From Candidatus Rifleibacteriota bacterium (GTDB lineage: Bacteria > Muiribacteriota > Ozemobacteria > Ozemobacterales > Ozemobacteraceae), in contig JBNJGH010000012.1 of assembly GCA_051747585.1 (NCBI GenBank), forward strand, positions 1-47,721: a stretch of DNA of 47,721 nt, read 5' to 3'. Both the position numbers and the translations under genes were made by a program. Below are positions 1 through 47,721 of this stretch, one piece after another. The notes beneath the pieces were generated by a model. It saw nothing but the letters and a program-made list of their open reading frames with translations, did not search any database and was not told the origin of the DNA. Every line of letters starts with the position of its first letter. Position 1 is the first letter of the stretch.

Positions 1-180
1 TCTGAGCCCTCGGTGGCCTCAGTGGTTTAAATTCTATATTTGACAGAAAGAAATAAAACCAGAACTTTTTGTAACCAGCTAATAATAATTGACCGAGAAC
101 TGCTGATTAGTTGCACTAAAGGGCCTGTCGCATTAAAAAATCGGTTGTCGGGGTCGGGATCGGAATTCGCTTTTCGAAGT
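1..180. repeat. Intergenic mosaic of REP-like/short repeats (CTCGGTGGCCTCAGTGG-type element, 32-bp dispersed repeat, TCGNNN hexamer run)
   Basis: 1-28 TCTGAGCCCTCGGTGGCCTCAGTGGTTT; 73-104 matches the reverse complement of 44085-44116 at 28/32; about 148-177 TCGGGG TCGGGA TCGGAA TTCGCT TTTCGA. Confidence 0.45.
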
Positions 181-225
181 TTTTTTAAATGATTTTAATA
201 TTTAATAAAAAACAAATAAATAAAA

Positions 226-507
226 TTATTTAATGGGTGAAAAATAGAGGCATTGTTTCCCTGAATTGTTAAAAACTACCTGGCTTGGAATCTGGGCAGA
301 TTTAAAACCATGTGCCCTGCAACCATAAGGGGTAGACTTTTCCCAGGTAATAAAGAAATAATTGCATTTATGGCAATCTATGCGATTGAAATTACCCTTT
401 TTTGCTTTTTTCTTTTTTAAATTGGCAAGTCTGAAATTTACTTTTCTTGATTGTTGTTTAATGGTGCGCTCAAACAACTTTTTGAGTTGAGGATCAGGTT
501 TTTTCAT
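226..507 (-). CDS. Small 4-Cys protein (CxxC..FFITW..PYGC..GFKS..PS..C family, often loosely labelled uracil-DNA glycosylase) with a basic N-terminus
   Basis: IDCHKCNYFFITWEKSTPYGCRAHGFKSAQIPSQVVFNNSGKQCLYF matches a widespread small Cys-rich family; far too short for a UDG. Confidence 0.7.
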   Translation of the reverse strand: MKKPDPQLKKLFERTIKQQSRKVNFRLANLKKKKAKKGNFNRIDCHKCNYFFITWEKSTPYGCRAHGFKSAQIPSQVVFNNSGKQCLYFSPIK

Positions 508-597
508 TAAAATTAATCAGCCCGTATTAAAACTTTTAAGACATTGAAATTTTAAAACATATTGACTTTGAAATCAAAAAATAAATACCTTTAAAGC

Positions 598-1860
598 ATG
601 ACAGCTGAAAAAATAGAAAAAATTTTCTGGTTGGTATTGATTTTCTGGATAATTTTGCGCCTGCTATTATTAGGGGCACAGTATTTCGGCAATACTGATC
701 CACAATATTACTCGCGGGTTAAGCAACACTTTACCGATCAGCAGATAAAAAGCGGAAAAGAGTATTCCCTTTATGGCTTCTGGGTTAAATTTGTGTATGG
801 CTTTTTGTATGTCGGTATACTTGTACTGATGTTGCGCCTGGGCATATTTTCGAGAATTTATCAGAGCATTACCGACTATTGTGGAGAAGGTCTGCTAAAA
901 AATGAACTTTGTTTTACAGTTTTTCTTTTGGCCTTTATGCAGCTCTTAAGTCTTCCATATTCTTATTACATGGGTTATATGCGTGAAGTCAGTATGGGTT
1001 TTTCCAATTTGTCTTCGTCAGGCTGGTTTCTAAGGTATTTTAAAGCTTCAATAATAAATATATTGATTCAGTCTGTGGGGATAGTTCTTTTGTTAAAGGT
1101 TATACGAATATCAGGAGAAAAATGGTTTATAAGTGTTCCTGTTTTTGCAGGAATTTTTATTACCACAATTATAGTTTTATCTCCTGTACTGGTTACTCCT
1201 TTATTTTATGAGCAGAAACCATTAAAAGATGGCGAGTTGCGCAGCAAAATATTAAAAATTGCAGAAAAAGCCGATATGAAGACAGATAAAATTTTTGTTA
1301 TTAATGAAAGCAAATTTTCGAAACATACAAACGCATATTTTACCGGCATTGGTCCGTATCGCCGCATTGTTCTTTATGATAATCTAATTAACAGTCATAC
1401 TGTCGATGAAGCTGCTTTGATTTTTGCACATGAAGCAGGTCACTGGAAACATAATCATGTAGCCAAAGGAATCACCAGCGGTATTATTTCAATATTCTTG
1501 ATTTGTCTGCTGCTGAAACTTATTTATCCAAGTTTACACCAGGTTCATTGGTTTGGCTTGAAGGAACTCGCCAGCGCGGCAAATCTTCCATTTTTTCTTG
1601 TAGTTATGATTTTGTTTCAACTTTTCACTGCCCCTGTAGAAAGTCAAATAAGCCAGTATATGGAACGGCAGGCCGATAGAGCAGCCTTACAATTGACCGG
1701 ATTGAAAAATGTATATATCAGTGCCGCAAAAAAACTGGCTCTTGATAATAAAACCGATCTCTTGCCTTCTCGGTTCAGGGTTTTCTGGTTATACAGCCAC
1801 CCTCCGACTATTGAAAGAATCGAACTTTCAAACTCTTTCAACAGCCGTAAGAATAACTGA
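598..1860 (+). CDS. M48 family (Ste24/CAAX prenyl protease-like) membrane zinc metallopeptidase
   Basis: Multiple TM helices, NAYFTG, HEAGH (HExxH), ERQAD, YSHPP..ERI. Confidence 0.93.
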   Translation: MTAEKIEKIFWLVLIFWIILRLLLLGAQYFGNTDPQYYSRVKQHFTDQQIKSGKEYSLYGFWVKFVYGFLYVGILVLMLRLGIFSRIYQSITDYCGEGLLKNELCFTVFLLAFMQLLSLPYSYYMGYMREVSMGFSNLSSSGWFLRYFKASIINILIQSVGIVLLLKVIRISGEKWFISVPVFAGIFITTIIVLSPVLVTPLFYEQKPLKDGELRSKILKIAEKADMKTDKIFVINESKFSKHTNAYFTGIGPYRRIVLYDNLINSHTVDEAALIFAHEAGHWKHNHVAKGITSGIISIFLICLLLKLIYPSLHQVHWFGLKELASAANLPFFLVVMILFQLFTAPVESQISQYMERQADRAALQLTGLKNVYISAAKKLALDNKTDLLPSRFRVFWLYSHPPTIERIELSNSFNSRKNN

Positions 1861-1868
1861 AATGAAAC

Positions 1869-3314
1869 TCAGACTATGCTTTCCTGATCGTTTAAAGACA
1901 ATAAGAGCTTGTCGAGACCAAACTCTTTTTTGAAGCGATTGGAAAAATCTACAATTTTAACTACATCCTGATTTAGTTCCCACTTGGAACTCTGTCCTGT
2001 TAGAAGCGTGCATACCATATCGTTGCGGGTAACAGGTCCCTTAGCTTGAACATTGTGCAGGGTTTTAGCAAACTCTTCTTTTCCGCTTTCGATCCATCTT
2101 CCAGCCAGATCAGCTTTTGCGGGTTCATCGTCGAAAGTAGGAAGAAAAAGTCCTATTGATTGATCGAACAATATCGCTTGTGCCTGATCCCGGCAAATTT
2201 CTGCCAGTGGGTGGTCGGGCTGGCGCTGACATAAAAGCTGAGTGTTAGGCTCCCGCTTTCCTTCAAGTTCTTTTCTATATGGTATTTCAAAACTGATTCG
2301 TTCGCGGTCATGTTCTGATATCAGGCTTTCTTTGGTTGGATCATCGGTAAGGTGATTCACTCCAAAAATTACTTTTTCCGGTTTAACTTTCCAGCCTCTT
2401 CTGGTTTTATCGAAATGATCCATTAAGCCTGCAATCGAAACGTTCTTGCTTGAAATAAGATAAACAATTTTATCGCAACTTTGAACTATTTCTTTGGTAA
2501 CTTTTGTATACATGGAGCTGGAGTCGACAACTATGTATTCAAAGTTTTCCATCACCGTTTGCATAAGCGAGAAAGTATGGAATTCTTTAAGGCGGATATC
2601 GGTAAGACCATTTTCTTGCGGCAATAGCGTCAGCAGGCCGCAGGGGGCTTTAACTACATATTTTTTCAAATAATTGATTTTTTCGCGGTCAACCAGCTCA
2701 TCTATTATATGTGACCTTTCTTCAATTCCCAGTAGCCTTGCCACACGATCGTCACGCAGGTTAGGGTCGTAAAGAAGCACTTCTTTGCCAAGAAGATTCT
2801 GCATTGACAGGGCGAGATTGCGGGCGAAAAGACTTTTTCCGGAGCTGGTATCGGGCCCAAGAACTGCATATACATTGTATTTTTTTGTTTGGGGAGCACC
2901 CAGATTGGTTCGTGATAACCTGTTACAAAGTGTTTTAATAATACTGAGACAAACAGCCGGATTAGTTTTTAAAAGTTCTGCAAAACCATCTTTTTTTATT
3001 CTAATGCATTCTGTCTCAGCAAGGGCCACTGCCGAGGCATTTCTTGGCTGGTCGGTAAGTAGTGCCATTTCACCAAAGTATTCGCCAAGTTTGAGATGGG
3101 TAAGAATTTTGCGCCCACCTTTGCCATCATCACAAAAGATCTGAACAATGCCGGATTTAATTATATACATAGAATCAGCTTGCTGGCCTTCTTTGCAAAT
3201 ATAGGCATCACGAACAAATTTTATTTCATCTGCCTGCTCACTGATATTTTCAAGTTCTTCATCATTTAAATCTGAAAAAAGAGAAACACCTTTTAAAAAA
3301 TCGGTATGTACCAT
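1869..3314 (-). CDS. cNMP-binding domain fused to a CpaE/MinD-like P-loop domain
   Basis: N-terminal FGEMALL..PRNAS cNMP cassette; then GPDTSSGKS, VLLYD, YIVVD. Start placed at ATG 3314 behind AGAGGAG (ORF track starts at 3335). Confidence 0.8.
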   Translation of the reverse strand: MVHTDFLKGVSLFSDLNDEELENISEQADEIKFVRDAYICKEGQQADSMYIIKSGIVQIFCDDGKGGRKILTHLKLGEYFGEMALLTDQPRNASAVALAETECIRIKKDGFAELLKTNPAVCLSIIKTLCNRLSRTNLGAPQTKKYNVYAVLGPDTSSGKSLFARNLALSMQNLLGKEVLLYDPNLRDDRVARLLGIEERSHIIDELVDREKINYLKKYVVKAPCGLLTLLPQENGLTDIRLKEFHTFSLMQTVMENFEYIVVDSSSMYTKVTKEIVQSCDKIVYLISSKNVSIAGLMDHFDKTRRGWKVKPEKVIFGVNHLTDDPTKESLISEHDRERISFEIPYRKELEGKREPNTQLLCQRQPDHPLAEICRDQAQAILFDQSIGLFLPTFDDEPAKADLAGRWIESGKEEFAKTLHNVQAKGPVTRNDMVCTLLTGQSSKWELNQDVVKIVDFSNRFKKEFGLDKLLLSLNDQESIV

Positions 3315-3349
3315 TTCATCTCCTCTGAAAAGCATACTTTAATATTACA

Positions 3350-3378
3350 ATGCTACCGATGACTGATAGTGCTGTCAA
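3350..3378 (-). promoter_or_regulatory. Sigma70-type promoter of the cNMP/CpaE-like gene
   Basis: Minus strand TTGACA-17 nt-TAGCAT. Confidence 0.65.
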
Positions 3379-4917
3379 TTAGTTGTTGCCGACAAATATA
3401 TCTTGAGTTCTAAACTGAAGTGCTTCGGCAATGTGCTCAGATTTGATTTGCAGGCTTTTATCCAAATCAGCAATAGTCCTTGCCACTCTGATGATTTTAT
3501 CATACCCCCTTGCAGAAAGGCCATAACGTCTTGCGGCAGAGATTAGCAGGCGGGTTTCATCATTCCCAAGATTACAAATTTTATCGAGTTTTTTAGCTGG
3601 AATTGCTGCATTTAAGCCAACCTTGTGGCGTTTATTTCGTTTTAATTGAAATTTTCGTGATTTTTCAACTCTTTTTCTTACTTTCGCTGAGGTTTCGCCG
3701 GACTTTTTGGCCGCAAGCTCATCAGGAGCTAACCTGGGAACTATAACCTGCAGATCGATTCGGTCGAGCAGTGGCCCTGATAATTTTCTCTGGTATTGTT
3801 GCATTTGGTTGCTTGAGCATACACAATCTTTGAGAGGGTCTGTTCTAAAGCCGCAGGGGCATGGATTCATTGCAGCAATAAACATAAAACTGGCGGGAAA
3901 AATACTTGTTTGATTTGCCCGTGAAATTGTTACTTGTCCTGATGTAATGGGTTCTCGCAGAACTTCGAGAACTGCTTTGGAAAACTCTGGAAGCTCGTCT
4001 AAAAAAAGTACACCGTGATGAGCCAATGATACCTCGCCTGGAGCAGGAATTCGTCCGCCTCCGATCATTCCGATATTTGAAATTGTGTGGTGGGGATCGC
4101 GAAAGGGGCGATTATAAATCAGGCCGCATCCTGGAGTGAGCAGTCCTTTTATACTGTAAATCCTGGTTACATCAAGCGCCTCTTCAAATGACAGGGGAGG
4201 TAATATCGTGGGCAGAGCTCGAGCTAATAATGTTTTACCTGCACCGGGAGGCCCGGCGAAAATAAGATTGTGTCCTCCGGCGGCAGCAATTTCAAGAGCC
4301 CGACGGGCAAAAGATTGCCCTTTAATGGCTTCAAGCTCAATGTGATTAAAGTTCTGGTTACTTTTTTTCAGGTTTTTTTTGCTGCCCTTCTCAGGCTCGG
4401 GTTTCCCCGATTCAGAAAAAGCTTCTATGAGGTCTTTTAGATTTGAAAAAGAATAAACTTTAATGCCCGGAACCACTATGGCCTCATCAAAATTCTCTGA
4501 AGGAATAACCACACCCTTGAAATTTTTCTGGCAGGCCAGCAGGGTTATGGGCAAAATTCCTCGTGTGTGGCGCAGCTCACCATTAAGGCTCAATTCACCA
4601 ATAAATATCAAATCTTCGATTTTTTTTAAGTCTATTTTCTGTTCGGCTGCAAGAATCGAAGCTGCAACTGCCAGGTCGATTCCTGACCCCTCTTTGGGAA
4701 GATCTGCCGGGGCAAGATTAATAGTAATTTTGCCGCCCGGCATAGGATAGCCGGAATTTTTCATTGCCGCCTTCAAGCGTTCTTTTGACTCTGAGATTGA
4801 TGCATCAGGTAAACCTACCAGGGTAAAACCTGGTAATCCGCCACCGATGTCAGTTTCCACCTGTACAGGTAAGGCGTCGAAGCCTGAAATTGTTGCAGAA
4901 AATATCTTGGCAAACAT
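3379..4917 (-). CDS. comM: YifB/ComM Mg-chelatase-like AAA+ ATPase
   Basis: GLPGFTLVGLPD, ITINLAPADLPKEG, GPPGAGKT, PFRDPHHT, GEVSLAHHGVLFLDE, AMNPCPCG, SGPLLDRID. Confidence 0.95.
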   Translation of the reverse strand: MFAKIFSATISGFDALPVQVETDIGGGLPGFTLVGLPDASISESKERLKAAMKNSGYPMPGGKITINLAPADLPKEGSGIDLAVAASILAAEQKIDLKKIEDLIFIGELSLNGELRHTRGILPITLLACQKNFKGVVIPSENFDEAIVVPGIKVYSFSNLKDLIEAFSESGKPEPEKGSKKNLKKSNQNFNHIELEAIKGQSFARRALEIAAAGGHNLIFAGPPGAGKTLLARALPTILPPLSFEEALDVTRIYSIKGLLTPGCGLIYNRPFRDPHHTISNIGMIGGGRIPAPGEVSLAHHGVLFLDELPEFSKAVLEVLREPITSGQVTISRANQTSIFPASFMFIAAMNPCPCGFRTDPLKDCVCSSNQMQQYQRKLSGPLLDRIDLQVIVPRLAPDELAAKKSGETSAKVRKRVEKSRKFQLKRNKRHKVGLNAAIPAKKLDKICNLGNDETRLLISAARRYGLSARGYDKIIRVARTIADLDKSLQIKSEHIAEALQFRTQDIFVGNN

Positions 4918-5010
4918 GCTTAACTCATTTATTCGTTGAAATCAGCCGATATAGAATTATACTTGTAATGTTACCAGCAAATTATTAACTGATGCAATGA
5001 GGATTTAAGG

Positions 5011-6408
5011 ATGAATGAAAAGACTGAGCATAAAAGTAAAAATAATACTGAAGACGAATTTTTTACTGATGCCCAGCTGGATTTTGATACATCTTTTGAA
5101 GATGCTTTAATTCTGGAAAAATTTGAGGTTGCCAAACGGCAGCTGCAGGAATTTAAAAAAAGCTATGGAGAAACAGCTTCTTACCTTCATAGACTGGGGC
5201 GCCTGGAAGAAAAACGTGGTAACATCAAAGAAGCTTATGATATTTTTAAAAAACTGTTTTATGAAGTTCCCGTATTTATGCGGGATAAATACGAGCTTAT
5301 AAATCTCAAACGAGAGCATATTCAGAACAAAATTGACAAGGCAAGGGCACAGTGGAATCAGATTGTTGCCAGAGCTTCCAGATTTATGGAAGAAAATCCC
5401 GAAGATCATGGCAAAGAAAACAGTAAGCCATATGTGCGCATGTTTTGGGACAAACATTACAAAGATATTGAATCTGTGGCTGAAATGTTCCTTGAAATTT
5501 TAAAAATTGAAGAACATGAATTGTCGGCTATTCTGGGTTTGGTGCAATGTTATTCAGAACTGAGTTATCAGGAAAAAACCAGCTTTTATAAGACCAGAGT
5601 TGTAGAAGCTAAAAAATACTGGAAAGCCATGGTCAGTAAAAGAAGCCAGGCTGTAGAAAAAGCGGCAAAAAAGCAGGAAGACAGTAATAATTATGACAAT
5701 GTTATAACAGTTGTAAATCTTGGTCTTGAAACTGAGCCGGGCAATCCGATTCTTCTGGTCATGAAAGCTGATGCTTTAATGAAACTGGGTCATTATCAAG
5801 ACGCTTTAGCATGCGTTTATGCTGTTTTAAAGGCAAAACCACATGATACCAGAGCAATCAGACTTAAGAAGACTATTGAAGCGCATCAGTTTGAGTATAA
5901 TTTAAAACAGGGATTGGATTTTCTTTTTCGAGCAGAACAGGAAAAACCTCAGAGTCCTGCACAAATGACAAGAATAGAAAGTGCTTTAAGCTATTTTCTA
6001 GATGCTCTGGCCTTTGACCCACAAAATTTAAGTGCTTTGGCGGGGATTTATCGTTGTCATATCAGATCGGGCCAGCCTCTTAAAGCACAGAAAACCCTTG
6101 AAAGAATAAGAGAAATTGATTCTAGTTTCGATGTTTATTCCATTTTTCGGGATAAAAAAGATAAACAAGCTGATACCGAAGGATGTTTTATAGCTACCAG
6201 GCTATATGGTGAAATACATCCTGTAACCGAAGTTTTGCGAAAATTTCGCAGCAAAGTTTTACGAAAAACTTTTCCCGGCAGAGTTTTTATTAGATTATAC
6301 CGACGGGTTGGCCCGGCATTGGCAGAATTGCCCGGCAAAAGCCCCCTTTATAAAATTTTACGCTACCTTATAGGAGCTTTTGCCGATATCTGCAAAAGAT
6401 ATAATTAG
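5011..6408 (+). CDS. TPR protein with C-terminal CFI-box-CTERM domain
   Basis: TPR-like helical repeats; C-terminal GCFIATRLYG..VLRKFR..L..PGRVFIRLYRRVGP. Confidence 0.85.
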   Translation: MNEKTEHKSKNNTEDEFFTDAQLDFDTSFEDALILEKFEVAKRQLQEFKKSYGETASYLHRLGRLEEKRGNIKEAYDIFKKLFYEVPVFMRDKYELINLKREHIQNKIDKARAQWNQIVARASRFMEENPEDHGKENSKPYVRMFWDKHYKDIESVAEMFLEILKIEEHELSAILGLVQCYSELSYQEKTSFYKTRVVEAKKYWKAMVSKRSQAVEKAAKKQEDSNNYDNVITVVNLGLETEPGNPILLVMKADALMKLGHYQDALACVYAVLKAKPHDTRAIRLKKTIEAHQFEYNLKQGLDFLFRAEQEKPQSPAQMTRIESALSYFLDALAFDPQNLSALAGIYRCHIRSGQPLKAQKTLERIREIDSSFDVYSIFRDKKDKQADTEGCFIATRLYGEIHPVTEVLRKFRSKVLRKTFPGRVFIRLYRRVGPALAELPGKSPLYKILRYLIGAFADICKRYN

Positions 6409-7295
6409 TTTATATCGCCTGCAACAAGACCTAGTTTAATTGAATTAATTCTTGTTTCTTTGCTGTCAGACCTCGATAGCATAATTACCGGACATTTAGC
6501 ACCCGCAATCATACCGCCGGCTTTTACATCGGTCAGATAAAGCAGAGACTTACCAAGAATATTACCTGTGTCTATATCGGGAGCAACCAGAATATCGGCT
6601 TTACCGACAACTTCGTTAAACAGGCCTTTATGATGGGCAGACTCAAGCGAGATCGCATTGTCAAGAGCCAGGGGGCCTTCTACGATAATGTCTTTGCCGA
6701 GCTGCTTTCTTTCACCCATTTTTGAAAGAATAGCAGCATCGATTGTGCTGGCCATTTTGGGGTTTACCTTTTCTACAGCTGAAAGCACTGCCACTCGGGG
6801 TACTTCTACACCAAGGTTTTTGGCTATAGTTTTGGCATTTTTTATAATTCCAATTTTTTCATCGAGATTGGGATGAGTAATCATTCCGCCATCAGTCAGG
6901 AACTTTAGATTGTTTTCCCATTCATAAACCAGAATATGTGATAAAACATTGGAATCTTTTATACCGGTTTCTGAGTTGAGCACTGCTTTTAAAAGAATGG
7001 GAGTTGAAATACTGCCTTTCATAAGGGCTTTTGCCCTGTTCTGTCTGACCAGTTCAACTGATTTAAATGCTGCTTCTTCAGGGGTTGTGGCGTTAATAAT
7101 TTCAGGGTTGAAGCCCGGTGCGACTTTTGGCAAAAAACTTTTAATAATTTCCTGATTGCCTACAAATATACATTCGACAAAGCCTAGATTGGTAGCTTCG
7201 TAGGCTGCAGAAATAGTGTCAGGATCTTCGGGCATACAAATTGCCAGGGGAATTTTCCTGGTTTCCAGTTTTTTATCTAGTTCAGCGAAATTCAT
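6405..7295 (-). CDS. ptb: Phosphate butyryltransferase
   Basis: ALMKG, LSAVEKVNPKM.STIDAA, EGPLALDNA, GNILGKS, SRSDS; follows butyrate kinase. Start placed at ATG 7295 behind AAAGGA. Confidence 0.9.
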   Translation of the reverse strand: MNFAELDKKLETRKIPLAICMPEDPDTISAAYEATNLGFVECIFVGNQEIIKSFLPKVAPGFNPEIINATTPEEAAFKSVELVRQNRAKALMKGSISTPILLKAVLNSETGIKDSNVLSHILVYEWENNLKFLTDGGMITHPNLDEKIGIIKNAKTIAKNLGVEVPRVAVLSAVEKVNPKMASTIDAAILSKMGERKQLGKDIIVEGPLALDNAISLESAHHKGLFNEVVGKADILVAPDIDTGNILGKSLLYLTDVKAGGMIAGAKCPVIMLSRSDSKETRINSIKLGLVAGDIN

Positions 7296-7311
7296 GTGTT
7301 TTTTTCCTTTC

Positions 7312-8382
7312 TCAGTAATCTTTGGCAACTTCAGGGTTGTTAATTGCATTGACTGCATGAAGAGCAAGAGACTTGAGTTCGTTTTGTCCAGGTTTTAAAA
7401 TAACAGGAGCAATAAAAGAAACTCTTTCTTTAATCCAGTTAACGACTTTTTCACTCTGGGCGACTCCGCCGGTTAAAATAATTCCGTCTACTTCACCTTT
7501 TAAAACGGTAGCCATTGCGCCAATTTCTTTAGCAATCTGATATGACATTGCTTCTAAAACAAGTCTGGCTTCTTTATCGCCTTCATCTATTTTTTTGCCA
7601 ATCTCACGGCAGTCTCCTGTTCCCAGATACGCAATCAATCCACCTTTTCCGATAAACTTTTTCTTAAGCTCCGGATATTTGTAATTTCCTGAACAGCAAA
7701 GCTTGAGCAACCCGGTTAAAGGTAAAGTTCCGCATCGCTCTGGCGAAAATGGACCGGCATCGTTCGCATTGTTTACATCGATCTGTCTGCCTTTGCGATG
7801 CGCAGCAATAGAAATTCCGCCACCAAGATGGGCAACGACATAATTAACATCTTCGGGACTTTTTCCGTTTTCATCGGCTACTTCTTTAACTACAGCCTTA
7901 ATATTTAAAGCATGTGATAAGGATAATCTCGGAAGTTCAGGATGACCACTGATTCTGGCTATATCTTCAAATTCATCTACTGATACGGGGTCGGCAATAA
8001 ACGAAGGAATCTTACTTTCTCTGGCAACTTTGAAAGCTATCAGGCCACCCAATATTGAGGCATGATCTACCAGTTTGCCTGATTGAAGATCTTGCATAAG
8101 GGCATTGCCTACTTTGTAAACACCGCCCCCGAGGGGTTTAAGAGGGCCGCCGCGGCCGATTGTTGCTGAAAGGTCGTCGGTCTTTACCTGCCATTCTTCA
8201 AGAGCCTGCTTTACTTTTTCCAGGCGAAAATCAAGTTGTTCAAGATTTGAAGAAAATTTCTCAAGCTCTTCAGGGGAATGGGTTAATTCGCGCTCTTTTA
8301 CTTCTTCGCTGTCTTTGAAGAGACCGATCTTGGTAGAGGTTGAACCAGGGTTAATAACAAGAATCAAATTAGCTTCGCTCAT
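7312..8382 (-). CDS. buk: Butyrate kinase
   Basis: INPGSTSTK, GRGG, DPVSVDE, HALN, HLGGGIS, GPFSPER, LTGG. Start at ATG 8382 behind GAGGA. Confidence 0.95.
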   Translation of the reverse strand: MSEANLILVINPGSTSTKIGLFKDSEEVKERELTHSPEELEKFSSNLEQLDFRLEKVKQALEEWQVKTDDLSATIGRGGPLKPLGGGVYKVGNALMQDLQSGKLVDHASILGGLIAFKVARESKIPSFIADPVSVDEFEDIARISGHPELPRLSLSHALNIKAVVKEVADENGKSPEDVNYVVAHLGGGISIAAHRKGRQIDVNNANDAGPFSPERCGTLPLTGLLKLCCSGNYKYPELKKKFIGKGGLIAYLGTGDCREIGKKIDEGDKEARLVLEAMSYQIAKEIGAMATVLKGEVDGIILTGGVAQSEKVVNWIKERVSFIAPVILKPGQNELKSLALHAVNAINNPEVAKDY

Positions 8383-8806
8383 TTCTATTCCTCGCTTCAA
8401 GTATTTTTTGCCAGGGAATCTTTCCTGCTGCTATTTTATCAGCCGGACAAAATTCCTGCAGCGGAAATTCATCCGGGTAGAACCATGTTACAAGTGGATT
8501 TGTGTTGGTTTTTGCCAGAAATTCTTTGTATTCGGCGGGTAAATAACATTTTATAAAATGCAATCTTACATTTTTTTCGGGGTATTTATGCTCGAGGCTT
8601 AATAATAATGTCTGTGGCTTGATATGTATGCTGAGTTCTTCGTCAATTTCTCGTTGGGCTGCTTGCGAAACGGTTTCGCCAAACTCAAGTTTTCCGCCGG
8701 GAAATTCCCAGAGATGGTGAAGTTTGTCGTCAGTTCTTCGGGCAAGTAATACCTTGCCTCTATGAATAATTACTGCAGCTGCAACATCGATAAATTGGCT
8801 GGACAT
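8369..8806 (-). CDS. MutT/NudG-like NUDIX (d)NTP pyrophosphohydrolase
   Basis: WEFPGGKLEFGET..AAQREIDEEL Nudix box; PAD motif; start overlaps the upstream stop (TGATG). Confidence 0.9.
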   Translation of the reverse strand: MSSQFIDVAAAVIIHRGKVLLARRTDDKLHHLWEFPGGKLEFGETVSQAAQREIDEELSIHIKPQTLLLSLEHKYPEKNVRLHFIKCYLPAEYKEFLAKTNTNPLVTWFYPDEFPLQEFCPADKIAAGKIPWQKILEARNRNERS

Positions 8807-9984
8807 CAGTTATTAATCCTCAAGAGCATACCTTTTAAATAACGACCTTCAGAATGCACCAGCGAAAATGGATGATCAGGTGCATGGTAAGCTTCTTTTA
8901 TAACCTGAAATCGTTTTTTACTTTTGACTGCGGCTTCTTTTACCGCCTCGAAAAATTCGTTTCTGTTAACCTGGCTGGTGCAGGATGCGGTAAACAAAAA
9001 ACCACCTTTTTTTACTCTTTTCATGCCAAGAGTATTGAGTCTTCGGTATGCTCGCTGCGCCTTTCTGGAGTCTTTACGGTTGCGAGCCATTGAAGGCGGA
9101 TCTAGAACTACCAGGTCATATTTCTCATTTTGATTTTGCAGATATTCATACATATCGGCGCAAACCAGTTCGTTAATGTTTTCTGAAAATCCGTTAAGTT
9201 CGAGATTTTTTTGTGCTTCATTAAGAGCGGGGCGGGCAATATCGACCGTAACCGTATTTTTTGCATTTCCTGCTGCGGCTGCTACTGTAAAAGCTCCGGT
9301 ATAGCCGCAAATATTTAAAAATGTTCGATGATTGGCCAGCTTTCTTATAAGATCCCGGTTGTCACGTTGATCAAGAAAAAAGCCGGTTTTCTGGCCATTA
9401 ACCAGATCCGTATAAAATTTCAGCCCGTTTTCTATAAAAATTATTTTTTGTGGTAGTTTTTTGCCTTTAATAAGCTTACTGCATTCCTGGCGGGCAAGTC
9501 TAATTTCGTTTCTCTGCCATATCCATTTTATTTGAGGAATGTTGTCTGCTAAAGTTTGGGCAATAACAGGCATTAAAGGTATTAAACCAGATGAATAAAT
9601 CTGCATGGATATGGCATCGCCATATTTGTCTGCGATCAAGCCGGGCAGAAAATCTCCTTCTCCGTTTATCAGCCTGAAGGCATTGGTTTCAGTGTCTGCA
9701 AAAAACTGGGTTCGTAGATTTAAAGCTTGTTTTATAAGCTGGGCGATACCATGCTCGATGTTCTGATCAGGGTCAATGGGAAGTAAGCGTACCGTAATTT
9801 TAGAATCAAGGTCAATGTAGCCGCATCCGACGTATTTGTTTTTATCAGAATAAACTTTAACAATGTCGGCGGTCTGTAATTCTTTTGGCAGTGATGCCAA
9901 GGCTTCCCGGTATATCCATGGATGTCCGGCGGCAATAGCCGACTCTTTGTTTTTTTTAAGGTACAGCTTCAATGTTTTTTTCAT
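8806..9984 (-). CDS. rlmI: RlmI-like PUA-domain SAM-dependent rRNA methyltransferase
   Basis: GHPWIY, RLINGEGDFLPGL, GQKTGFFLDQRDNR, YTGAF, LDPPS, DHP..EGRYLKG. Confidence 0.88.
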   Translation of the reverse strand: MKKTLKLYLKKNKESAIAAGHPWIYREALASLPKELQTADIVKVYSDKNKYVGCGYIDLDSKITVRLLPIDPDQNIEHGIAQLIKQALNLRTQFFADTETNAFRLINGEGDFLPGLIADKYGDAISMQIYSSGLIPLMPVIAQTLADNIPQIKWIWQRNEIRLARQECSKLIKGKKLPQKIIFIENGLKFYTDLVNGQKTGFFLDQRDNRDLIRKLANHRTFLNICGYTGAFTVAAAAGNAKNTVTVDIARPALNEAQKNLELNGFSENINELVCADMYEYLQNQNEKYDLVVLDPPSMARNRKDSRKAQRAYRRLNTLGMKRVKKGGFLFTASCTSQVNRNEFFEAVKEAAVKSKKRFQVIKEAYHAPDHPFSLVHSEGRYLKGMLLRINN

Positions 9985-10014
9985 TATTTATTAGTCCTTT
10001 ATCGAGCAGCTTAC

Positions 10015-10044
10015 ATTCTAATCAAACCCTGCTATAAATATCAA
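10015..10044 (-). promoter_or_regulatory. Sigma70-type promoter of the rlmI-nudix-buk-ptb operon
   Basis: Minus strand TTGATA-18 nt-TAGAAT upstream of an AAAGGA RBS. Confidence 0.55.
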
Positions 10045-10144
10045 GATTTGCACTCAGCTATTCCTGGCAAATAAAAAAATAAAAAAAAGCAATTAACAGG
10101 TTATGATAAAATTTATATATAAAGGACTATGAAAGGTTAACAGA

Positions 10145-11971
10145 ATGCGAAAATATTTGTTTATTCTGCTTATATTTTGTTTAGGTTGCGAAAGTTTTTT
10201 GTTTGCCGCTAATTTGCAGCAATGGAAAGATGAAATACTTTACTTTGTATTGCTTGATCGATTTCATAATGGCAACCAGGCTAACGACTATCGGGTTGAT
10301 CTCGACGATCCCCACGGCTTTCATGGTGGTGATATAAGAGGTCTGGTCGATAAGCTCGAATATCTGGACAAGCTTGGAATAACCGGTCTTTGGATAAGCC
10401 CGATTTTTGAAAATCGACGCAAAAAGTTTTTTGATCACTCTGCTTATCATGGCTATTGGGTTTACGATTTCTGGAAAACAGATGACAGGTTTGCTGACGA
10501 GCATGAGCTTGAATTGCTGAAAAAATACTTGAAAAAACACAAAATGAAATTGTTGCTTGATATGGTCGTTAATCACATGGGTTATGATGCCCCCTTTGTA
10601 AAAAGAAACCCTCGCTGGTTTAACAATAAAGGCAATATAAAAAACTGGAATGATAAAAATCAGTTAATTAATTACAATATATTTGGTTTGCCTGATTTTG
10701 CCTCACATAAGCCCGTTGTAAAAACTTTTTTTGAACTCGTTGGCCGACACTGGATTGATAAAATGCAGCCCGATGGGTTCAGGCTGGATGCAGTTAAACA
10801 TGTTCCGGTTGAGTTCTGGGATGACTTTAATACAATGATGGCTAAAGCCGGTGGCCGGAACTTTTTACTGCTGGGCGAACATCTTAACGGAAACCCCGCA
10901 TCATTGAATGAAATATGGCGGCAGGGCAGCTTCTCGACTCTTTTTGACTATCCTCTTTATTACAGCATAAAAGAAGTCTTTGCCGAAAAAAAAGATTGTC
11001 GAAAACTGGCTTCGAGACTTTATTTTGATCGTAATTATCCCGATGCCGGGTTATTGGCAACCTTTGTCGATAATCACGATCTTGATCGTTTTTATTCGCT
11101 TTGCCGGGAAAATCAGAAAAGATATCTGCTTTCTATGGCGTTTCTCATGACTGTAAGAGGAATTCCGGTATTATGTTATGGTGATGAAATAGGATTGGCA
11201 GGTTTTCAAAAGCCGGATGAGCAAAATCGTAGTGATATGATCTTTGACAGGCCGAACAAAGTATTTTATGCCGTTAAAAATCTGATCAAGCTTCGTAAAG
11301 AACATGTAGCTTTAAGACGTGGTTTGCAATGCCATCTTTATGCAGATAAAAATATACTGGCATTTGCACGTTTAACGCCTGATAATATAGCAGTTGCAGT
11401 TTTCAACAATGGTGCGCTTGCTACCGAGGTTGATTTTCCTTTTCCATTCAAGCTATATAAATCATCATTGCTTAAAGATGAGCTGTCTGGCGTGACAGGA
11501 ATGGTTCAACGACAACGATTCAAAACTTTTTTGCCTCCAGAAACTGCTGCAGTTTTTGTTCCCGAATCTCCGCCCGAGTTTTACCGGGATTCTTTTAGAA
11601 GCTGGCAAAAACGGCAAAGCGACGAAAAAGCCTGGGGCACAGTTAAGGTTAATTTTAAACTGAAGGTAGATTACGCACCTCCTGACAGCAGGTTCTTCTT
11701 AACCGGCAACTGTCCGGAACTTGGCAATTGGGACGCGCCTGCCAGGGCTTTGCAGATGAACAGAGTGGCTGATGATGAATTCGAAGTCCAGGTGGAGCTG
11801 CCGGTGGGCAAGGTGATTGAATGTAAAAGCCTTTATCGGCGGCAAAATGAAGAAAATGAAGAAAATGAAGAAGCAGTGAAAACAGTATGGCAGCAGGGCG
11901 AAAATACAATTTTTACCGTAAGAAAAGCCGGCAGCGAATATGTTCACTTGAACTGGAAATTTCTAAAATAA
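10145..11971 (+). CDS. Secreted GH13 alpha-amylase with C-terminal CBM20 starch-binding domain
   Basis: Signal peptide; DRF.NG, GGDIRG, YHGYW, DMVVNH, GFRLDAVKH, GE, FVDNHD; C-terminal GNCPELGNW..WQQGEN. Confidence 0.92.
   Translation: MRKYLFILLIFCLGCESFLFAANLQQWKDEILYFVLLDRFHNGNQANDYRVDLDDPHGFHGGDIRGLVDKLEYLDKLGITGLWISPIFENRRKKFFDHSAYHGYWVYDFWKTDDRFADEHELELLKKYLKKHKMKLLLDMVVNHMGYDAPFVKRNPRWFNNKGNIKNWNDKNQLINYNIFGLPDFASHKPVVKTFFELVGRHWIDKMQPDGFRLDAVKHVPVEFWDDFNTMMAKAGGRNFLLLGEHLNGNPASLNEIWRQGSFSTLFDYPLYYSIKEVFAEKKDCRKLASRLYFDRNYPDAGLLATFVDNHDLDRFYSLCRENQKRYLLSMAFLMTVRGIPVLCYGDEIGLAGFQKPDEQNRSDMIFDRPNKVFYAVKNLIKLRKEHVALRRGLQCHLYADKNILAFARLTPDNIAVAVFNNGALATEVDFPFPFKLYKSSLLKDELSGVTGMVQRQRFKTFLPPETAAVFVPESPPEFYRDSFRSWQKRQSDEKAWGTVKVNFKLKVDYAPPDSRFFLTGNCPELGNWDAPARALQMNRVADDEFEVQVELPVGKVIECKSLYRRQNEENEENEEAVKTVWQQGENTIFTVRKAGSEYVHLNWKFLK
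11844..11870 (+). repeat. In-frame 9-bp tandem repeat (AAAATGAAG)x3
   Basis: Encodes NEENEENEE in a CBM20 loop. Confidence 0.8.
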
Positions 11972-12018
11972 AAAAAGCTGTCTTATAGTCTTTTTAAGAA
12001 TTATAAGACAGCTTTTTT
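11971..12018. terminator. Bidirectional intrinsic terminator between convergent genes
   Basis: AAAAAAGCTGTCTTATA..TATAAGACAGCTTTTTT, perfect 17-bp inverted repeat. Confidence 0.85.
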
Positions 12019-12030
12019 ATCTAATGTTTT

Positions 12031-14169
12031 TTAGAGCTCAGCTTCTTGAGATAACTCTTTTTCGCATTGCTCAATTAAAGTGCGAATATTGTCGGCCTCA
12101 ACTCCACTCGGATTAGACTGGAGAAAGCGTTTGGCCGCATCTATGGCGTCATTGAACTGGCGTTTTCTTGCATAAATAACAGCAAGATTGTAATAAACCT
12201 GTTCAAATTTTGGATCGATTTCGAGAACCTTCATGTAGGCAGCAATTGCTTCGTTAATTCTACCTTTTTCAAATTCTTCGGTTCCAATGTTGTAATAAGC
12301 TGCAGCATCTTTGGGGTTAAGATCGATGGCTTTTTTCCATAATTCAATCGCCTGATCATACATACCCTTGTTGTAATAAGCGATTCCAAGTTTATTTCTG
12401 GCTTCTGAATCTTGAGGATTATATTTAATAACTCTCTTCCAAATCTCAATCGCTCTGTCATACATTTCCCGGTTGTGGTAAGCGGTTGCCAGGTTAGAAA
12501 GAATGTCGGAATCTTCGGGTTTGTATTTAAGAGCTTTTTCCCAGCATTCGACTGCTTTGTCAAAAAGATCCATTTTAATATAAGCAATGCCGAGTTTGTT
12601 GTAGAGTTCACCGTTTTCCGGTGTGATGCGAATTGCATCTTCCCATTCAGATACTGCCTGGTCATACATTTCTTTCTGGAAATAGGCAATACCAAGATTA
12701 TTATGGGCATCTACATCGTTAGGTGCAAGATCGATGACTTTGCGCCAGGAAAGAATTGCATCGTCGATAAGACCTTTTTCGTCAAAAGCGTTACCTAGAA
12801 CGAAATGAGTATTCGGATTATTCGGATCAAGCTCAATAGATCTTTTCCAGTTGGAAATAGCATCGTCGAGTTTGCGCTTTTGTCTGTAAGCATGGCCTAG
12901 TTTGAAATAAATATCAGGGTCTGAAGGGCTCAGGTTCTTTGATTTTTCCCATTCGTCAAGACATTCTTCAAATCTTTGCAGATTGTAATAAGCAATACCC
13001 AGATTATGATGGGCTTCGAAATGTTCTGAATCAAGCTCGATGGCTTTTTGCCACTGGAAGATTGCTTCCTGGGTTTTGTTTAATTTTGAATAAGCAATAC
13101 CGAGCTTATGATGGAGCTGGGGGTCATCACTTACATAAGAGATAGCCCTGTTCCAGAATTTTGCCGCTTCTGCAAAATCTTCCATGCCGCAATAGGCGTT
13201 ACCGATTTTTTCGCAGATATCGGCGTCTTCGCTACGCTTTTCTCTAACTGTATTCCAGTAAGAGATTGCTTTCTGAAAGTTGCCGGAATTATATTGCGCT
13301 ACACCCAGGTTAAAATGAGCTTCAATATCATTGGGATTGATTGAAATACATTTTTCCCAGCATTCAATAGCCTTATCGAGGTCATCGAGTTTTCCGTAAG
13401 CTGAACCAAGTTTAAAATAAACTTCGGAACTGTCTGGAGTTATTTCCAGAATCTTCTGCCAGATTTCTATGGCTTCACGATGTTGATTCAGCTTGCTGTA
13501 GGCATTTCCCAGATTGTTAAAAATTTCGGGTTGTCTGGGGTTTAGCGCAAGAGCTTTTTTCCACTCATCGATGGCCTGTTGGAACATTTCCAGACGATAA
13601 TAAACAATAGCAAGATTGTTATGTGCTTCTGAATTCTTAGGATTGAGTTCGATTGCTTTTGAAAAGGCTATAACTGATTTGTCATCAAGGCCTTTGTTAT
13701 AGTAGGCAACTCCAAGTCTGAAGAAAATGTCGGAATCTTCGGGATTAAGGTTTGAGGCCTTTTCCCATAAAGAAATAGCCTGATCTTCTTTGCCAAGATT
13801 GTAATAGGCTATACCAAGTTTAAAATGAATTTCGGGGTCATGAGGCCTTATTTCCAGGCATTGTTCCCAGAATTCAATTGATTTTGAATCTTCACCTTTA
13901 TTGTAATAGGCAATACCAAGATTGTGCAGAACTTCATAATTCTGTGGGTCAAGTGAGACGGCAATTTCCCATTCTTTAAGGGCTTCATCGATTCGATTCA
14001 GCTGGTAATAAGCTACACCAAGCTTAAACCTGGCTTCACTGTTTTGTGGATTTTTGATAAGAGATTGAATCCACTCTGAAATCGCCTGCTCATATTGGCC
14101 TTTGGTATAATAGGCAATACCCAGATTATAATGGGTGTTGGCTTCGTCCTGCAGATACGTGCGCTTCAT
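12031..14169 (-). CDS. TPR protein made of 20 contiguous 34-aa repeats
   Basis: Repeats of H/F-[NK]-LG-AY..A..W..A..P with exact 34-aa period. Confidence 0.95.
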   Translation of the reverse strand: MKRTYLQDEANTHYNLGIAYYTKGQYEQAISEWIQSLIKNPQNSEARFKLGVAYYQLNRIDEALKEWEIAVSLDPQNYEVLHNLGIAYYNKGEDSKSIEFWEQCLEIRPHDPEIHFKLGIAYYNLGKEDQAISLWEKASNLNPEDSDIFFRLGVAYYNKGLDDKSVIAFSKAIELNPKNSEAHNNLAIVYYRLEMFQQAIDEWKKALALNPRQPEIFNNLGNAYSKLNQHREAIEIWQKILEITPDSSEVYFKLGSAYGKLDDLDKAIECWEKCISINPNDIEAHFNLGVAQYNSGNFQKAISYWNTVREKRSEDADICEKIGNAYCGMEDFAEAAKFWNRAISYVSDDPQLHHKLGIAYSKLNKTQEAIFQWQKAIELDSEHFEAHHNLGIAYYNLQRFEECLDEWEKSKNLSPSDPDIYFKLGHAYRQKRKLDDAISNWKRSIELDPNNPNTHFVLGNAFDEKGLIDDAILSWRKVIDLAPNDVDAHNNLGIAYFQKEMYDQAVSEWEDAIRITPENGELYNKLGIAYIKMDLFDKAVECWEKALKYKPEDSDILSNLATAYHNREMYDRAIEIWKRVIKYNPQDSEARNKLGIAYYNKGMYDQAIELWKKAIDLNPKDAAAYYNIGTEEFEKGRINEAIAAYMKVLEIDPKFEQVYYNLAVIYARKRQFNDAIDAAKRFLQSNPSGVEADNIRTLIEQCEKELSQEAEL

Positions 14170-14194
14170 ACGGCCTCCAAAATTATTGTTCTGA

Positions 14195-15844
14195 TTAAAT
14201 TTTTAGATTTTCATCTTTATTGTCATTTTTCTTGTCAGAAAAAATATTATATTTGTCAACCATGCTGCTAAGCGTATTTCCAAAAGTTTCAAGAACAGAT
14301 TTAAGACCTGTTCTTTGTTTGAAACTTTGCAGCAAAACAACAGGGTTTTGTTTAAGTTTAAGAGATTTTAGTTGGTATCCATATCTGAAAGCAAGCTTTT
14401 CATTAAAAATATTTGCAATATCTGTTTCTAACGTTTTTTCTTTCAGGTTGTCTACCTTTTCAAAGTGCTGTTCTTGCGATTTTAACTCTTGATAATGTGA
14501 TTCTACAAGTTCTCTGGACATATAGGAAAGTAATAGATCGAAAGAATAAGTAAAAATTCCAAATTCAGGATTTTTTTCAAAGCTGATATGCTTTGCCGCA
14601 ACCATTGCCGGATGTCTTAATTCGGAAATTTTTGCATCTTTCTCTAAAGATATGGCTTGTATTTTTGCGAGAGAGGAATAATTATTGATTTTCTTTTCCA
14701 TGTTTTCCCGCAGAGGAAAGCTTTTGTTAAGAGAAGGCAGCTCATTCTCTTTTTCCAGCGGGAAGCTGTTGGGAAAAATATGAATTATGTCGGGTCTGTA
14801 AGAAAACTTTCTGGTATGAACCTGTCTTTTTTGTATTTTGAAATTTTGCGGAAATGATTTTACGGGCGCCGGTCTTTTTTTATCGTAATTGCGTGCAAAA
14901 CTTTGCTTGATCTGTTTCTTAAATTTAATTATCTGTGGCATGCGCTCAGGGAAGCAAAAGGGGAGGTAGGGGCTGAAAGATGCCGGTTCAAGGACAGAGC
15001 CTTCTATTGTATGCTTTTCATTTGGTGAATATTCAACGTTGCGGGGTATACCTGTTAAAAGATTGTCTATTTTGCTTTTAAGATGATTTTTTTCTTTTTG
15101 TAAAATATCGATATCGGCTTCAAGATCAGATGTTCGGTTTTCAAGTGACTCATGAGAGCTTTTAAACTTTTCATAACTAATTTTGAGGCTGTCTGAAAGT
15201 TTTTGAAATCTGGTTTTATCAATAGAAGTTTTGTCGAGTTTATTTCTAAGAGCCTCTATTTCCTGAGAATAATTGTCGACCATATCTTGAAGTTCTGAAT
15301 TATGACTTCTCAGGCTATAAGTCTGATCTCTGAATTCATTCAATTGCTTGCGGGCTTGCTCGAGCTCTTTACTGTTCTTTTTGCCTTCTTTTTCGCTATT
15401 GGATAAACGAAGACTCAAGTCTTTGCTGTGCATTTGCATTTGCTTGAGTTCATTTTGTAGTTTTTCAATCTGCTCGTTGAGCTTGTTGTTTTCTTTTTGC
15501 AGATTTTTAAAATCCATTACAGTATCAGCAAGGCTGAATTTAAACTGTTCTATTTTTTCTTCTTTTTCGGCAATTTCACTTTTAAGATTGCGAAGCTGCC
15601 TTGCCACATTTGAATTTTCCTCGGGAAGGTTTTCTTTTAAGCGTTGTTGCAGATTAATCAGCTCTGCAATAATTTCCGGAAAATTTATTCCCGAAACCTG
15701 AATTGAAAGTCTGAAAAATCTGTCGTCCTGTTTTTCTGCAGGCAAACTCTTAATAACTGAATTGTATTTCTGAATAAAAATTTTCAGAGTTTCAATATCA
15801 GCAATTAAGCGACCAATGTCAGGATTATTTGCCTTTTCTGTCAT
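14195..15844 (-). CDS. Hypothetical protein: long N-terminal coiled coil plus K/F/P-rich C-terminal half
   Basis: Heptad L/E/K/Q-rich segment at about aa 55-262; no signal peptide or TM. Confidence 0.8.
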   Translation of the reverse strand: MTEKANNPDIGRLIADIETLKIFIQKYNSVIKSLPAEKQDDRFFRLSIQVSGINFPEIIAELINLQQRLKENLPEENSNVARQLRNLKSEIAEKEEKIEQFKFSLADTVMDFKNLQKENNKLNEQIEKLQNELKQMQMHSKDLSLRLSNSEKEGKKNSKELEQARKQLNEFRDQTYSLRSHNSELQDMVDNYSQEIEALRNKLDKTSIDKTRFQKLSDSLKISYEKFKSSHESLENRTSDLEADIDILQKEKNHLKSKIDNLLTGIPRNVEYSPNEKHTIEGSVLEPASFSPYLPFCFPERMPQIIKFKKQIKQSFARNYDKKRPAPVKSFPQNFKIQKRQVHTRKFSYRPDIIHIFPNSFPLEKENELPSLNKSFPLRENMEKKINNYSSLAKIQAISLEKDAKISELRHPAMVAAKHISFEKNPEFGIFTYSFDLLLSYMSRELVESHYQELKSQEQHFEKVDNLKEKTLETDIANIFNEKLAFRYGYQLKSLKLKQNPVVLLQSFKQRTGLKSVLETFGNTLSSMVDKYNIFSDKKNDNKDENLKI

Positions 15845-15861
15845 TTTTTAATTAATTTGAG

Positions 15862-16647
15862 TCAAAGATGATGATAGAGACAAACACTAATATTATCAGC
15901 TCCACCATTCAAATAAGCAGCTTTCACCAGATTTTCCGCCAGCTCATTTAAATTGGTTCCTTCTGGTTTATAAACTTTCTCTATTATTTTTTGCAGGCTT
16001 TCATCTTCGACAAATCCACAAAGTCCATCTGAGCAGAGCATTATAAGATCGCCCTGTTTCAAGGTAATATTTTTCCGATCAACCTTTGGTGTTTCAGCTA
16101 CTCCCAATGCTCTGGTAATGATGTTTCGGTTGGGGTGAACAAAGGCTTCTTTTTCATTGATTTTACCTTGATCAATAAGTTCCTGAACCAAAGAGTGATC
16201 TTTAGTCAGTGTCTTTAGAGTTCCATCTTGAAAACGATAAGCTCTGCTATCGCCAACGTGAGCGAGTGCCAGAGAATTCCTATAAATGAGACCGGCAACA
16301 ACTGTAGTTCCCATTCCTTCCATTTCGGGGTTTTGACAGGCTTTTTCATATATGGCAAGGTTGGAATTTTTAATCCAGGTTTCCAGATAAGTAGTTTTGT
16401 CGGCGGTTAAAAAATCTTCGGGCAGAGTTTTGAATAAGTTGTCTACAACTTTATGTTTTATCGTTTGCACCGCCAGCATGGATGCAAATTCACCTGCTGC
16501 AGCACCGCCCATTCCATCAGCTAGTATAAGTGCAGTCACTTGAAAAGTGTTGCCCGCCGGGCCACACCAGTCTACGCTGATAGACTCGGCGTAATCTTCA
16601 TTATTGGGCCTGACTTTCCCTTTGTCGCTCAAGGTATAGAAATTCAT
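15862..16647 (-). CDS. Stp1/IreP family PP2C Ser/Thr protein phosphatase
   Basis: R..NED, ADGMGG, MGTT, HVGDSRAY, DHS, LCSDGL, GGADNIS. Confidence 0.95.
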   Translation of the reverse strand: MNFYTLSDKGKVRPNNEDYAESISVDWCGPAGNTFQVTALILADGMGGAAAGEFASMLAVQTIKHKVVDNLFKTLPEDFLTADKTTYLETWIKNSNLAIYEKACQNPEMEGMGTTVVAGLIYRNSLALAHVGDSRAYRFQDGTLKTLTKDHSLVQELIDQGKINEKEAFVHPNRNIITRALGVAETPKVDRKNITLKQGDLIMLCSDGLCGFVEDESLQKIIEKVYKPEGTNLNELAENLVKAAYLNGGADNISVCLYHHL

Positions 16648-16673
16648 TTAATTTCTCCCACAATATTTATGGC

Positions 16674-16702
16674 ATTCTAAAGTCTTTATAAGACAGAGTC
16701 AA
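16674..16702 (-). promoter_or_regulatory. Sigma70-type internal promoter for PP2C-coiled coil-TPR, with a palindrome in the spacer
   Basis: Minus strand TTGACT-17 nt-TAGAAT; spacer holds GTCTT-N3-AAGAC; GGGAGA RBS downstream. Confidence 0.7.
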
Positions 16703-16730
16703 CGTTTGTAGCGTTTTTTGCAGTTTTAAA

Positions 16731-19700
16731 TCAAGAAAAAATACTTTTTGAATTTTTATTGTTATTTGTATCGACATAAAAGGAGGGATTATCCATTTCT
16801 ATATCGTACCAGTCGGGAGTGGTTGGATGATGATAGGAACTTTTGCTTGAAACCGATCTTTTTGCTTTTACTTTGTTAAATTGCCAATCTTTAATTATTT
16901 TGTCATCCATTTTGAATAATTTTAACTTCTTATTTTCCTTTTTTATGGCTTTTGATTCAGGTAGGTCTGGCTCAAAAGAAATGGGGGAGGCCTCTTTTTT
17001 TATTAGAGAAAGGCGATCTTTTAACACTAAAGAAGTCGTTTGCGGTAATTTAGCGAAGCTGAATTCAGCATTGCGGGGATAAGACTTTATTAAATCGGGT
17101 GAATTGTAAGCTTGTGCGCCTCTTTCGATGGGGGTAATGCTGTAAATTAAATCATTTTGGTCAATTTTATCGAAAAGATTTTTGGTTGTAAGCTTACTGT
17201 AAGGTTTTGAACAGAATTTAAATTTGGAAGTAAGTTTAGAAGAAATATTAGTTTCCGGATAATCAGGTTGAACCGGAGATTTTAAACTGTAATTTAACTT
17301 GTTCTGATATATTTTTAAGAAATTACTTAGAAGAATTACCCAATGAATTGCTGTCATATCAAAATTTTTAAAAGGCTGGATTCTTGAATCGAGTCTTAGC
17401 CGCAATTTATACAATTTTATTTTTTGCTTTTTAGCAAATCTGATGACTTTTCTTTGCGATAATTTGGAAATTTTTTGCCCGATTTCATAATTGATAGTGC
17501 GAACTAATTTTTCTTTCTTTGCAGAAGTCAGTTCAAATTGGTTTTTAGATTCATAATTAAGTCTGGTTAAATTGCTTTCTTTAACAGTCAGATATTTTTG
17601 CAATTCAGGTTTGGGTATAGATATTCTGGCTTCGTTAAAAAAAACACTGGAATGGACTTTATGACTGAATAAGCAGGCATAGTTAGTTTTAAATTCGACT
17701 CCAACAGGAGCGAATTCTATAATATTCGAGGTTCTAAACTCTTCAGATGGGTCAAAATCTTGAGTCTGAGTTGCCTCTTCGATGTTAAAAAAAGCAAATT
17801 TATTTTCTATTCTATTTAAAAATTCAGGATAATAAGGAAAAAAGAATTGTCTGAATCTGGTTTGATACTCTTCTAGATTAATGTTTATCTTGTGCTTGAT
17901 TGCAGGAAAATTGTTATAAAAGGCAAAAATCGGTTTGTAGTTAAATATATTTTTTGAATCCCGAGTTTTGAAAGCTCGACTATGTTTAAGGTTAAACTTT
18001 AGATTTTTGTTAAAGGTGCGGTATTTCCTTTTGCTTATTGGGTATTTAAATTCTTTATCAGATTTTGTTTTGCACTCAAGACTTACAGAACTTACAAGTA
18101 AGCGGGTAACCTTTTGTCCTGTAATTGGTGAGATTTCTGATACAGTAAAATTTGTATGAACTTCAGGTTGAAACCAGTAGGTTGCAAAACTTTGAAAATC
18201 CTGACGGATTTCAGCCATGTTTCCAAAAAAAGAATCAAACTCTTGTTTTTCAAGCTGCGGGCGTTGCTGTCTAAAGGTATTACTGAATGGGTATTTGTCT
18301 GGTGCTGGTGGGCAATAAAAACTTTGATCTACAGAAGAAGAGCTGCCGTAATATGCCTGTTGTGTTCTAGTCAGGCGGCGCAGCAGATCGTTTTTGAACA
18401 ACCAGCTTTTAGGTTCTTTAAGACTGTATTTAGATCTAAAAGTTCTGGTTTTGGGAGTAAAATGAAAATAATTGATTTTCAGACTGGAGTCGTCTGAATC
18501 AGTTATAGCTGGTTTGGAAGTTTCATCCAGAGTTAGTAACTTAATTTTTTTAATACAGAAAGATGGAAATCCAAATTGAAAGGGCATAAGCTTGATAGCA
18601 CAAAAATAAGGCTTGGTTCTGAATTGCCATGGAGGCGGTTCAATAATGGTTGTTTGATTTAGTTTGCCGCCGGTTATAAATTTAATTATATTTAATTCGA
18701 GCTTTAAAAGTGAGCAAATTTGATCTGGTAATCCGTCTAAAATAGAAACAGCGGGAATAGTTTTGTGTATCGATGCTTTTAGCGGCTTTTCCTGATTTAA
18801 TTCAAAGGCTTTAAAATCATCTTTTAATAACAAATTGCTATGGTTAACAGGGGTGTTAACTCGTAATTTTTTGTTACAAACCAATCTTTTTCTTTTGGGG
18901 GCAGGAGATATAAACTCAAGTTCCTGTAGATTCTGTTGCTTAAAGCAGTAATTTTCAAGTGACTTCATCGGTTTGAATTTATGCAGTCCGGTCGAGAAAT
19001 GCCAGTAGTTGCTGGCTTGACCTTTTAATTTACGCCTGTGCATCGGTAAAACAATTTCGGTAAATGAAAGCCTGGTGACCGACATAAGAAAACTTTTGGG
19101 GCGTGCTAATAAGGTGATAAAGTCTTTAAAAATGCCTGTTAAATGAACAAAGTTCCTGAATCTGTAATCTCCTGACTCAATTGACTGGCGGCAAAGTTGA
19201 TTGAAATTGTAACCGGTTTTATAAGCTGCTTTCTTCAAGGCCGGCAATTTGATTCTTTTTAAGCTGAGGGCAGAGTAACGACCATGCTTTTGGGTTAAAA
19301 ATTTTAGTCTGTTTTTTTTTCTACAATTGCGGGCTGGCTTGAAGAGGGTTCTAAAAAAGTCCATTCTATATTTCCCAATGGGCTTTTCTTTAAGTTTTAT
19401 ACCCTTGTAATCTGCGCAAAAAGTTGGATGGTTTATTAAGCCTGCTGGACATGGTAAATTAATTTTTTTGAATATGGATTCGTATTTATAAGTTATGTTT
19501 TTAAAAGCATAACATTTAAGTTTTAATTTAAGCGCAAGCCTACTTTTTTGCACTGATTCAGTTGCTCTGGTTTTGCAAATAAATTTACCTTCGAGTCTTT
19601 GGGAATCCGAAGATATTTTATGAATTTTTTTCAAGTCTTGTCTGTTTGCTTTTATATTTTTGCTCGCCAAAATTCTGGCGTTTTCGGCTGAAAATTTGGC

Positions 19701-20663
19701 AGGTTGCATTTTAAAATGCTTGATGCCTATATTTTTTTTGTCTACTTTTAAGAAATTCAGTTTCTCCCGGTCTTCCCGGGTAACTGGAGCCAATTTGCCG
19801 CTTTTGGGTGCCAGGCGGGTATTTACTTCTATTACCAGATTTTTTCCTATTTCATTGCGTAAATCAAAATTAAAGCATTTTTCCAGATTAGATCTTAGTT
19901 TGGATGGGGCGACCTTGTAGTTATGTAGGGAAAGATGGTTGTAGTCAGGAAAAAACTCTTCAACTTTTCTCTTGAATTTAAGGTTTAAATCATTCCTTGT
20001 GGGGCGGTAAAATAAAAAATTATAATCTGCATTTTTTAATGGTATGTATTTGCAATTTAAACTCTTATATGGTGCAAAATCAGTGGTTTTAAAATCTTTT
20101 AGCAGAACTTGTTTAAAGTTTAATGATTTCAACAGCAAACTTGCAGGCGAATTGAAACGGTAAATATCAAAATCTGCACCTTCTGTTATTAATGACAAAC
20201 AGATTTTTTTATGCCGGAATAAAACGGGGCGAGGTATATAAGAAAAAAAATCCGGTTTTGCGCCTTGAACAAAAGTCGAAAAGAAAAAGTCTTTTAAAGA
20301 AGCATGTTTTATGTGTATCTGGTGAGAGAGTGCAAGTCTTTTATCGACTTTTAATTTTGTATTGTTTTCTTTTATTAATTTAGCTTGATTGTAAGAAACA
20401 GGAAAAAGTTTCAGTCGAGCAAATCTCAATCTAGTTAAGCTTTTCTGCCGGCATGGCATGAAAAAAAACAATGATTTTCGCGAAAAACATTTTGCTTTAT
20501 CTCTACTATATTTAAGCAGAACAGGTTGATTTTTAGCAGAAAAAACAGATTTTGCAGCAAGAGTTGTCTTTCTGCGTATATCTGCAGAAGTAAATTTTGC
20601 GGCTTTAGGGCTCGGAAAATCAAAAATGAGCCGACTGTTATGGTATTTTTTGTTCAGGGTCAT
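16731..20663 (-). CDS. Giant (1310 aa) highly basic K/F/S-rich hypothetical protein
   Basis: 3.9-kb open frame in very AT-rich DNA; ATGA overlap with the upstream gene; no recognisable domain. Confidence 0.75.
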   Translation of the reverse strand: MTLNKKYHNSRLIFDFPSPKAAKFTSADIRRKTTLAAKSVFSAKNQPVLLKYSRDKAKCFSRKSLFFFMPCRQKSLTRLRFARLKLFPVSYNQAKLIKENNTKLKVDKRLALSHQIHIKHASLKDFFFSTFVQGAKPDFFSYIPRPVLFRHKKICLSLITEGADFDIYRFNSPASLLLKSLNFKQVLLKDFKTTDFAPYKSLNCKYIPLKNADYNFLFYRPTRNDLNLKFKRKVEEFFPDYNHLSLHNYKVAPSKLRSNLEKCFNFDLRNEIGKNLVIEVNTRLAPKSGKLAPVTREDREKLNFLKVDKKNIGIKHFKMQPAKFSAENARILASKNIKANRQDLKKIHKISSDSQRLEGKFICKTRATESVQKSRLALKLKLKCYAFKNITYKYESIFKKINLPCPAGLINHPTFCADYKGIKLKEKPIGKYRMDFFRTLFKPARNCRKKNRLKFLTQKHGRYSALSLKRIKLPALKKAAYKTGYNFNQLCRQSIESGDYRFRNFVHLTGIFKDFITLLARPKSFLMSVTRLSFTEIVLPMHRRKLKGQASNYWHFSTGLHKFKPMKSLENYCFKQQNLQELEFISPAPKRKRLVCNKKLRVNTPVNHSNLLLKDDFKAFELNQEKPLKASIHKTIPAVSILDGLPDQICSLLKLELNIIKFITGGKLNQTTIIEPPPWQFRTKPYFCAIKLMPFQFGFPSFCIKKIKLLTLDETSKPAITDSDDSSLKINYFHFTPKTRTFRSKYSLKEPKSWLFKNDLLRRLTRTQQAYYGSSSSVDQSFYCPPAPDKYPFSNTFRQQRPQLEKQEFDSFFGNMAEIRQDFQSFATYWFQPEVHTNFTVSEISPITGQKVTRLLVSSVSLECKTKSDKEFKYPISKRKYRTFNKNLKFNLKHSRAFKTRDSKNIFNYKPIFAFYNNFPAIKHKININLEEYQTRFRQFFFPYYPEFLNRIENKFAFFNIEEATQTQDFDPSEEFRTSNIIEFAPVGVEFKTNYACLFSHKVHSSVFFNEARISIPKPELQKYLTVKESNLTRLNYESKNQFELTSAKKEKLVRTINYEIGQKISKLSQRKVIRFAKKQKIKLYKLRLRLDSRIQPFKNFDMTAIHWVILLSNFLKIYQNKLNYSLKSPVQPDYPETNISSKLTSKFKFCSKPYSKLTTKNLFDKIDQNDLIYSITPIERGAQAYNSPDLIKSYPRNAEFSFAKLPQTTSLVLKDRLSLIKKEASPISFEPDLPESKAIKKENKKLKLFKMDDKIIKDWQFNKVKAKRSVSSKSSYHHPTTPDWYDIEMDNPSFYVDTNNNKNSKSIFS

Positions 20664-23600
20664 GAAGTGTTTTTATTGCTAAGGGTATTGAATTTTCTAC
20701 CGGTTTGATTGGCAAGATTTAAAAGATCTTTGTAGCTGATAGCTGCAATTGAAAAGGATTTTCTGTCAATGTCGGAGCCCAATTTCTGTTTGCAGGCGAG
20801 AATTCTTCTTACAAAAAATACTCTATCTTTGAAGTGTAATCTGAAAGGGGCGTGTTTAAGTTCAAAGCTGATTGGTTTAATGCTAAGAGGATGAAAAAAT
20901 AATTTTTGTGGGGCTTTGAGTTGTTGGTTCAGGCAGAATAACAGATGTTTGTAAAGTTCGTCGAGTGCAACAGGGGCGGGGACGGTTAAGTTCGTTTGAA
21001 TACTTTTTTCTGTTTCTTGCAGATTAAACTGAGGTTTGTATAGGGGATAACCTTTAGTGAGTTGTGGAAGCGGATTTTTGGGTATGAACTTATCTACAAT
21101 TTTTTTTGATTCGTCGCGATATTTCTTTTCTATTTGCTTATCTATTTTCTTTCGGGGCAACTTGATATTGTCAATTAACTCTTTTTCGTTGTTTGATGAC
21201 ATAGAGACTTCAAAAATGAGATTTCGGTGCGGAATTTTGTTTGGTATTTCCGGCTCGCAATAATTTATTCTATATGAATAGATATTAAAACCCAGATCGT
21301 GCTGATTTAATTCGTCATAAACAGAAGGAGAAAAACTGATGATTTCACCAAATTGATCTTTGGTTCCAGGTTTACAGAGCATATCAATTTGTAAATGGAA
21401 TGGCAGACAGTAAATAACAGGAGGCGGTACAAACCATTTGGGAGCCTTGATATCTGTAACATCATAATTTTCAAGATCATAATGACTCACAAATCTGCTG
21501 TTCCAGGCATGCTTGAATTCGTGTTTCAATTTAGCAGATTCAGTTAGGCTCGGGCCGGTGCATGCAAATTCCGGTTCGATTTTTGTTAGAGGCTTTTTGT
21601 AGCCTGTGAAATAAATATATTCTATAGCTGGAATTCTGGAAATAGAATTAAAAGAAATGGCAGTTCGATTAATAAGGGATTTAGGCATTTTGTTGAGTTT
21701 TAAAATATTGCTTTTCAACAAAGTAAAGTCTGGCTGATTTTCTTCTGAGTCAGTGATAAAATCTGTGCGTAAGTGCTTTCTTTTATCAGGCTCAATATAT
21801 GACCGATCCAGGTTCGGTAAAACATAGATTGGCAAAACTTCCCAACTGTATTTCGCGACGTTGCGGGGTAGCTCCAGAGAAATATTCTTGAAAATTTCGT
21901 TGGGCTTGTTAAATAAGAAGTCAAGTCGATTGGTTTCTTTGGTAAAAAAGTCTGGAACTTGTTCTGAAATGGGCAGCGTATAAAATTCACAAGGAAAGAA
22001 TTTTTTAAAGTCGAAATTGGAAGACTTCAAGCTGGATTTCAGATACTGGATCTTGTATGACGCCTTAGAAGCAGACAAGGTAAACTTGAAGTTGTAATCA
22101 AGAAGCTGAGACTCTAAAGAAATTTTTTTATTAAGAAGTTCTTTTTTATTAAAATCTTTTGAAAGAAAATTTTCCCTTTTATTTTCTTGAGTTTGACTGA
22201 AATTTCCAGGAGAACCGTCGTAGTTCCTCTTTAAATTAATTAACAAATTAAGGTCGAAGGAAAAATCGGGGGCCGAAAACAGAAAAGAAAATTTGTTTGA
22301 GAAAAATAATTCAGTATTTGCATCTTTATTGCTTTCTAAAAAATTAAAACTATCTGCAAGAATGAATTTTTTCTCTGGTTTGAAAACAGAACCGGACTTT
22401 TTGAATAGCGAGTCTTGTGTTAAACCTTCATCGAAATCTTCAGAAACCTGATCTTCTAAGAGGGGAAGAATTTCAGGGATAACTGTAGTTGTTAATTTTG
22501 GTAATTCTAGATGTGGCTCATTGGTTGCAGTTATTTCTTCTAAATCCGACAGCTTGGATGAGAAGGAATTGAGATTTGCGGAAAAGGTACAATAATCTGC
22601 GCAATAATAGTGCCTTGATTCAGCAATTGTTTCTTCTGTTTTTTCCAGTTTCTTGTTTCTTGCAAAAATATCTTCGATAAAGAACTCAGCATCTGTTTGG
22701 TCGTATTGAAATGGATAAGCAATAACAACAGGTAGATCATGGGTGATTTTTGCAGAAAAAGTCTTAGATAAACCGACAAAAATTTGCCCTTTAAATATGC
22801 ATTCATTCTCGATTTTTATTTCAAATTCGGGGGGAATAAAAAAATGGGTAACTCCACCAATAGAGTAGATTTGACTTTTTTCTTGATAAGAGAATTTTAC
22901 ATATTTTTTTGAGTCGAGACCTAGAATTTGGGAAAGAGTAGGTATTTCTTTAAATTTCTGAAAAAATTTGAAGAAAATTGGGGAAGGGTAGTTGTTGCCT
23001 TTGAGATGAAAATCGATTCCGCTTCTTGGTGTAAACGAAGTACTATTTGAAAACCTGTCGTCAAAACGATAAACGGGTTTGTTTTTTACTTCTGGTACAA
23101 ATTTTTTGTCTGTTATGCGACTCTTTTTTAAAATCTTGCTATTGAAGCAATATTTAAAAACTCGAAGGGCAGGTTTTTTATTTATTGCAACCGGAAATTT
23201 TTCTTTTATTTGTCGACTAATGCCTATAATTTGTTGCCTGTGCCCGGTAAGGCGCACCCTTATCTGGTAGGAATCTTCAGATTCCTCAAGAAAAATTTGA
23301 ATATTTTCCGGTTCGGTAAATAATCTTACAGCGGCAGTTTTTTTTATTTCGTAAAGGTAAGGAGAAAGTTTATCAAGGAACTCTCCATCAAGAGAGGGGG
23401 TGAAGTCCGTTTGAACCGGTTCTGCTTTTTGAACATCATCTGTTATTCCTGAAGATAAAAATCTATTTAAACCGGAAAAAATTTGTTTCAACAAAGAGTT
23501 TGTTTTTAAAACAATTGGTGCTGCAATGTTTTTCTGGTGTGGGAATTCTTCTGTTTCAGGGATAAAATAGAAGTTAGAAAAATTGAAAAGTTTTTTGATT

Positions 23601-24250
23601 TCAGAGCTGGTTAAATCATTGTCGGAAATTTTCTGTTCATTTAAACTTTGAGGAACCCGGTTAAATACTATGAGAGCATTTTCTCTCGTTTGAAACATAA
23701 AAGCGGGAGACTTTCTGGATATCCCGTCGAGAAGTTTTAAGCTTTTTAAGTCAGGTCTTGAAATGAATAGAGAAATTGGAGAGTTCCCGTGCCAGAGATG
23801 GTTTTGCTCGAGCAGGGCGGATGTAAGCAGACAATATTTATCGCCCGAAGGAAAATTAATGAGAATAAAATCGAAAGCAGCACGAGTTTGTATGAAAAAA
23901 TCACGTAATGCCGCATCGGTAAAAAGAGACTCGGGCGATTCAATTTTATTTGCCGGAAAAATTGATATTTTCTCTGTGTCGGTAAAGAAAAAGGTTTTCT
24001 GGTATCTCGACTGTTGATATTTTACGTTTCTGCTAATTTCGTCATAAACCTGCAGATTGATAGAATCGGGAAAAGAGTTCCTTAATTTAAGGGGAGCAGT
24101 AGAGTCGAGATCTATTACTGCAATCTTGTTTCCTGCATTGTTGAGAAAAACAGCATAATTGGCAAGTAACGATGCCTTGCCGGTGCCAGCACTTATAGAG
24201 CTGAAGAGATATACAGGAGTAAGAAAAGATGCGCTACCCATTGTATGCAC
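20660..24250 (-). CDS. 1196-aa protein: degenerate MinD/ParA-like N-terminal domain plus about 900 aa of unknown sequence
   Basis: SISAGTGKASLLANYA..GNKIAVIDLD..FDFILINFPSG..IVFNRVP; start GTG 24250 or ATG 24241. Confidence 0.78.
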   Translation of the reverse strand: MHTMGSASFLTPVYLFSSISAGTGKASLLANYAVFLNNAGNKIAVIDLDSTAPLKLRNSFPDSINLQVYDEISRNVKYQQSRYQKTFFFTDTEKISIFPANKIESPESLFTDAALRDFFIQTRAAFDFILINFPSGDKYCLLTSALLEQNHLWHGNSPISLFISRPDLKSLKLLDGISRKSPAFMFQTRENALIVFNRVPQSLNEQKISDNDLTSSEIKKLFNFSNFYFIPETEEFPHQKNIAAPIVLKTNSLLKQIFSGLNRFLSSGITDDVQKAEPVQTDFTPSLDGEFLDKLSPYLYEIKKTAAVRLFTEPENIQIFLEESEDSYQIRVRLTGHRQQIIGISRQIKEKFPVAINKKPALRVFKYCFNSKILKKSRITDKKFVPEVKNKPVYRFDDRFSNSTSFTPRSGIDFHLKGNNYPSPIFFKFFQKFKEIPTLSQILGLDSKKYVKFSYQEKSQIYSIGGVTHFFIPPEFEIKIENECIFKGQIFVGLSKTFSAKITHDLPVVIAYPFQYDQTDAEFFIEDIFARNKKLEKTEETIAESRHYYCADYCTFSANLNSFSSKLSDLEEITATNEPHLELPKLTTTVIPEILPLLEDQVSEDFDEGLTQDSLFKKSGSVFKPEKKFILADSFNFLESNKDANTELFFSNKFSFLFSAPDFSFDLNLLINLKRNYDGSPGNFSQTQENKRENFLSKDFNKKELLNKKISLESQLLDYNFKFTLSASKASYKIQYLKSSLKSSNFDFKKFFPCEFYTLPISEQVPDFFTKETNRLDFLFNKPNEIFKNISLELPRNVAKYSWEVLPIYVLPNLDRSYIEPDKRKHLRTDFITDSEENQPDFTLLKSNILKLNKMPKSLINRTAISFNSISRIPAIEYIYFTGYKKPLTKIEPEFACTGPSLTESAKLKHEFKHAWNSRFVSHYDLENYDVTDIKAPKWFVPPPVIYCLPFHLQIDMLCKPGTKDQFGEIISFSPSVYDELNQHDLGFNIYSYRINYCEPEIPNKIPHRNLIFEVSMSSNNEKELIDNIKLPRKKIDKQIEKKYRDESKKIVDKFIPKNPLPQLTKGYPLYKPQFNLQETEKSIQTNLTVPAPVALDELYKHLLFCLNQQLKAPQKLFFHPLSIKPISFELKHAPFRLHFKDRVFFVRRILACKQKLGSDIDRKSFSIAAISYKDLLNLANQTGRKFNTLSNKNTS

Positions 24251-24263
24251 ATCATATCATAAT

Positions 24264-25151
24264 TTATAATTCAATTTCCATGCCTTCTTTGGCGAAATCA
24301 GTGGCTGGAAATAATTTACGAACTTCTTTTTCGAGATTGGAAAGAAATTCATCGGTGTGAAGTGGGTCATGATGCGTTATAATCAGCCTCTTTGCTCCTG
24401 ATGCTTTGGCAACCCTTACGCCTTCGTGTGGTGTCGAGTGCCCAAAACCTTGTTTGCCCGATTCTTTGAGGTTGAATTCGTGGGGGGCATATTCCCGGGG
24501 AGTGTATTGGCCATCATAAATCAAAAGATCTGCATCTTTTGCCAGATCTAACAAATTTTTATCAATGCTACCATCAGAGGGGTGCTCACAGTCGGTTGCA
24601 ATAGTGATGACTTTGCCGTTGTCTTCGATACGGTAGCCCAGAACCCCGCTCGGGTGTATCAATTTTGCAGCAGTAAAATGAGCATTGCCGATAGAAATCT
24701 GATTCTCAAGTAAAGATTTAAAGGATATTTCAGCAGATAGATAGTTCAAATCAACCGGAAAATAATAATTATCCATTTGTCCTCTAAGGGGGCTTTCAAG
24801 CCGTTCACCTACATCCGCTGCTCCGTATAGAATAAGTTCGTTACATTCTTGTAATACTTTTTCGCCTTTTTCATTTTTTTTGCCCACATAAGCCGGTGCG
24901 AAAAATGGAAAACCTTGAATGTGATCCCAGTGTGAGTGAGTGAAAAAAATGTGAGCTTTACCTTTGCCAACACCAAAGGGGCCTTTGAGCATTTCCTGGC
25001 CGAGAACCCTGATTCCTGTACCTGCATCTATTATGACATTTTGATTGTCAGAAGTCGTAATTCCAATACAGGTAGTGTTTCCACCAAATACTACAGTTTC
25101 TTTGCCAGGTACGGGTATCGATCCTCTGACACCCCAGAATCTTATTCTCAC
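24264..25151 (-). CDS. MBL-fold metallo-hydrolase (cyclic-nucleotide phosphodiesterase/RNase Z-like subgroup)
   Basis: FWGVRGSIP, GGNT.C, DAGTG, THSHWDHIQGFPFF, HP, TDCE, GHS, HHDP; GTG start. Confidence 0.9.
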   Translation of the reverse strand: MRIRFWGVRGSIPVPGKETVVFGGNTTCIGITTSDNQNVIIDAGTGIRVLGQEMLKGPFGVGKGKAHIFFTHSHWDHIQGFPFFAPAYVGKKNEKGEKVLQECNELILYGAADVGERLESPLRGQMDNYYFPVDLNYLSAEISFKSLLENQISIGNAHFTAAKLIHPSGVLGYRIEDNGKVITIATDCEHPSDGSIDKNLLDLAKDADLLIYDGQYTPREYAPHEFNLKESGKQGFGHSTPHEGVRVAKASGAKRLIITHHDPLHTDEFLSNLEKEVRKLFPATDFAKEGMEIEL

Positions 25152-25180
25152 CTCTGAATAGCCTTTCTATCGTATTTATC

Positions 25181-26065
25181 TTATAGATACATTGATACCA
25201 TAGATTCTACAACTCTTTCCAGATCTTGTTTGTTGTAGAATTCTATTTCTATTCTTCCCTTTGCTTTTCCCTGTCTGATGCGAACTTTTGCACCAAGCAG
25301 ATCTTGCAGATTTTCTTCGACTGCCCTTATGTGTAGGTCTGCATTCATTTTGGTTTTATTATCCTTTTTGGCTAAATTAGCAGGCAGATCTTTTTTTGAA
25401 CGGGCAATCTGTTTTTCGGTTTCGTAAACCGAAAGGCCTTCTTTAATGATTTTTCTCGCCCAGTTTTTTATGTGAACAGAGTCTCTCATTCCCGCAAGCA
25501 TTTTTGCGTGGCCGGGACTGATTTTCCCATCAATTATCATTAACTGAACTTCAGAAGGAAGTTGTAAGAGTCGCAGGCGATTAGTTAGAGCTGATCGACT
25601 TCGACCAATTCTTTCGGCAAGCTGATCATGAGTAAGACCATGATTCATCAAGATCTCTTTCAAAGTTCGAGCTTCTTCAAGTGGGTTCAGGTCTTTTCGT
25701 TGAATATTTTCAATTAAACCTGCCAGCATGGTTTGTTTTTCATCGAGCTTTCTGATGACGGCCGGTATCTTTTTCAGACCCGCCATTTTACCTGCTCTGA
25801 AACGCCGTTCACCTGAAACAATTTGAAAGTTGTTGCCGATTTGCCTTACCAGAATCGGTTGCAACACCCCATTTTTTTTTATTGATTGTGCCAGTTCTTC
25901 AAGATACTGCTTTTCAAAGACCTTGCGCGGCTGACCAGGATTTGCTGTTACCTGGTCCAGAGGCAGAAAACGAAAATTCATTTCGCTTTCGCTCTCAGAG
26001 AGAGCTACGCCTTCCAGGTTATTATCGACAAAATCCTGTGTGTATTTTAGTTCATTTTTTTTCAT
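25181..26065 (-). CDS. parB: ParB/Spo0J family CTPase partition protein
   Basis: NPGQPRKVF, GVLQPILVR, GERRFRA, ENIQRKDLNPLEEA, HTH GRSRSALTNRLRLL, C-terminal GRIEIEF..DLER. Confidence 0.95.
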   Translation of the reverse strand: MKKNELKYTQDFVDNNLEGVALSESESEMNFRFLPLDQVTANPGQPRKVFEKQYLEELAQSIKKNGVLQPILVRQIGNNFQIVSGERRFRAGKMAGLKKIPAVIRKLDEKQTMLAGLIENIQRKDLNPLEEARTLKEILMNHGLTHDQLAERIGRSRSALTNRLRLLQLPSEVQLMIIDGKISPGHAKMLAGMRDSVHIKNWARKIIKEGLSVYETEKQIARSKKDLPANLAKKDNKTKMNADLHIRAVEENLQDLLGAKVRIRQGKAKGRIEIEFYNKQDLERVVESMVSMYL

Positions 26066-26104
26066 AAGTAGAGAGTCGGTATTTTTATTTATTTTTTAAG
26101 TTTA

Positions 26105-26140
26105 TGCTATATTATTAAAGAATGACAACCAATTATATCA
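26105..26140. promoter_or_regulatory. Divergent extended -10 promoters between parB and the TPR gene
   Basis: Plus TGCTATATT (26105-26113); minus TGATATAAT (26132-26140). Confidence 0.45.
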
Positions 26141-26159
26141 TAAATCTGGAGGCGGATGC

Positions 26160-27389
26160 ATGTCTGATTTCAAAATAAGAGATTTGTTTCAACCTTTGTT
26201 CCTTTTCATCCTGTTTAGCAGTGTATTTGGTGCACAAAATTTGTGGGCACAACCCATAGAATCAACTCCTGAATATCAGGCTGCAAAAGAATTTCTTGCC
26301 CAGGGAGCTTACGATTCAGCTGTCGGTGAAATTGAAAAACTAATATCCAGGCGCAAGTTTTATGGTCCGGCTATGTTAGAACTCGGAAGAATTAGACTGC
26401 AACAGGCCGAAAGAGAAATGAGCATGGCGATGACTCATTTCAGCGAAGCGGCTGATTCAATGAAGTCCGGTTTGCAGGCAGATGGCGCTTCCGGTTCGGA
26501 ATTACCCAAAACTCTTTATGAGTTAGGAAATCTCTATGAAGAGAGGCTGAAAAACTTTGTTGATGCAGCTGAAATTTACGAGCGAATCGTTTTAAATCAT
26601 CCAGGCTATTTGTCTATTGATAAGGTTTATTTTCATCTTGCTTCCTGTTATGAAAAAATGGGCAAAAAAGAAGAAGCTGCCCGAAATTATCAAATTGTTG
26701 TAGATGAGTATGGTTATAGTTCATATTATGCCGCCGCGCAGGCGAAAATGAAAGAACTTGCAGTTGGCACCAGCTTTCAAAATGGCGCAATAGAGACCCA
26801 ATCAGATATTTACCTGGATGCCAAAGCCGGTGAAGATGAAGCGCAAGCCGCACTTGATCTTGCAGATATGCATGCCCAGGCCGGGAATTATGAACAAGCC
26901 ATCGATGCCTATCAAAAAGCTGTCGATTCGGCCGAAACTCAGGAAACTGGTATAAGAGCCTATCAAAAAATGATTGATATAATGAATAGCCGCCAAAAGG
27001 ATTATGAAGGGGCAGCCAGCGCTTTAGAAGAAATGATTTCTACTTATCCCGATGCCGAAAATGTTGATAAATTTATGTTCAGACTTGGTAGAATTTACGA
27101 AGAAGATCTCGACACCCTTAATACCAGAGTCGTAGACGGAAGAGTCTTGTACCGTAAAGACCCCGAAAACGTAGAAAAAGCGATAAATTATTATAATGAG
27201 TTAACGCGTAGGTTCCCTTATGCCGATGTATCTGCTGATGCCTTTGTAAGAAAAGGCAAGCTTTACGATAAGGAACTGAAAAACTATGAAAAGGCAAGAG
27301 AATCCTACCAGGAATTTCTTAGAAGCTTCCCTCATCATAGTCAGGCAGAATCTATACGTGCCAGGCTCGAAGAAATTGAAGACTGGTAA
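26160..27389 (+). CDS. Exported TPR protein (BamD/CpoB-like repeats)
   Basis: Signal peptide ending LWA-Q; A..Y..I...YP/HP-type TPR_6 repeats; GGAGG RBS. Confidence 0.85.
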   Translation: MSDFKIRDLFQPLFLFILFSSVFGAQNLWAQPIESTPEYQAAKEFLAQGAYDSAVGEIEKLISRRKFYGPAMLELGRIRLQQAEREMSMAMTHFSEAADSMKSGLQADGASGSELPKTLYELGNLYEERLKNFVDAAEIYERIVLNHPGYLSIDKVYFHLASCYEKMGKKEEAARNYQIVVDEYGYSSYYAAAQAKMKELAVGTSFQNGAIETQSDIYLDAKAGEDEAQAALDLADMHAQAGNYEQAIDAYQKAVDSAETQETGIRAYQKMIDIMNSRQKDYEGAASALEEMISTYPDAENVDKFMFRLGRIYEEDLDTLNTRVVDGRVLYRKDPENVEKAINYYNELTRRFPYADVSADAFVRKGKLYDKELKNYEKARESYQEFLRSFPHHSQAESIRARLEEIEDW

Positions 27390-28071
27390 AGCAGTAAATA
27401 TTGCTTCACTAATTGTTTTTATTGCTTTAATTCTTGCACCTGCGGTTTGCAAGGCGGATGCGACAGTTAACGGTTTAACCGGAACCATGCTGGTGCCGGG
27501 CCTTGATATCTTGCCCCCCGGCGGTGCCAGGGCGGCTTTACACATGACGGGCACTTCTGATTTTGACCAGGCTTCTTTTAAAGGTGTATTTGCTTTCTCT
27601 GATGATTCAGAGGTTGCTGTGGTGAAAAATTTTTCCATAAGACACAATACAACTCAGACTGATCCAGTGTTTGCCGGCAAATACAAGGTAAGGCCTAACA
27701 TGGCGGTAGCTGCTATTATCGATCCAAATGAAAACTATAAAGATTCGGTTATGCTGTTGTCGGGACTCCCCGGTAACAGAGTCGTGCTCGGAGTTGGAAC
27801 AAACGTTGCAATGAATCAAAATGAAAAAAAAGCTTATTTTGGCAGATACAATGAAAGCGCTACCGAAGTCGATCCGCTTTTTTTTGTTATGGGAGCAAGT
27901 CTTAACATAGATCTTGATACAAAACTCACCATAGATTATACTGGAAATGATTTTTGTGTGGGGGTAAGACATACTTTTGATCAGAGCCTGAGCTTTGATT
28001 TCGGTTTTTATACCCCCGACCGCATTCACAACGAAAGCAGATATATTGTAGGAGCTAACTTCGGCTTTTAA
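27376..28071 (+). CDS. Putative outer-membrane beta-barrel, YjbH-like
   Basis: Signal peptide, NGLTGTMLVPGLDILPPG N-terminal motif, alternating strands, C-terminal VGANFGF. Start inferred at TTG 27376 (ORF track 27286). Confidence 0.65.
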   Translation: MKTGKAVNIASLIVFIALILAPAVCKADATVNGLTGTMLVPGLDILPPGGARAALHMTGTSDFDQASFKGVFAFSDDSEVAVVKNFSIRHNTTQTDPVFAGKYKVRPNMAVAAIIDPNENYKDSVMLLSGLPGNRVVLGVGTNVAMNQNEKKAYFGRYNESATEVDPLFFVMGASLNIDLDTKLTIDYTGNDFCVGVRHTFDQSLSFDFGFYTPDRIHNESRYIVGANFGF

Positions 28072-28080
28072 TATAAAATT

Positions 28081-28743
28081 ATGTTGCTACATCTGTTTAA
28101 TTTAATTCTGATTGCTTTGGTCACGATTGTTTCATACAAATATTTTGCGCTCAAAGAACAGCAGGGCCCGGCTTCAACTCGAACAATCGCCTATATAAGG
28201 GGCATGTCTTCAATTTTAGATAAAATAGAAGCCTATGATCACGCCCATGCCGGAGAAATGGCTCAAATAGCAGAAGAACTGGCAGAAAAGCTTGGACTTT
28301 CGCCGGAAACTATCATTGGTATAACCTATGCCGCTTTGCTTCATGATGTCGGCGAAGCATTGCTGCCAAGAGAAATCTTTAAAACATCAGAAAAGCTTGA
28401 TGATGAACAGATATTCCTTTTACGCACTCATCCGTTAATAGGTGAATTACAGCTTAAAAACGAAAACTTTCCTCTGGATGAGGTCCCGGCTTTAATAAGG
28501 TGGCATCACGAAAAGTATGATGGCACAGGGTATCCGGATGGGCTGGCAGGCGAAGAGATTCCACATGGAAGCAGAATCCTGGCCCTGGCAGATGCCGTTT
28601 CGGCAATGAAAGCATCGCGACCTTACAGAAAGCATAGTTTAAGCAACAAGGAAATAGGTCAGGAGCTGGAACGACTCTCGGGTTTGCACTTTGATCCGGA
28701 GTTGGTGGAAATATGGAAAACCATATATTTAAAGCCGGAATAA
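28081..28743 (+). CDS. Membrane-anchored HD-GYP domain protein (variant motifs)
   Basis: N-terminal TM; LHDVGE, HP..G, HHEKYDGTGYPDGL.GEEIP, RPYR, FDP. Confidence 0.9.
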   Translation: MLLHLFNLILIALVTIVSYKYFALKEQQGPASTRTIAYIRGMSSILDKIEAYDHAHAGEMAQIAEELAEKLGLSPETIIGITYAALLHDVGEALLPREIFKTSEKLDDEQIFLLRTHPLIGELQLKNENFPLDEVPALIRWHHEKYDGTGYPDGLAGEEIPHGSRILALADAVSAMKASRPYRKHSLSNKEIGQELERLSGLHFDPELVEIWKTIYLKPE

Positions 28744-28755
28744 AGAGGACTTAGT

Positions 28756-29694
28756 ATGATAAGATTGCAATCTTCCTGGATTCTTGAAAGCGCGACAGAA
28801 ATCAATCAGATCGAAAAACTGTTTTTTCCATTTATACACCGCTATTCTACCTTAAACTGGTTCAGTCGCCGTGAAATGCCAATGATTGTAAACAATCCGC
28901 TCGATAGTCAGGCATTACTGCTAAGAACCTGGTTGGATAATCGATCAGGTCATTTTACTACCAAAAATCGCAGAAAATTTAATCAGGAACTTAAAAAACC
29001 TCTTGAAATTGATATCAATCCTTTTCGAGACTGGGAAGAAAAGCTTTTTGACCGTTTGCAGCTGGATTATTTGTTTTACTGGCATGAAGTGGCTTTTGAA
29101 ATTGAAAAAATTGAGCAAAGAGAAATTTTCTGGGCTGCTGTTTATGCAATCATGTCTTACTGGCTCAGTAATAGAAAAGTGGGTAGAAAACCTGCTTATA
29201 GCCCGGAAGAGATAATGCATTACGTTCTGAGTATGCACGAAGAAAATTCAAAAAATAAAAAACCGCACCTGGAGCTTTTAAATAAAGAGTTCGCTCAGCT
29301 AGATCCTCCGGCTTCTTCTCTTGCCGTTTTCCCCCTTATATTCAACGATGAAGAAAACGCTGAAACTGAACTGCAAAGTATATTTCACGGCTGGTATCAT
29401 GGGTATTCTGATTTGTTAAAGGCAAGAAGAGAAATAAAAAATCATCTATATCAGTATTCATTTAATCTTGGTAAGCAAAATGATTTTTCCTGCTATACAA
29501 ATCTTAGTAAAAATTCTGATATTGTTGCATTCTGTTGGACAGGTAAAGAACTGCCACCTGTTGTTCATGAACAGGAAATAATTGACCCTTTTAGAGAGCA
29601 GTTTTCCGAGCTTTTTTCCCGCTCGAGGTGTAGTATTAAAGCTGTAGATCCCGGTTCAGATGAGTACGATTATCTGCTGTTGTTTTTTAACTGA
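28756..29694 (+). CDS. Hypothetical protein, probable inactivated DNA adenine methyltransferase fold (COG3392/D12-like)
   Basis: Collinear resemblance by eye to M.NlaIII-like enzymes, but FxGxG and DPPY are absent; GAGGA RBS. Confidence 0.55.
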   Translation: MIRLQSSWILESATEINQIEKLFFPFIHRYSTLNWFSRREMPMIVNNPLDSQALLLRTWLDNRSGHFTTKNRRKFNQELKKPLEIDINPFRDWEEKLFDRLQLDYLFYWHEVAFEIEKIEQREIFWAAVYAIMSYWLSNRKVGRKPAYSPEEIMHYVLSMHEENSKNKKPHLELLNKEFAQLDPPASSLAVFPLIFNDEENAETELQSIFHGWYHGYSDLLKARREIKNHLYQYSFNLGKQNDFSCYTNLSKNSDIVAFCWTGKELPPVVHEQEIIDPFREQFSELFSRSRCSIKAVDPGSDEYDYLLLFFN

Positions 29695-29747
29695 ATTTTT
29701 AGAAATTTACATTTTTAAACCATTCAATAATGTGTTAGTATTTTTTC

Positions 29748-30908
29748 ATGAGAAAAGGCAGGTATAAAAGCTTTCTAATAGTTGTCTTCGTTTTGTTGAC
29801 TTTCATTGCAAATTGTTCTGCTCAGCAGGTATTTATTATGGGTGAAGACGTTATGCATCCTTCAGGCCTGGTGCTTACCGTAAATGAAATGAGCAGAAAA
29901 CCTTTTACTGCAGGTCTTGGGGGGCATGGTAAACAAGATGAAATTCGACTTAACCTTACCATGGTTAATACGGGCATTATAACTTTCAGGGTTAATCCGG
30001 TTCAAGATTTAACCCTTGAGTTAAGTAAGACTTATGAGCTGGCTGATGATCCCGAAAAAAAAGCCTCCAGGCAAGATTTCAATGTTTTTCCATCAAACCA
30101 GTCAAGGCTGGATCTTTATTTTAAAGTGTCTGCCGATGATGAACTCGACCCCATTCTGATCTTTAAATTAAAGGATGCATCGGTAAAAATTATTTGCTCT
30201 AATAAGTTCAGTAAGCTGGTTGAAAAAAACAATTCCAACAGCTTGTCGACATCTGAAGCAATAGAACTTGCAGGCTTTTATGTCGACTACGGCCGCTATG
30301 ATGAAGCCGAAGATTTGCTCAATAACGCATCGAGATACTCAGCCGCTAATAATGAACTCTGGATGTTGCTTGCCGCTGTTTATCAGCAACAATATAAGAA
30401 CGAGGCAGCAGCAGATTGTCTGGCAAGGGTTAACCCGACTGCAATAAACAATTATGATGAGGCGGCTTCTCTTGCGGCTCAGGCCGTGAAACTTGGGCAA
30501 TACCAGCTTGCAATAGATGTTCTCGAGCCCTATGAGCAGGTTAACCGACTCATGCCCGAGACAAGAGTTGTTCTGGCGCGGGCCTACTATTACCAGGATG
30601 AATACGCAAAAGCAGAGAGAATTCTTAACCAGATGGAAAGAAAAGGATCCAATGATCCTAAAGTTTATTTCACCCTTGGCAATCTTAAAGACAAGCAGAA
30701 AAAAAATAATGAAGCAATAGAATACTGGGAAAAGACCCTTGATTATGATCCAGATTATTCTGAAGCCTGCTACAACCTGGGAGTCGGCTATTATAAGCTC
30801 GATCGAATTGACAAGGCCAGAAAATTCTGGAAGAAAGTTTTGTTACTCAACCCGGATTCTTCTATACTGAGGGCTACCGAAGATGCTTTAAATGCAACAG
30901 ATTATTAA
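29748..30908 (+). CDS. Exported protein with N-terminal Ig-like (DUF4352-like) domain and C-terminal TPRs
   Basis: Signal peptide; beta-rich LNLTMVNTG..LYFKV domain; YFTLGN..AIEYW and YNLGV..ARKFW TPRs. Confidence 0.8.
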   Translation: MRKGRYKSFLIVVFVLLTFIANCSAQQVFIMGEDVMHPSGLVLTVNEMSRKPFTAGLGGHGKQDEIRLNLTMVNTGIITFRVNPVQDLTLELSKTYELADDPEKKASRQDFNVFPSNQSRLDLYFKVSADDELDPILIFKLKDASVKIICSNKFSKLVEKNNSNSLSTSEAIELAGFYVDYGRYDEAEDLLNNASRYSAANNELWMLLAAVYQQQYKNEAAADCLARVNPTAINNYDEAASLAAQAVKLGQYQLAIDVLEPYEQVNRLMPETRVVLARAYYYQDEYAKAERILNQMERKGSNDPKVYFTLGNLKDKQKKNNEAIEYWEKTLDYDPDYSEACYNLGVGYYKLDRIDKARKFWKKVLLLNPDSSILRATEDALNATDY

Positions 30909-30941
30909 TAAAGAATTTAAACACAGGAGCGAATTCAAAAA

Positions 30942-31925
30942 ATGGTAAAGAAAAGACTGGTAAGCGGAATGAGAACCACAGGTTCACTTCATCTGGGTCA
31001 CCTTGAAGGCACTTTGAAAAACTGGGTAGAACTGCAAGATGAATATGAATGTTTTTTCTTTGCTGCAGTCTGGCACGCTTTTACCGACAGACTTAAAATT
31101 GAGAATCTGGCCAAAATAACCAAAGAAATGGTGGTTGACTGGTTGAGTGTCGGTATCGACCCCGAAAAATCAGTAATCTTTAGACAATCTGCGATGCATG
31201 AGCATGCCGAGCTTTGCACCATTTTGAGCAATATGACCCCTCTGGGCTGGCTTGAGCGCTGTCCTACCTTTAAGGATGAAGTGCGTGACAGTAAATCCAG
31301 GTCAGGCGTTTCTCTCGGAAAATTGATGTATCCGGTTTTACAGACTGCCGATATTGCTGCTTACAATGGCGAGGTGGTTCCCGTTGGAAAAGACCAGTTA
31401 CCACATTTAGAACTTTCCCGCGAAATTGTTCGAAGGTTTAATACCAATGCCGGTCAGGTTCTGGTTGAGCCGCAGCCTAAGCTGTCGCCCGTTCCCATGT
31501 TGCTTGGTATAGATAAGAGAAAAATGAGTAAGTCCTATGATAATGGAATTTATCTGCGCGAGACCCCCGAAAGCTTAAAAAAGAAAGTGCAGATGATGGT
31601 AACTGACCCGCAAAGAATGCGCAGAAATGATCCGGGCGATCCAGAAGTGTGCACAGTTTATGCATATCATAAAATTTACACCCCGGATCGCCTGGAAGAA
31701 ATTTCTTCCGGATGCAAGAGTGCAGGCATTGGTTGCCGCGATTGTAAACAAATACTTTTTGAACGACTCAATTCAATGCTTGAAGTTTATCGCCAGAAGA
31801 GAGTCGAAATTGAAGCAAAAGAAGGCTACGTAGAAGATGTGCTGGCCGATGGCGAGAAAAGAGCGCACCAGATAGCTCAACAAACTATTCAAAAAGTTCG
31901 CCAGACAATGGGCTTTTTATTTTAA
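30942..31925 (+). CDS. trpS: Tryptophan--tRNA ligase
   Basis: SGMRTTGSLHLGH (HIGH), YPVLQTADI, VPVGKDQ, KMSKS. Confidence 0.97.
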   Translation: MVKKRLVSGMRTTGSLHLGHLEGTLKNWVELQDEYECFFFAAVWHAFTDRLKIENLAKITKEMVVDWLSVGIDPEKSVIFRQSAMHEHAELCTILSNMTPLGWLERCPTFKDEVRDSKSRSGVSLGKLMYPVLQTADIAAYNGEVVPVGKDQLPHLELSREIVRRFNTNAGQVLVEPQPKLSPVPMLLGIDKRKMSKSYDNGIYLRETPESLKKKVQMMVTDPQRMRRNDPGDPEVCTVYAYHKIYTPDRLEEISSGCKSAGIGCRDCKQILFERLNSMLEVYRQKRVEIEAKEGYVEDVLADGEKRAHQIAQQTIQKVRQTMGFLF

Positions 31926-31946
31926 ATAGGAGCGATCAGCCTTTTT

Positions 31947-32711
31947 ATGGGAAGTTATCAGGTAAAATTACCGGTTTTCGAAGGACCATTTGACCTGCTG
32001 TTTCATTTAATTGAAGAGCAGAGAATAAATATCTATGACATTCCGGTAGCCAGAATCGCAGAACAATATCTAGATTACCTTCAGATGATGGAAATTCTTG
32101 ATATGGAGGTGGCTTCCGGCTTCCTGGTAATGGCTGCAACTCTGCTTGAAATCAAATCGAAAATGCTTCTGCCCAGCGAAAAGACCGACGACATTCACGC
32201 CGACGACGAAGATATTGACGAAGCATACTTCGAAGAAGATGCTCGTAATGAATTGGTAGATAAGTTACTCGAGTATAAAAAATTCAAATTGGTTGCGCTT
32301 CAGCTTCGTGATATGGAAAAAAATGCCTCGCGAATTTTTACCCGTGCCGGAGAGTTTGAACGTCAGCCGGAAGAAATCCTGGAAGTAGATATCGGACCGG
32401 TAGAATTGTTAACTATTTACCATGCAATGATAAGAAGACGCGCGAACCCTCCGGTTCACAGAGTGGTTCTTGAAAAGCTTGGAATCAGCGAGAGAATTAA
32501 TGAAATAAGGCTGATGCTTAAAAAGATCAAGGGCGAAGTCACTTTTAAAGAACTGGTTAAGAAGCCCGAAGATCGTTATGAAGTTGTGCTTTCGTTTATG
32601 GCTATTCTTGAAATGTCTAAAAGCGGTGAGCTCGAGCTTTTTCAAGATGAAAATTTTGAACCTATTCGGTTGCAGAAACAGAGAAAGAAAAAAATTAAAT
32701 CTGCAGCCTGA
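31947..32711 (+). CDS. scpA: Segregation and condensation protein A (kleisin)
   Basis: FEGPFDLL..I..INIYDI, FLVMAATLLEIKSKMLLP, F.AILE. Confidence 0.95.
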   Translation: MGSYQVKLPVFEGPFDLLFHLIEEQRINIYDIPVARIAEQYLDYLQMMEILDMEVASGFLVMAATLLEIKSKMLLPSEKTDDIHADDEDIDEAYFEEDARNELVDKLLEYKKFKLVALQLRDMEKNASRIFTRAGEFERQPEEILEVDIGPVELLTIYHAMIRRRANPPVHRVVLEKLGISERINEIRLMLKKIKGEVTFKELVKKPEDRYEVVLSFMAILEMSKSGELELFQDENFEPIRLQKQRKKKIKSAA

Positions 32712-32767
32712 GCAAATAAGGAAGGAACCGGCAGATTTGTATTAATTTTCTGCCCCCCCCATAAATT

Positions 32768-33604
32768 ATGGATAATGAAAATCAGAAAAACTTTATAGAA
32801 TCACAAACAGAAACCAACATAGAAGCTGAACCGGTTGAGAATTATGAAAATTCTGAGGAGCAAGCTAATGATTCTCAGAATATCGATCAGCAACAGGAAA
32901 CTTTAGAAGAGCCCGACATAAGTCTTTTATTCTCGGCTCTCGATGGCCTTCTGCTGATTCACAGCAAACCGGTTTCGTTCGAAAAGCTTGCTGATCTTTT
33001 AGAAGTAAGCGAAGAAAAAGTCACAGAAATTGTTAATGCCCGCAAAAAGTCTTATGAAGAAGACGAGAATTCAGGTCTTCAAATTGTTGTTCTTGAAGAT
33101 AAAGTGCAGCTTGCTACCAAAGCCAGGGTTTCGCAATTCATACAAAGACTTGATGGGCAAAAACTTGTAAGTCTTTCGATGCCTGCCCTGGAGGCCCTCT
33201 CGGTTGTTGCTTTCAAGCAGCCGGTTACCAAGGCCGAAATCGATGCTATTCGTGGCGTAAACAGTGATGGCGTTATTTCCAGTCTGCTTGAAAAGAAATT
33301 GATTTATGTTTCCGGCGAAAAGCAGGTTATAGGTCGACCCCGTCTTTATTCTACCACCCAGGACTTCCTTTATTATTTTGGTATGAAAACCTTGAAAGAG
33401 CTACCGCTACCTTCCCTTGAAATTCCACACCAGCTTACTCCGGAAGGGCAGAAAGAAGAAAAGGAAAAAGAACAAAAACAGGGTGAAAAAGAATTTGATG
33501 AAAGTCAGGGACTTATGCCGATAGTAGAAGAAGAAGCATCCAATGAAGAAGACCAGAATGCCTCTGAACCTTCTTCAAATAATAATTCCGGAGATTCAAT
33601 TTGA
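32768..33604 (+). CDS. scpB: Segregation and condensation protein B, with acidic terminal extensions
   Basis: LS.PALE.L..VAFKQPVTKAEIDAIRGV, GRPRLYSTT..FL.YFG..L.ELP. Confidence 0.95.
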   Translation: MDNENQKNFIESQTETNIEAEPVENYENSEEQANDSQNIDQQQETLEEPDISLLFSALDGLLLIHSKPVSFEKLADLLEVSEEKVTEIVNARKKSYEEDENSGLQIVVLEDKVQLATKARVSQFIQRLDGQKLVSLSMPALEALSVVAFKQPVTKAEIDAIRGVNSDGVISSLLEKKLIYVSGEKQVIGRPRLYSTTQDFLYYFGMKTLKELPLPSLEIPHQLTPEGQKEEKEKEQKQGEKEFDESQGLMPIVEEEASNEEDQNASEPSSNNNSGDSI

Positions 33605-34911
33605 CTCATTCTCCCTATTTATCAAAGAAATTAGACAATGGCGTAAGAATTATAGCTGAAAAATTTGATACCGTACAAAGTGTTTCAATCGGTTTCTTTT
33701 TCAAGACCGGTGTCTTATACGAGCCCGAAGACATGCTCGGTGTTTCTCATTTTATCGAGCACATGATGTTCAAGGGAACTGCGAATCGTAATGCCAGGCA
33801 GATTGCTCGCGAATTTGATCGCATTGGCGGTTATTTGAATGCTTTTACTGCCAAAGATTTTTGCTGCTTCTATGCACGTACGGTAAAAGATCATATAGAT
33901 CTGGCAGTTGAGGTTCTTGCTGACATGCTTATTAACTCTTTATTCGATGAAGAAGAATTTGAGCGCGAAAGAAAGGTAATTCTCGAAGAAATCAAGATGT
34001 ACGAAGATTCTCCCGATGAAATCATTCATGAATTACTTGGCCAGAATATCTGGAATAAATCAAGTATAGGTAATCCTATTCTTGGCACCAGCTCTACGGT
34101 TTCTTCAATGAAGCGTGACGAGGTCGTTGAACTTTTTAAAAAGCAGTATCTCACCGGTAATCTTGTAATTTGTGTCGCTGGTAATTTTGACTGGGAAAAT
34201 CTCCAGAAAATTGTCTCCGATAAGTTGGAGCCAATGCCCCGGGGCGAACTTCCTCAATCTGTTGAAGTTCCCGATGCAAGTTGTAGTTTCAATGTTTTTC
34301 AAAAAGACATTGAACAAGTTCATCTGGCAATGGGAACCGTAGGGGTTTCTTATTCAGATGAGCGCCGCTTTCCTTTAACAGTACTCAATGTTGCTTTTGG
34401 GGGGGGGATGAGCAGCAGATTGTTTCAAGAGATCCGTGAAAAGCGGGGAATGGCTTATACTGTTTATTCGTATCACACTTCTTTTAAAAATACCGGGCTT
34501 TTTGGCATTTACGCAGGCACCAGCATGGAAAACCTGCCCCAGGTGCTTGAGCTTTTTTATAACGAGCTTAAAAAAGTAACTGAGCAGGGCTTGACTGAAA
34601 CAGAAATCGCAGAAACCAAAGAGCAGTTAAAAGGAAATATGCTGATTGCTCTTGAAAGTACTACCAACCGAATGAATCGGCTGGCAAGCGGCTTCTTATA
34701 TGGTGTTCCGCCAAAGTTGCCTGAAGATACGATTAAGCCTTATCTTAAGGTTAGCGAAGAAGATATTAAAAATGTAGCTCGAGATGTTTTGAACGAGTCA
34801 AATATGGCAGTTACCATGATTGCTCCTGATGAAAAGGCTGCTGATATGCTTAAAGAATCCAGGTTTACTTCAAAATCTGTTAGCTTTGATTTTTTAAGCC
34901 GCAAAAAATAA
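33601..34911 (+). CDS. M16 (pitrilysin) family zinc peptidase
   Basis: HFIEHMMFKGT, NAFT, E..VI.EE, GGGMSSRLFQEIRE..Y; TTG start overlapping the scpB stop. Confidence 0.93.
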   Translation: MTHSPYLSKKLDNGVRIIAEKFDTVQSVSIGFFFKTGVLYEPEDMLGVSHFIEHMMFKGTANRNARQIAREFDRIGGYLNAFTAKDFCCFYARTVKDHIDLAVEVLADMLINSLFDEEEFERERKVILEEIKMYEDSPDEIIHELLGQNIWNKSSIGNPILGTSSTVSSMKRDEVVELFKKQYLTGNLVICVAGNFDWENLQKIVSDKLEPMPRGELPQSVEVPDASCSFNVFQKDIEQVHLAMGTVGVSYSDERRFPLTVLNVAFGGGMSSRLFQEIREKRGMAYTVYSYHTSFKNTGLFGIYAGTSMENLPQVLELFYNELKKVTEQGLTETEIAETKEQLKGNMLIALESTTNRMNRLASGFLYGVPPKLPEDTIKPYLKVSEEDIKNVARDVLNESNMAVTMIAPDEKAADMLKESRFTSKSVSFDFLSRKK

Positions 34912-34935
34912 ATTAATCTAATTTTTAATGAGGCT

Positions 34936-36021
34936 ATGATTATGAATTACAGTCAAAGACAGAATATGTTCAAAGAGATTTTCAGCCAGAATGAAAAATG
35001 TGACGCAGTTTTAATCACTGATAGTTCAAATATAAGATACCTTTGTGGTTTTTCGGGATCATGTGGTTATGTGCTTGCTACAAGAAATAAAACCTATTTT
35101 TTTACCGATTTCCGTTACGAGGAGCAGAGTGAACGAGAAGTTGGCGATAATGCCGATATAATTGTTTTTAAAGACAGTTTGCTCAAAACTATTTTTAAAA
35201 AAGTTAAGGCCTGCAAAATTAAAAATCTTGGTATAGAACGTTCTCTTTCCGTTGATATGTTTTTAAAATTTGAAGAAGAGTTTGAAGGTAAGATTGTACC
35301 GGTTGCCAATCATGTAAGCATCTTGAGACGCATTAAAGAAAAAGATGAACTCAAAATGCTCAAAAAAGCTTTTAAAATAGCAGACCATGCATTTGGCGAA
35401 CTAATGAATAAAATAAAAGCCGGCCAGACTGAAGTTGAAGTAGCCGCTTTGCTCGAATATTTTATGAAGAGCAATGGCTCTGAAATCCCCAGTTTTTCGA
35501 CTATCGTTGCGTCGGGTCCAAATTCTTCCTGTCCTCATGCTCAGCCAACCAATCGCAGAATAAAAAACGGCGATATGGTTAAAATTGATTTTGGCGCTGT
35601 TTACCAGGGTTACCACTCAGACATGACAAGGACTATCTTTGTCGGTAAAGCTACAGATAAATTCAAGGAAATATATAATATAGTTCATAAGGCTCAGTCT
35701 GAAGCAATCAAAGCAATTAAAGTCGGAGCCAAATGCTGTGATATCGATAAAATTGCCCGCGATATTATTACAGAAGCTGGCTATGGCGACAACTTCGGTC
35801 ATGGACTTGGCCATTCATTCGGACTCGAAGTGCACGAAAGCCCTTCTCTTTCAAAAAAATGCGAAGATGTCATTGAATCCGGCATGACTTTTACAGTTGA
35901 GCCCGGAATTTATCTGCCGGGGTGGGGCGGTATCAGGATCGAAGACTCGTTTATGGTTGACGAAAACAAGCTTGTTAAGCTTACAAGAACTCCCTCGGCC
36001 ATCTACGAAGTCAAGTCTTGA
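34936..36021 (+). CDS. M24B Xaa-Pro aminopeptidase
   Basis: TDFRY, PH, DFG..GYHSDMTRT, HGLGH..G.EVHE, EPGIY..GIRIED. Confidence 0.94.
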   Translation: MIMNYSQRQNMFKEIFSQNEKCDAVLITDSSNIRYLCGFSGSCGYVLATRNKTYFFTDFRYEEQSEREVGDNADIIVFKDSLLKTIFKKVKACKIKNLGIERSLSVDMFLKFEEEFEGKIVPVANHVSILRRIKEKDELKMLKKAFKIADHAFGELMNKIKAGQTEVEVAALLEYFMKSNGSEIPSFSTIVASGPNSSCPHAQPTNRRIKNGDMVKIDFGAVYQGYHSDMTRTIFVGKATDKFKEIYNIVHKAQSEAIKAIKVGAKCCDIDKIARDIITEAGYGDNFGHGLGHSFGLEVHESPSLSKKCEDVIESGMTFTVEPGIYLPGWGGIRIEDSFMVDENKLVKLTRTPSAIYEVKS

Positions 36022-36153
36022 AACTCGCGCATATCACTGATTGAGAATTACCAGCTTCGGTATTTTCAAATTAACATTGTCTCTGATTTTATTAATTTAT
36101 CCTGAAAAGCTGTCGATAATGCAGCAACAAGGTATAAAATCGGAGGTAAATTA

Positions 36154-36819
36154 ATGAAAAAGCTTGTTCCCGGCCTTAAAAGCGTTTTGATGTTTAGTCT
36201 TATGTTGTTAATGGCTGGTATATATACTTACAAAGTGGGCGCAGATTCGACCATAACCCTGCCTGTTCCGGAGAGTGTCGATGATAAACAGGTAACTATT
36301 TCTCTTCGAATCCCGCCAAATACAGAGCCTTTGAATAGGAAACAGAAAAGACCCAAATTAAAATCTAAAAAAAGTCTTATTATGTGGGAATCAAATCCTT
36401 CACCTAAAATTGCCAGAAATGATGAAATTCATTCAATTTTTAATACATTTTTGCGAAAAGGTTGGGTTAAGAGTCATTCTACTCGAAGTGTAATGCGAAT
36501 GCGCCCCATGGATAAATATTTTGCAGTTCGCACTGTTCAGCATATTGCTAACTCAGTTCTAGAAATAGCCCAGGCACCGAATTTTGGGCGGGTTATCAAG
36601 AAATGTAATCTGACAACTTCCGATATTGAAGATTTGCGACGAATGATAAAAAGATTCGAAAAAGACCTGATTATTTTTGGTTCAAACCCACGTAATCTTG
36701 ATAAAGACCTGCTTATGCTCCAGGAAAGATTTAAAAAAGCTCGTCAGGGCATTCTTAAAGTGCTCAGAGTAGAAGGAGCTGATGATGGCAGCACAATCAT
36801 ACATCTAAACGTCGATTAA
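36154..36819 (+). CDS. Exported hypothetical protein with a degenerate SLH-like domain and coiled coil
   Basis: Signal peptide; KGW..RPMDKYFA..DIEDLRRMIKRFEKDL..G resembles the OmpM/cyanobacterial porin N-terminus; GGAGG RBS. Confidence 0.6.
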   Translation: MKKLVPGLKSVLMFSLMLLMAGIYTYKVGADSTITLPVPESVDDKQVTISLRIPPNTEPLNRKQKRPKLKSKKSLIMWESNPSPKIARNDEIHSIFNTFLRKGWVKSHSTRSVMRMRPMDKYFAVRTVQHIANSVLEIAQAPNFGRVIKKCNLTTSDIEDLRRMIKRFEKDLIIFGSNPRNLDKDLLMLQERFKKARQGILKVLRVEGADDGSTIIHLNVD

Positions 36820-36822
36820 GTG

Positions 36823-36858
36823 AAAAAAAAAGCCCGCATTTTTGCGGGCTTTTTTTTT
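36823..36858 (+). terminator. Intrinsic terminator
   Basis: A9-GCCCGCA-TTTT-TGCGGGC-T tract. Confidence 0.9.
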
Positions 36859-36915
36859 TGTTCATTTTTCATTATAATCAGCTGAACCATTTTAAGAAAT
36901 ACACAGGTAAACAAA

Positions 36916-38184
36916 TTGGCAGCAAATGTTATATTAAAAAACGCAGAATTTAGACTTTTATGGCTTGCACAACTCGTTTCATTTATCGGCGAAGGCATTT
37001 TTCAGACCGCCATGATATGGTGGATTATTCAGGAGACCGGTTCAGGAACAATGGTTGGTCTTATCACCAGCGTAAGCTTTTTACCCGCTGTTATAATTGG
37101 CCCCTTTGCCGGAACTCTTGCTGACAGGCTTCAGCCCAAAACTCTTCTTATCGGTGCTGACTTCTTTCGCGCCTGTCTGGTTGGTACTTTTGCCTGGATG
37201 GCATGGTCAGGCAGTCTCGAGGTTTATCAGTTGTTCTGGTTGTGCGGACTTTTGTCGGCTTCCGGCGTCTTTCACAGTCCTACGACCTTAACTGTAATAC
37301 CAAGAGTTCTAGAAGAAAAAGATATCGAAGAAGCTATGGCGCTGCATACTATTGTCAGAGATATTTCCAAACTGGCGGGTCCGGCTCTCGGCGGAATGAT
37401 AATCGCACGCTGGTCTGTAGGTCATGCTTTTGCCGCTCACTCAGCCTGTCTGCTTATTTCGGTTATTTGTATTCTTATAATGAAAATTCCATTTGTCGAG
37501 CACGAAAAAACTGGCGAATCGGTAATAACTCAGATTAAATCAGGCTTTCGTTATGTCTGGAAAAACAAAATTCTGGCCCGTCTTCTTTTCAGTTTCGGCT
37601 TGCTTAATCTTTTTGTCGTACCAATAATTGTTCTTTTGCCAATGAGTGTTGCCCGCATTTTTGTCGAAAACCCCAACGAAAGCCTGGAAACTGCAATTGT
37701 CAATATTGGCGGCTTTATGGTCAAGGGCTCGATGGCTCTTGGTATAAGTGAAGGTATTCTTGCTTTCGGTTCGGTCATAACCGGAATATTTTTTGTAAAG
37801 CTTTTTTCCAAAGTGCGAACTTCAAGGCTTCTTGTCAGAGCTTTATTGTTAAATTCTCTTCTTTTCGCAGTTTTTGCTGTTACTACTGATTTTGTGATAT
37901 TTGCAATTGGAATGTTTTTTCTTGGCAGCTGTTTTACCTCAGTAAATGTTGCTGTTCTTTCTCTGTTTCAGAAATCCGTCGATCCTGATATGAAAGGCCG
38001 CTTTTTTGCTCTGGTCGAAGTCTTGAGCTTTGCTCTCTTCCCGCTTGCACTGGCCGCCTCAGGGCGCCTTACAGATGTAATCGGCCTGCCTGGCTGCTAT
38101 CTTATTTGTGCAGGCGGTGTCGGATTCATAGCCTTCTTCCTGATGTTCCAGAAAAAGAACCTGGCAGAACTCGATTCTCAATAA
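36916..38184 (+). CDS. MFS transporter (DHA3/macrolide-efflux-like)
   Basis: FRLLWLAQLVS..G, GPFAGTLADR, GPALGG, MKGRFFA; about 12 TM; TTG start. Confidence 0.9.
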   Translation: MAANVILKNAEFRLLWLAQLVSFIGEGIFQTAMIWWIIQETGSGTMVGLITSVSFLPAVIIGPFAGTLADRLQPKTLLIGADFFRACLVGTFAWMAWSGSLEVYQLFWLCGLLSASGVFHSPTTLTVIPRVLEEKDIEEAMALHTIVRDISKLAGPALGGMIIARWSVGHAFAAHSACLLISVICILIMKIPFVEHEKTGESVITQIKSGFRYVWKNKILARLLFSFGLLNLFVVPIIVLLPMSVARIFVENPNESLETAIVNIGGFMVKGSMALGISEGILAFGSVITGIFFVKLFSKVRTSRLLVRALLLNSLLFAVFAVTTDFVIFAIGMFFLGSCFTSVNVAVLSLFQKSVDPDMKGRFFALVEVLSFALFPLALAASGRLTDVIGLPGCYLICAGGVGFIAFFLMFQKKNLAELDSQ

Positions 38185-38351
38185 AATACAGTGTGGGTCT
38201 TTTCCATTCTTTGCGAATTAAACTAATAGAATTCTGTCTCGGACAACGATTAATAGTTCGTTGCATAAATAGATAAAGTTAGTGGGATACTGTAGAATGA
38301 CGGTTGTATTATCTTTTTAATAAATGGTAAATTTCAAGTTGGAAGGATCTT

Positions 38352-39860
38352 ATGAAAAAAAATTGTATTAATTTTATTCTTATTTTTTTATTATCAGCTA
38401 GTATTTTCAGCCACAAAGCTTTAGCCATAGATGGTGTGTCAGTTTTAAACGAGGAAACCATAGTCGCAGGGTACTTGGACTGGGGTTATCTGTACAAGAA
38501 CTTTATCGATAGTCTCAAAAACATCAATAAGCCTGAGCATGCAGGCACAAAATCCTTCCTGGACCATTTTTATAAGCGTGCAACCTCCGGAGCTTCTGCA
38601 AAAACAGATGATCAACCATTTGAAAATTGCGCTAAAAGTGGGATGATATTAGTTGGTGCTATTGAAATGTATGATATGGATCATAAAGACAGGCTCAAGC
38701 ACCTGGATTTAGAAACTCTTAAAAAGGAAGGTTATATTCGTAACATTCCTGTTTGTCCCTCTAATGGAGTTTATTCATACGATTATGATCAGTATAAAAT
38801 AATATGTTCAAAGCATGGCGACGTGAGAAATCCCACTCCTCATGACGATGACGTATCTCCCGGTAGCTTAATCACAGCAAAAACACCCGCAGAAGCGATT
38901 TTAGAGCTCCATTCCCGTAGTATTTTTTATCCTCAGGGCAAAATCTGGTTTTCAATAAATAACTATATGCAACCCCGGCTTATTTTAGAGGGCTCTTTCA
39001 AGCCAGTTGAGCTTATCGAGACAATCAAAAGTCTTATACCCGGTTTCCCGGAAGCTGAGATCTTACAGAAAAATCTGGTTCGTTTCAGTATTCCCAAAAC
39101 TTTTTTTGCCGTTGAGAAATTGATTGTGGAAATTGTACCTGGTGCAATAAAAATAGGCAGCGATTTCTCTGCAGATATTTACAATAAAGGCTGGCAGGAA
39201 CTTATTTCTTCAGCGCAAAGCAAAAAGATGAAACTGGCTATCGAATTTAGCATCGATAAACTATTGCTTCATGCAAAGAAGATCACCCAAAAAGAAAGAT
39301 TGGACACCTGTCTTGGTAATATTCGAATTCTGCAGGCTGCCTGTGGGATGTTTGGCAATTCTACCGGCAAGGTAATGAAAAATCTTGATCAGGATAAGCT
39401 TATTGCCGGCAAATGCCTTCGTTTCCCGGTAATCTGTCCAGATCAGGGCAATTACTCTATTTCAGGAAACATTAATCAAAGTGGTGTTGTAAAATGTTCG
39501 GTTCATGGCACCAATTCGAAACCAGAGTTAGGCAGTGTAAATATTCCTGCATCTGATCTTCCAGATCCAAGGCTAAAATATCTTGCCAATATTCGGCTTC
39601 TTTTAAGCAAAACTGATCTGGCTGTTAAATTTAAAATAACTGATTCCAATGCCCGTAACGAATTAAGATCTAAGTTAGAAAAACCTGGCAAAGATGCTAT
39701 AGATACTTCAGGTATCAAATCGCTTTTGCCTGAGCCGTTGCAAGGCATTGCGAATGTAGAAAAAGATGCTCAAGTTATTGAAAAGGGAGAATGGATTGAA
39801 TTGTTCTACGATAGACTGGGCCTGGACTTTTTGATTAGCTCACTGACGGGGGTAAAATGA
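38352..39860 (+). CDS. Secreted protein with two Cys-rich pilin-head-like modules (C..L..GY..CP..G.Y..C..HG)
   Basis: Signal peptide (ALA); internal repeats at 38628-38819 and 39309-39509. Confidence 0.7.
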   Translation: MKKNCINFILIFLLSASIFSHKALAIDGVSVLNEETIVAGYLDWGYLYKNFIDSLKNINKPEHAGTKSFLDHFYKRATSGASAKTDDQPFENCAKSGMILVGAIEMYDMDHKDRLKHLDLETLKKEGYIRNIPVCPSNGVYSYDYDQYKIICSKHGDVRNPTPHDDDVSPGSLITAKTPAEAILELHSRSIFYPQGKIWFSINNYMQPRLILEGSFKPVELIETIKSLIPGFPEAEILQKNLVRFSIPKTFFAVEKLIVEIVPGAIKIGSDFSADIYNKGWQELISSAQSKKMKLAIEFSIDKLLLHAKKITQKERLDTCLGNIRILQAACGMFGNSTGKVMKNLDQDKLIAGKCLRFPVICPDQGNYSISGNINQSGVVKCSVHGTNSKPELGSVNIPASDLPDPRLKYLANIRLLLSKTDLAVKFKITDSNARNELRSKLEKPGKDAIDTSGIKSLLPEPLQGIANVEKDAQVIEKGEWIELFYDRLGLDFLISSLTGVK

Positions 39861-41203
39861 TGCAAATAATTAACTCATGGAAGTTCGATTTGAAATCTGC
39901 CCTGCATGCCATAATCTGCCTTGTGCTGATCTTTGCCTTGCCAATCATGCCTGTTGTCGCCTCACAGCCGGCATATAGCTCTTCTAAAAGACCCCTTACA
40001 TCATTCATGAAAGAATTTCAGAATGTATCGGCTGAAGATCTGACAATGGAGAAGTTTGCCCATAAACTTTATAATAATTCCGGGTTTACAACTGGTGAAA
40101 CAGGCAAGCCGGCAGAAGCAGGAAAAAAGTTTTATGAAGCTTATAAGGACAAATTTGAAAAACTTTACAAAGAATCTGGTAAAATCCTTGCTGAGCTGCC
40201 AAAGACTTTTCCGCCAGAAAAACTGAAATCAGGCAAGTTGGCCAATGGAATTGATTTTCGTTTTTCGAGAAGCATAGTGCGTTGTTTTCAACTGGTCGCT
40301 CTGTACCATTTTGAACAGAAAGATTTTCAACGAGCAGTTAAAACTCTCTTACTATCTAACTGGTTTGCTCACTCAATTGCACGTGGAGGCGGTGAACCGC
40401 CTTCTCTTATCGACTTAATGATTTCAATCGCCATAAGAAAAATTGCTGTTTCAGAACTGCTTTGGAGTTCACTTGCTCGGGGAGAGTTTTCGCCAAAATG
40501 GTTGGCTTATGCAGAAAAATCTATGGCAGAGCTTGAAACATCGCAGCCGGCTTTTTCAGAATCCCTTGAATGGGAATTAACTAAAACTCTGAGTTTTACC
40601 AAAAAGGAAATGAAGAAATCCAATTCTGAATTAAAAACGAACAAGCTTACAAAAAATTTATCCCGGGAGAAGCAAACAGAAATTATAAATAAATCTTTCG
40701 ACATAATGAATGAAAATCACAAACGAGTTTTGAACTTTTGCACCGTCTACCGCCTGGACCCCGCAGAGCTTGAAAAAGAGATGAATCATATTACCAGATC
40801 TCTCGTTGACAGGGGCAAATTTCGCATAACCAAGATACTGAGTCCTGCAAAAGCGGTGGCCCAGATTCTGGAAGCAATGACAATGCCTAATTTTTCCAGG
40901 GCATATGATCAATACTTGCAGGTTCGCTATCTTGAAAAAGGCACTATACTTTTGATTCGTTTCCTTACCCGTCGAAAAAAAGGTGAGCCCCTACCCGAAA
41001 CTTTAGCCGATTTTGAAGCTGTGGCTCAGGCCAGAATACCGCGTGATCTATATGCATCTGACAAATCACAGTGTCTTTATTCAGTCAACAAAAAATGGAT
41101 GACCATCTACTCAATTGGTCGTAATAGAGTCGACAATAAGGGAGATCAAGAAGATGATTTCATTTTGTTCAAGGTGCCGGTAAAATTTATAAACCAGCTA
41201 TAA
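39857..41203 (+). CDS. Secreted helical protein with C-terminal GspG/pseudopilin-like domain
   Basis: MPNFSRA..G.PLPETL..PRDLY..Y..IYSIGRNRVDNKG..DD; ATGA overlap with the upstream gene. Confidence 0.6.
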   Translation: MMQIINSWKFDLKSALHAIICLVLIFALPIMPVVASQPAYSSSKRPLTSFMKEFQNVSAEDLTMEKFAHKLYNNSGFTTGETGKPAEAGKKFYEAYKDKFEKLYKESGKILAELPKTFPPEKLKSGKLANGIDFRFSRSIVRCFQLVALYHFEQKDFQRAVKTLLLSNWFAHSIARGGGEPPSLIDLMISIAIRKIAVSELLWSSLARGEFSPKWLAYAEKSMAELETSQPAFSESLEWELTKTLSFTKKEMKKSNSELKTNKLTKNLSREKQTEIINKSFDIMNENHKRVLNFCTVYRLDPAELEKEMNHITRSLVDRGKFRITKILSPAKAVAQILEAMTMPNFSRAYDQYLQVRYLEKGTILLIRFLTRRKKGEPLPETLADFEAVAQARIPRDLYASDKSQCLYSVNKKWMTIYSIGRNRVDNKGDQEDDFILFKVPVKFINQL

Positions 41204-41278
41204 CAGCGTAATTGGGGTCGAACCCGCAAGAACCGGGCAAATTATGGGAAAAGGGCAAAGAGTTACCTGGATAACAAA

Positions 41279-42358
41279 TTAGTGTTGAAGGTTTCTTTTC
41301 TGATTCCCAGCTGGGTTAGGCATCATATAATCTGTTCTGGCATCTTTTGGTAGCGGATTACGCCAAGCTTTATGTTTAATCATTTTCTTTAATTTTCGTC
41401 CAAAAATTGCTCCGTAACGATTTATATAATTTTCCTGTTTGTCGGCTCCTTCAAGAAAAAATGAGCCAACACTTTCAATTTCTGCTACAGCCCTGGCTGT
41501 GACCCCTGAACGCATAAGAGCGTACATTGAAATTCCGAAAAAATGATACCAGGCACCGTAGTTGTCACCCATTTGCAGATTATCGTGTCGAATATAGGCC
41601 AGCTTTTTCTGAATTGGATCGTTTTCACGATCTACTCTATAAGGGTCTCCTGCCAGAACATTTTCGGCCGTGAGAAAAGTTAAATAAAGATTTCCCCGGT
41701 TCAAAACATAGCTTTCCATAAACATATGATGCAGCTGCACTTTTTTATCGGGGTAAAGCATAATTCTTTTTTTCAGCGCTTCTTCGGTTCCGGTTACTGC
41801 ATAGCGTGAAGTCCATCCGCAGGCGAGAAGCAAAAACAGCTTTGACCTGAAAAACAGCGGACTGGGGAATTCTTTTTGTTTTTTAAAAATATGGCGGCCA
41901 AAACGGTGCCAGAAACCATAAATCAGATATCGTTTCGCCTTGGGCGACCATCTGTGTTCTTCGCCCATAGTCGGATTAATATTAGGATAATAATCATGTA
42001 TAATTTGATGCAAGCTGTTAACCAGCCGATCAACATCAATAGGCCTTGTTTTTCCTATTTTGAATCCGGCTTGATCTTTTTTATTTTGCTCCAGGGCTTT
42101 AAGTTCTTTTTCTTTTTGAATTTCGGCCTGGGGATAAGAGCTTTTTACCAGAGCATCAAGAAGTTTTTTAGGTACCTGATCAAGTTTTCGAATTAAAAAG
42201 GCATCGCCTTTAGGATCTTTAAGCTTTAATCTGTCTTGTTGATAATGCACTGCCTCATAAGAAGATTTAAGCCAGGTTTTAAATTCATTTTTCGCCTGCC
42301 CGACTGAACATAAAAAAATCAATCCGGTTAAAATTATCGCTAATCTGTTTTTGTACAC
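41279..42358 (-). CDS. Secreted hypothetical protein
   Basis: GTG start behind GAGGT, signal peptide, conserved-looking DNYGAWYHFFG segment. Confidence 0.7.
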   Translation of the reverse strand: MYKNRLAIILTGLIFLCSVGQAKNEFKTWLKSSYEAVHYQQDRLKLKDPKGDAFLIRKLDQVPKKLLDALVKSSYPQAEIQKEKELKALEQNKKDQAGFKIGKTRPIDVDRLVNSLHQIIHDYYPNINPTMGEEHRWSPKAKRYLIYGFWHRFGRHIFKKQKEFPSPLFFRSKLFLLLACGWTSRYAVTGTEEALKKRIMLYPDKKVQLHHMFMESYVLNRGNLYLTFLTAENVLAGDPYRVDRENDPIQKKLAYIRHDNLQMGDNYGAWYHFFGISMYALMRSGVTARAVAEIESVGSFFLEGADKQENYINRYGAIFGRKLKKMIKHKAWRNPLPKDARTDYMMPNPAGNQKRNLQH

Positions 42359-42468
42359 AAAAGTTACCTCATAAATATAATCCAGTCTTTCTAATTATAA
42401 GAATAAATATCTAACCTGGCAAATACAAATTCAGCTAATAGCAAATCCAGGTCACTGGCATACGGTGC

Positions 42469-43617
42469 TCATTCAGACACCCTTCTGCCTTCGTAAGTGC
42501 GAGGGAGAAGGACCGTGAAGGTTGTCCCCCGAGCTTCTGAAGACTCCGCTTTAATCTGCCCACCGTGGGCATACACGATGCGCTCGGCGATATAGAGACC
42601 CAGGCCGAGGTTCCCGGTTGGCCCCCCGGCTGAGGGCTTCAGGGGCGTCGCGCTGGGCTTCATCGGGTTGAAGATCCCGTCCAGCCGATTCGCCGAAATG
42701 GCGTTGCCGCGATTGTGGATCATGATCGCGACATCTTTCTTCCCTCCGTTAAGCTCGACCTTAACCGTAGACTCCGGGGCACTGTGATCGACTGCATTTC
42801 TCACTAGATTGGTGAGAGCTTGGTGGATACGTGCTGCGTCCCACTGACCGATCTCTCCCTCGCCCGTATCTACCTTGACCTTCCGCTGCGGATGAGCAGC
42901 TCTGATCTCGTCGACCACGTTATGCACAATCTTTCTCAGGTCATCCTCAGTGGGTTTTATCGGGATGCCTCCGCCGAGCCGGCTCCGAGTAAAGTCCAAC
43001 AGGTCGCCGACCATCTGGGTCGCTCGCATCGCGCATTCGGCGATCTTCAATGTGAGGGGCCGGTTCATCTTGCCGGTGCTGTTCATGAACGCAGCTGAGG
43101 TCTGGATCGCCCCAAGCGGATTGCGAAGGTCGTGCCCGAGAATGGCAAGGAACATCTCCTTTGCGTTCTCGACATTTTCGGTGAATTCGACCAGGGATTC
43201 CGCGAGCGACTGATCAATAGCCTCGTTGAATCGCAACAAGTCCTTGATGTCAGCGGATTTCAGCTCGCCGCATTCACGCGACCACAGTCGTAGCACACTG
43301 GCCCGCAGGGCGCGATATTCAGCCGCCGTTTGCGCCACGGTAAACCCACTCGCGGCCCGTTCCGACCCATGCTTTTCGGCTGCTGTTAACCCGGATTCGT
43401 CGGTATCCCGCGCGCGGCCTTTCGACTTTTCGGCCTGCTGGAACTCGCTTTGATACGTTTTTAGATCCGCAGCGATCACCATAAGAATCTCGTTCGCATG
43501 ATCGCGAAGTTTCTCCACGTCCATGGTGTTGCTTGCCGGCGCACAGGTGCGCGCAAACGTCTCCCATTCGGTGAGGATTTGCTCACGGTTCGTCAAGATG
43601 AAATCGTGGAGTCGCAT
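42469..43617 (-). CDS. Cytoplasmic sensor histidine kinase with RsbRD-N-like N-terminal domain
   Basis: MRLHDFI..IL.EWE.FA, HG..R..GF..EYRALR; GHDLRNPL H-box, NLVRNA, GLGLYI, GTTF; GAAGGAG RBS. Confidence 0.92.
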   Translation of the reverse strand: MRLHDFILTNREQILTEWETFARTCAPASNTMDVEKLRDHANEILMVIAADLKTYQSEFQQAEKSKGRARDTDESGLTAAEKHGSERAASGFTVAQTAAEYRALRASVLRLWSRECGELKSADIKDLLRFNEAIDQSLAESLVEFTENVENAKEMFLAILGHDLRNPLGAIQTSAAFMNSTGKMNRPLTLKIAECAMRATQMVGDLLDFTRSRLGGGIPIKPTEDDLRKIVHNVVDEIRAAHPQRKVKVDTGEGEIGQWDAARIHQALTNLVRNAVDHSAPESTVKVELNGGKKDVAIMIHNRGNAISANRLDGIFNPMKPSATPLKPSAGGPTGNLGLGLYIAERIVYAHGGQIKAESSEARGTTFTVLLPRTYEGRRVSE

Positions 43618-44084
43618 CTATTATTCTCCTTCAAACGTTTAAATCAGCCGCGCCGGCTTTTTTTGCGTTGGCAGAATTTGTTTGTGTGTGCCCGGCCTGA
43701 GCGTGAACTTATGAGGCGAGATCAGCCTTGTGGAAAAGCCCTCTGTATTGGAAGTCATATGATAAAAATCTATCATACAATACTAGCCGAAGGCAATGTG
43801 AGACAAAAACCATTTTTCTGTGCTTGCCCCTTTGCTTCATTGGGATTTAAATTTTCTCAATTCAACATTCAATCCTTCCAAATCACGGAAAACATCAGAA
43901 TTCTCGGGATAATTGGAAGTTGAATTGAGCTTAAAGACCGGAGGCTTGGAAAGAGATAAAACATATGCCGTATAATCAAACCAAGGTTTTTGATGTGTAA
44001 AAGGTAACAAGTTATTCTGAAGTTTCTTTATAATTTTAAGAATAGCAAAAAAAGTGTTGACCGGCAATAAGTTATGACATGGGT

Positions 44085-44116
44085 AGCAATTCTCGGTCAA
44101 TCATTATCAGCCGGTT
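44085..44116 (-). repeat. 32-bp dispersed repeat, second copy
   Basis: Reverse complement AACCGGCTGATAATGATTGACCGAGAATTGCT versus 73-104 AACCAGCTAATAATAATTGACCGAGAACTGCT. Confidence 0.75.
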
Positions 44117-44159
44117 TAAAAAAAGAACTTGCCTCACACCAAGCCGCATGAAATTTTAA

Positions 44160-44207
44160 TCGTGCTCGTGCTCGTGCTCGTGCTCGTATTCGTTGTCGTT
44201 GTCATTG
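44160..44207 (+). repeat. Hexamer tandem repeat (TCGTGC)x4 decaying to TCGTAT/TCGTTG
   Basis: Read directly from the sequence. Confidence 0.85.
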
Positions 44208-44313
44208 CGAGGAGTGCTTTATCCGACGAAGCAATCTAATGTTACCATCACATTCCTGCCTGTGATTCGAAGCTTTAGCGAAGAATAAACCATTTTAACC
44301 GGATCAGGAATCC
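44201..44313 (+). repeat. Clustered palindromic (RPE/REP-like) elements
   Basis: GTCATTGCGAGGAG..CGACGAAGCAATCT (44201-44237); CATTCCTGC..CAGGAATCC (44251-44313) enclosing CGAAGCTTTAGCGAAG. Confidence 0.65.
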
Positions 44314-44347
44314 AGAATAATCGTCGTTTTTTCTAACAAATAAAAGC

Positions 44348-44374
44348 GAAGGGGCTCAAAATTTTGAGCCCTTC
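44348..44374 (-). terminator. Intrinsic terminator of the ABC-F gene
   Basis: GAAGGGGCTCAAA..TTTGAGCCCTTC hairpin, followed on the minus strand by GCTTTTATTT. Confidence 0.75.
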
Positions 44375-44391
44375 ATCTTAAATAAAGCAAA

Positions 44392-46026
44392 TTATTGCTG
44401 TAGGGGCCGACCGCGCTCGGCCGATTTTTCTACATAGTAGTCATAATCGCCGTCATATATGTTTAAGGCGCCATGATCAACTTCAAAAACCCGGTTAACC
44501 AGTTGGCGCAAAAAATAGCGGTCATGGCTGACTATCATAACTGTTCCTTCAAACTCCTGCAAAGCTTCAAGTAAAACTTCGCGGCTGGTAATATCTAGGT
44601 GATTTGTCGGTTCATCGAGAATCAAAAAGTTGACCGGCTGCGAAAGCAGACAGGCAAGCATAACCCGGCTCTTTTCACCTCCTGAAAGTATTGATACTTT
44701 CTTTTCTGAATCATCTCCCGAAAACAAAAAGGCACCAAGAATATTTTTTATTGTGCCGACGCTTGCCATAGGTAATCGTTCTTGCAATTCTTCAAAAATA
44801 GTGCGCTCCGGGCGCAGAGCATCACATGAATACTGGCTGAAATAGCCGGGCTCAACATTGGCCCCAAGGGTACAGTTTCCTGCCGTTGCTTCGGTAATCT
44901 CACTGATTATTTTAAGCAGTGTTGATTTACCTGCGCCATTTATGCCGGTTACGGCTATTTTATTGTTGCGTATAACTTTGCCGCTTACACCACTGAAAAC
45001 CGGGAGAGGTCGGCCGTCGGGCAATTCATAGGTTTTGGCCAGATCATTCATTTCAACTACTATATCGCCACTGCGTTTAATAGGTAAAAAGCGAAATTTT
45101 ATTACTTTAGGATCGGGGGGCACGACAATTCTTTCGATTTTTTCCAGGGTTTTGACTCTTGATTGAACCTGTGCTGCATGGGAAGCGCGAGCCGCAAACC
45201 TGGCAATAAACTCTTCTTCTTTGGCAAGCATGGACTGCTGTCGTTTCTGGGCCGCAATTAGCTGCTCACGGCGAATCTCGCGTTCTTTAAGGTAAAAGTC
45301 ATAGTCTCCGCTGTAGGTAGTAATGGTTTGACCGGCAACCTCTACGGTTCTCGAGCACACTCTGGTCATAAATTCACGGTCATGGCTCGTCATAACCAGC
45401 GCGCCTTTAAAGTCTTTCAGCCAGCCTTCAAGCCAGAGAATGGTTTCAATGTCAAGGTGGTTGGTAGGTTCGTCAATAAGTAAAACATCCGGCTTCAAAA
45501 GCAGAATGCGTGCCAGAGCAATGCGCATTTTCCAGCCACCCGAAAAGCTTTCTACGGAGTGATTCCAGCGATCAGGGCCAATGCCCAGGCCGTTTAAAAT
45601 GGTCTGCGCTTCAGTTTCAAGCTCATAGCCATTTAAGTGTACGAATTCTTCCTGCAATTTTCCGTAGCGATTCATCACCTTTTCGTTACAGCCAAAGTCC
45701 GGGTCAGCCATCTGTTGCTCAATCTCGTGCATTTTGTGGCCTATTTCAAAAACGCGGCCTGCGCCGGCCAGAACCTCATCAAGGGCAGAGCGGCCAGCCA
45801 TTTCACCAACATCCTGAGAAAAGTAGCCAATTACCAGACCTGCATTTACCTGTACCTGACCGTCATCGGGTTTTTCTTCACCGGTTATCAGGCGAAAAAC
45901 AGTGGTTTTGCCCGCGCCATTGGGCCCGACAAGACCAATTTTATCTCCGGGCCTTACCAGCATGCCGGCATTAGTAAACAGAACACGATTGCCATAGGCT
46001 ACTTTTATATTATTCAGGTTGATCAT
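44392..46026 (-). CDS. ABC-F family ribosome-associated ATPase
   Basis: Two NBDs (GPNGAGKT/FSGGW/DEPTNHLD and GINGAGKS/LSGGE/DEPTNHLD), inter-domain linker, no TM. Confidence 0.95.
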   Translation of the reverse strand: MINLNNIKVAYGNRVLFTNAGMLVRPGDKIGLVGPNGAGKTTVFRLITGEEKPDDGQVQVNAGLVIGYFSQDVGEMAGRSALDEVLAGAGRVFEIGHKMHEIEQQMADPDFGCNEKVMNRYGKLQEEFVHLNGYELETEAQTILNGLGIGPDRWNHSVESFSGGWKMRIALARILLLKPDVLLIDEPTNHLDIETILWLEGWLKDFKGALVMTSHDREFMTRVCSRTVEVAGQTITTYSGDYDFYLKEREIRREQLIAAQKRQQSMLAKEEEFIARFAARASHAAQVQSRVKTLEKIERIVVPPDPKVIKFRFLPIKRSGDIVVEMNDLAKTYELPDGRPLPVFSGVSGKVIRNNKIAVTGINGAGKSTLLKIISEITEATAGNCTLGANVEPGYFSQYSCDALRPERTIFEELQERLPMASVGTIKNILGAFLFSGDDSEKKVSILSGGEKSRVMLACLLSQPVNFLILDEPTNHLDITSREVLLEALQEFEGTVMIVSHDRYFLRQLVNRVFEVDHGALNIYDGDYDYYVEKSAERGRPLQQ

Positions 46027-46034
46027 GGGGCTGA

Positions 46035-46063
46035 ATAATAGTGCAGATAGGCCCGCAAGTCAA
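46035..46063 (-). promoter_or_regulatory. Sigma70 promoter abutting the ABC-F start codon (leaderless)
   Basis: TTGACT-17 nt-TATTAT-8 nt-ATG, no SD. Confidence 0.7.
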
Positions 46064-46115
46064 ACTTTTATCGAATTCGGGCTTTCATTCATAACCGCCG
46101 GGAATTATACATCTT

Positions 46116-47720
46116 TTAATCTTTTAGTTCGGGGTCCAAATTTAGCTTGATTACACCCTCATCAATGATCTGAATACTTCTTCTTCTTGGAACAACCTCC
46201 AGGAGCAGCTCTTTGCTTTCGCCGGCGGCAAAAGTAATTTCTCCTTCTCCATTTTTTACTCGGTGATTTTCTGGAAGGTTGTGTTCATAAACTTTGTAGT
46301 GCCAGGTTCCTGGCTTCAGACTATCGAATTGAAATTCCCCGTAATTGTCTGAGGCGCGCCGCGTAGTCTTATTGGCCTGGGATAGTTCGACCAGAATATT
46401 CGCGAGGCCGGCTACAGGACTTTTTTCTAAACTTTGCCCGACGTCACCGGTCAAAATCGCATCCCCACTGGCGCTGGAAACTCCATGCCTGACCGAAGAG
46501 CTGACAAATCTGCCGTTAAGTTTTGCTCCTTTCAGCATTGCAATCTCGATTTTGCTGGTTTTCCCGCCCTTGATCATAATTTCTGCCGGCAGCTTAATTG
46601 AGCTGATTCGATTGAAACCGACAGATTCTCTTTCGATTGTCAGTGTGTGGGTGCCACAGGTCATGGCCGGAAAAACAAACTGCCCACTTTTATTGGTGAC
46701 TGCCGCTGTATTACCCATTATTACGATAATATCCGCAATACCGGGTTTATCTGGTAGTTCTCCATCGACTATTTTTCCGGAAAGATTTCCAATTTTGCTG
46801 TTTTTACCGATCGGAATATCGATGGGAATAGAATAACTTAATTCATAAAAAACCGGCCCATTTTCAGCAATCCATGAAACGTTGTTTCTAGCTTTGAAAA
46901 TGATTGAGGAATCGTTGGGTAGTTTGTATTCCAACCCGAAGTTACCCTGGGAATTTTGGCGGCGCACGCCTGAATAATTGTATTTTGAATACCAGAAACT
47001 GAGAGATAGTCGTTCTGAGGGGTGCCAACGGGAAGATATTCCAAGATTAGCAAAATCGCGAAGGACATAGGAGCCTGCCCGGCCGTTGTTTTTCGAAAAT
47101 CCTCCATAAACAGATAAGAAAAACCTGGCAGATGGCCTGAAAACTGCGAAATAACTATGACTGTCGTTCCAGGTTTCCTGCGCACTAACCAATTCGCTTC
47201 GTCGCCGGTGACGAACTTCCCAACGCAACTCGAAGCGTTTCCAGCGTTTCCCGAGGGTGGCCCGATAAGCCTTTTCGCTTATATCAAAATTTGCCGGAAT
47301 TAGTCGATCATAGCGATGCATGCGATCGAAGTCGAAGGAAAAATTAATTCCATGTCGCAATTGAAAGTTTAACCCAAACTGCCAAAGGTTTTCCTGAGGA
47401 GACGAGCCACGATGCTTGTCAAATTTCAGGTTATTTTCATATTGTGAATACCTGGCTCTGCCATTAACCCAGCTCAGAATTGGAAATTCGAGAGCCACAT
47501 AAGTATGATCCATATCTCTGACTGAACCGGCATAATCAGGCCCTGCATGTATTTTATCGAATGTAAGGCGAACTTTTTCTCGCAATTCGCTACTATACTG
47601 TATTCGATATGCATTGTCTTTCTGCGAATTTCCCGAGGTAAACCTGCTTTGGCCACCTTCAAACTTTAGACTTGAGCGCTCGTCAGGCACATATTCCGCC
47701 TCCAGACTGGTAATAATTTT
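46116..47720 (-). CDS. 5'-truncated outer-membrane beta-barrel protein with two C-terminal carboxypeptidase-regulatory/prealbumin-like domains (usher-like architecture)
   Basis: Frame open to the window edge; amphipathic strands ending YSIPIDIP; T...G.F.F..G motifs twice. Confidence 0.65.
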   Translation of the reverse strand, partial: KIITSLEAEYVPDERSSLKFEGGQSRFTSGNSQKDNAYRIQYSSELREKVRLTFDKIHAGPDYAGSVRDMDHTYVALEFPILSWVNGRARYSQYENNLKFDKHRGSSPQENLWQFGLNFQLRHGINFSFDFDRMHRYDRLIPANFDISEKAYRATLGKRWKRFELRWEVRHRRRSELVSAQETWNDSHSYFAVFRPSARFFLSVYGGFSKNNGRAGSYVLRDFANLGISSRWHPSERLSLSFWYSKYNYSGVRRQNSQGNFGLEYKLPNDSSIIFKARNNVSWIAENGPVFYELSYSIPIDIPIGKNSKIGNLSGKIVDGELPDKPGIADIIVIMGNTAAVTNKSGQFVFPAMTCGTHTLTIERESVGFNRISSIKLPAEIMIKGGKTSKIEIAMLKGAKLNGRFVSSSVRHGVSSASGDAILTGDVGQSLEKSPVAGLANILVELSQANKTTRRASDNYGEFQFDSLKPGTWHYKVYEHNLPENHRVKNGEGEITFAAGESKELLLEVVPRRRSIQIIDEGVIKLNLDPELKD

Positions 47721-47721
47721 G

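Follow-up and report, generated by a model that had tools for sequence, protein, structure and literature searches.

A parB-led gene cluster with a giant, degenerate MinD-like protein in a Riflebacteria family in which no canonical ParA was found

In one family of uncultured Riflebacteria (here f1; f2, f3 and f11 denote other families), parB is followed by genes for a metallo-β-lactamase-fold (MBL) hydrolase, a giant protein with a degenerate MinD/ParA-fold head (G1) and a basic giant (G2). No canonical parA was found in these genomes. The parB-linked giant and the other family-only proteins are likely to represent an undescribed way to hold or position the chromosome. The genes were studied in a stretch of 47,721 nt (the window; contig JBNJGH010000012.1, positions 1 to 47,721) of assembly GCA_051747585.1, a metagenome-assembled genome (MAG) of f1 that is 93.55% complete and consists of 330 contigs.

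The original prediction described seven co-directional genes with gaps of 29, 13, −4, 83, 17 and 25 nt, and the coordinates, all on the minus strand, agree. They are parB (25181..26065, 294 aa), assigned by domain models and the only ParB_N gene found in the MAG; the MBL hydrolase gene (24264..25151, 295 aa; Lactamase_B_2 match); G1 (20660..24250, 1196 aa, GTG start), defined from the list of open reading frames (ORFs), alignments and structure prediction; G2 (16731..20663, 1310 aa, pI 10); a PP2C Ser/Thr phosphatase gene (15862..16647, 261 aa); a coiled-coil protein gene (14195..15844, 549 aa); and a tetratricopeptide repeat (TPR) protein gene (12031..14169, 712 aa). The G1 stop and the G2 start overlap by 4 nt. 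The cluster ends, as proposed, at one terminator, a strong hairpin at 11975..12025 (no strand assigned) shared with the convergent alpha-amylase gene. Its fold of −21.3 kcal/mol (z −7.3) was equalled by none of 200 shuffles, and on the minus strand the hairpin is followed by a run of U. No transmembrane-like segment was seen in any of the seven proteins.

Of 24 other f1 genomes, 21 yielded G1, compared with none of 16 genomes of seven other families; the three f1 genomes without a match are MAGs of 91, 64 and 70% completeness. Among relatives, parB, the MBL gene and G1 were contiguous and co-directional in 17 of 18 loci, a giant basic ORF (pI 9.3–11.1) followed G1 in all 17 loci that extend past it, and the G1/G2 overlap, with starts as called, was 4 nt in 14 of 17. 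With a profile of the mid-region of G1, only 52 of 1.84 billion representative proteins were retrieved at E ≤ 0.001. Thirty-seven G1-profile matches were at least 1100 aa long and orthologue-like, and 35 of these measure 1156–1254 aa. Searches with G2 gave matches in near relatives only. Of 24 f1 genomes, 14 had a match to the C-terminal domain of the coiled-coil protein and 23 to the TPR protein (E ≤ 1e-120), and 36 other genomes had a match to neither; the copies of PP2C and of MBL fall into orthologue groups confined to f1. The synteny comparison thus upheld the claim that gene order is kept in relatives, and the giants have homologues or positional equivalents, G1 and G2 always adjoining parB. 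The positions of trpS, an upstream TPR gene and the amylase gene are also held in f1, so that order alone is weaker evidence than it appears. No described system with this composition was matched in family libraries, PADLOC or the literature, in line with the original prediction; no publication on Riflebacteria together with ParB was found, one on their chromosome segregation was unrelated, and among those listed for Rifleibacterium or Ozemobacter, judged by title and abstract, none dealt with the cluster.

The claim of a degenerate MinD/ParA domain in G1 was supported by a confident fold. For residues 10–270 (23441..24223, minus strand), which were delimited by pLDDT, Foldseek, alignments and hhalign, the mean pLDDT in blocks of 10 was 56–91, mostly 77–91. 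Family models gave only weak CbiA/MinD matches (E ∼1e-4 to 1e-5); among ParA models, NF041546 did not match, and AAA_31 (18 bits) and CbiA (22 bits) stayed below their cut-offs. Foldseek placed MinD structures at the top (6riq_C, E 3.3e-9; 4v03; 3q9l), with Soj (6iub) and MipZ also among the matches and TM-scores (TMt) of 0.6–0.68, and hhalign gave a probability of 96% to ParA and equally 96% to a MinD-like protein. The head is therefore at least as similar to MinD as to Soj/ParA.

The catalytic motifs of this head are altered. Walker A in the window reads SISAGTGKAS, with Gly-Lys kept and the signature Lys replaced by Ser, whereas ParA, MinD and Mrp controls of the phylum have KGGVGKT/S. The Walker B Asp, present in all these controls, is Asn132 in G1, a replacement nearly invariant in alignments of 27 and 18 sequences. 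In many orthologues the signature-Lys position holds Arg or Lys, and some retain the Walker A Ser/Thr, so that residual ATPase activity is possible.

Residues 283–480 of G1 (22811..23404, minus strand) comprise a small α/β module (283–335) followed by short motifs; the conserved motifs of this region are YRFDDRF, IPxLSxxLG and VTHFFIPPEF. The stretch from 336 to 1166 (∼830 residues, of conserved length) had a pLDDT of ∼30–35 and yielded no confident model. Aromatic and aliphatic residues abound in the low-confidence stretches of G1 and G2, which lie near the folded side of the charge-hydropathy boundary; for this reason the low pLDDT of the G1 tail was not read as disorder. Residues 280–1196 had no usable match in a protein-atlas search, and Pfam gave chance-level matches to the tail. 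At the extreme C-terminus, residues 1173–1194 (20669..20734, minus strand) form a conserved basic, amphipathic helix, with a hydrophobic moment of 0.45–0.71 and a net charge of +3 to +9 over the last 40 residues in 26 of 27 sequences, which may be a membrane-targeting or partner-binding helix. Identity within G1 falls to 18–20% in the most distant relatives aligned. The reading frame of G1 survives three indel pairs in a related strain, and there 24 of 33 listed differences in the head lie at third codon positions (hand count).

G2 had no domain match in the family search and no usable match in the protein atlas. AlphaFold2 with 17 sequences gave a mean pLDDT of 35.6 for residues 1–1150, without a confident segment. 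The protein evolves fast and conserves the short motifs PFGFP, SLKxPRRW and FPY; self-BLAST revealed no internal repeats in G1, G2 or the coiled-coil protein.

ParB is of the full-length chromosomal type, with ParB_N, HTH_ParB and ParB_C. All domain models were above their cut-offs (PF02195, 115 bits; PF17762, 110 bits; PF23552, 36 bits), as was TIGR00180 (186 bits, cut-off 58). GERRxRA is the nucleotide-binding box of chromosomal ParB/Spo0J; it is intact here (SGERRFRAG), and G85, E86, R87, R88 and A91 are invariant across 18 ParBs. The N-terminal ParA-interacting motif, ..LGKGLGALL, was present in all five ParBs that adjoin parA (f2 and f11) and absent from nine of nine f1 and four of four f3 ParBs. 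SMC and ScpA/ScpB are present.

In agreement with the original prediction, searches of the window, the MAG and the other f1 genomes turned up no canonical parA. The best AAA_31 match in the window MAG scored 77 bits, compared with 218–225 bits for true ParA of f2 with the same model, and the best scores across f1 genomes were 68–94 bits with one exception of 173.6 bits. This exception, in relative G013, was rejected as ParA: it is an HSDR_N_2-ParA fusion beside a Rho_N protein, a defence-type gene. No ParA was found at E ≤ 1e-22 in three f3 genomes searched, and f3 has no G1 and no LGKGLGALL motif in ParB. G1 is thus apparently not needed for ParA-less life. Excerpts of a published study (PMC12704722) describe orphan ParBs without the ParA-binding motif as common, some of them as SMC loaders only, so that ParB without ParA is not in itself unusual.

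Even with up to 3 mismatches allowed, the window gave no match to the parS consensus. The MAG holds one near-consensus site, on a different contig, and no cluster of sites; relative G014 has four scattered one-mismatch sites, against one control match, and in sister families parS lies within or adjoining parB. In the nearly closed G014 genome the cluster is 2.3 Mb from dnaA. Only in f1, the family with G1, is parB away from the mnmG-rsmG-(parA)-dnaA origin cluster.

The MBL gene always adjoins parB, and its f1-specific product has an intact metal motif, HSHWDH (HxHxDH type), and matches PF12706 (69 bits, cut-off 27). Assignment as RNase Z was rejected (TIGR02651, 67 bits against a cut-off of 293; PDB matches spanning only the C-terminal ∼90 residues). 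The PP2C protein matches the Stp1/IreP model NF033484 (252.1 bits, cut-off 230), with PF13672 and PF00481 also above cut-offs. The 549-aa protein, described earlier as a coiled coil, is one in its N-terminal half (∼residues 50–265) but not in its C-terminal half, the f1-only domain; Pfam gave chance-level matches for this half and for two neighbouring ORFs. The TPR array was likewise found as described, with the count of 20 better given as ∼19–20 (18–19 stretches in the domain search). All seven genes are under selection, with pN < pS. The TPR protein is 81–94% identical across genera, compared with 65–78% for TrpRS; its dN is 0.045–0.055, that of ParB 0.20–0.27 and that of G1 and G2 0.66–0.89, which means that it evolves ∼15 times more slowly than the giants.

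The conserved co-location of the seven genes stood, but their reading as a single unit did not, since a gap, a promoter-like site and an inversion indicate that they are probably two. The 83-nt gap between G2 and the PP2C gene (16648..16730, minus strand), the likely boundary of two transcription units, contains a putative promoter, TTGACT-17-TAGAAT (16702..16674, minus strand). The gap before PP2C is the widest in 12 of 14 co-directional loci, that is, in the window and 11 of 13 same-strand relatives, and measures 38–307 nt in relatives. In genus g12, PP2C and TPR are inverted and the coiled-coil gene is missing, with the genes still adjacent; the PP2C, coiled-coil and TPR genes are thus separable. 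These features, with the slow evolution of the TPR protein, would also fit two unrelated neighbours, a parB-MBL-G1-G2 operon and a signalling or scaffold operon of PP2C, coiled coil and TPR that adjoins it by descent. We consider this rather unlikely: every gene belongs to an f1-only family or orthologue group, adjacency survives the g12 inversion, and a TPR array and motif-rich proteins would make a natural pair of reader and ligand.

Our tentative preference, which we put somewhat short of an even chance, is that the f1-only cluster stands in for the unfound ParA by tethering or positioning ParB-bound DNA rather than by ATP-driven movement. A doubtful but serious competitor is that ParB is only a parS-bound SMC loader and that MBL, G1 and G2 are co-located, perhaps co-transcribed, for another job that does not act on ParB or the chromosome, e.g. 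a polarity, division-site or envelope cytoskeletal scaffold built on a MinD-like switch. Orphan ParBs without a ParA motif are widespread according to the same excerpts (PMC12704722), neither ParA nor G1 was found in f3, and synteny round the locus is generally high. The G1 head is at least as MinD-like as Soj/ParA-like, MinD-type proteins position many cargoes, and the window genome is rich in MinD-like ATPases fused to REC, cNMP, FHA and TPR domains. Against this, in 17 of 18 relatives the parB-MBL-G1-G2 genes have stayed close together and on one strand despite the fall in G1 identity, parB left the origin cluster only in the family with G1, and a ParA/MinD-fold gene adjoining parB is the hallmark of partition loci.

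An anti-phage or anti-plasmid defence system of ParA/ParB-derived kind is very improbable. Excerpts of a preprint (bioRxiv 10.64898/2026.10.19.760177) report a part in immunity for inactive ParBs and for ParA-like NTPases, of which some are inactive and some have TPR sensors; the ParA fusion of G013 is one such protein. The parB studied here, however, is the sole ParB_N gene of its MAG and has housekeeping architecture with an intact GERRFRA box; the cluster keeps one syntenic position in nearly every f1 genome rather than a patchy distribution, and no effector domain was seen except MBL. PADLOC gave only weak generic matches (coiled coil, TPR, PP2C), and the defence reading was rejected because nothing specific was returned. 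That the long tail of G1 and G2 are junk or decaying ORFs is suggested by the lack of a family match or confident fold and by very rapid sequence change, but we regard it as extremely improbable, since ORFs of 1100–1500 codons persist at ∼35% G+C in all 17 loci, their length and start overlap being conserved, pN (0.44–0.52) is below pS (0.75–0.80), indels between strains preserve the frame and short motifs are conserved.

If the cluster does stand in for ParA, ParB would still load on parS-like sites and on SMC. The G1 head would bind nucleotide and hydrolyse it poorly; it would be a switch or a static dimer in contact with ParB or DNA. The C-terminal helix of G1 would bind the membrane or a partner, making G1 a long, fixed-length tether. 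G2, produced jointly with G1, would use its positive charge to coat or bridge DNA. The PP2C, coiled-coil and TPR genes would make up a second unit, in which the TPR array recognises G1, G2 and the coiled-coil protein by their short conserved motifs and PP2C resets the phosphorylation of these three. The evidence that G1 and G2 are linked to ParB is indirect and comes from gene order. The roles named in the original prediction, chromosome anchoring and its modulation by Ser/Thr phosphorylation and by nucleotide messengers, are likewise hypothetical.

Compared with ParABS, the cluster shares a full-length ParB with its GERRFRA box, a predicted operon with a ParA/MinD-fold protein, and SMC-ScpAB. 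It differs in that (i) gene order is reversed, with an MBL gene between; (ii) the P-loop protein is 1196 aa long, with a tail of 830 residues, no Walker B Asp and, in the window, no signature Lys; (iii) ParB lacks the N-terminal motif of the ParA-linked ParBs of sister families; and (iv) the locus is not at the origin cluster and has no parS consensus nearby. MinD carries a C-terminal amphipathic membrane-targeting helix directly after its ATPase domain and works with MinC and MinE. Both by fold and by sequence it matches the G1 head best, and G1 too ends in a basic amphipathic helix; in G1, however, ∼900 residues separate the head from the putative membrane helix, the catalytic motifs are degenerate, and neither minC nor minE appears to be linked. 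MipZ, a small active ATPase that regulates FtsZ, would resemble G1 as a ParA-like protein that works with ParB rather than moving it, but G1 has no specific similarity to it beyond the common fold.

PopZ, HubP, DivIVA, BacNOP-PadC and PomXYZ are clade-restricted scaffolds that hold ParB-parS or ParA-like proteins. The f1 cluster shares with them the idea of a clade-restricted, partly low-complexity or coiled-coil scaffold, but no sequence or fold relation was found. To our knowledge, no such scaffold brings together a pseudo-MinD giant and a basic giant with an MBL, a PP2C and an ultra-conserved TPR array. As in orphan ParBs, parB lies outside a parAB operon and its product lacks the ParA-binding motif; in contrast to them, it leads a conserved, predicted operon with a ParA-fold pseudo-enzyme, and the excerpts of the study (PMC12704722) make no mention of MinD or lactamase partners.

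The family f1 offers a clean natural case: its ParB looks normal apart from the missing ParA-binding motif, searches gave no canonical ParA, and a conserved giant ParA-fold pseudo-enzyme, linked to parB in a predicted operon, is kept instead. As far as we know, how origins are placed and separated in ParA-less bacteria is still poorly understood; the known anchors PopZ, HubP and DivIVA are each clade-specific. Within the cluster, proteins that are among the fastest-evolving of the genome stand beside one that is among the slowest, a TPR array with higher conservation than a tRNA synthetase; such a contrast is typical of a hub for the reading of short motifs. Every component is a soluble protein that can be expressed and tested in E. 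coli, although the organisms are uncultured. In its most specific and, as a whole, unlikely form, our reading is that a passive, nucleotide-locked tether replaces ParA: a pseudo-MinD head would sit on ParB-parS, a fixed spacer of ∼900 residues with a membrane helix would set the distance from centromere to envelope, a co-translated basic giant would coat DNA, and a near-invariant 20-TPR hub with PP2C would read and reset short motifs. Such a machine, if real, would define a new class of centromere anchors in bacteria.

The cluster comprises seven minus-strand genes: parB (26065-25181, 294 aa), a metallo-β-lactamase-fold hydrolase gene (MBL; 25151-24264, 295 aa), G1 (24250-20660, 1196 aa), G2 (20663-16731, 1310 aa), a Ser/Thr phosphatase gene (PP2C; 16647-15862, 261 aa), a coiled-coil protein gene (CC; 15844-14195, 549 aa) and a TPR protein gene (14169-12031, 712 aa). 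The minus-strand ORF listing agreed exactly with the co-directional genes of the original prediction, and the gaps of 29, 13, -4, 83, 17 and 25 nt were borne out. The terminator predicted at the cluster end was recovered as a hairpin that folds at -21.3 kcal/mol (z -7.3), with a U-run after it, and is common to a convergent α-amylase gene. The window, one entire contig of a MAG that is 93.55% complete in 330 contigs, contains no tRNA genes or Rfam matches. Judged by the source names of G1 homologues, the organism belongs to Candidatus Riflebacteria/Rifleibacteriota. The G+C content is 0.34-0.36 over G1, G2, CC and PP2C (16001-24000) vs. ∼0.40 in the flanks, and the plus-strand GC skew runs strongly positive across this stretch (up to 0.215); Lys/Asn/Phe/Ser-rich coding is the probable reason.

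Searches of Pfam and NCBIfam showed that ParB is full-length (ParB_N, HTH_ParB and ParB_C) and that MBL is a Lactamase_B_2 hydrolase, with an HSHWDH motif. The TPR protein has 18-19 TPR stretches, coiled-coil matches in CC are confined to its N-terminal half, G1 matched nothing but CbiA/MinD, weakly and at the N-terminus, and G2 had zero family matches. PP2C scored 252 bits, above the Stp1/IreP cut-off of 230. No TM-like segment was seen in any of the seven proteins.

G1 was present in 21 of the 24 other genomes of f1 (the Riflebacteria family of the window) and in 0/16 genomes from seven other families of the phylum. The three f1 genomes without a match are MAGs of 91, 64 and 70% completeness; as all relatives are MAGs, "not found" does not equal "absent". 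When the window proteins were mapped onto the loci fetched from 18 relatives, the predicted order was recovered: parB-MBL-G1 are adjoining and co-directional in 17/18 loci, and a giant basic ORF follows G1 in all 17 loci that extend past it; homologues or positional counterparts of both giants are linked to parB. The sole break in adjacency is in genome G006 (L036, G006:C170, 8550-12551), where ∼4.5 kb of opposite-strand DNA, encoding an AAA_14/DUF4143 ATPase and a PDDEXK_2 transposase-like gene, separates G1 from parB(-MBL); parB still lies upstream of G1 on the same strand. G1 and G2 overlap by 4 nt in 14/17 loci, as judged from called starts. Complete ORFs in the G2 slot are 1124-1499 aa long with pI 9.3-11.1. 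In genus g9, three ORFs take the place of a single G2 between G1 and PP2C (1124/495/1499 aa in L029 and 898/395/1446 aa in L030); the G2 profile did not recognize them. As a caveat, synteny is broad here: trpS, the amylase gene, ORF 27286 and a TPR gene upstream mostly stay in place as well. The scpA and scpB genes lie ∼6 kb from parB, adjoining trpS (31947-33604 (+), 30942-31925 (+)), and the trpS-parB neighborhood is retained in 4/5 f1 genomes checked.

In 13 loci PP2C comes next, on the same strand. In the G057 locus (genus g12) PP2C and the TPR gene are inverted together and no coiled-coil gene was found; in G012, PP2C was not seen in the 1.9 kb preceding a masked stretch, and three further loci stop short of the PP2C position, at the end of either the contig or the fetched stretch. 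Because no other gap of the cluster is as wide as the one before PP2C, both in the window and in 11/13 relatives' loci (38-307 nt), a promoter-like site lies in the G2-PP2C gap of the window, and the g12 inversion moves PP2C with TPR, we read the genes as two units, parB-MBL-G1-G2 and PP2C-CC-TPR. Thus, the gene order of the predicted single cluster stands, but its unity probably does not.

Parts of both units are specific to f1. Searched against 1.84 billion representatives, a profile built on the conserved central part of G1 (residues about 275-580) matched just 52 proteins at E ≤ 0.001, nearly all at residues about 275-570 of a ∼1190-residue protein; 35 of the 37 orthologue-like matches of at least 1100 aa fall within 1156-1254 aa. 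A word-indexed search returned only two close G2 homologues, and an iterative search, whose E-values relate to a tiny database, joined 10 of 14 big slot ORFs via short islands. The CC C-terminal domain was found in 14/24 f1 genomes and the TPR protein, whose length hardly ever varies between genomes, in 23/24 (E ≤ 1e-120), vs. 0/36 others for each. The PP2C and MBL copies belong to orthologue groups confined to f1, with at least 47% and at least 48% identity inside the group vs. 32-47% and 34-49%, respectively, to paralogues elsewhere in the phylum.

The rates of change differ widely. Relative to the window's proteins (dN vs. loci L034 and L022), the TPR protein shows 81-94% identity (dN 0.045-0.055), ParB 53-73% (0.20-0.27), MBL 48-73% (0.21-0.28), PP2C 47-75% (0.19-0.31), the CC C-terminal domain 25-43% in full-length matches (0.59-0.73 for whole CC), G1 18-65%, with 34-36% within the genus (0.66-0.83), and G2 13-56% (0.78-0.89). 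In five f1 genomes the TPR protein (94, 92, 85, 84 and 81% identity) exceeds TrpRS (65-78%) in cross-genus conservation. Synonymous sites are saturated in every cluster gene (pS 0.73-0.81), therefore the conservation of TPR reflects selection rather than recent transfer. Related-strain contigs from one sediment sequencing run cover the cluster and differ by 5.6% over 13478-18158, 12.8% over 20344-23075 (G1 tail), 7.5% over 23383-25076 and 6.6% over 25084-26185. At 19883-20000 (G2 residues about 221-260) lies a hypervariable spot, where the related strain has the same length (116 nt) but has diverged beyond alignment.

An AlphaFold2 model of G1 (27 sequences, mean pLDDT 47) comprises a MinD/ParA-fold head (residues 10-270; 10-residue block means 56-91, mostly 77-91), a small α/β module (283-335; mostly 69-78), an unmodelled stretch (336-1166; about 30-35) and a C-terminal helix (1173-1194; about 60-68). 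Foldseek placed MinD on top for the head (6riq_C, E 3.3e-9; 4v03; 3q9l), followed by Soj, BcsQ and MipZ (TMt 0.6-0.68), and hhalign scored ParA and a MinD-like protein equally, so the head may derive from either. In alignments with genuine ParA, MinD-like and Mrp proteins of the phylum, G1 keeps an invariant Walker A Gly-Lys, after which comes Ala, Ser or Thr. At the position of the signature Lys of KGG the window has Ser, and many orthologues have Arg or Lys; the DxD switch varies at its second Asp, and Asn replaces the Walker B Asp in almost every sequence. From this fold and these altered motifs, the head is likely a nucleotide-binding switch with poor or nil hydrolysis. Motifs C-terminal of the head (YRFDDRF, IPxLSxxLG and VTHFFIPPEF) are conserved. 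The C-terminal helix is amphipathic (hydrophobic moment 0.45-0.71), the last 40 residues carry a net charge of +3 to +9 in 26/27 sequences, and by analogy with MinD the helix may bind membrane.

G2 is basic along its whole length (K+R about 19%, pI 10), has no internal repeats, conserves islands that include PFGFP, SLKxPRRW and FPY, and had no protein-atlas match; no part of it was modelled by AlphaFold2 (mean pLDDT 35.6). Both G2 and the G1 tail are rich in Phe, Leu and Ile, and since their composition sits at the charge-hydropathy boundary, we do not claim disorder.

The canonical parA reported missing was indeed found neither in the window's MAG nor in five more f1 genomes. The MAG has 12 AAA_31 matches (top 77 bits), none approaching the ParA_partition cut-off; the top eight comprise fusions of MinD-like proteins to REC, cNMP, FHA or TPR domains, together with a MinD/FlhG-like protein and an Mrp. 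The best matches in the five other genomes (two-contig G014 included) scored 68-94 bits, with one exception of 173.6; as a control, parA of family f2 scored 218-225 bits with the same model. The exception, the sole strong ParA match of G013, is a 596-aa fusion of a restriction-enzyme-like HSDR_N_2 domain to ParA. A Rho_N/HeH protein comes next, and the pair (L086, G013:C11:369000-379000, 3404-6296 (-)) resembles the ParA-HeH defence type reported in bioRxiv 10.64898/2026.10.19.760177. MinD-like ATPases with fused sensor domains (cNMP-binding, REC, FHA and TPR) are numerous in the window's genome (L002-L009), and a 488-aa cNMP-binding one lies within the window (1869-3335 (-)).

The f2 order is mnmG-x-parA-parB-parS-dnaA-gyrB-gyrA, and in the one f11 locus parA is immediately upstream of parB. 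The f1 parB has moved out of the mnmG/dnaA neighborhood; in G014, parB and dnaA are 2.3 Mb apart on a contig of 5.2 Mb. Family f3 has mnmG-rsmG-parB without parA (L067, L068, L074 and L076), and three f3 genomes gave no ParA match at E ≤ 1e-22; f3 looks like a second ParA-less lineage, one without G1. A perfect parS lies within parB of G026 (f3). The GERR box is invariant across all 18 ParBs. The N-terminal ..LGKGLGALL motif, which we take to be the ParA-binding peptide, is present in 5/5 ParBs encoded next to parA but missing from f1 (9/9) and f3 (4/4) ParBs. This assignment is consistent with PMC12704722, the available part of which describes orphan ParBs without the ParA-binding motif as widespread. 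SMC, ScpA and ScpB are all encoded. No parS consensus was found within the window; the MAG has one near-consensus parS, on a different contig. The perfect 16-bp palindrome GCTCAAAATTTTGAGC, the commonest perfect 16-mer palindrome of the MAG, occurs in four copies (window 44354; contigs C22 and C150).

We tentatively favor a role for the cluster as a tether or scaffold on ParB-bound DNA, which would compensate for the missing ParA. ParB might instead act solely as an SMC loader, with the giants doing other positioning work, a reading we find somewhat doubtful. The two units may also be functionally unrelated, which we consider rather unlikely and which overlaps both the tether and the SMC-loader readings. 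The evidence goes against a defence system, a very improbable reading. It also goes against junk ORFs, a reading we give almost no weight; relative to the related strain, the six G1 indels form three pairs, each restoring frame. By hand count, third codon positions hold 24 of the 33 differences listed in 23414-23775.

The superfamilies of the parts, and the idea of clade-specific ParB partners, are known already; the composition is unmatched by described systems in the libraries (Pfam, NCBIfam and PADLOC), and our search of the literature on Riflebacteria found nothing about such a cluster. The sequence data show that (i) f1 evolved its own ParB-led putative operon, with a giant pseudo-MinD/ParA protein as the second pillar; (ii) this protein, G1, is predicted to be co-translated with the giant basic G2; and (iii) the adjoining PP2C-CC-TPR unit consists of genes just as family-specific.
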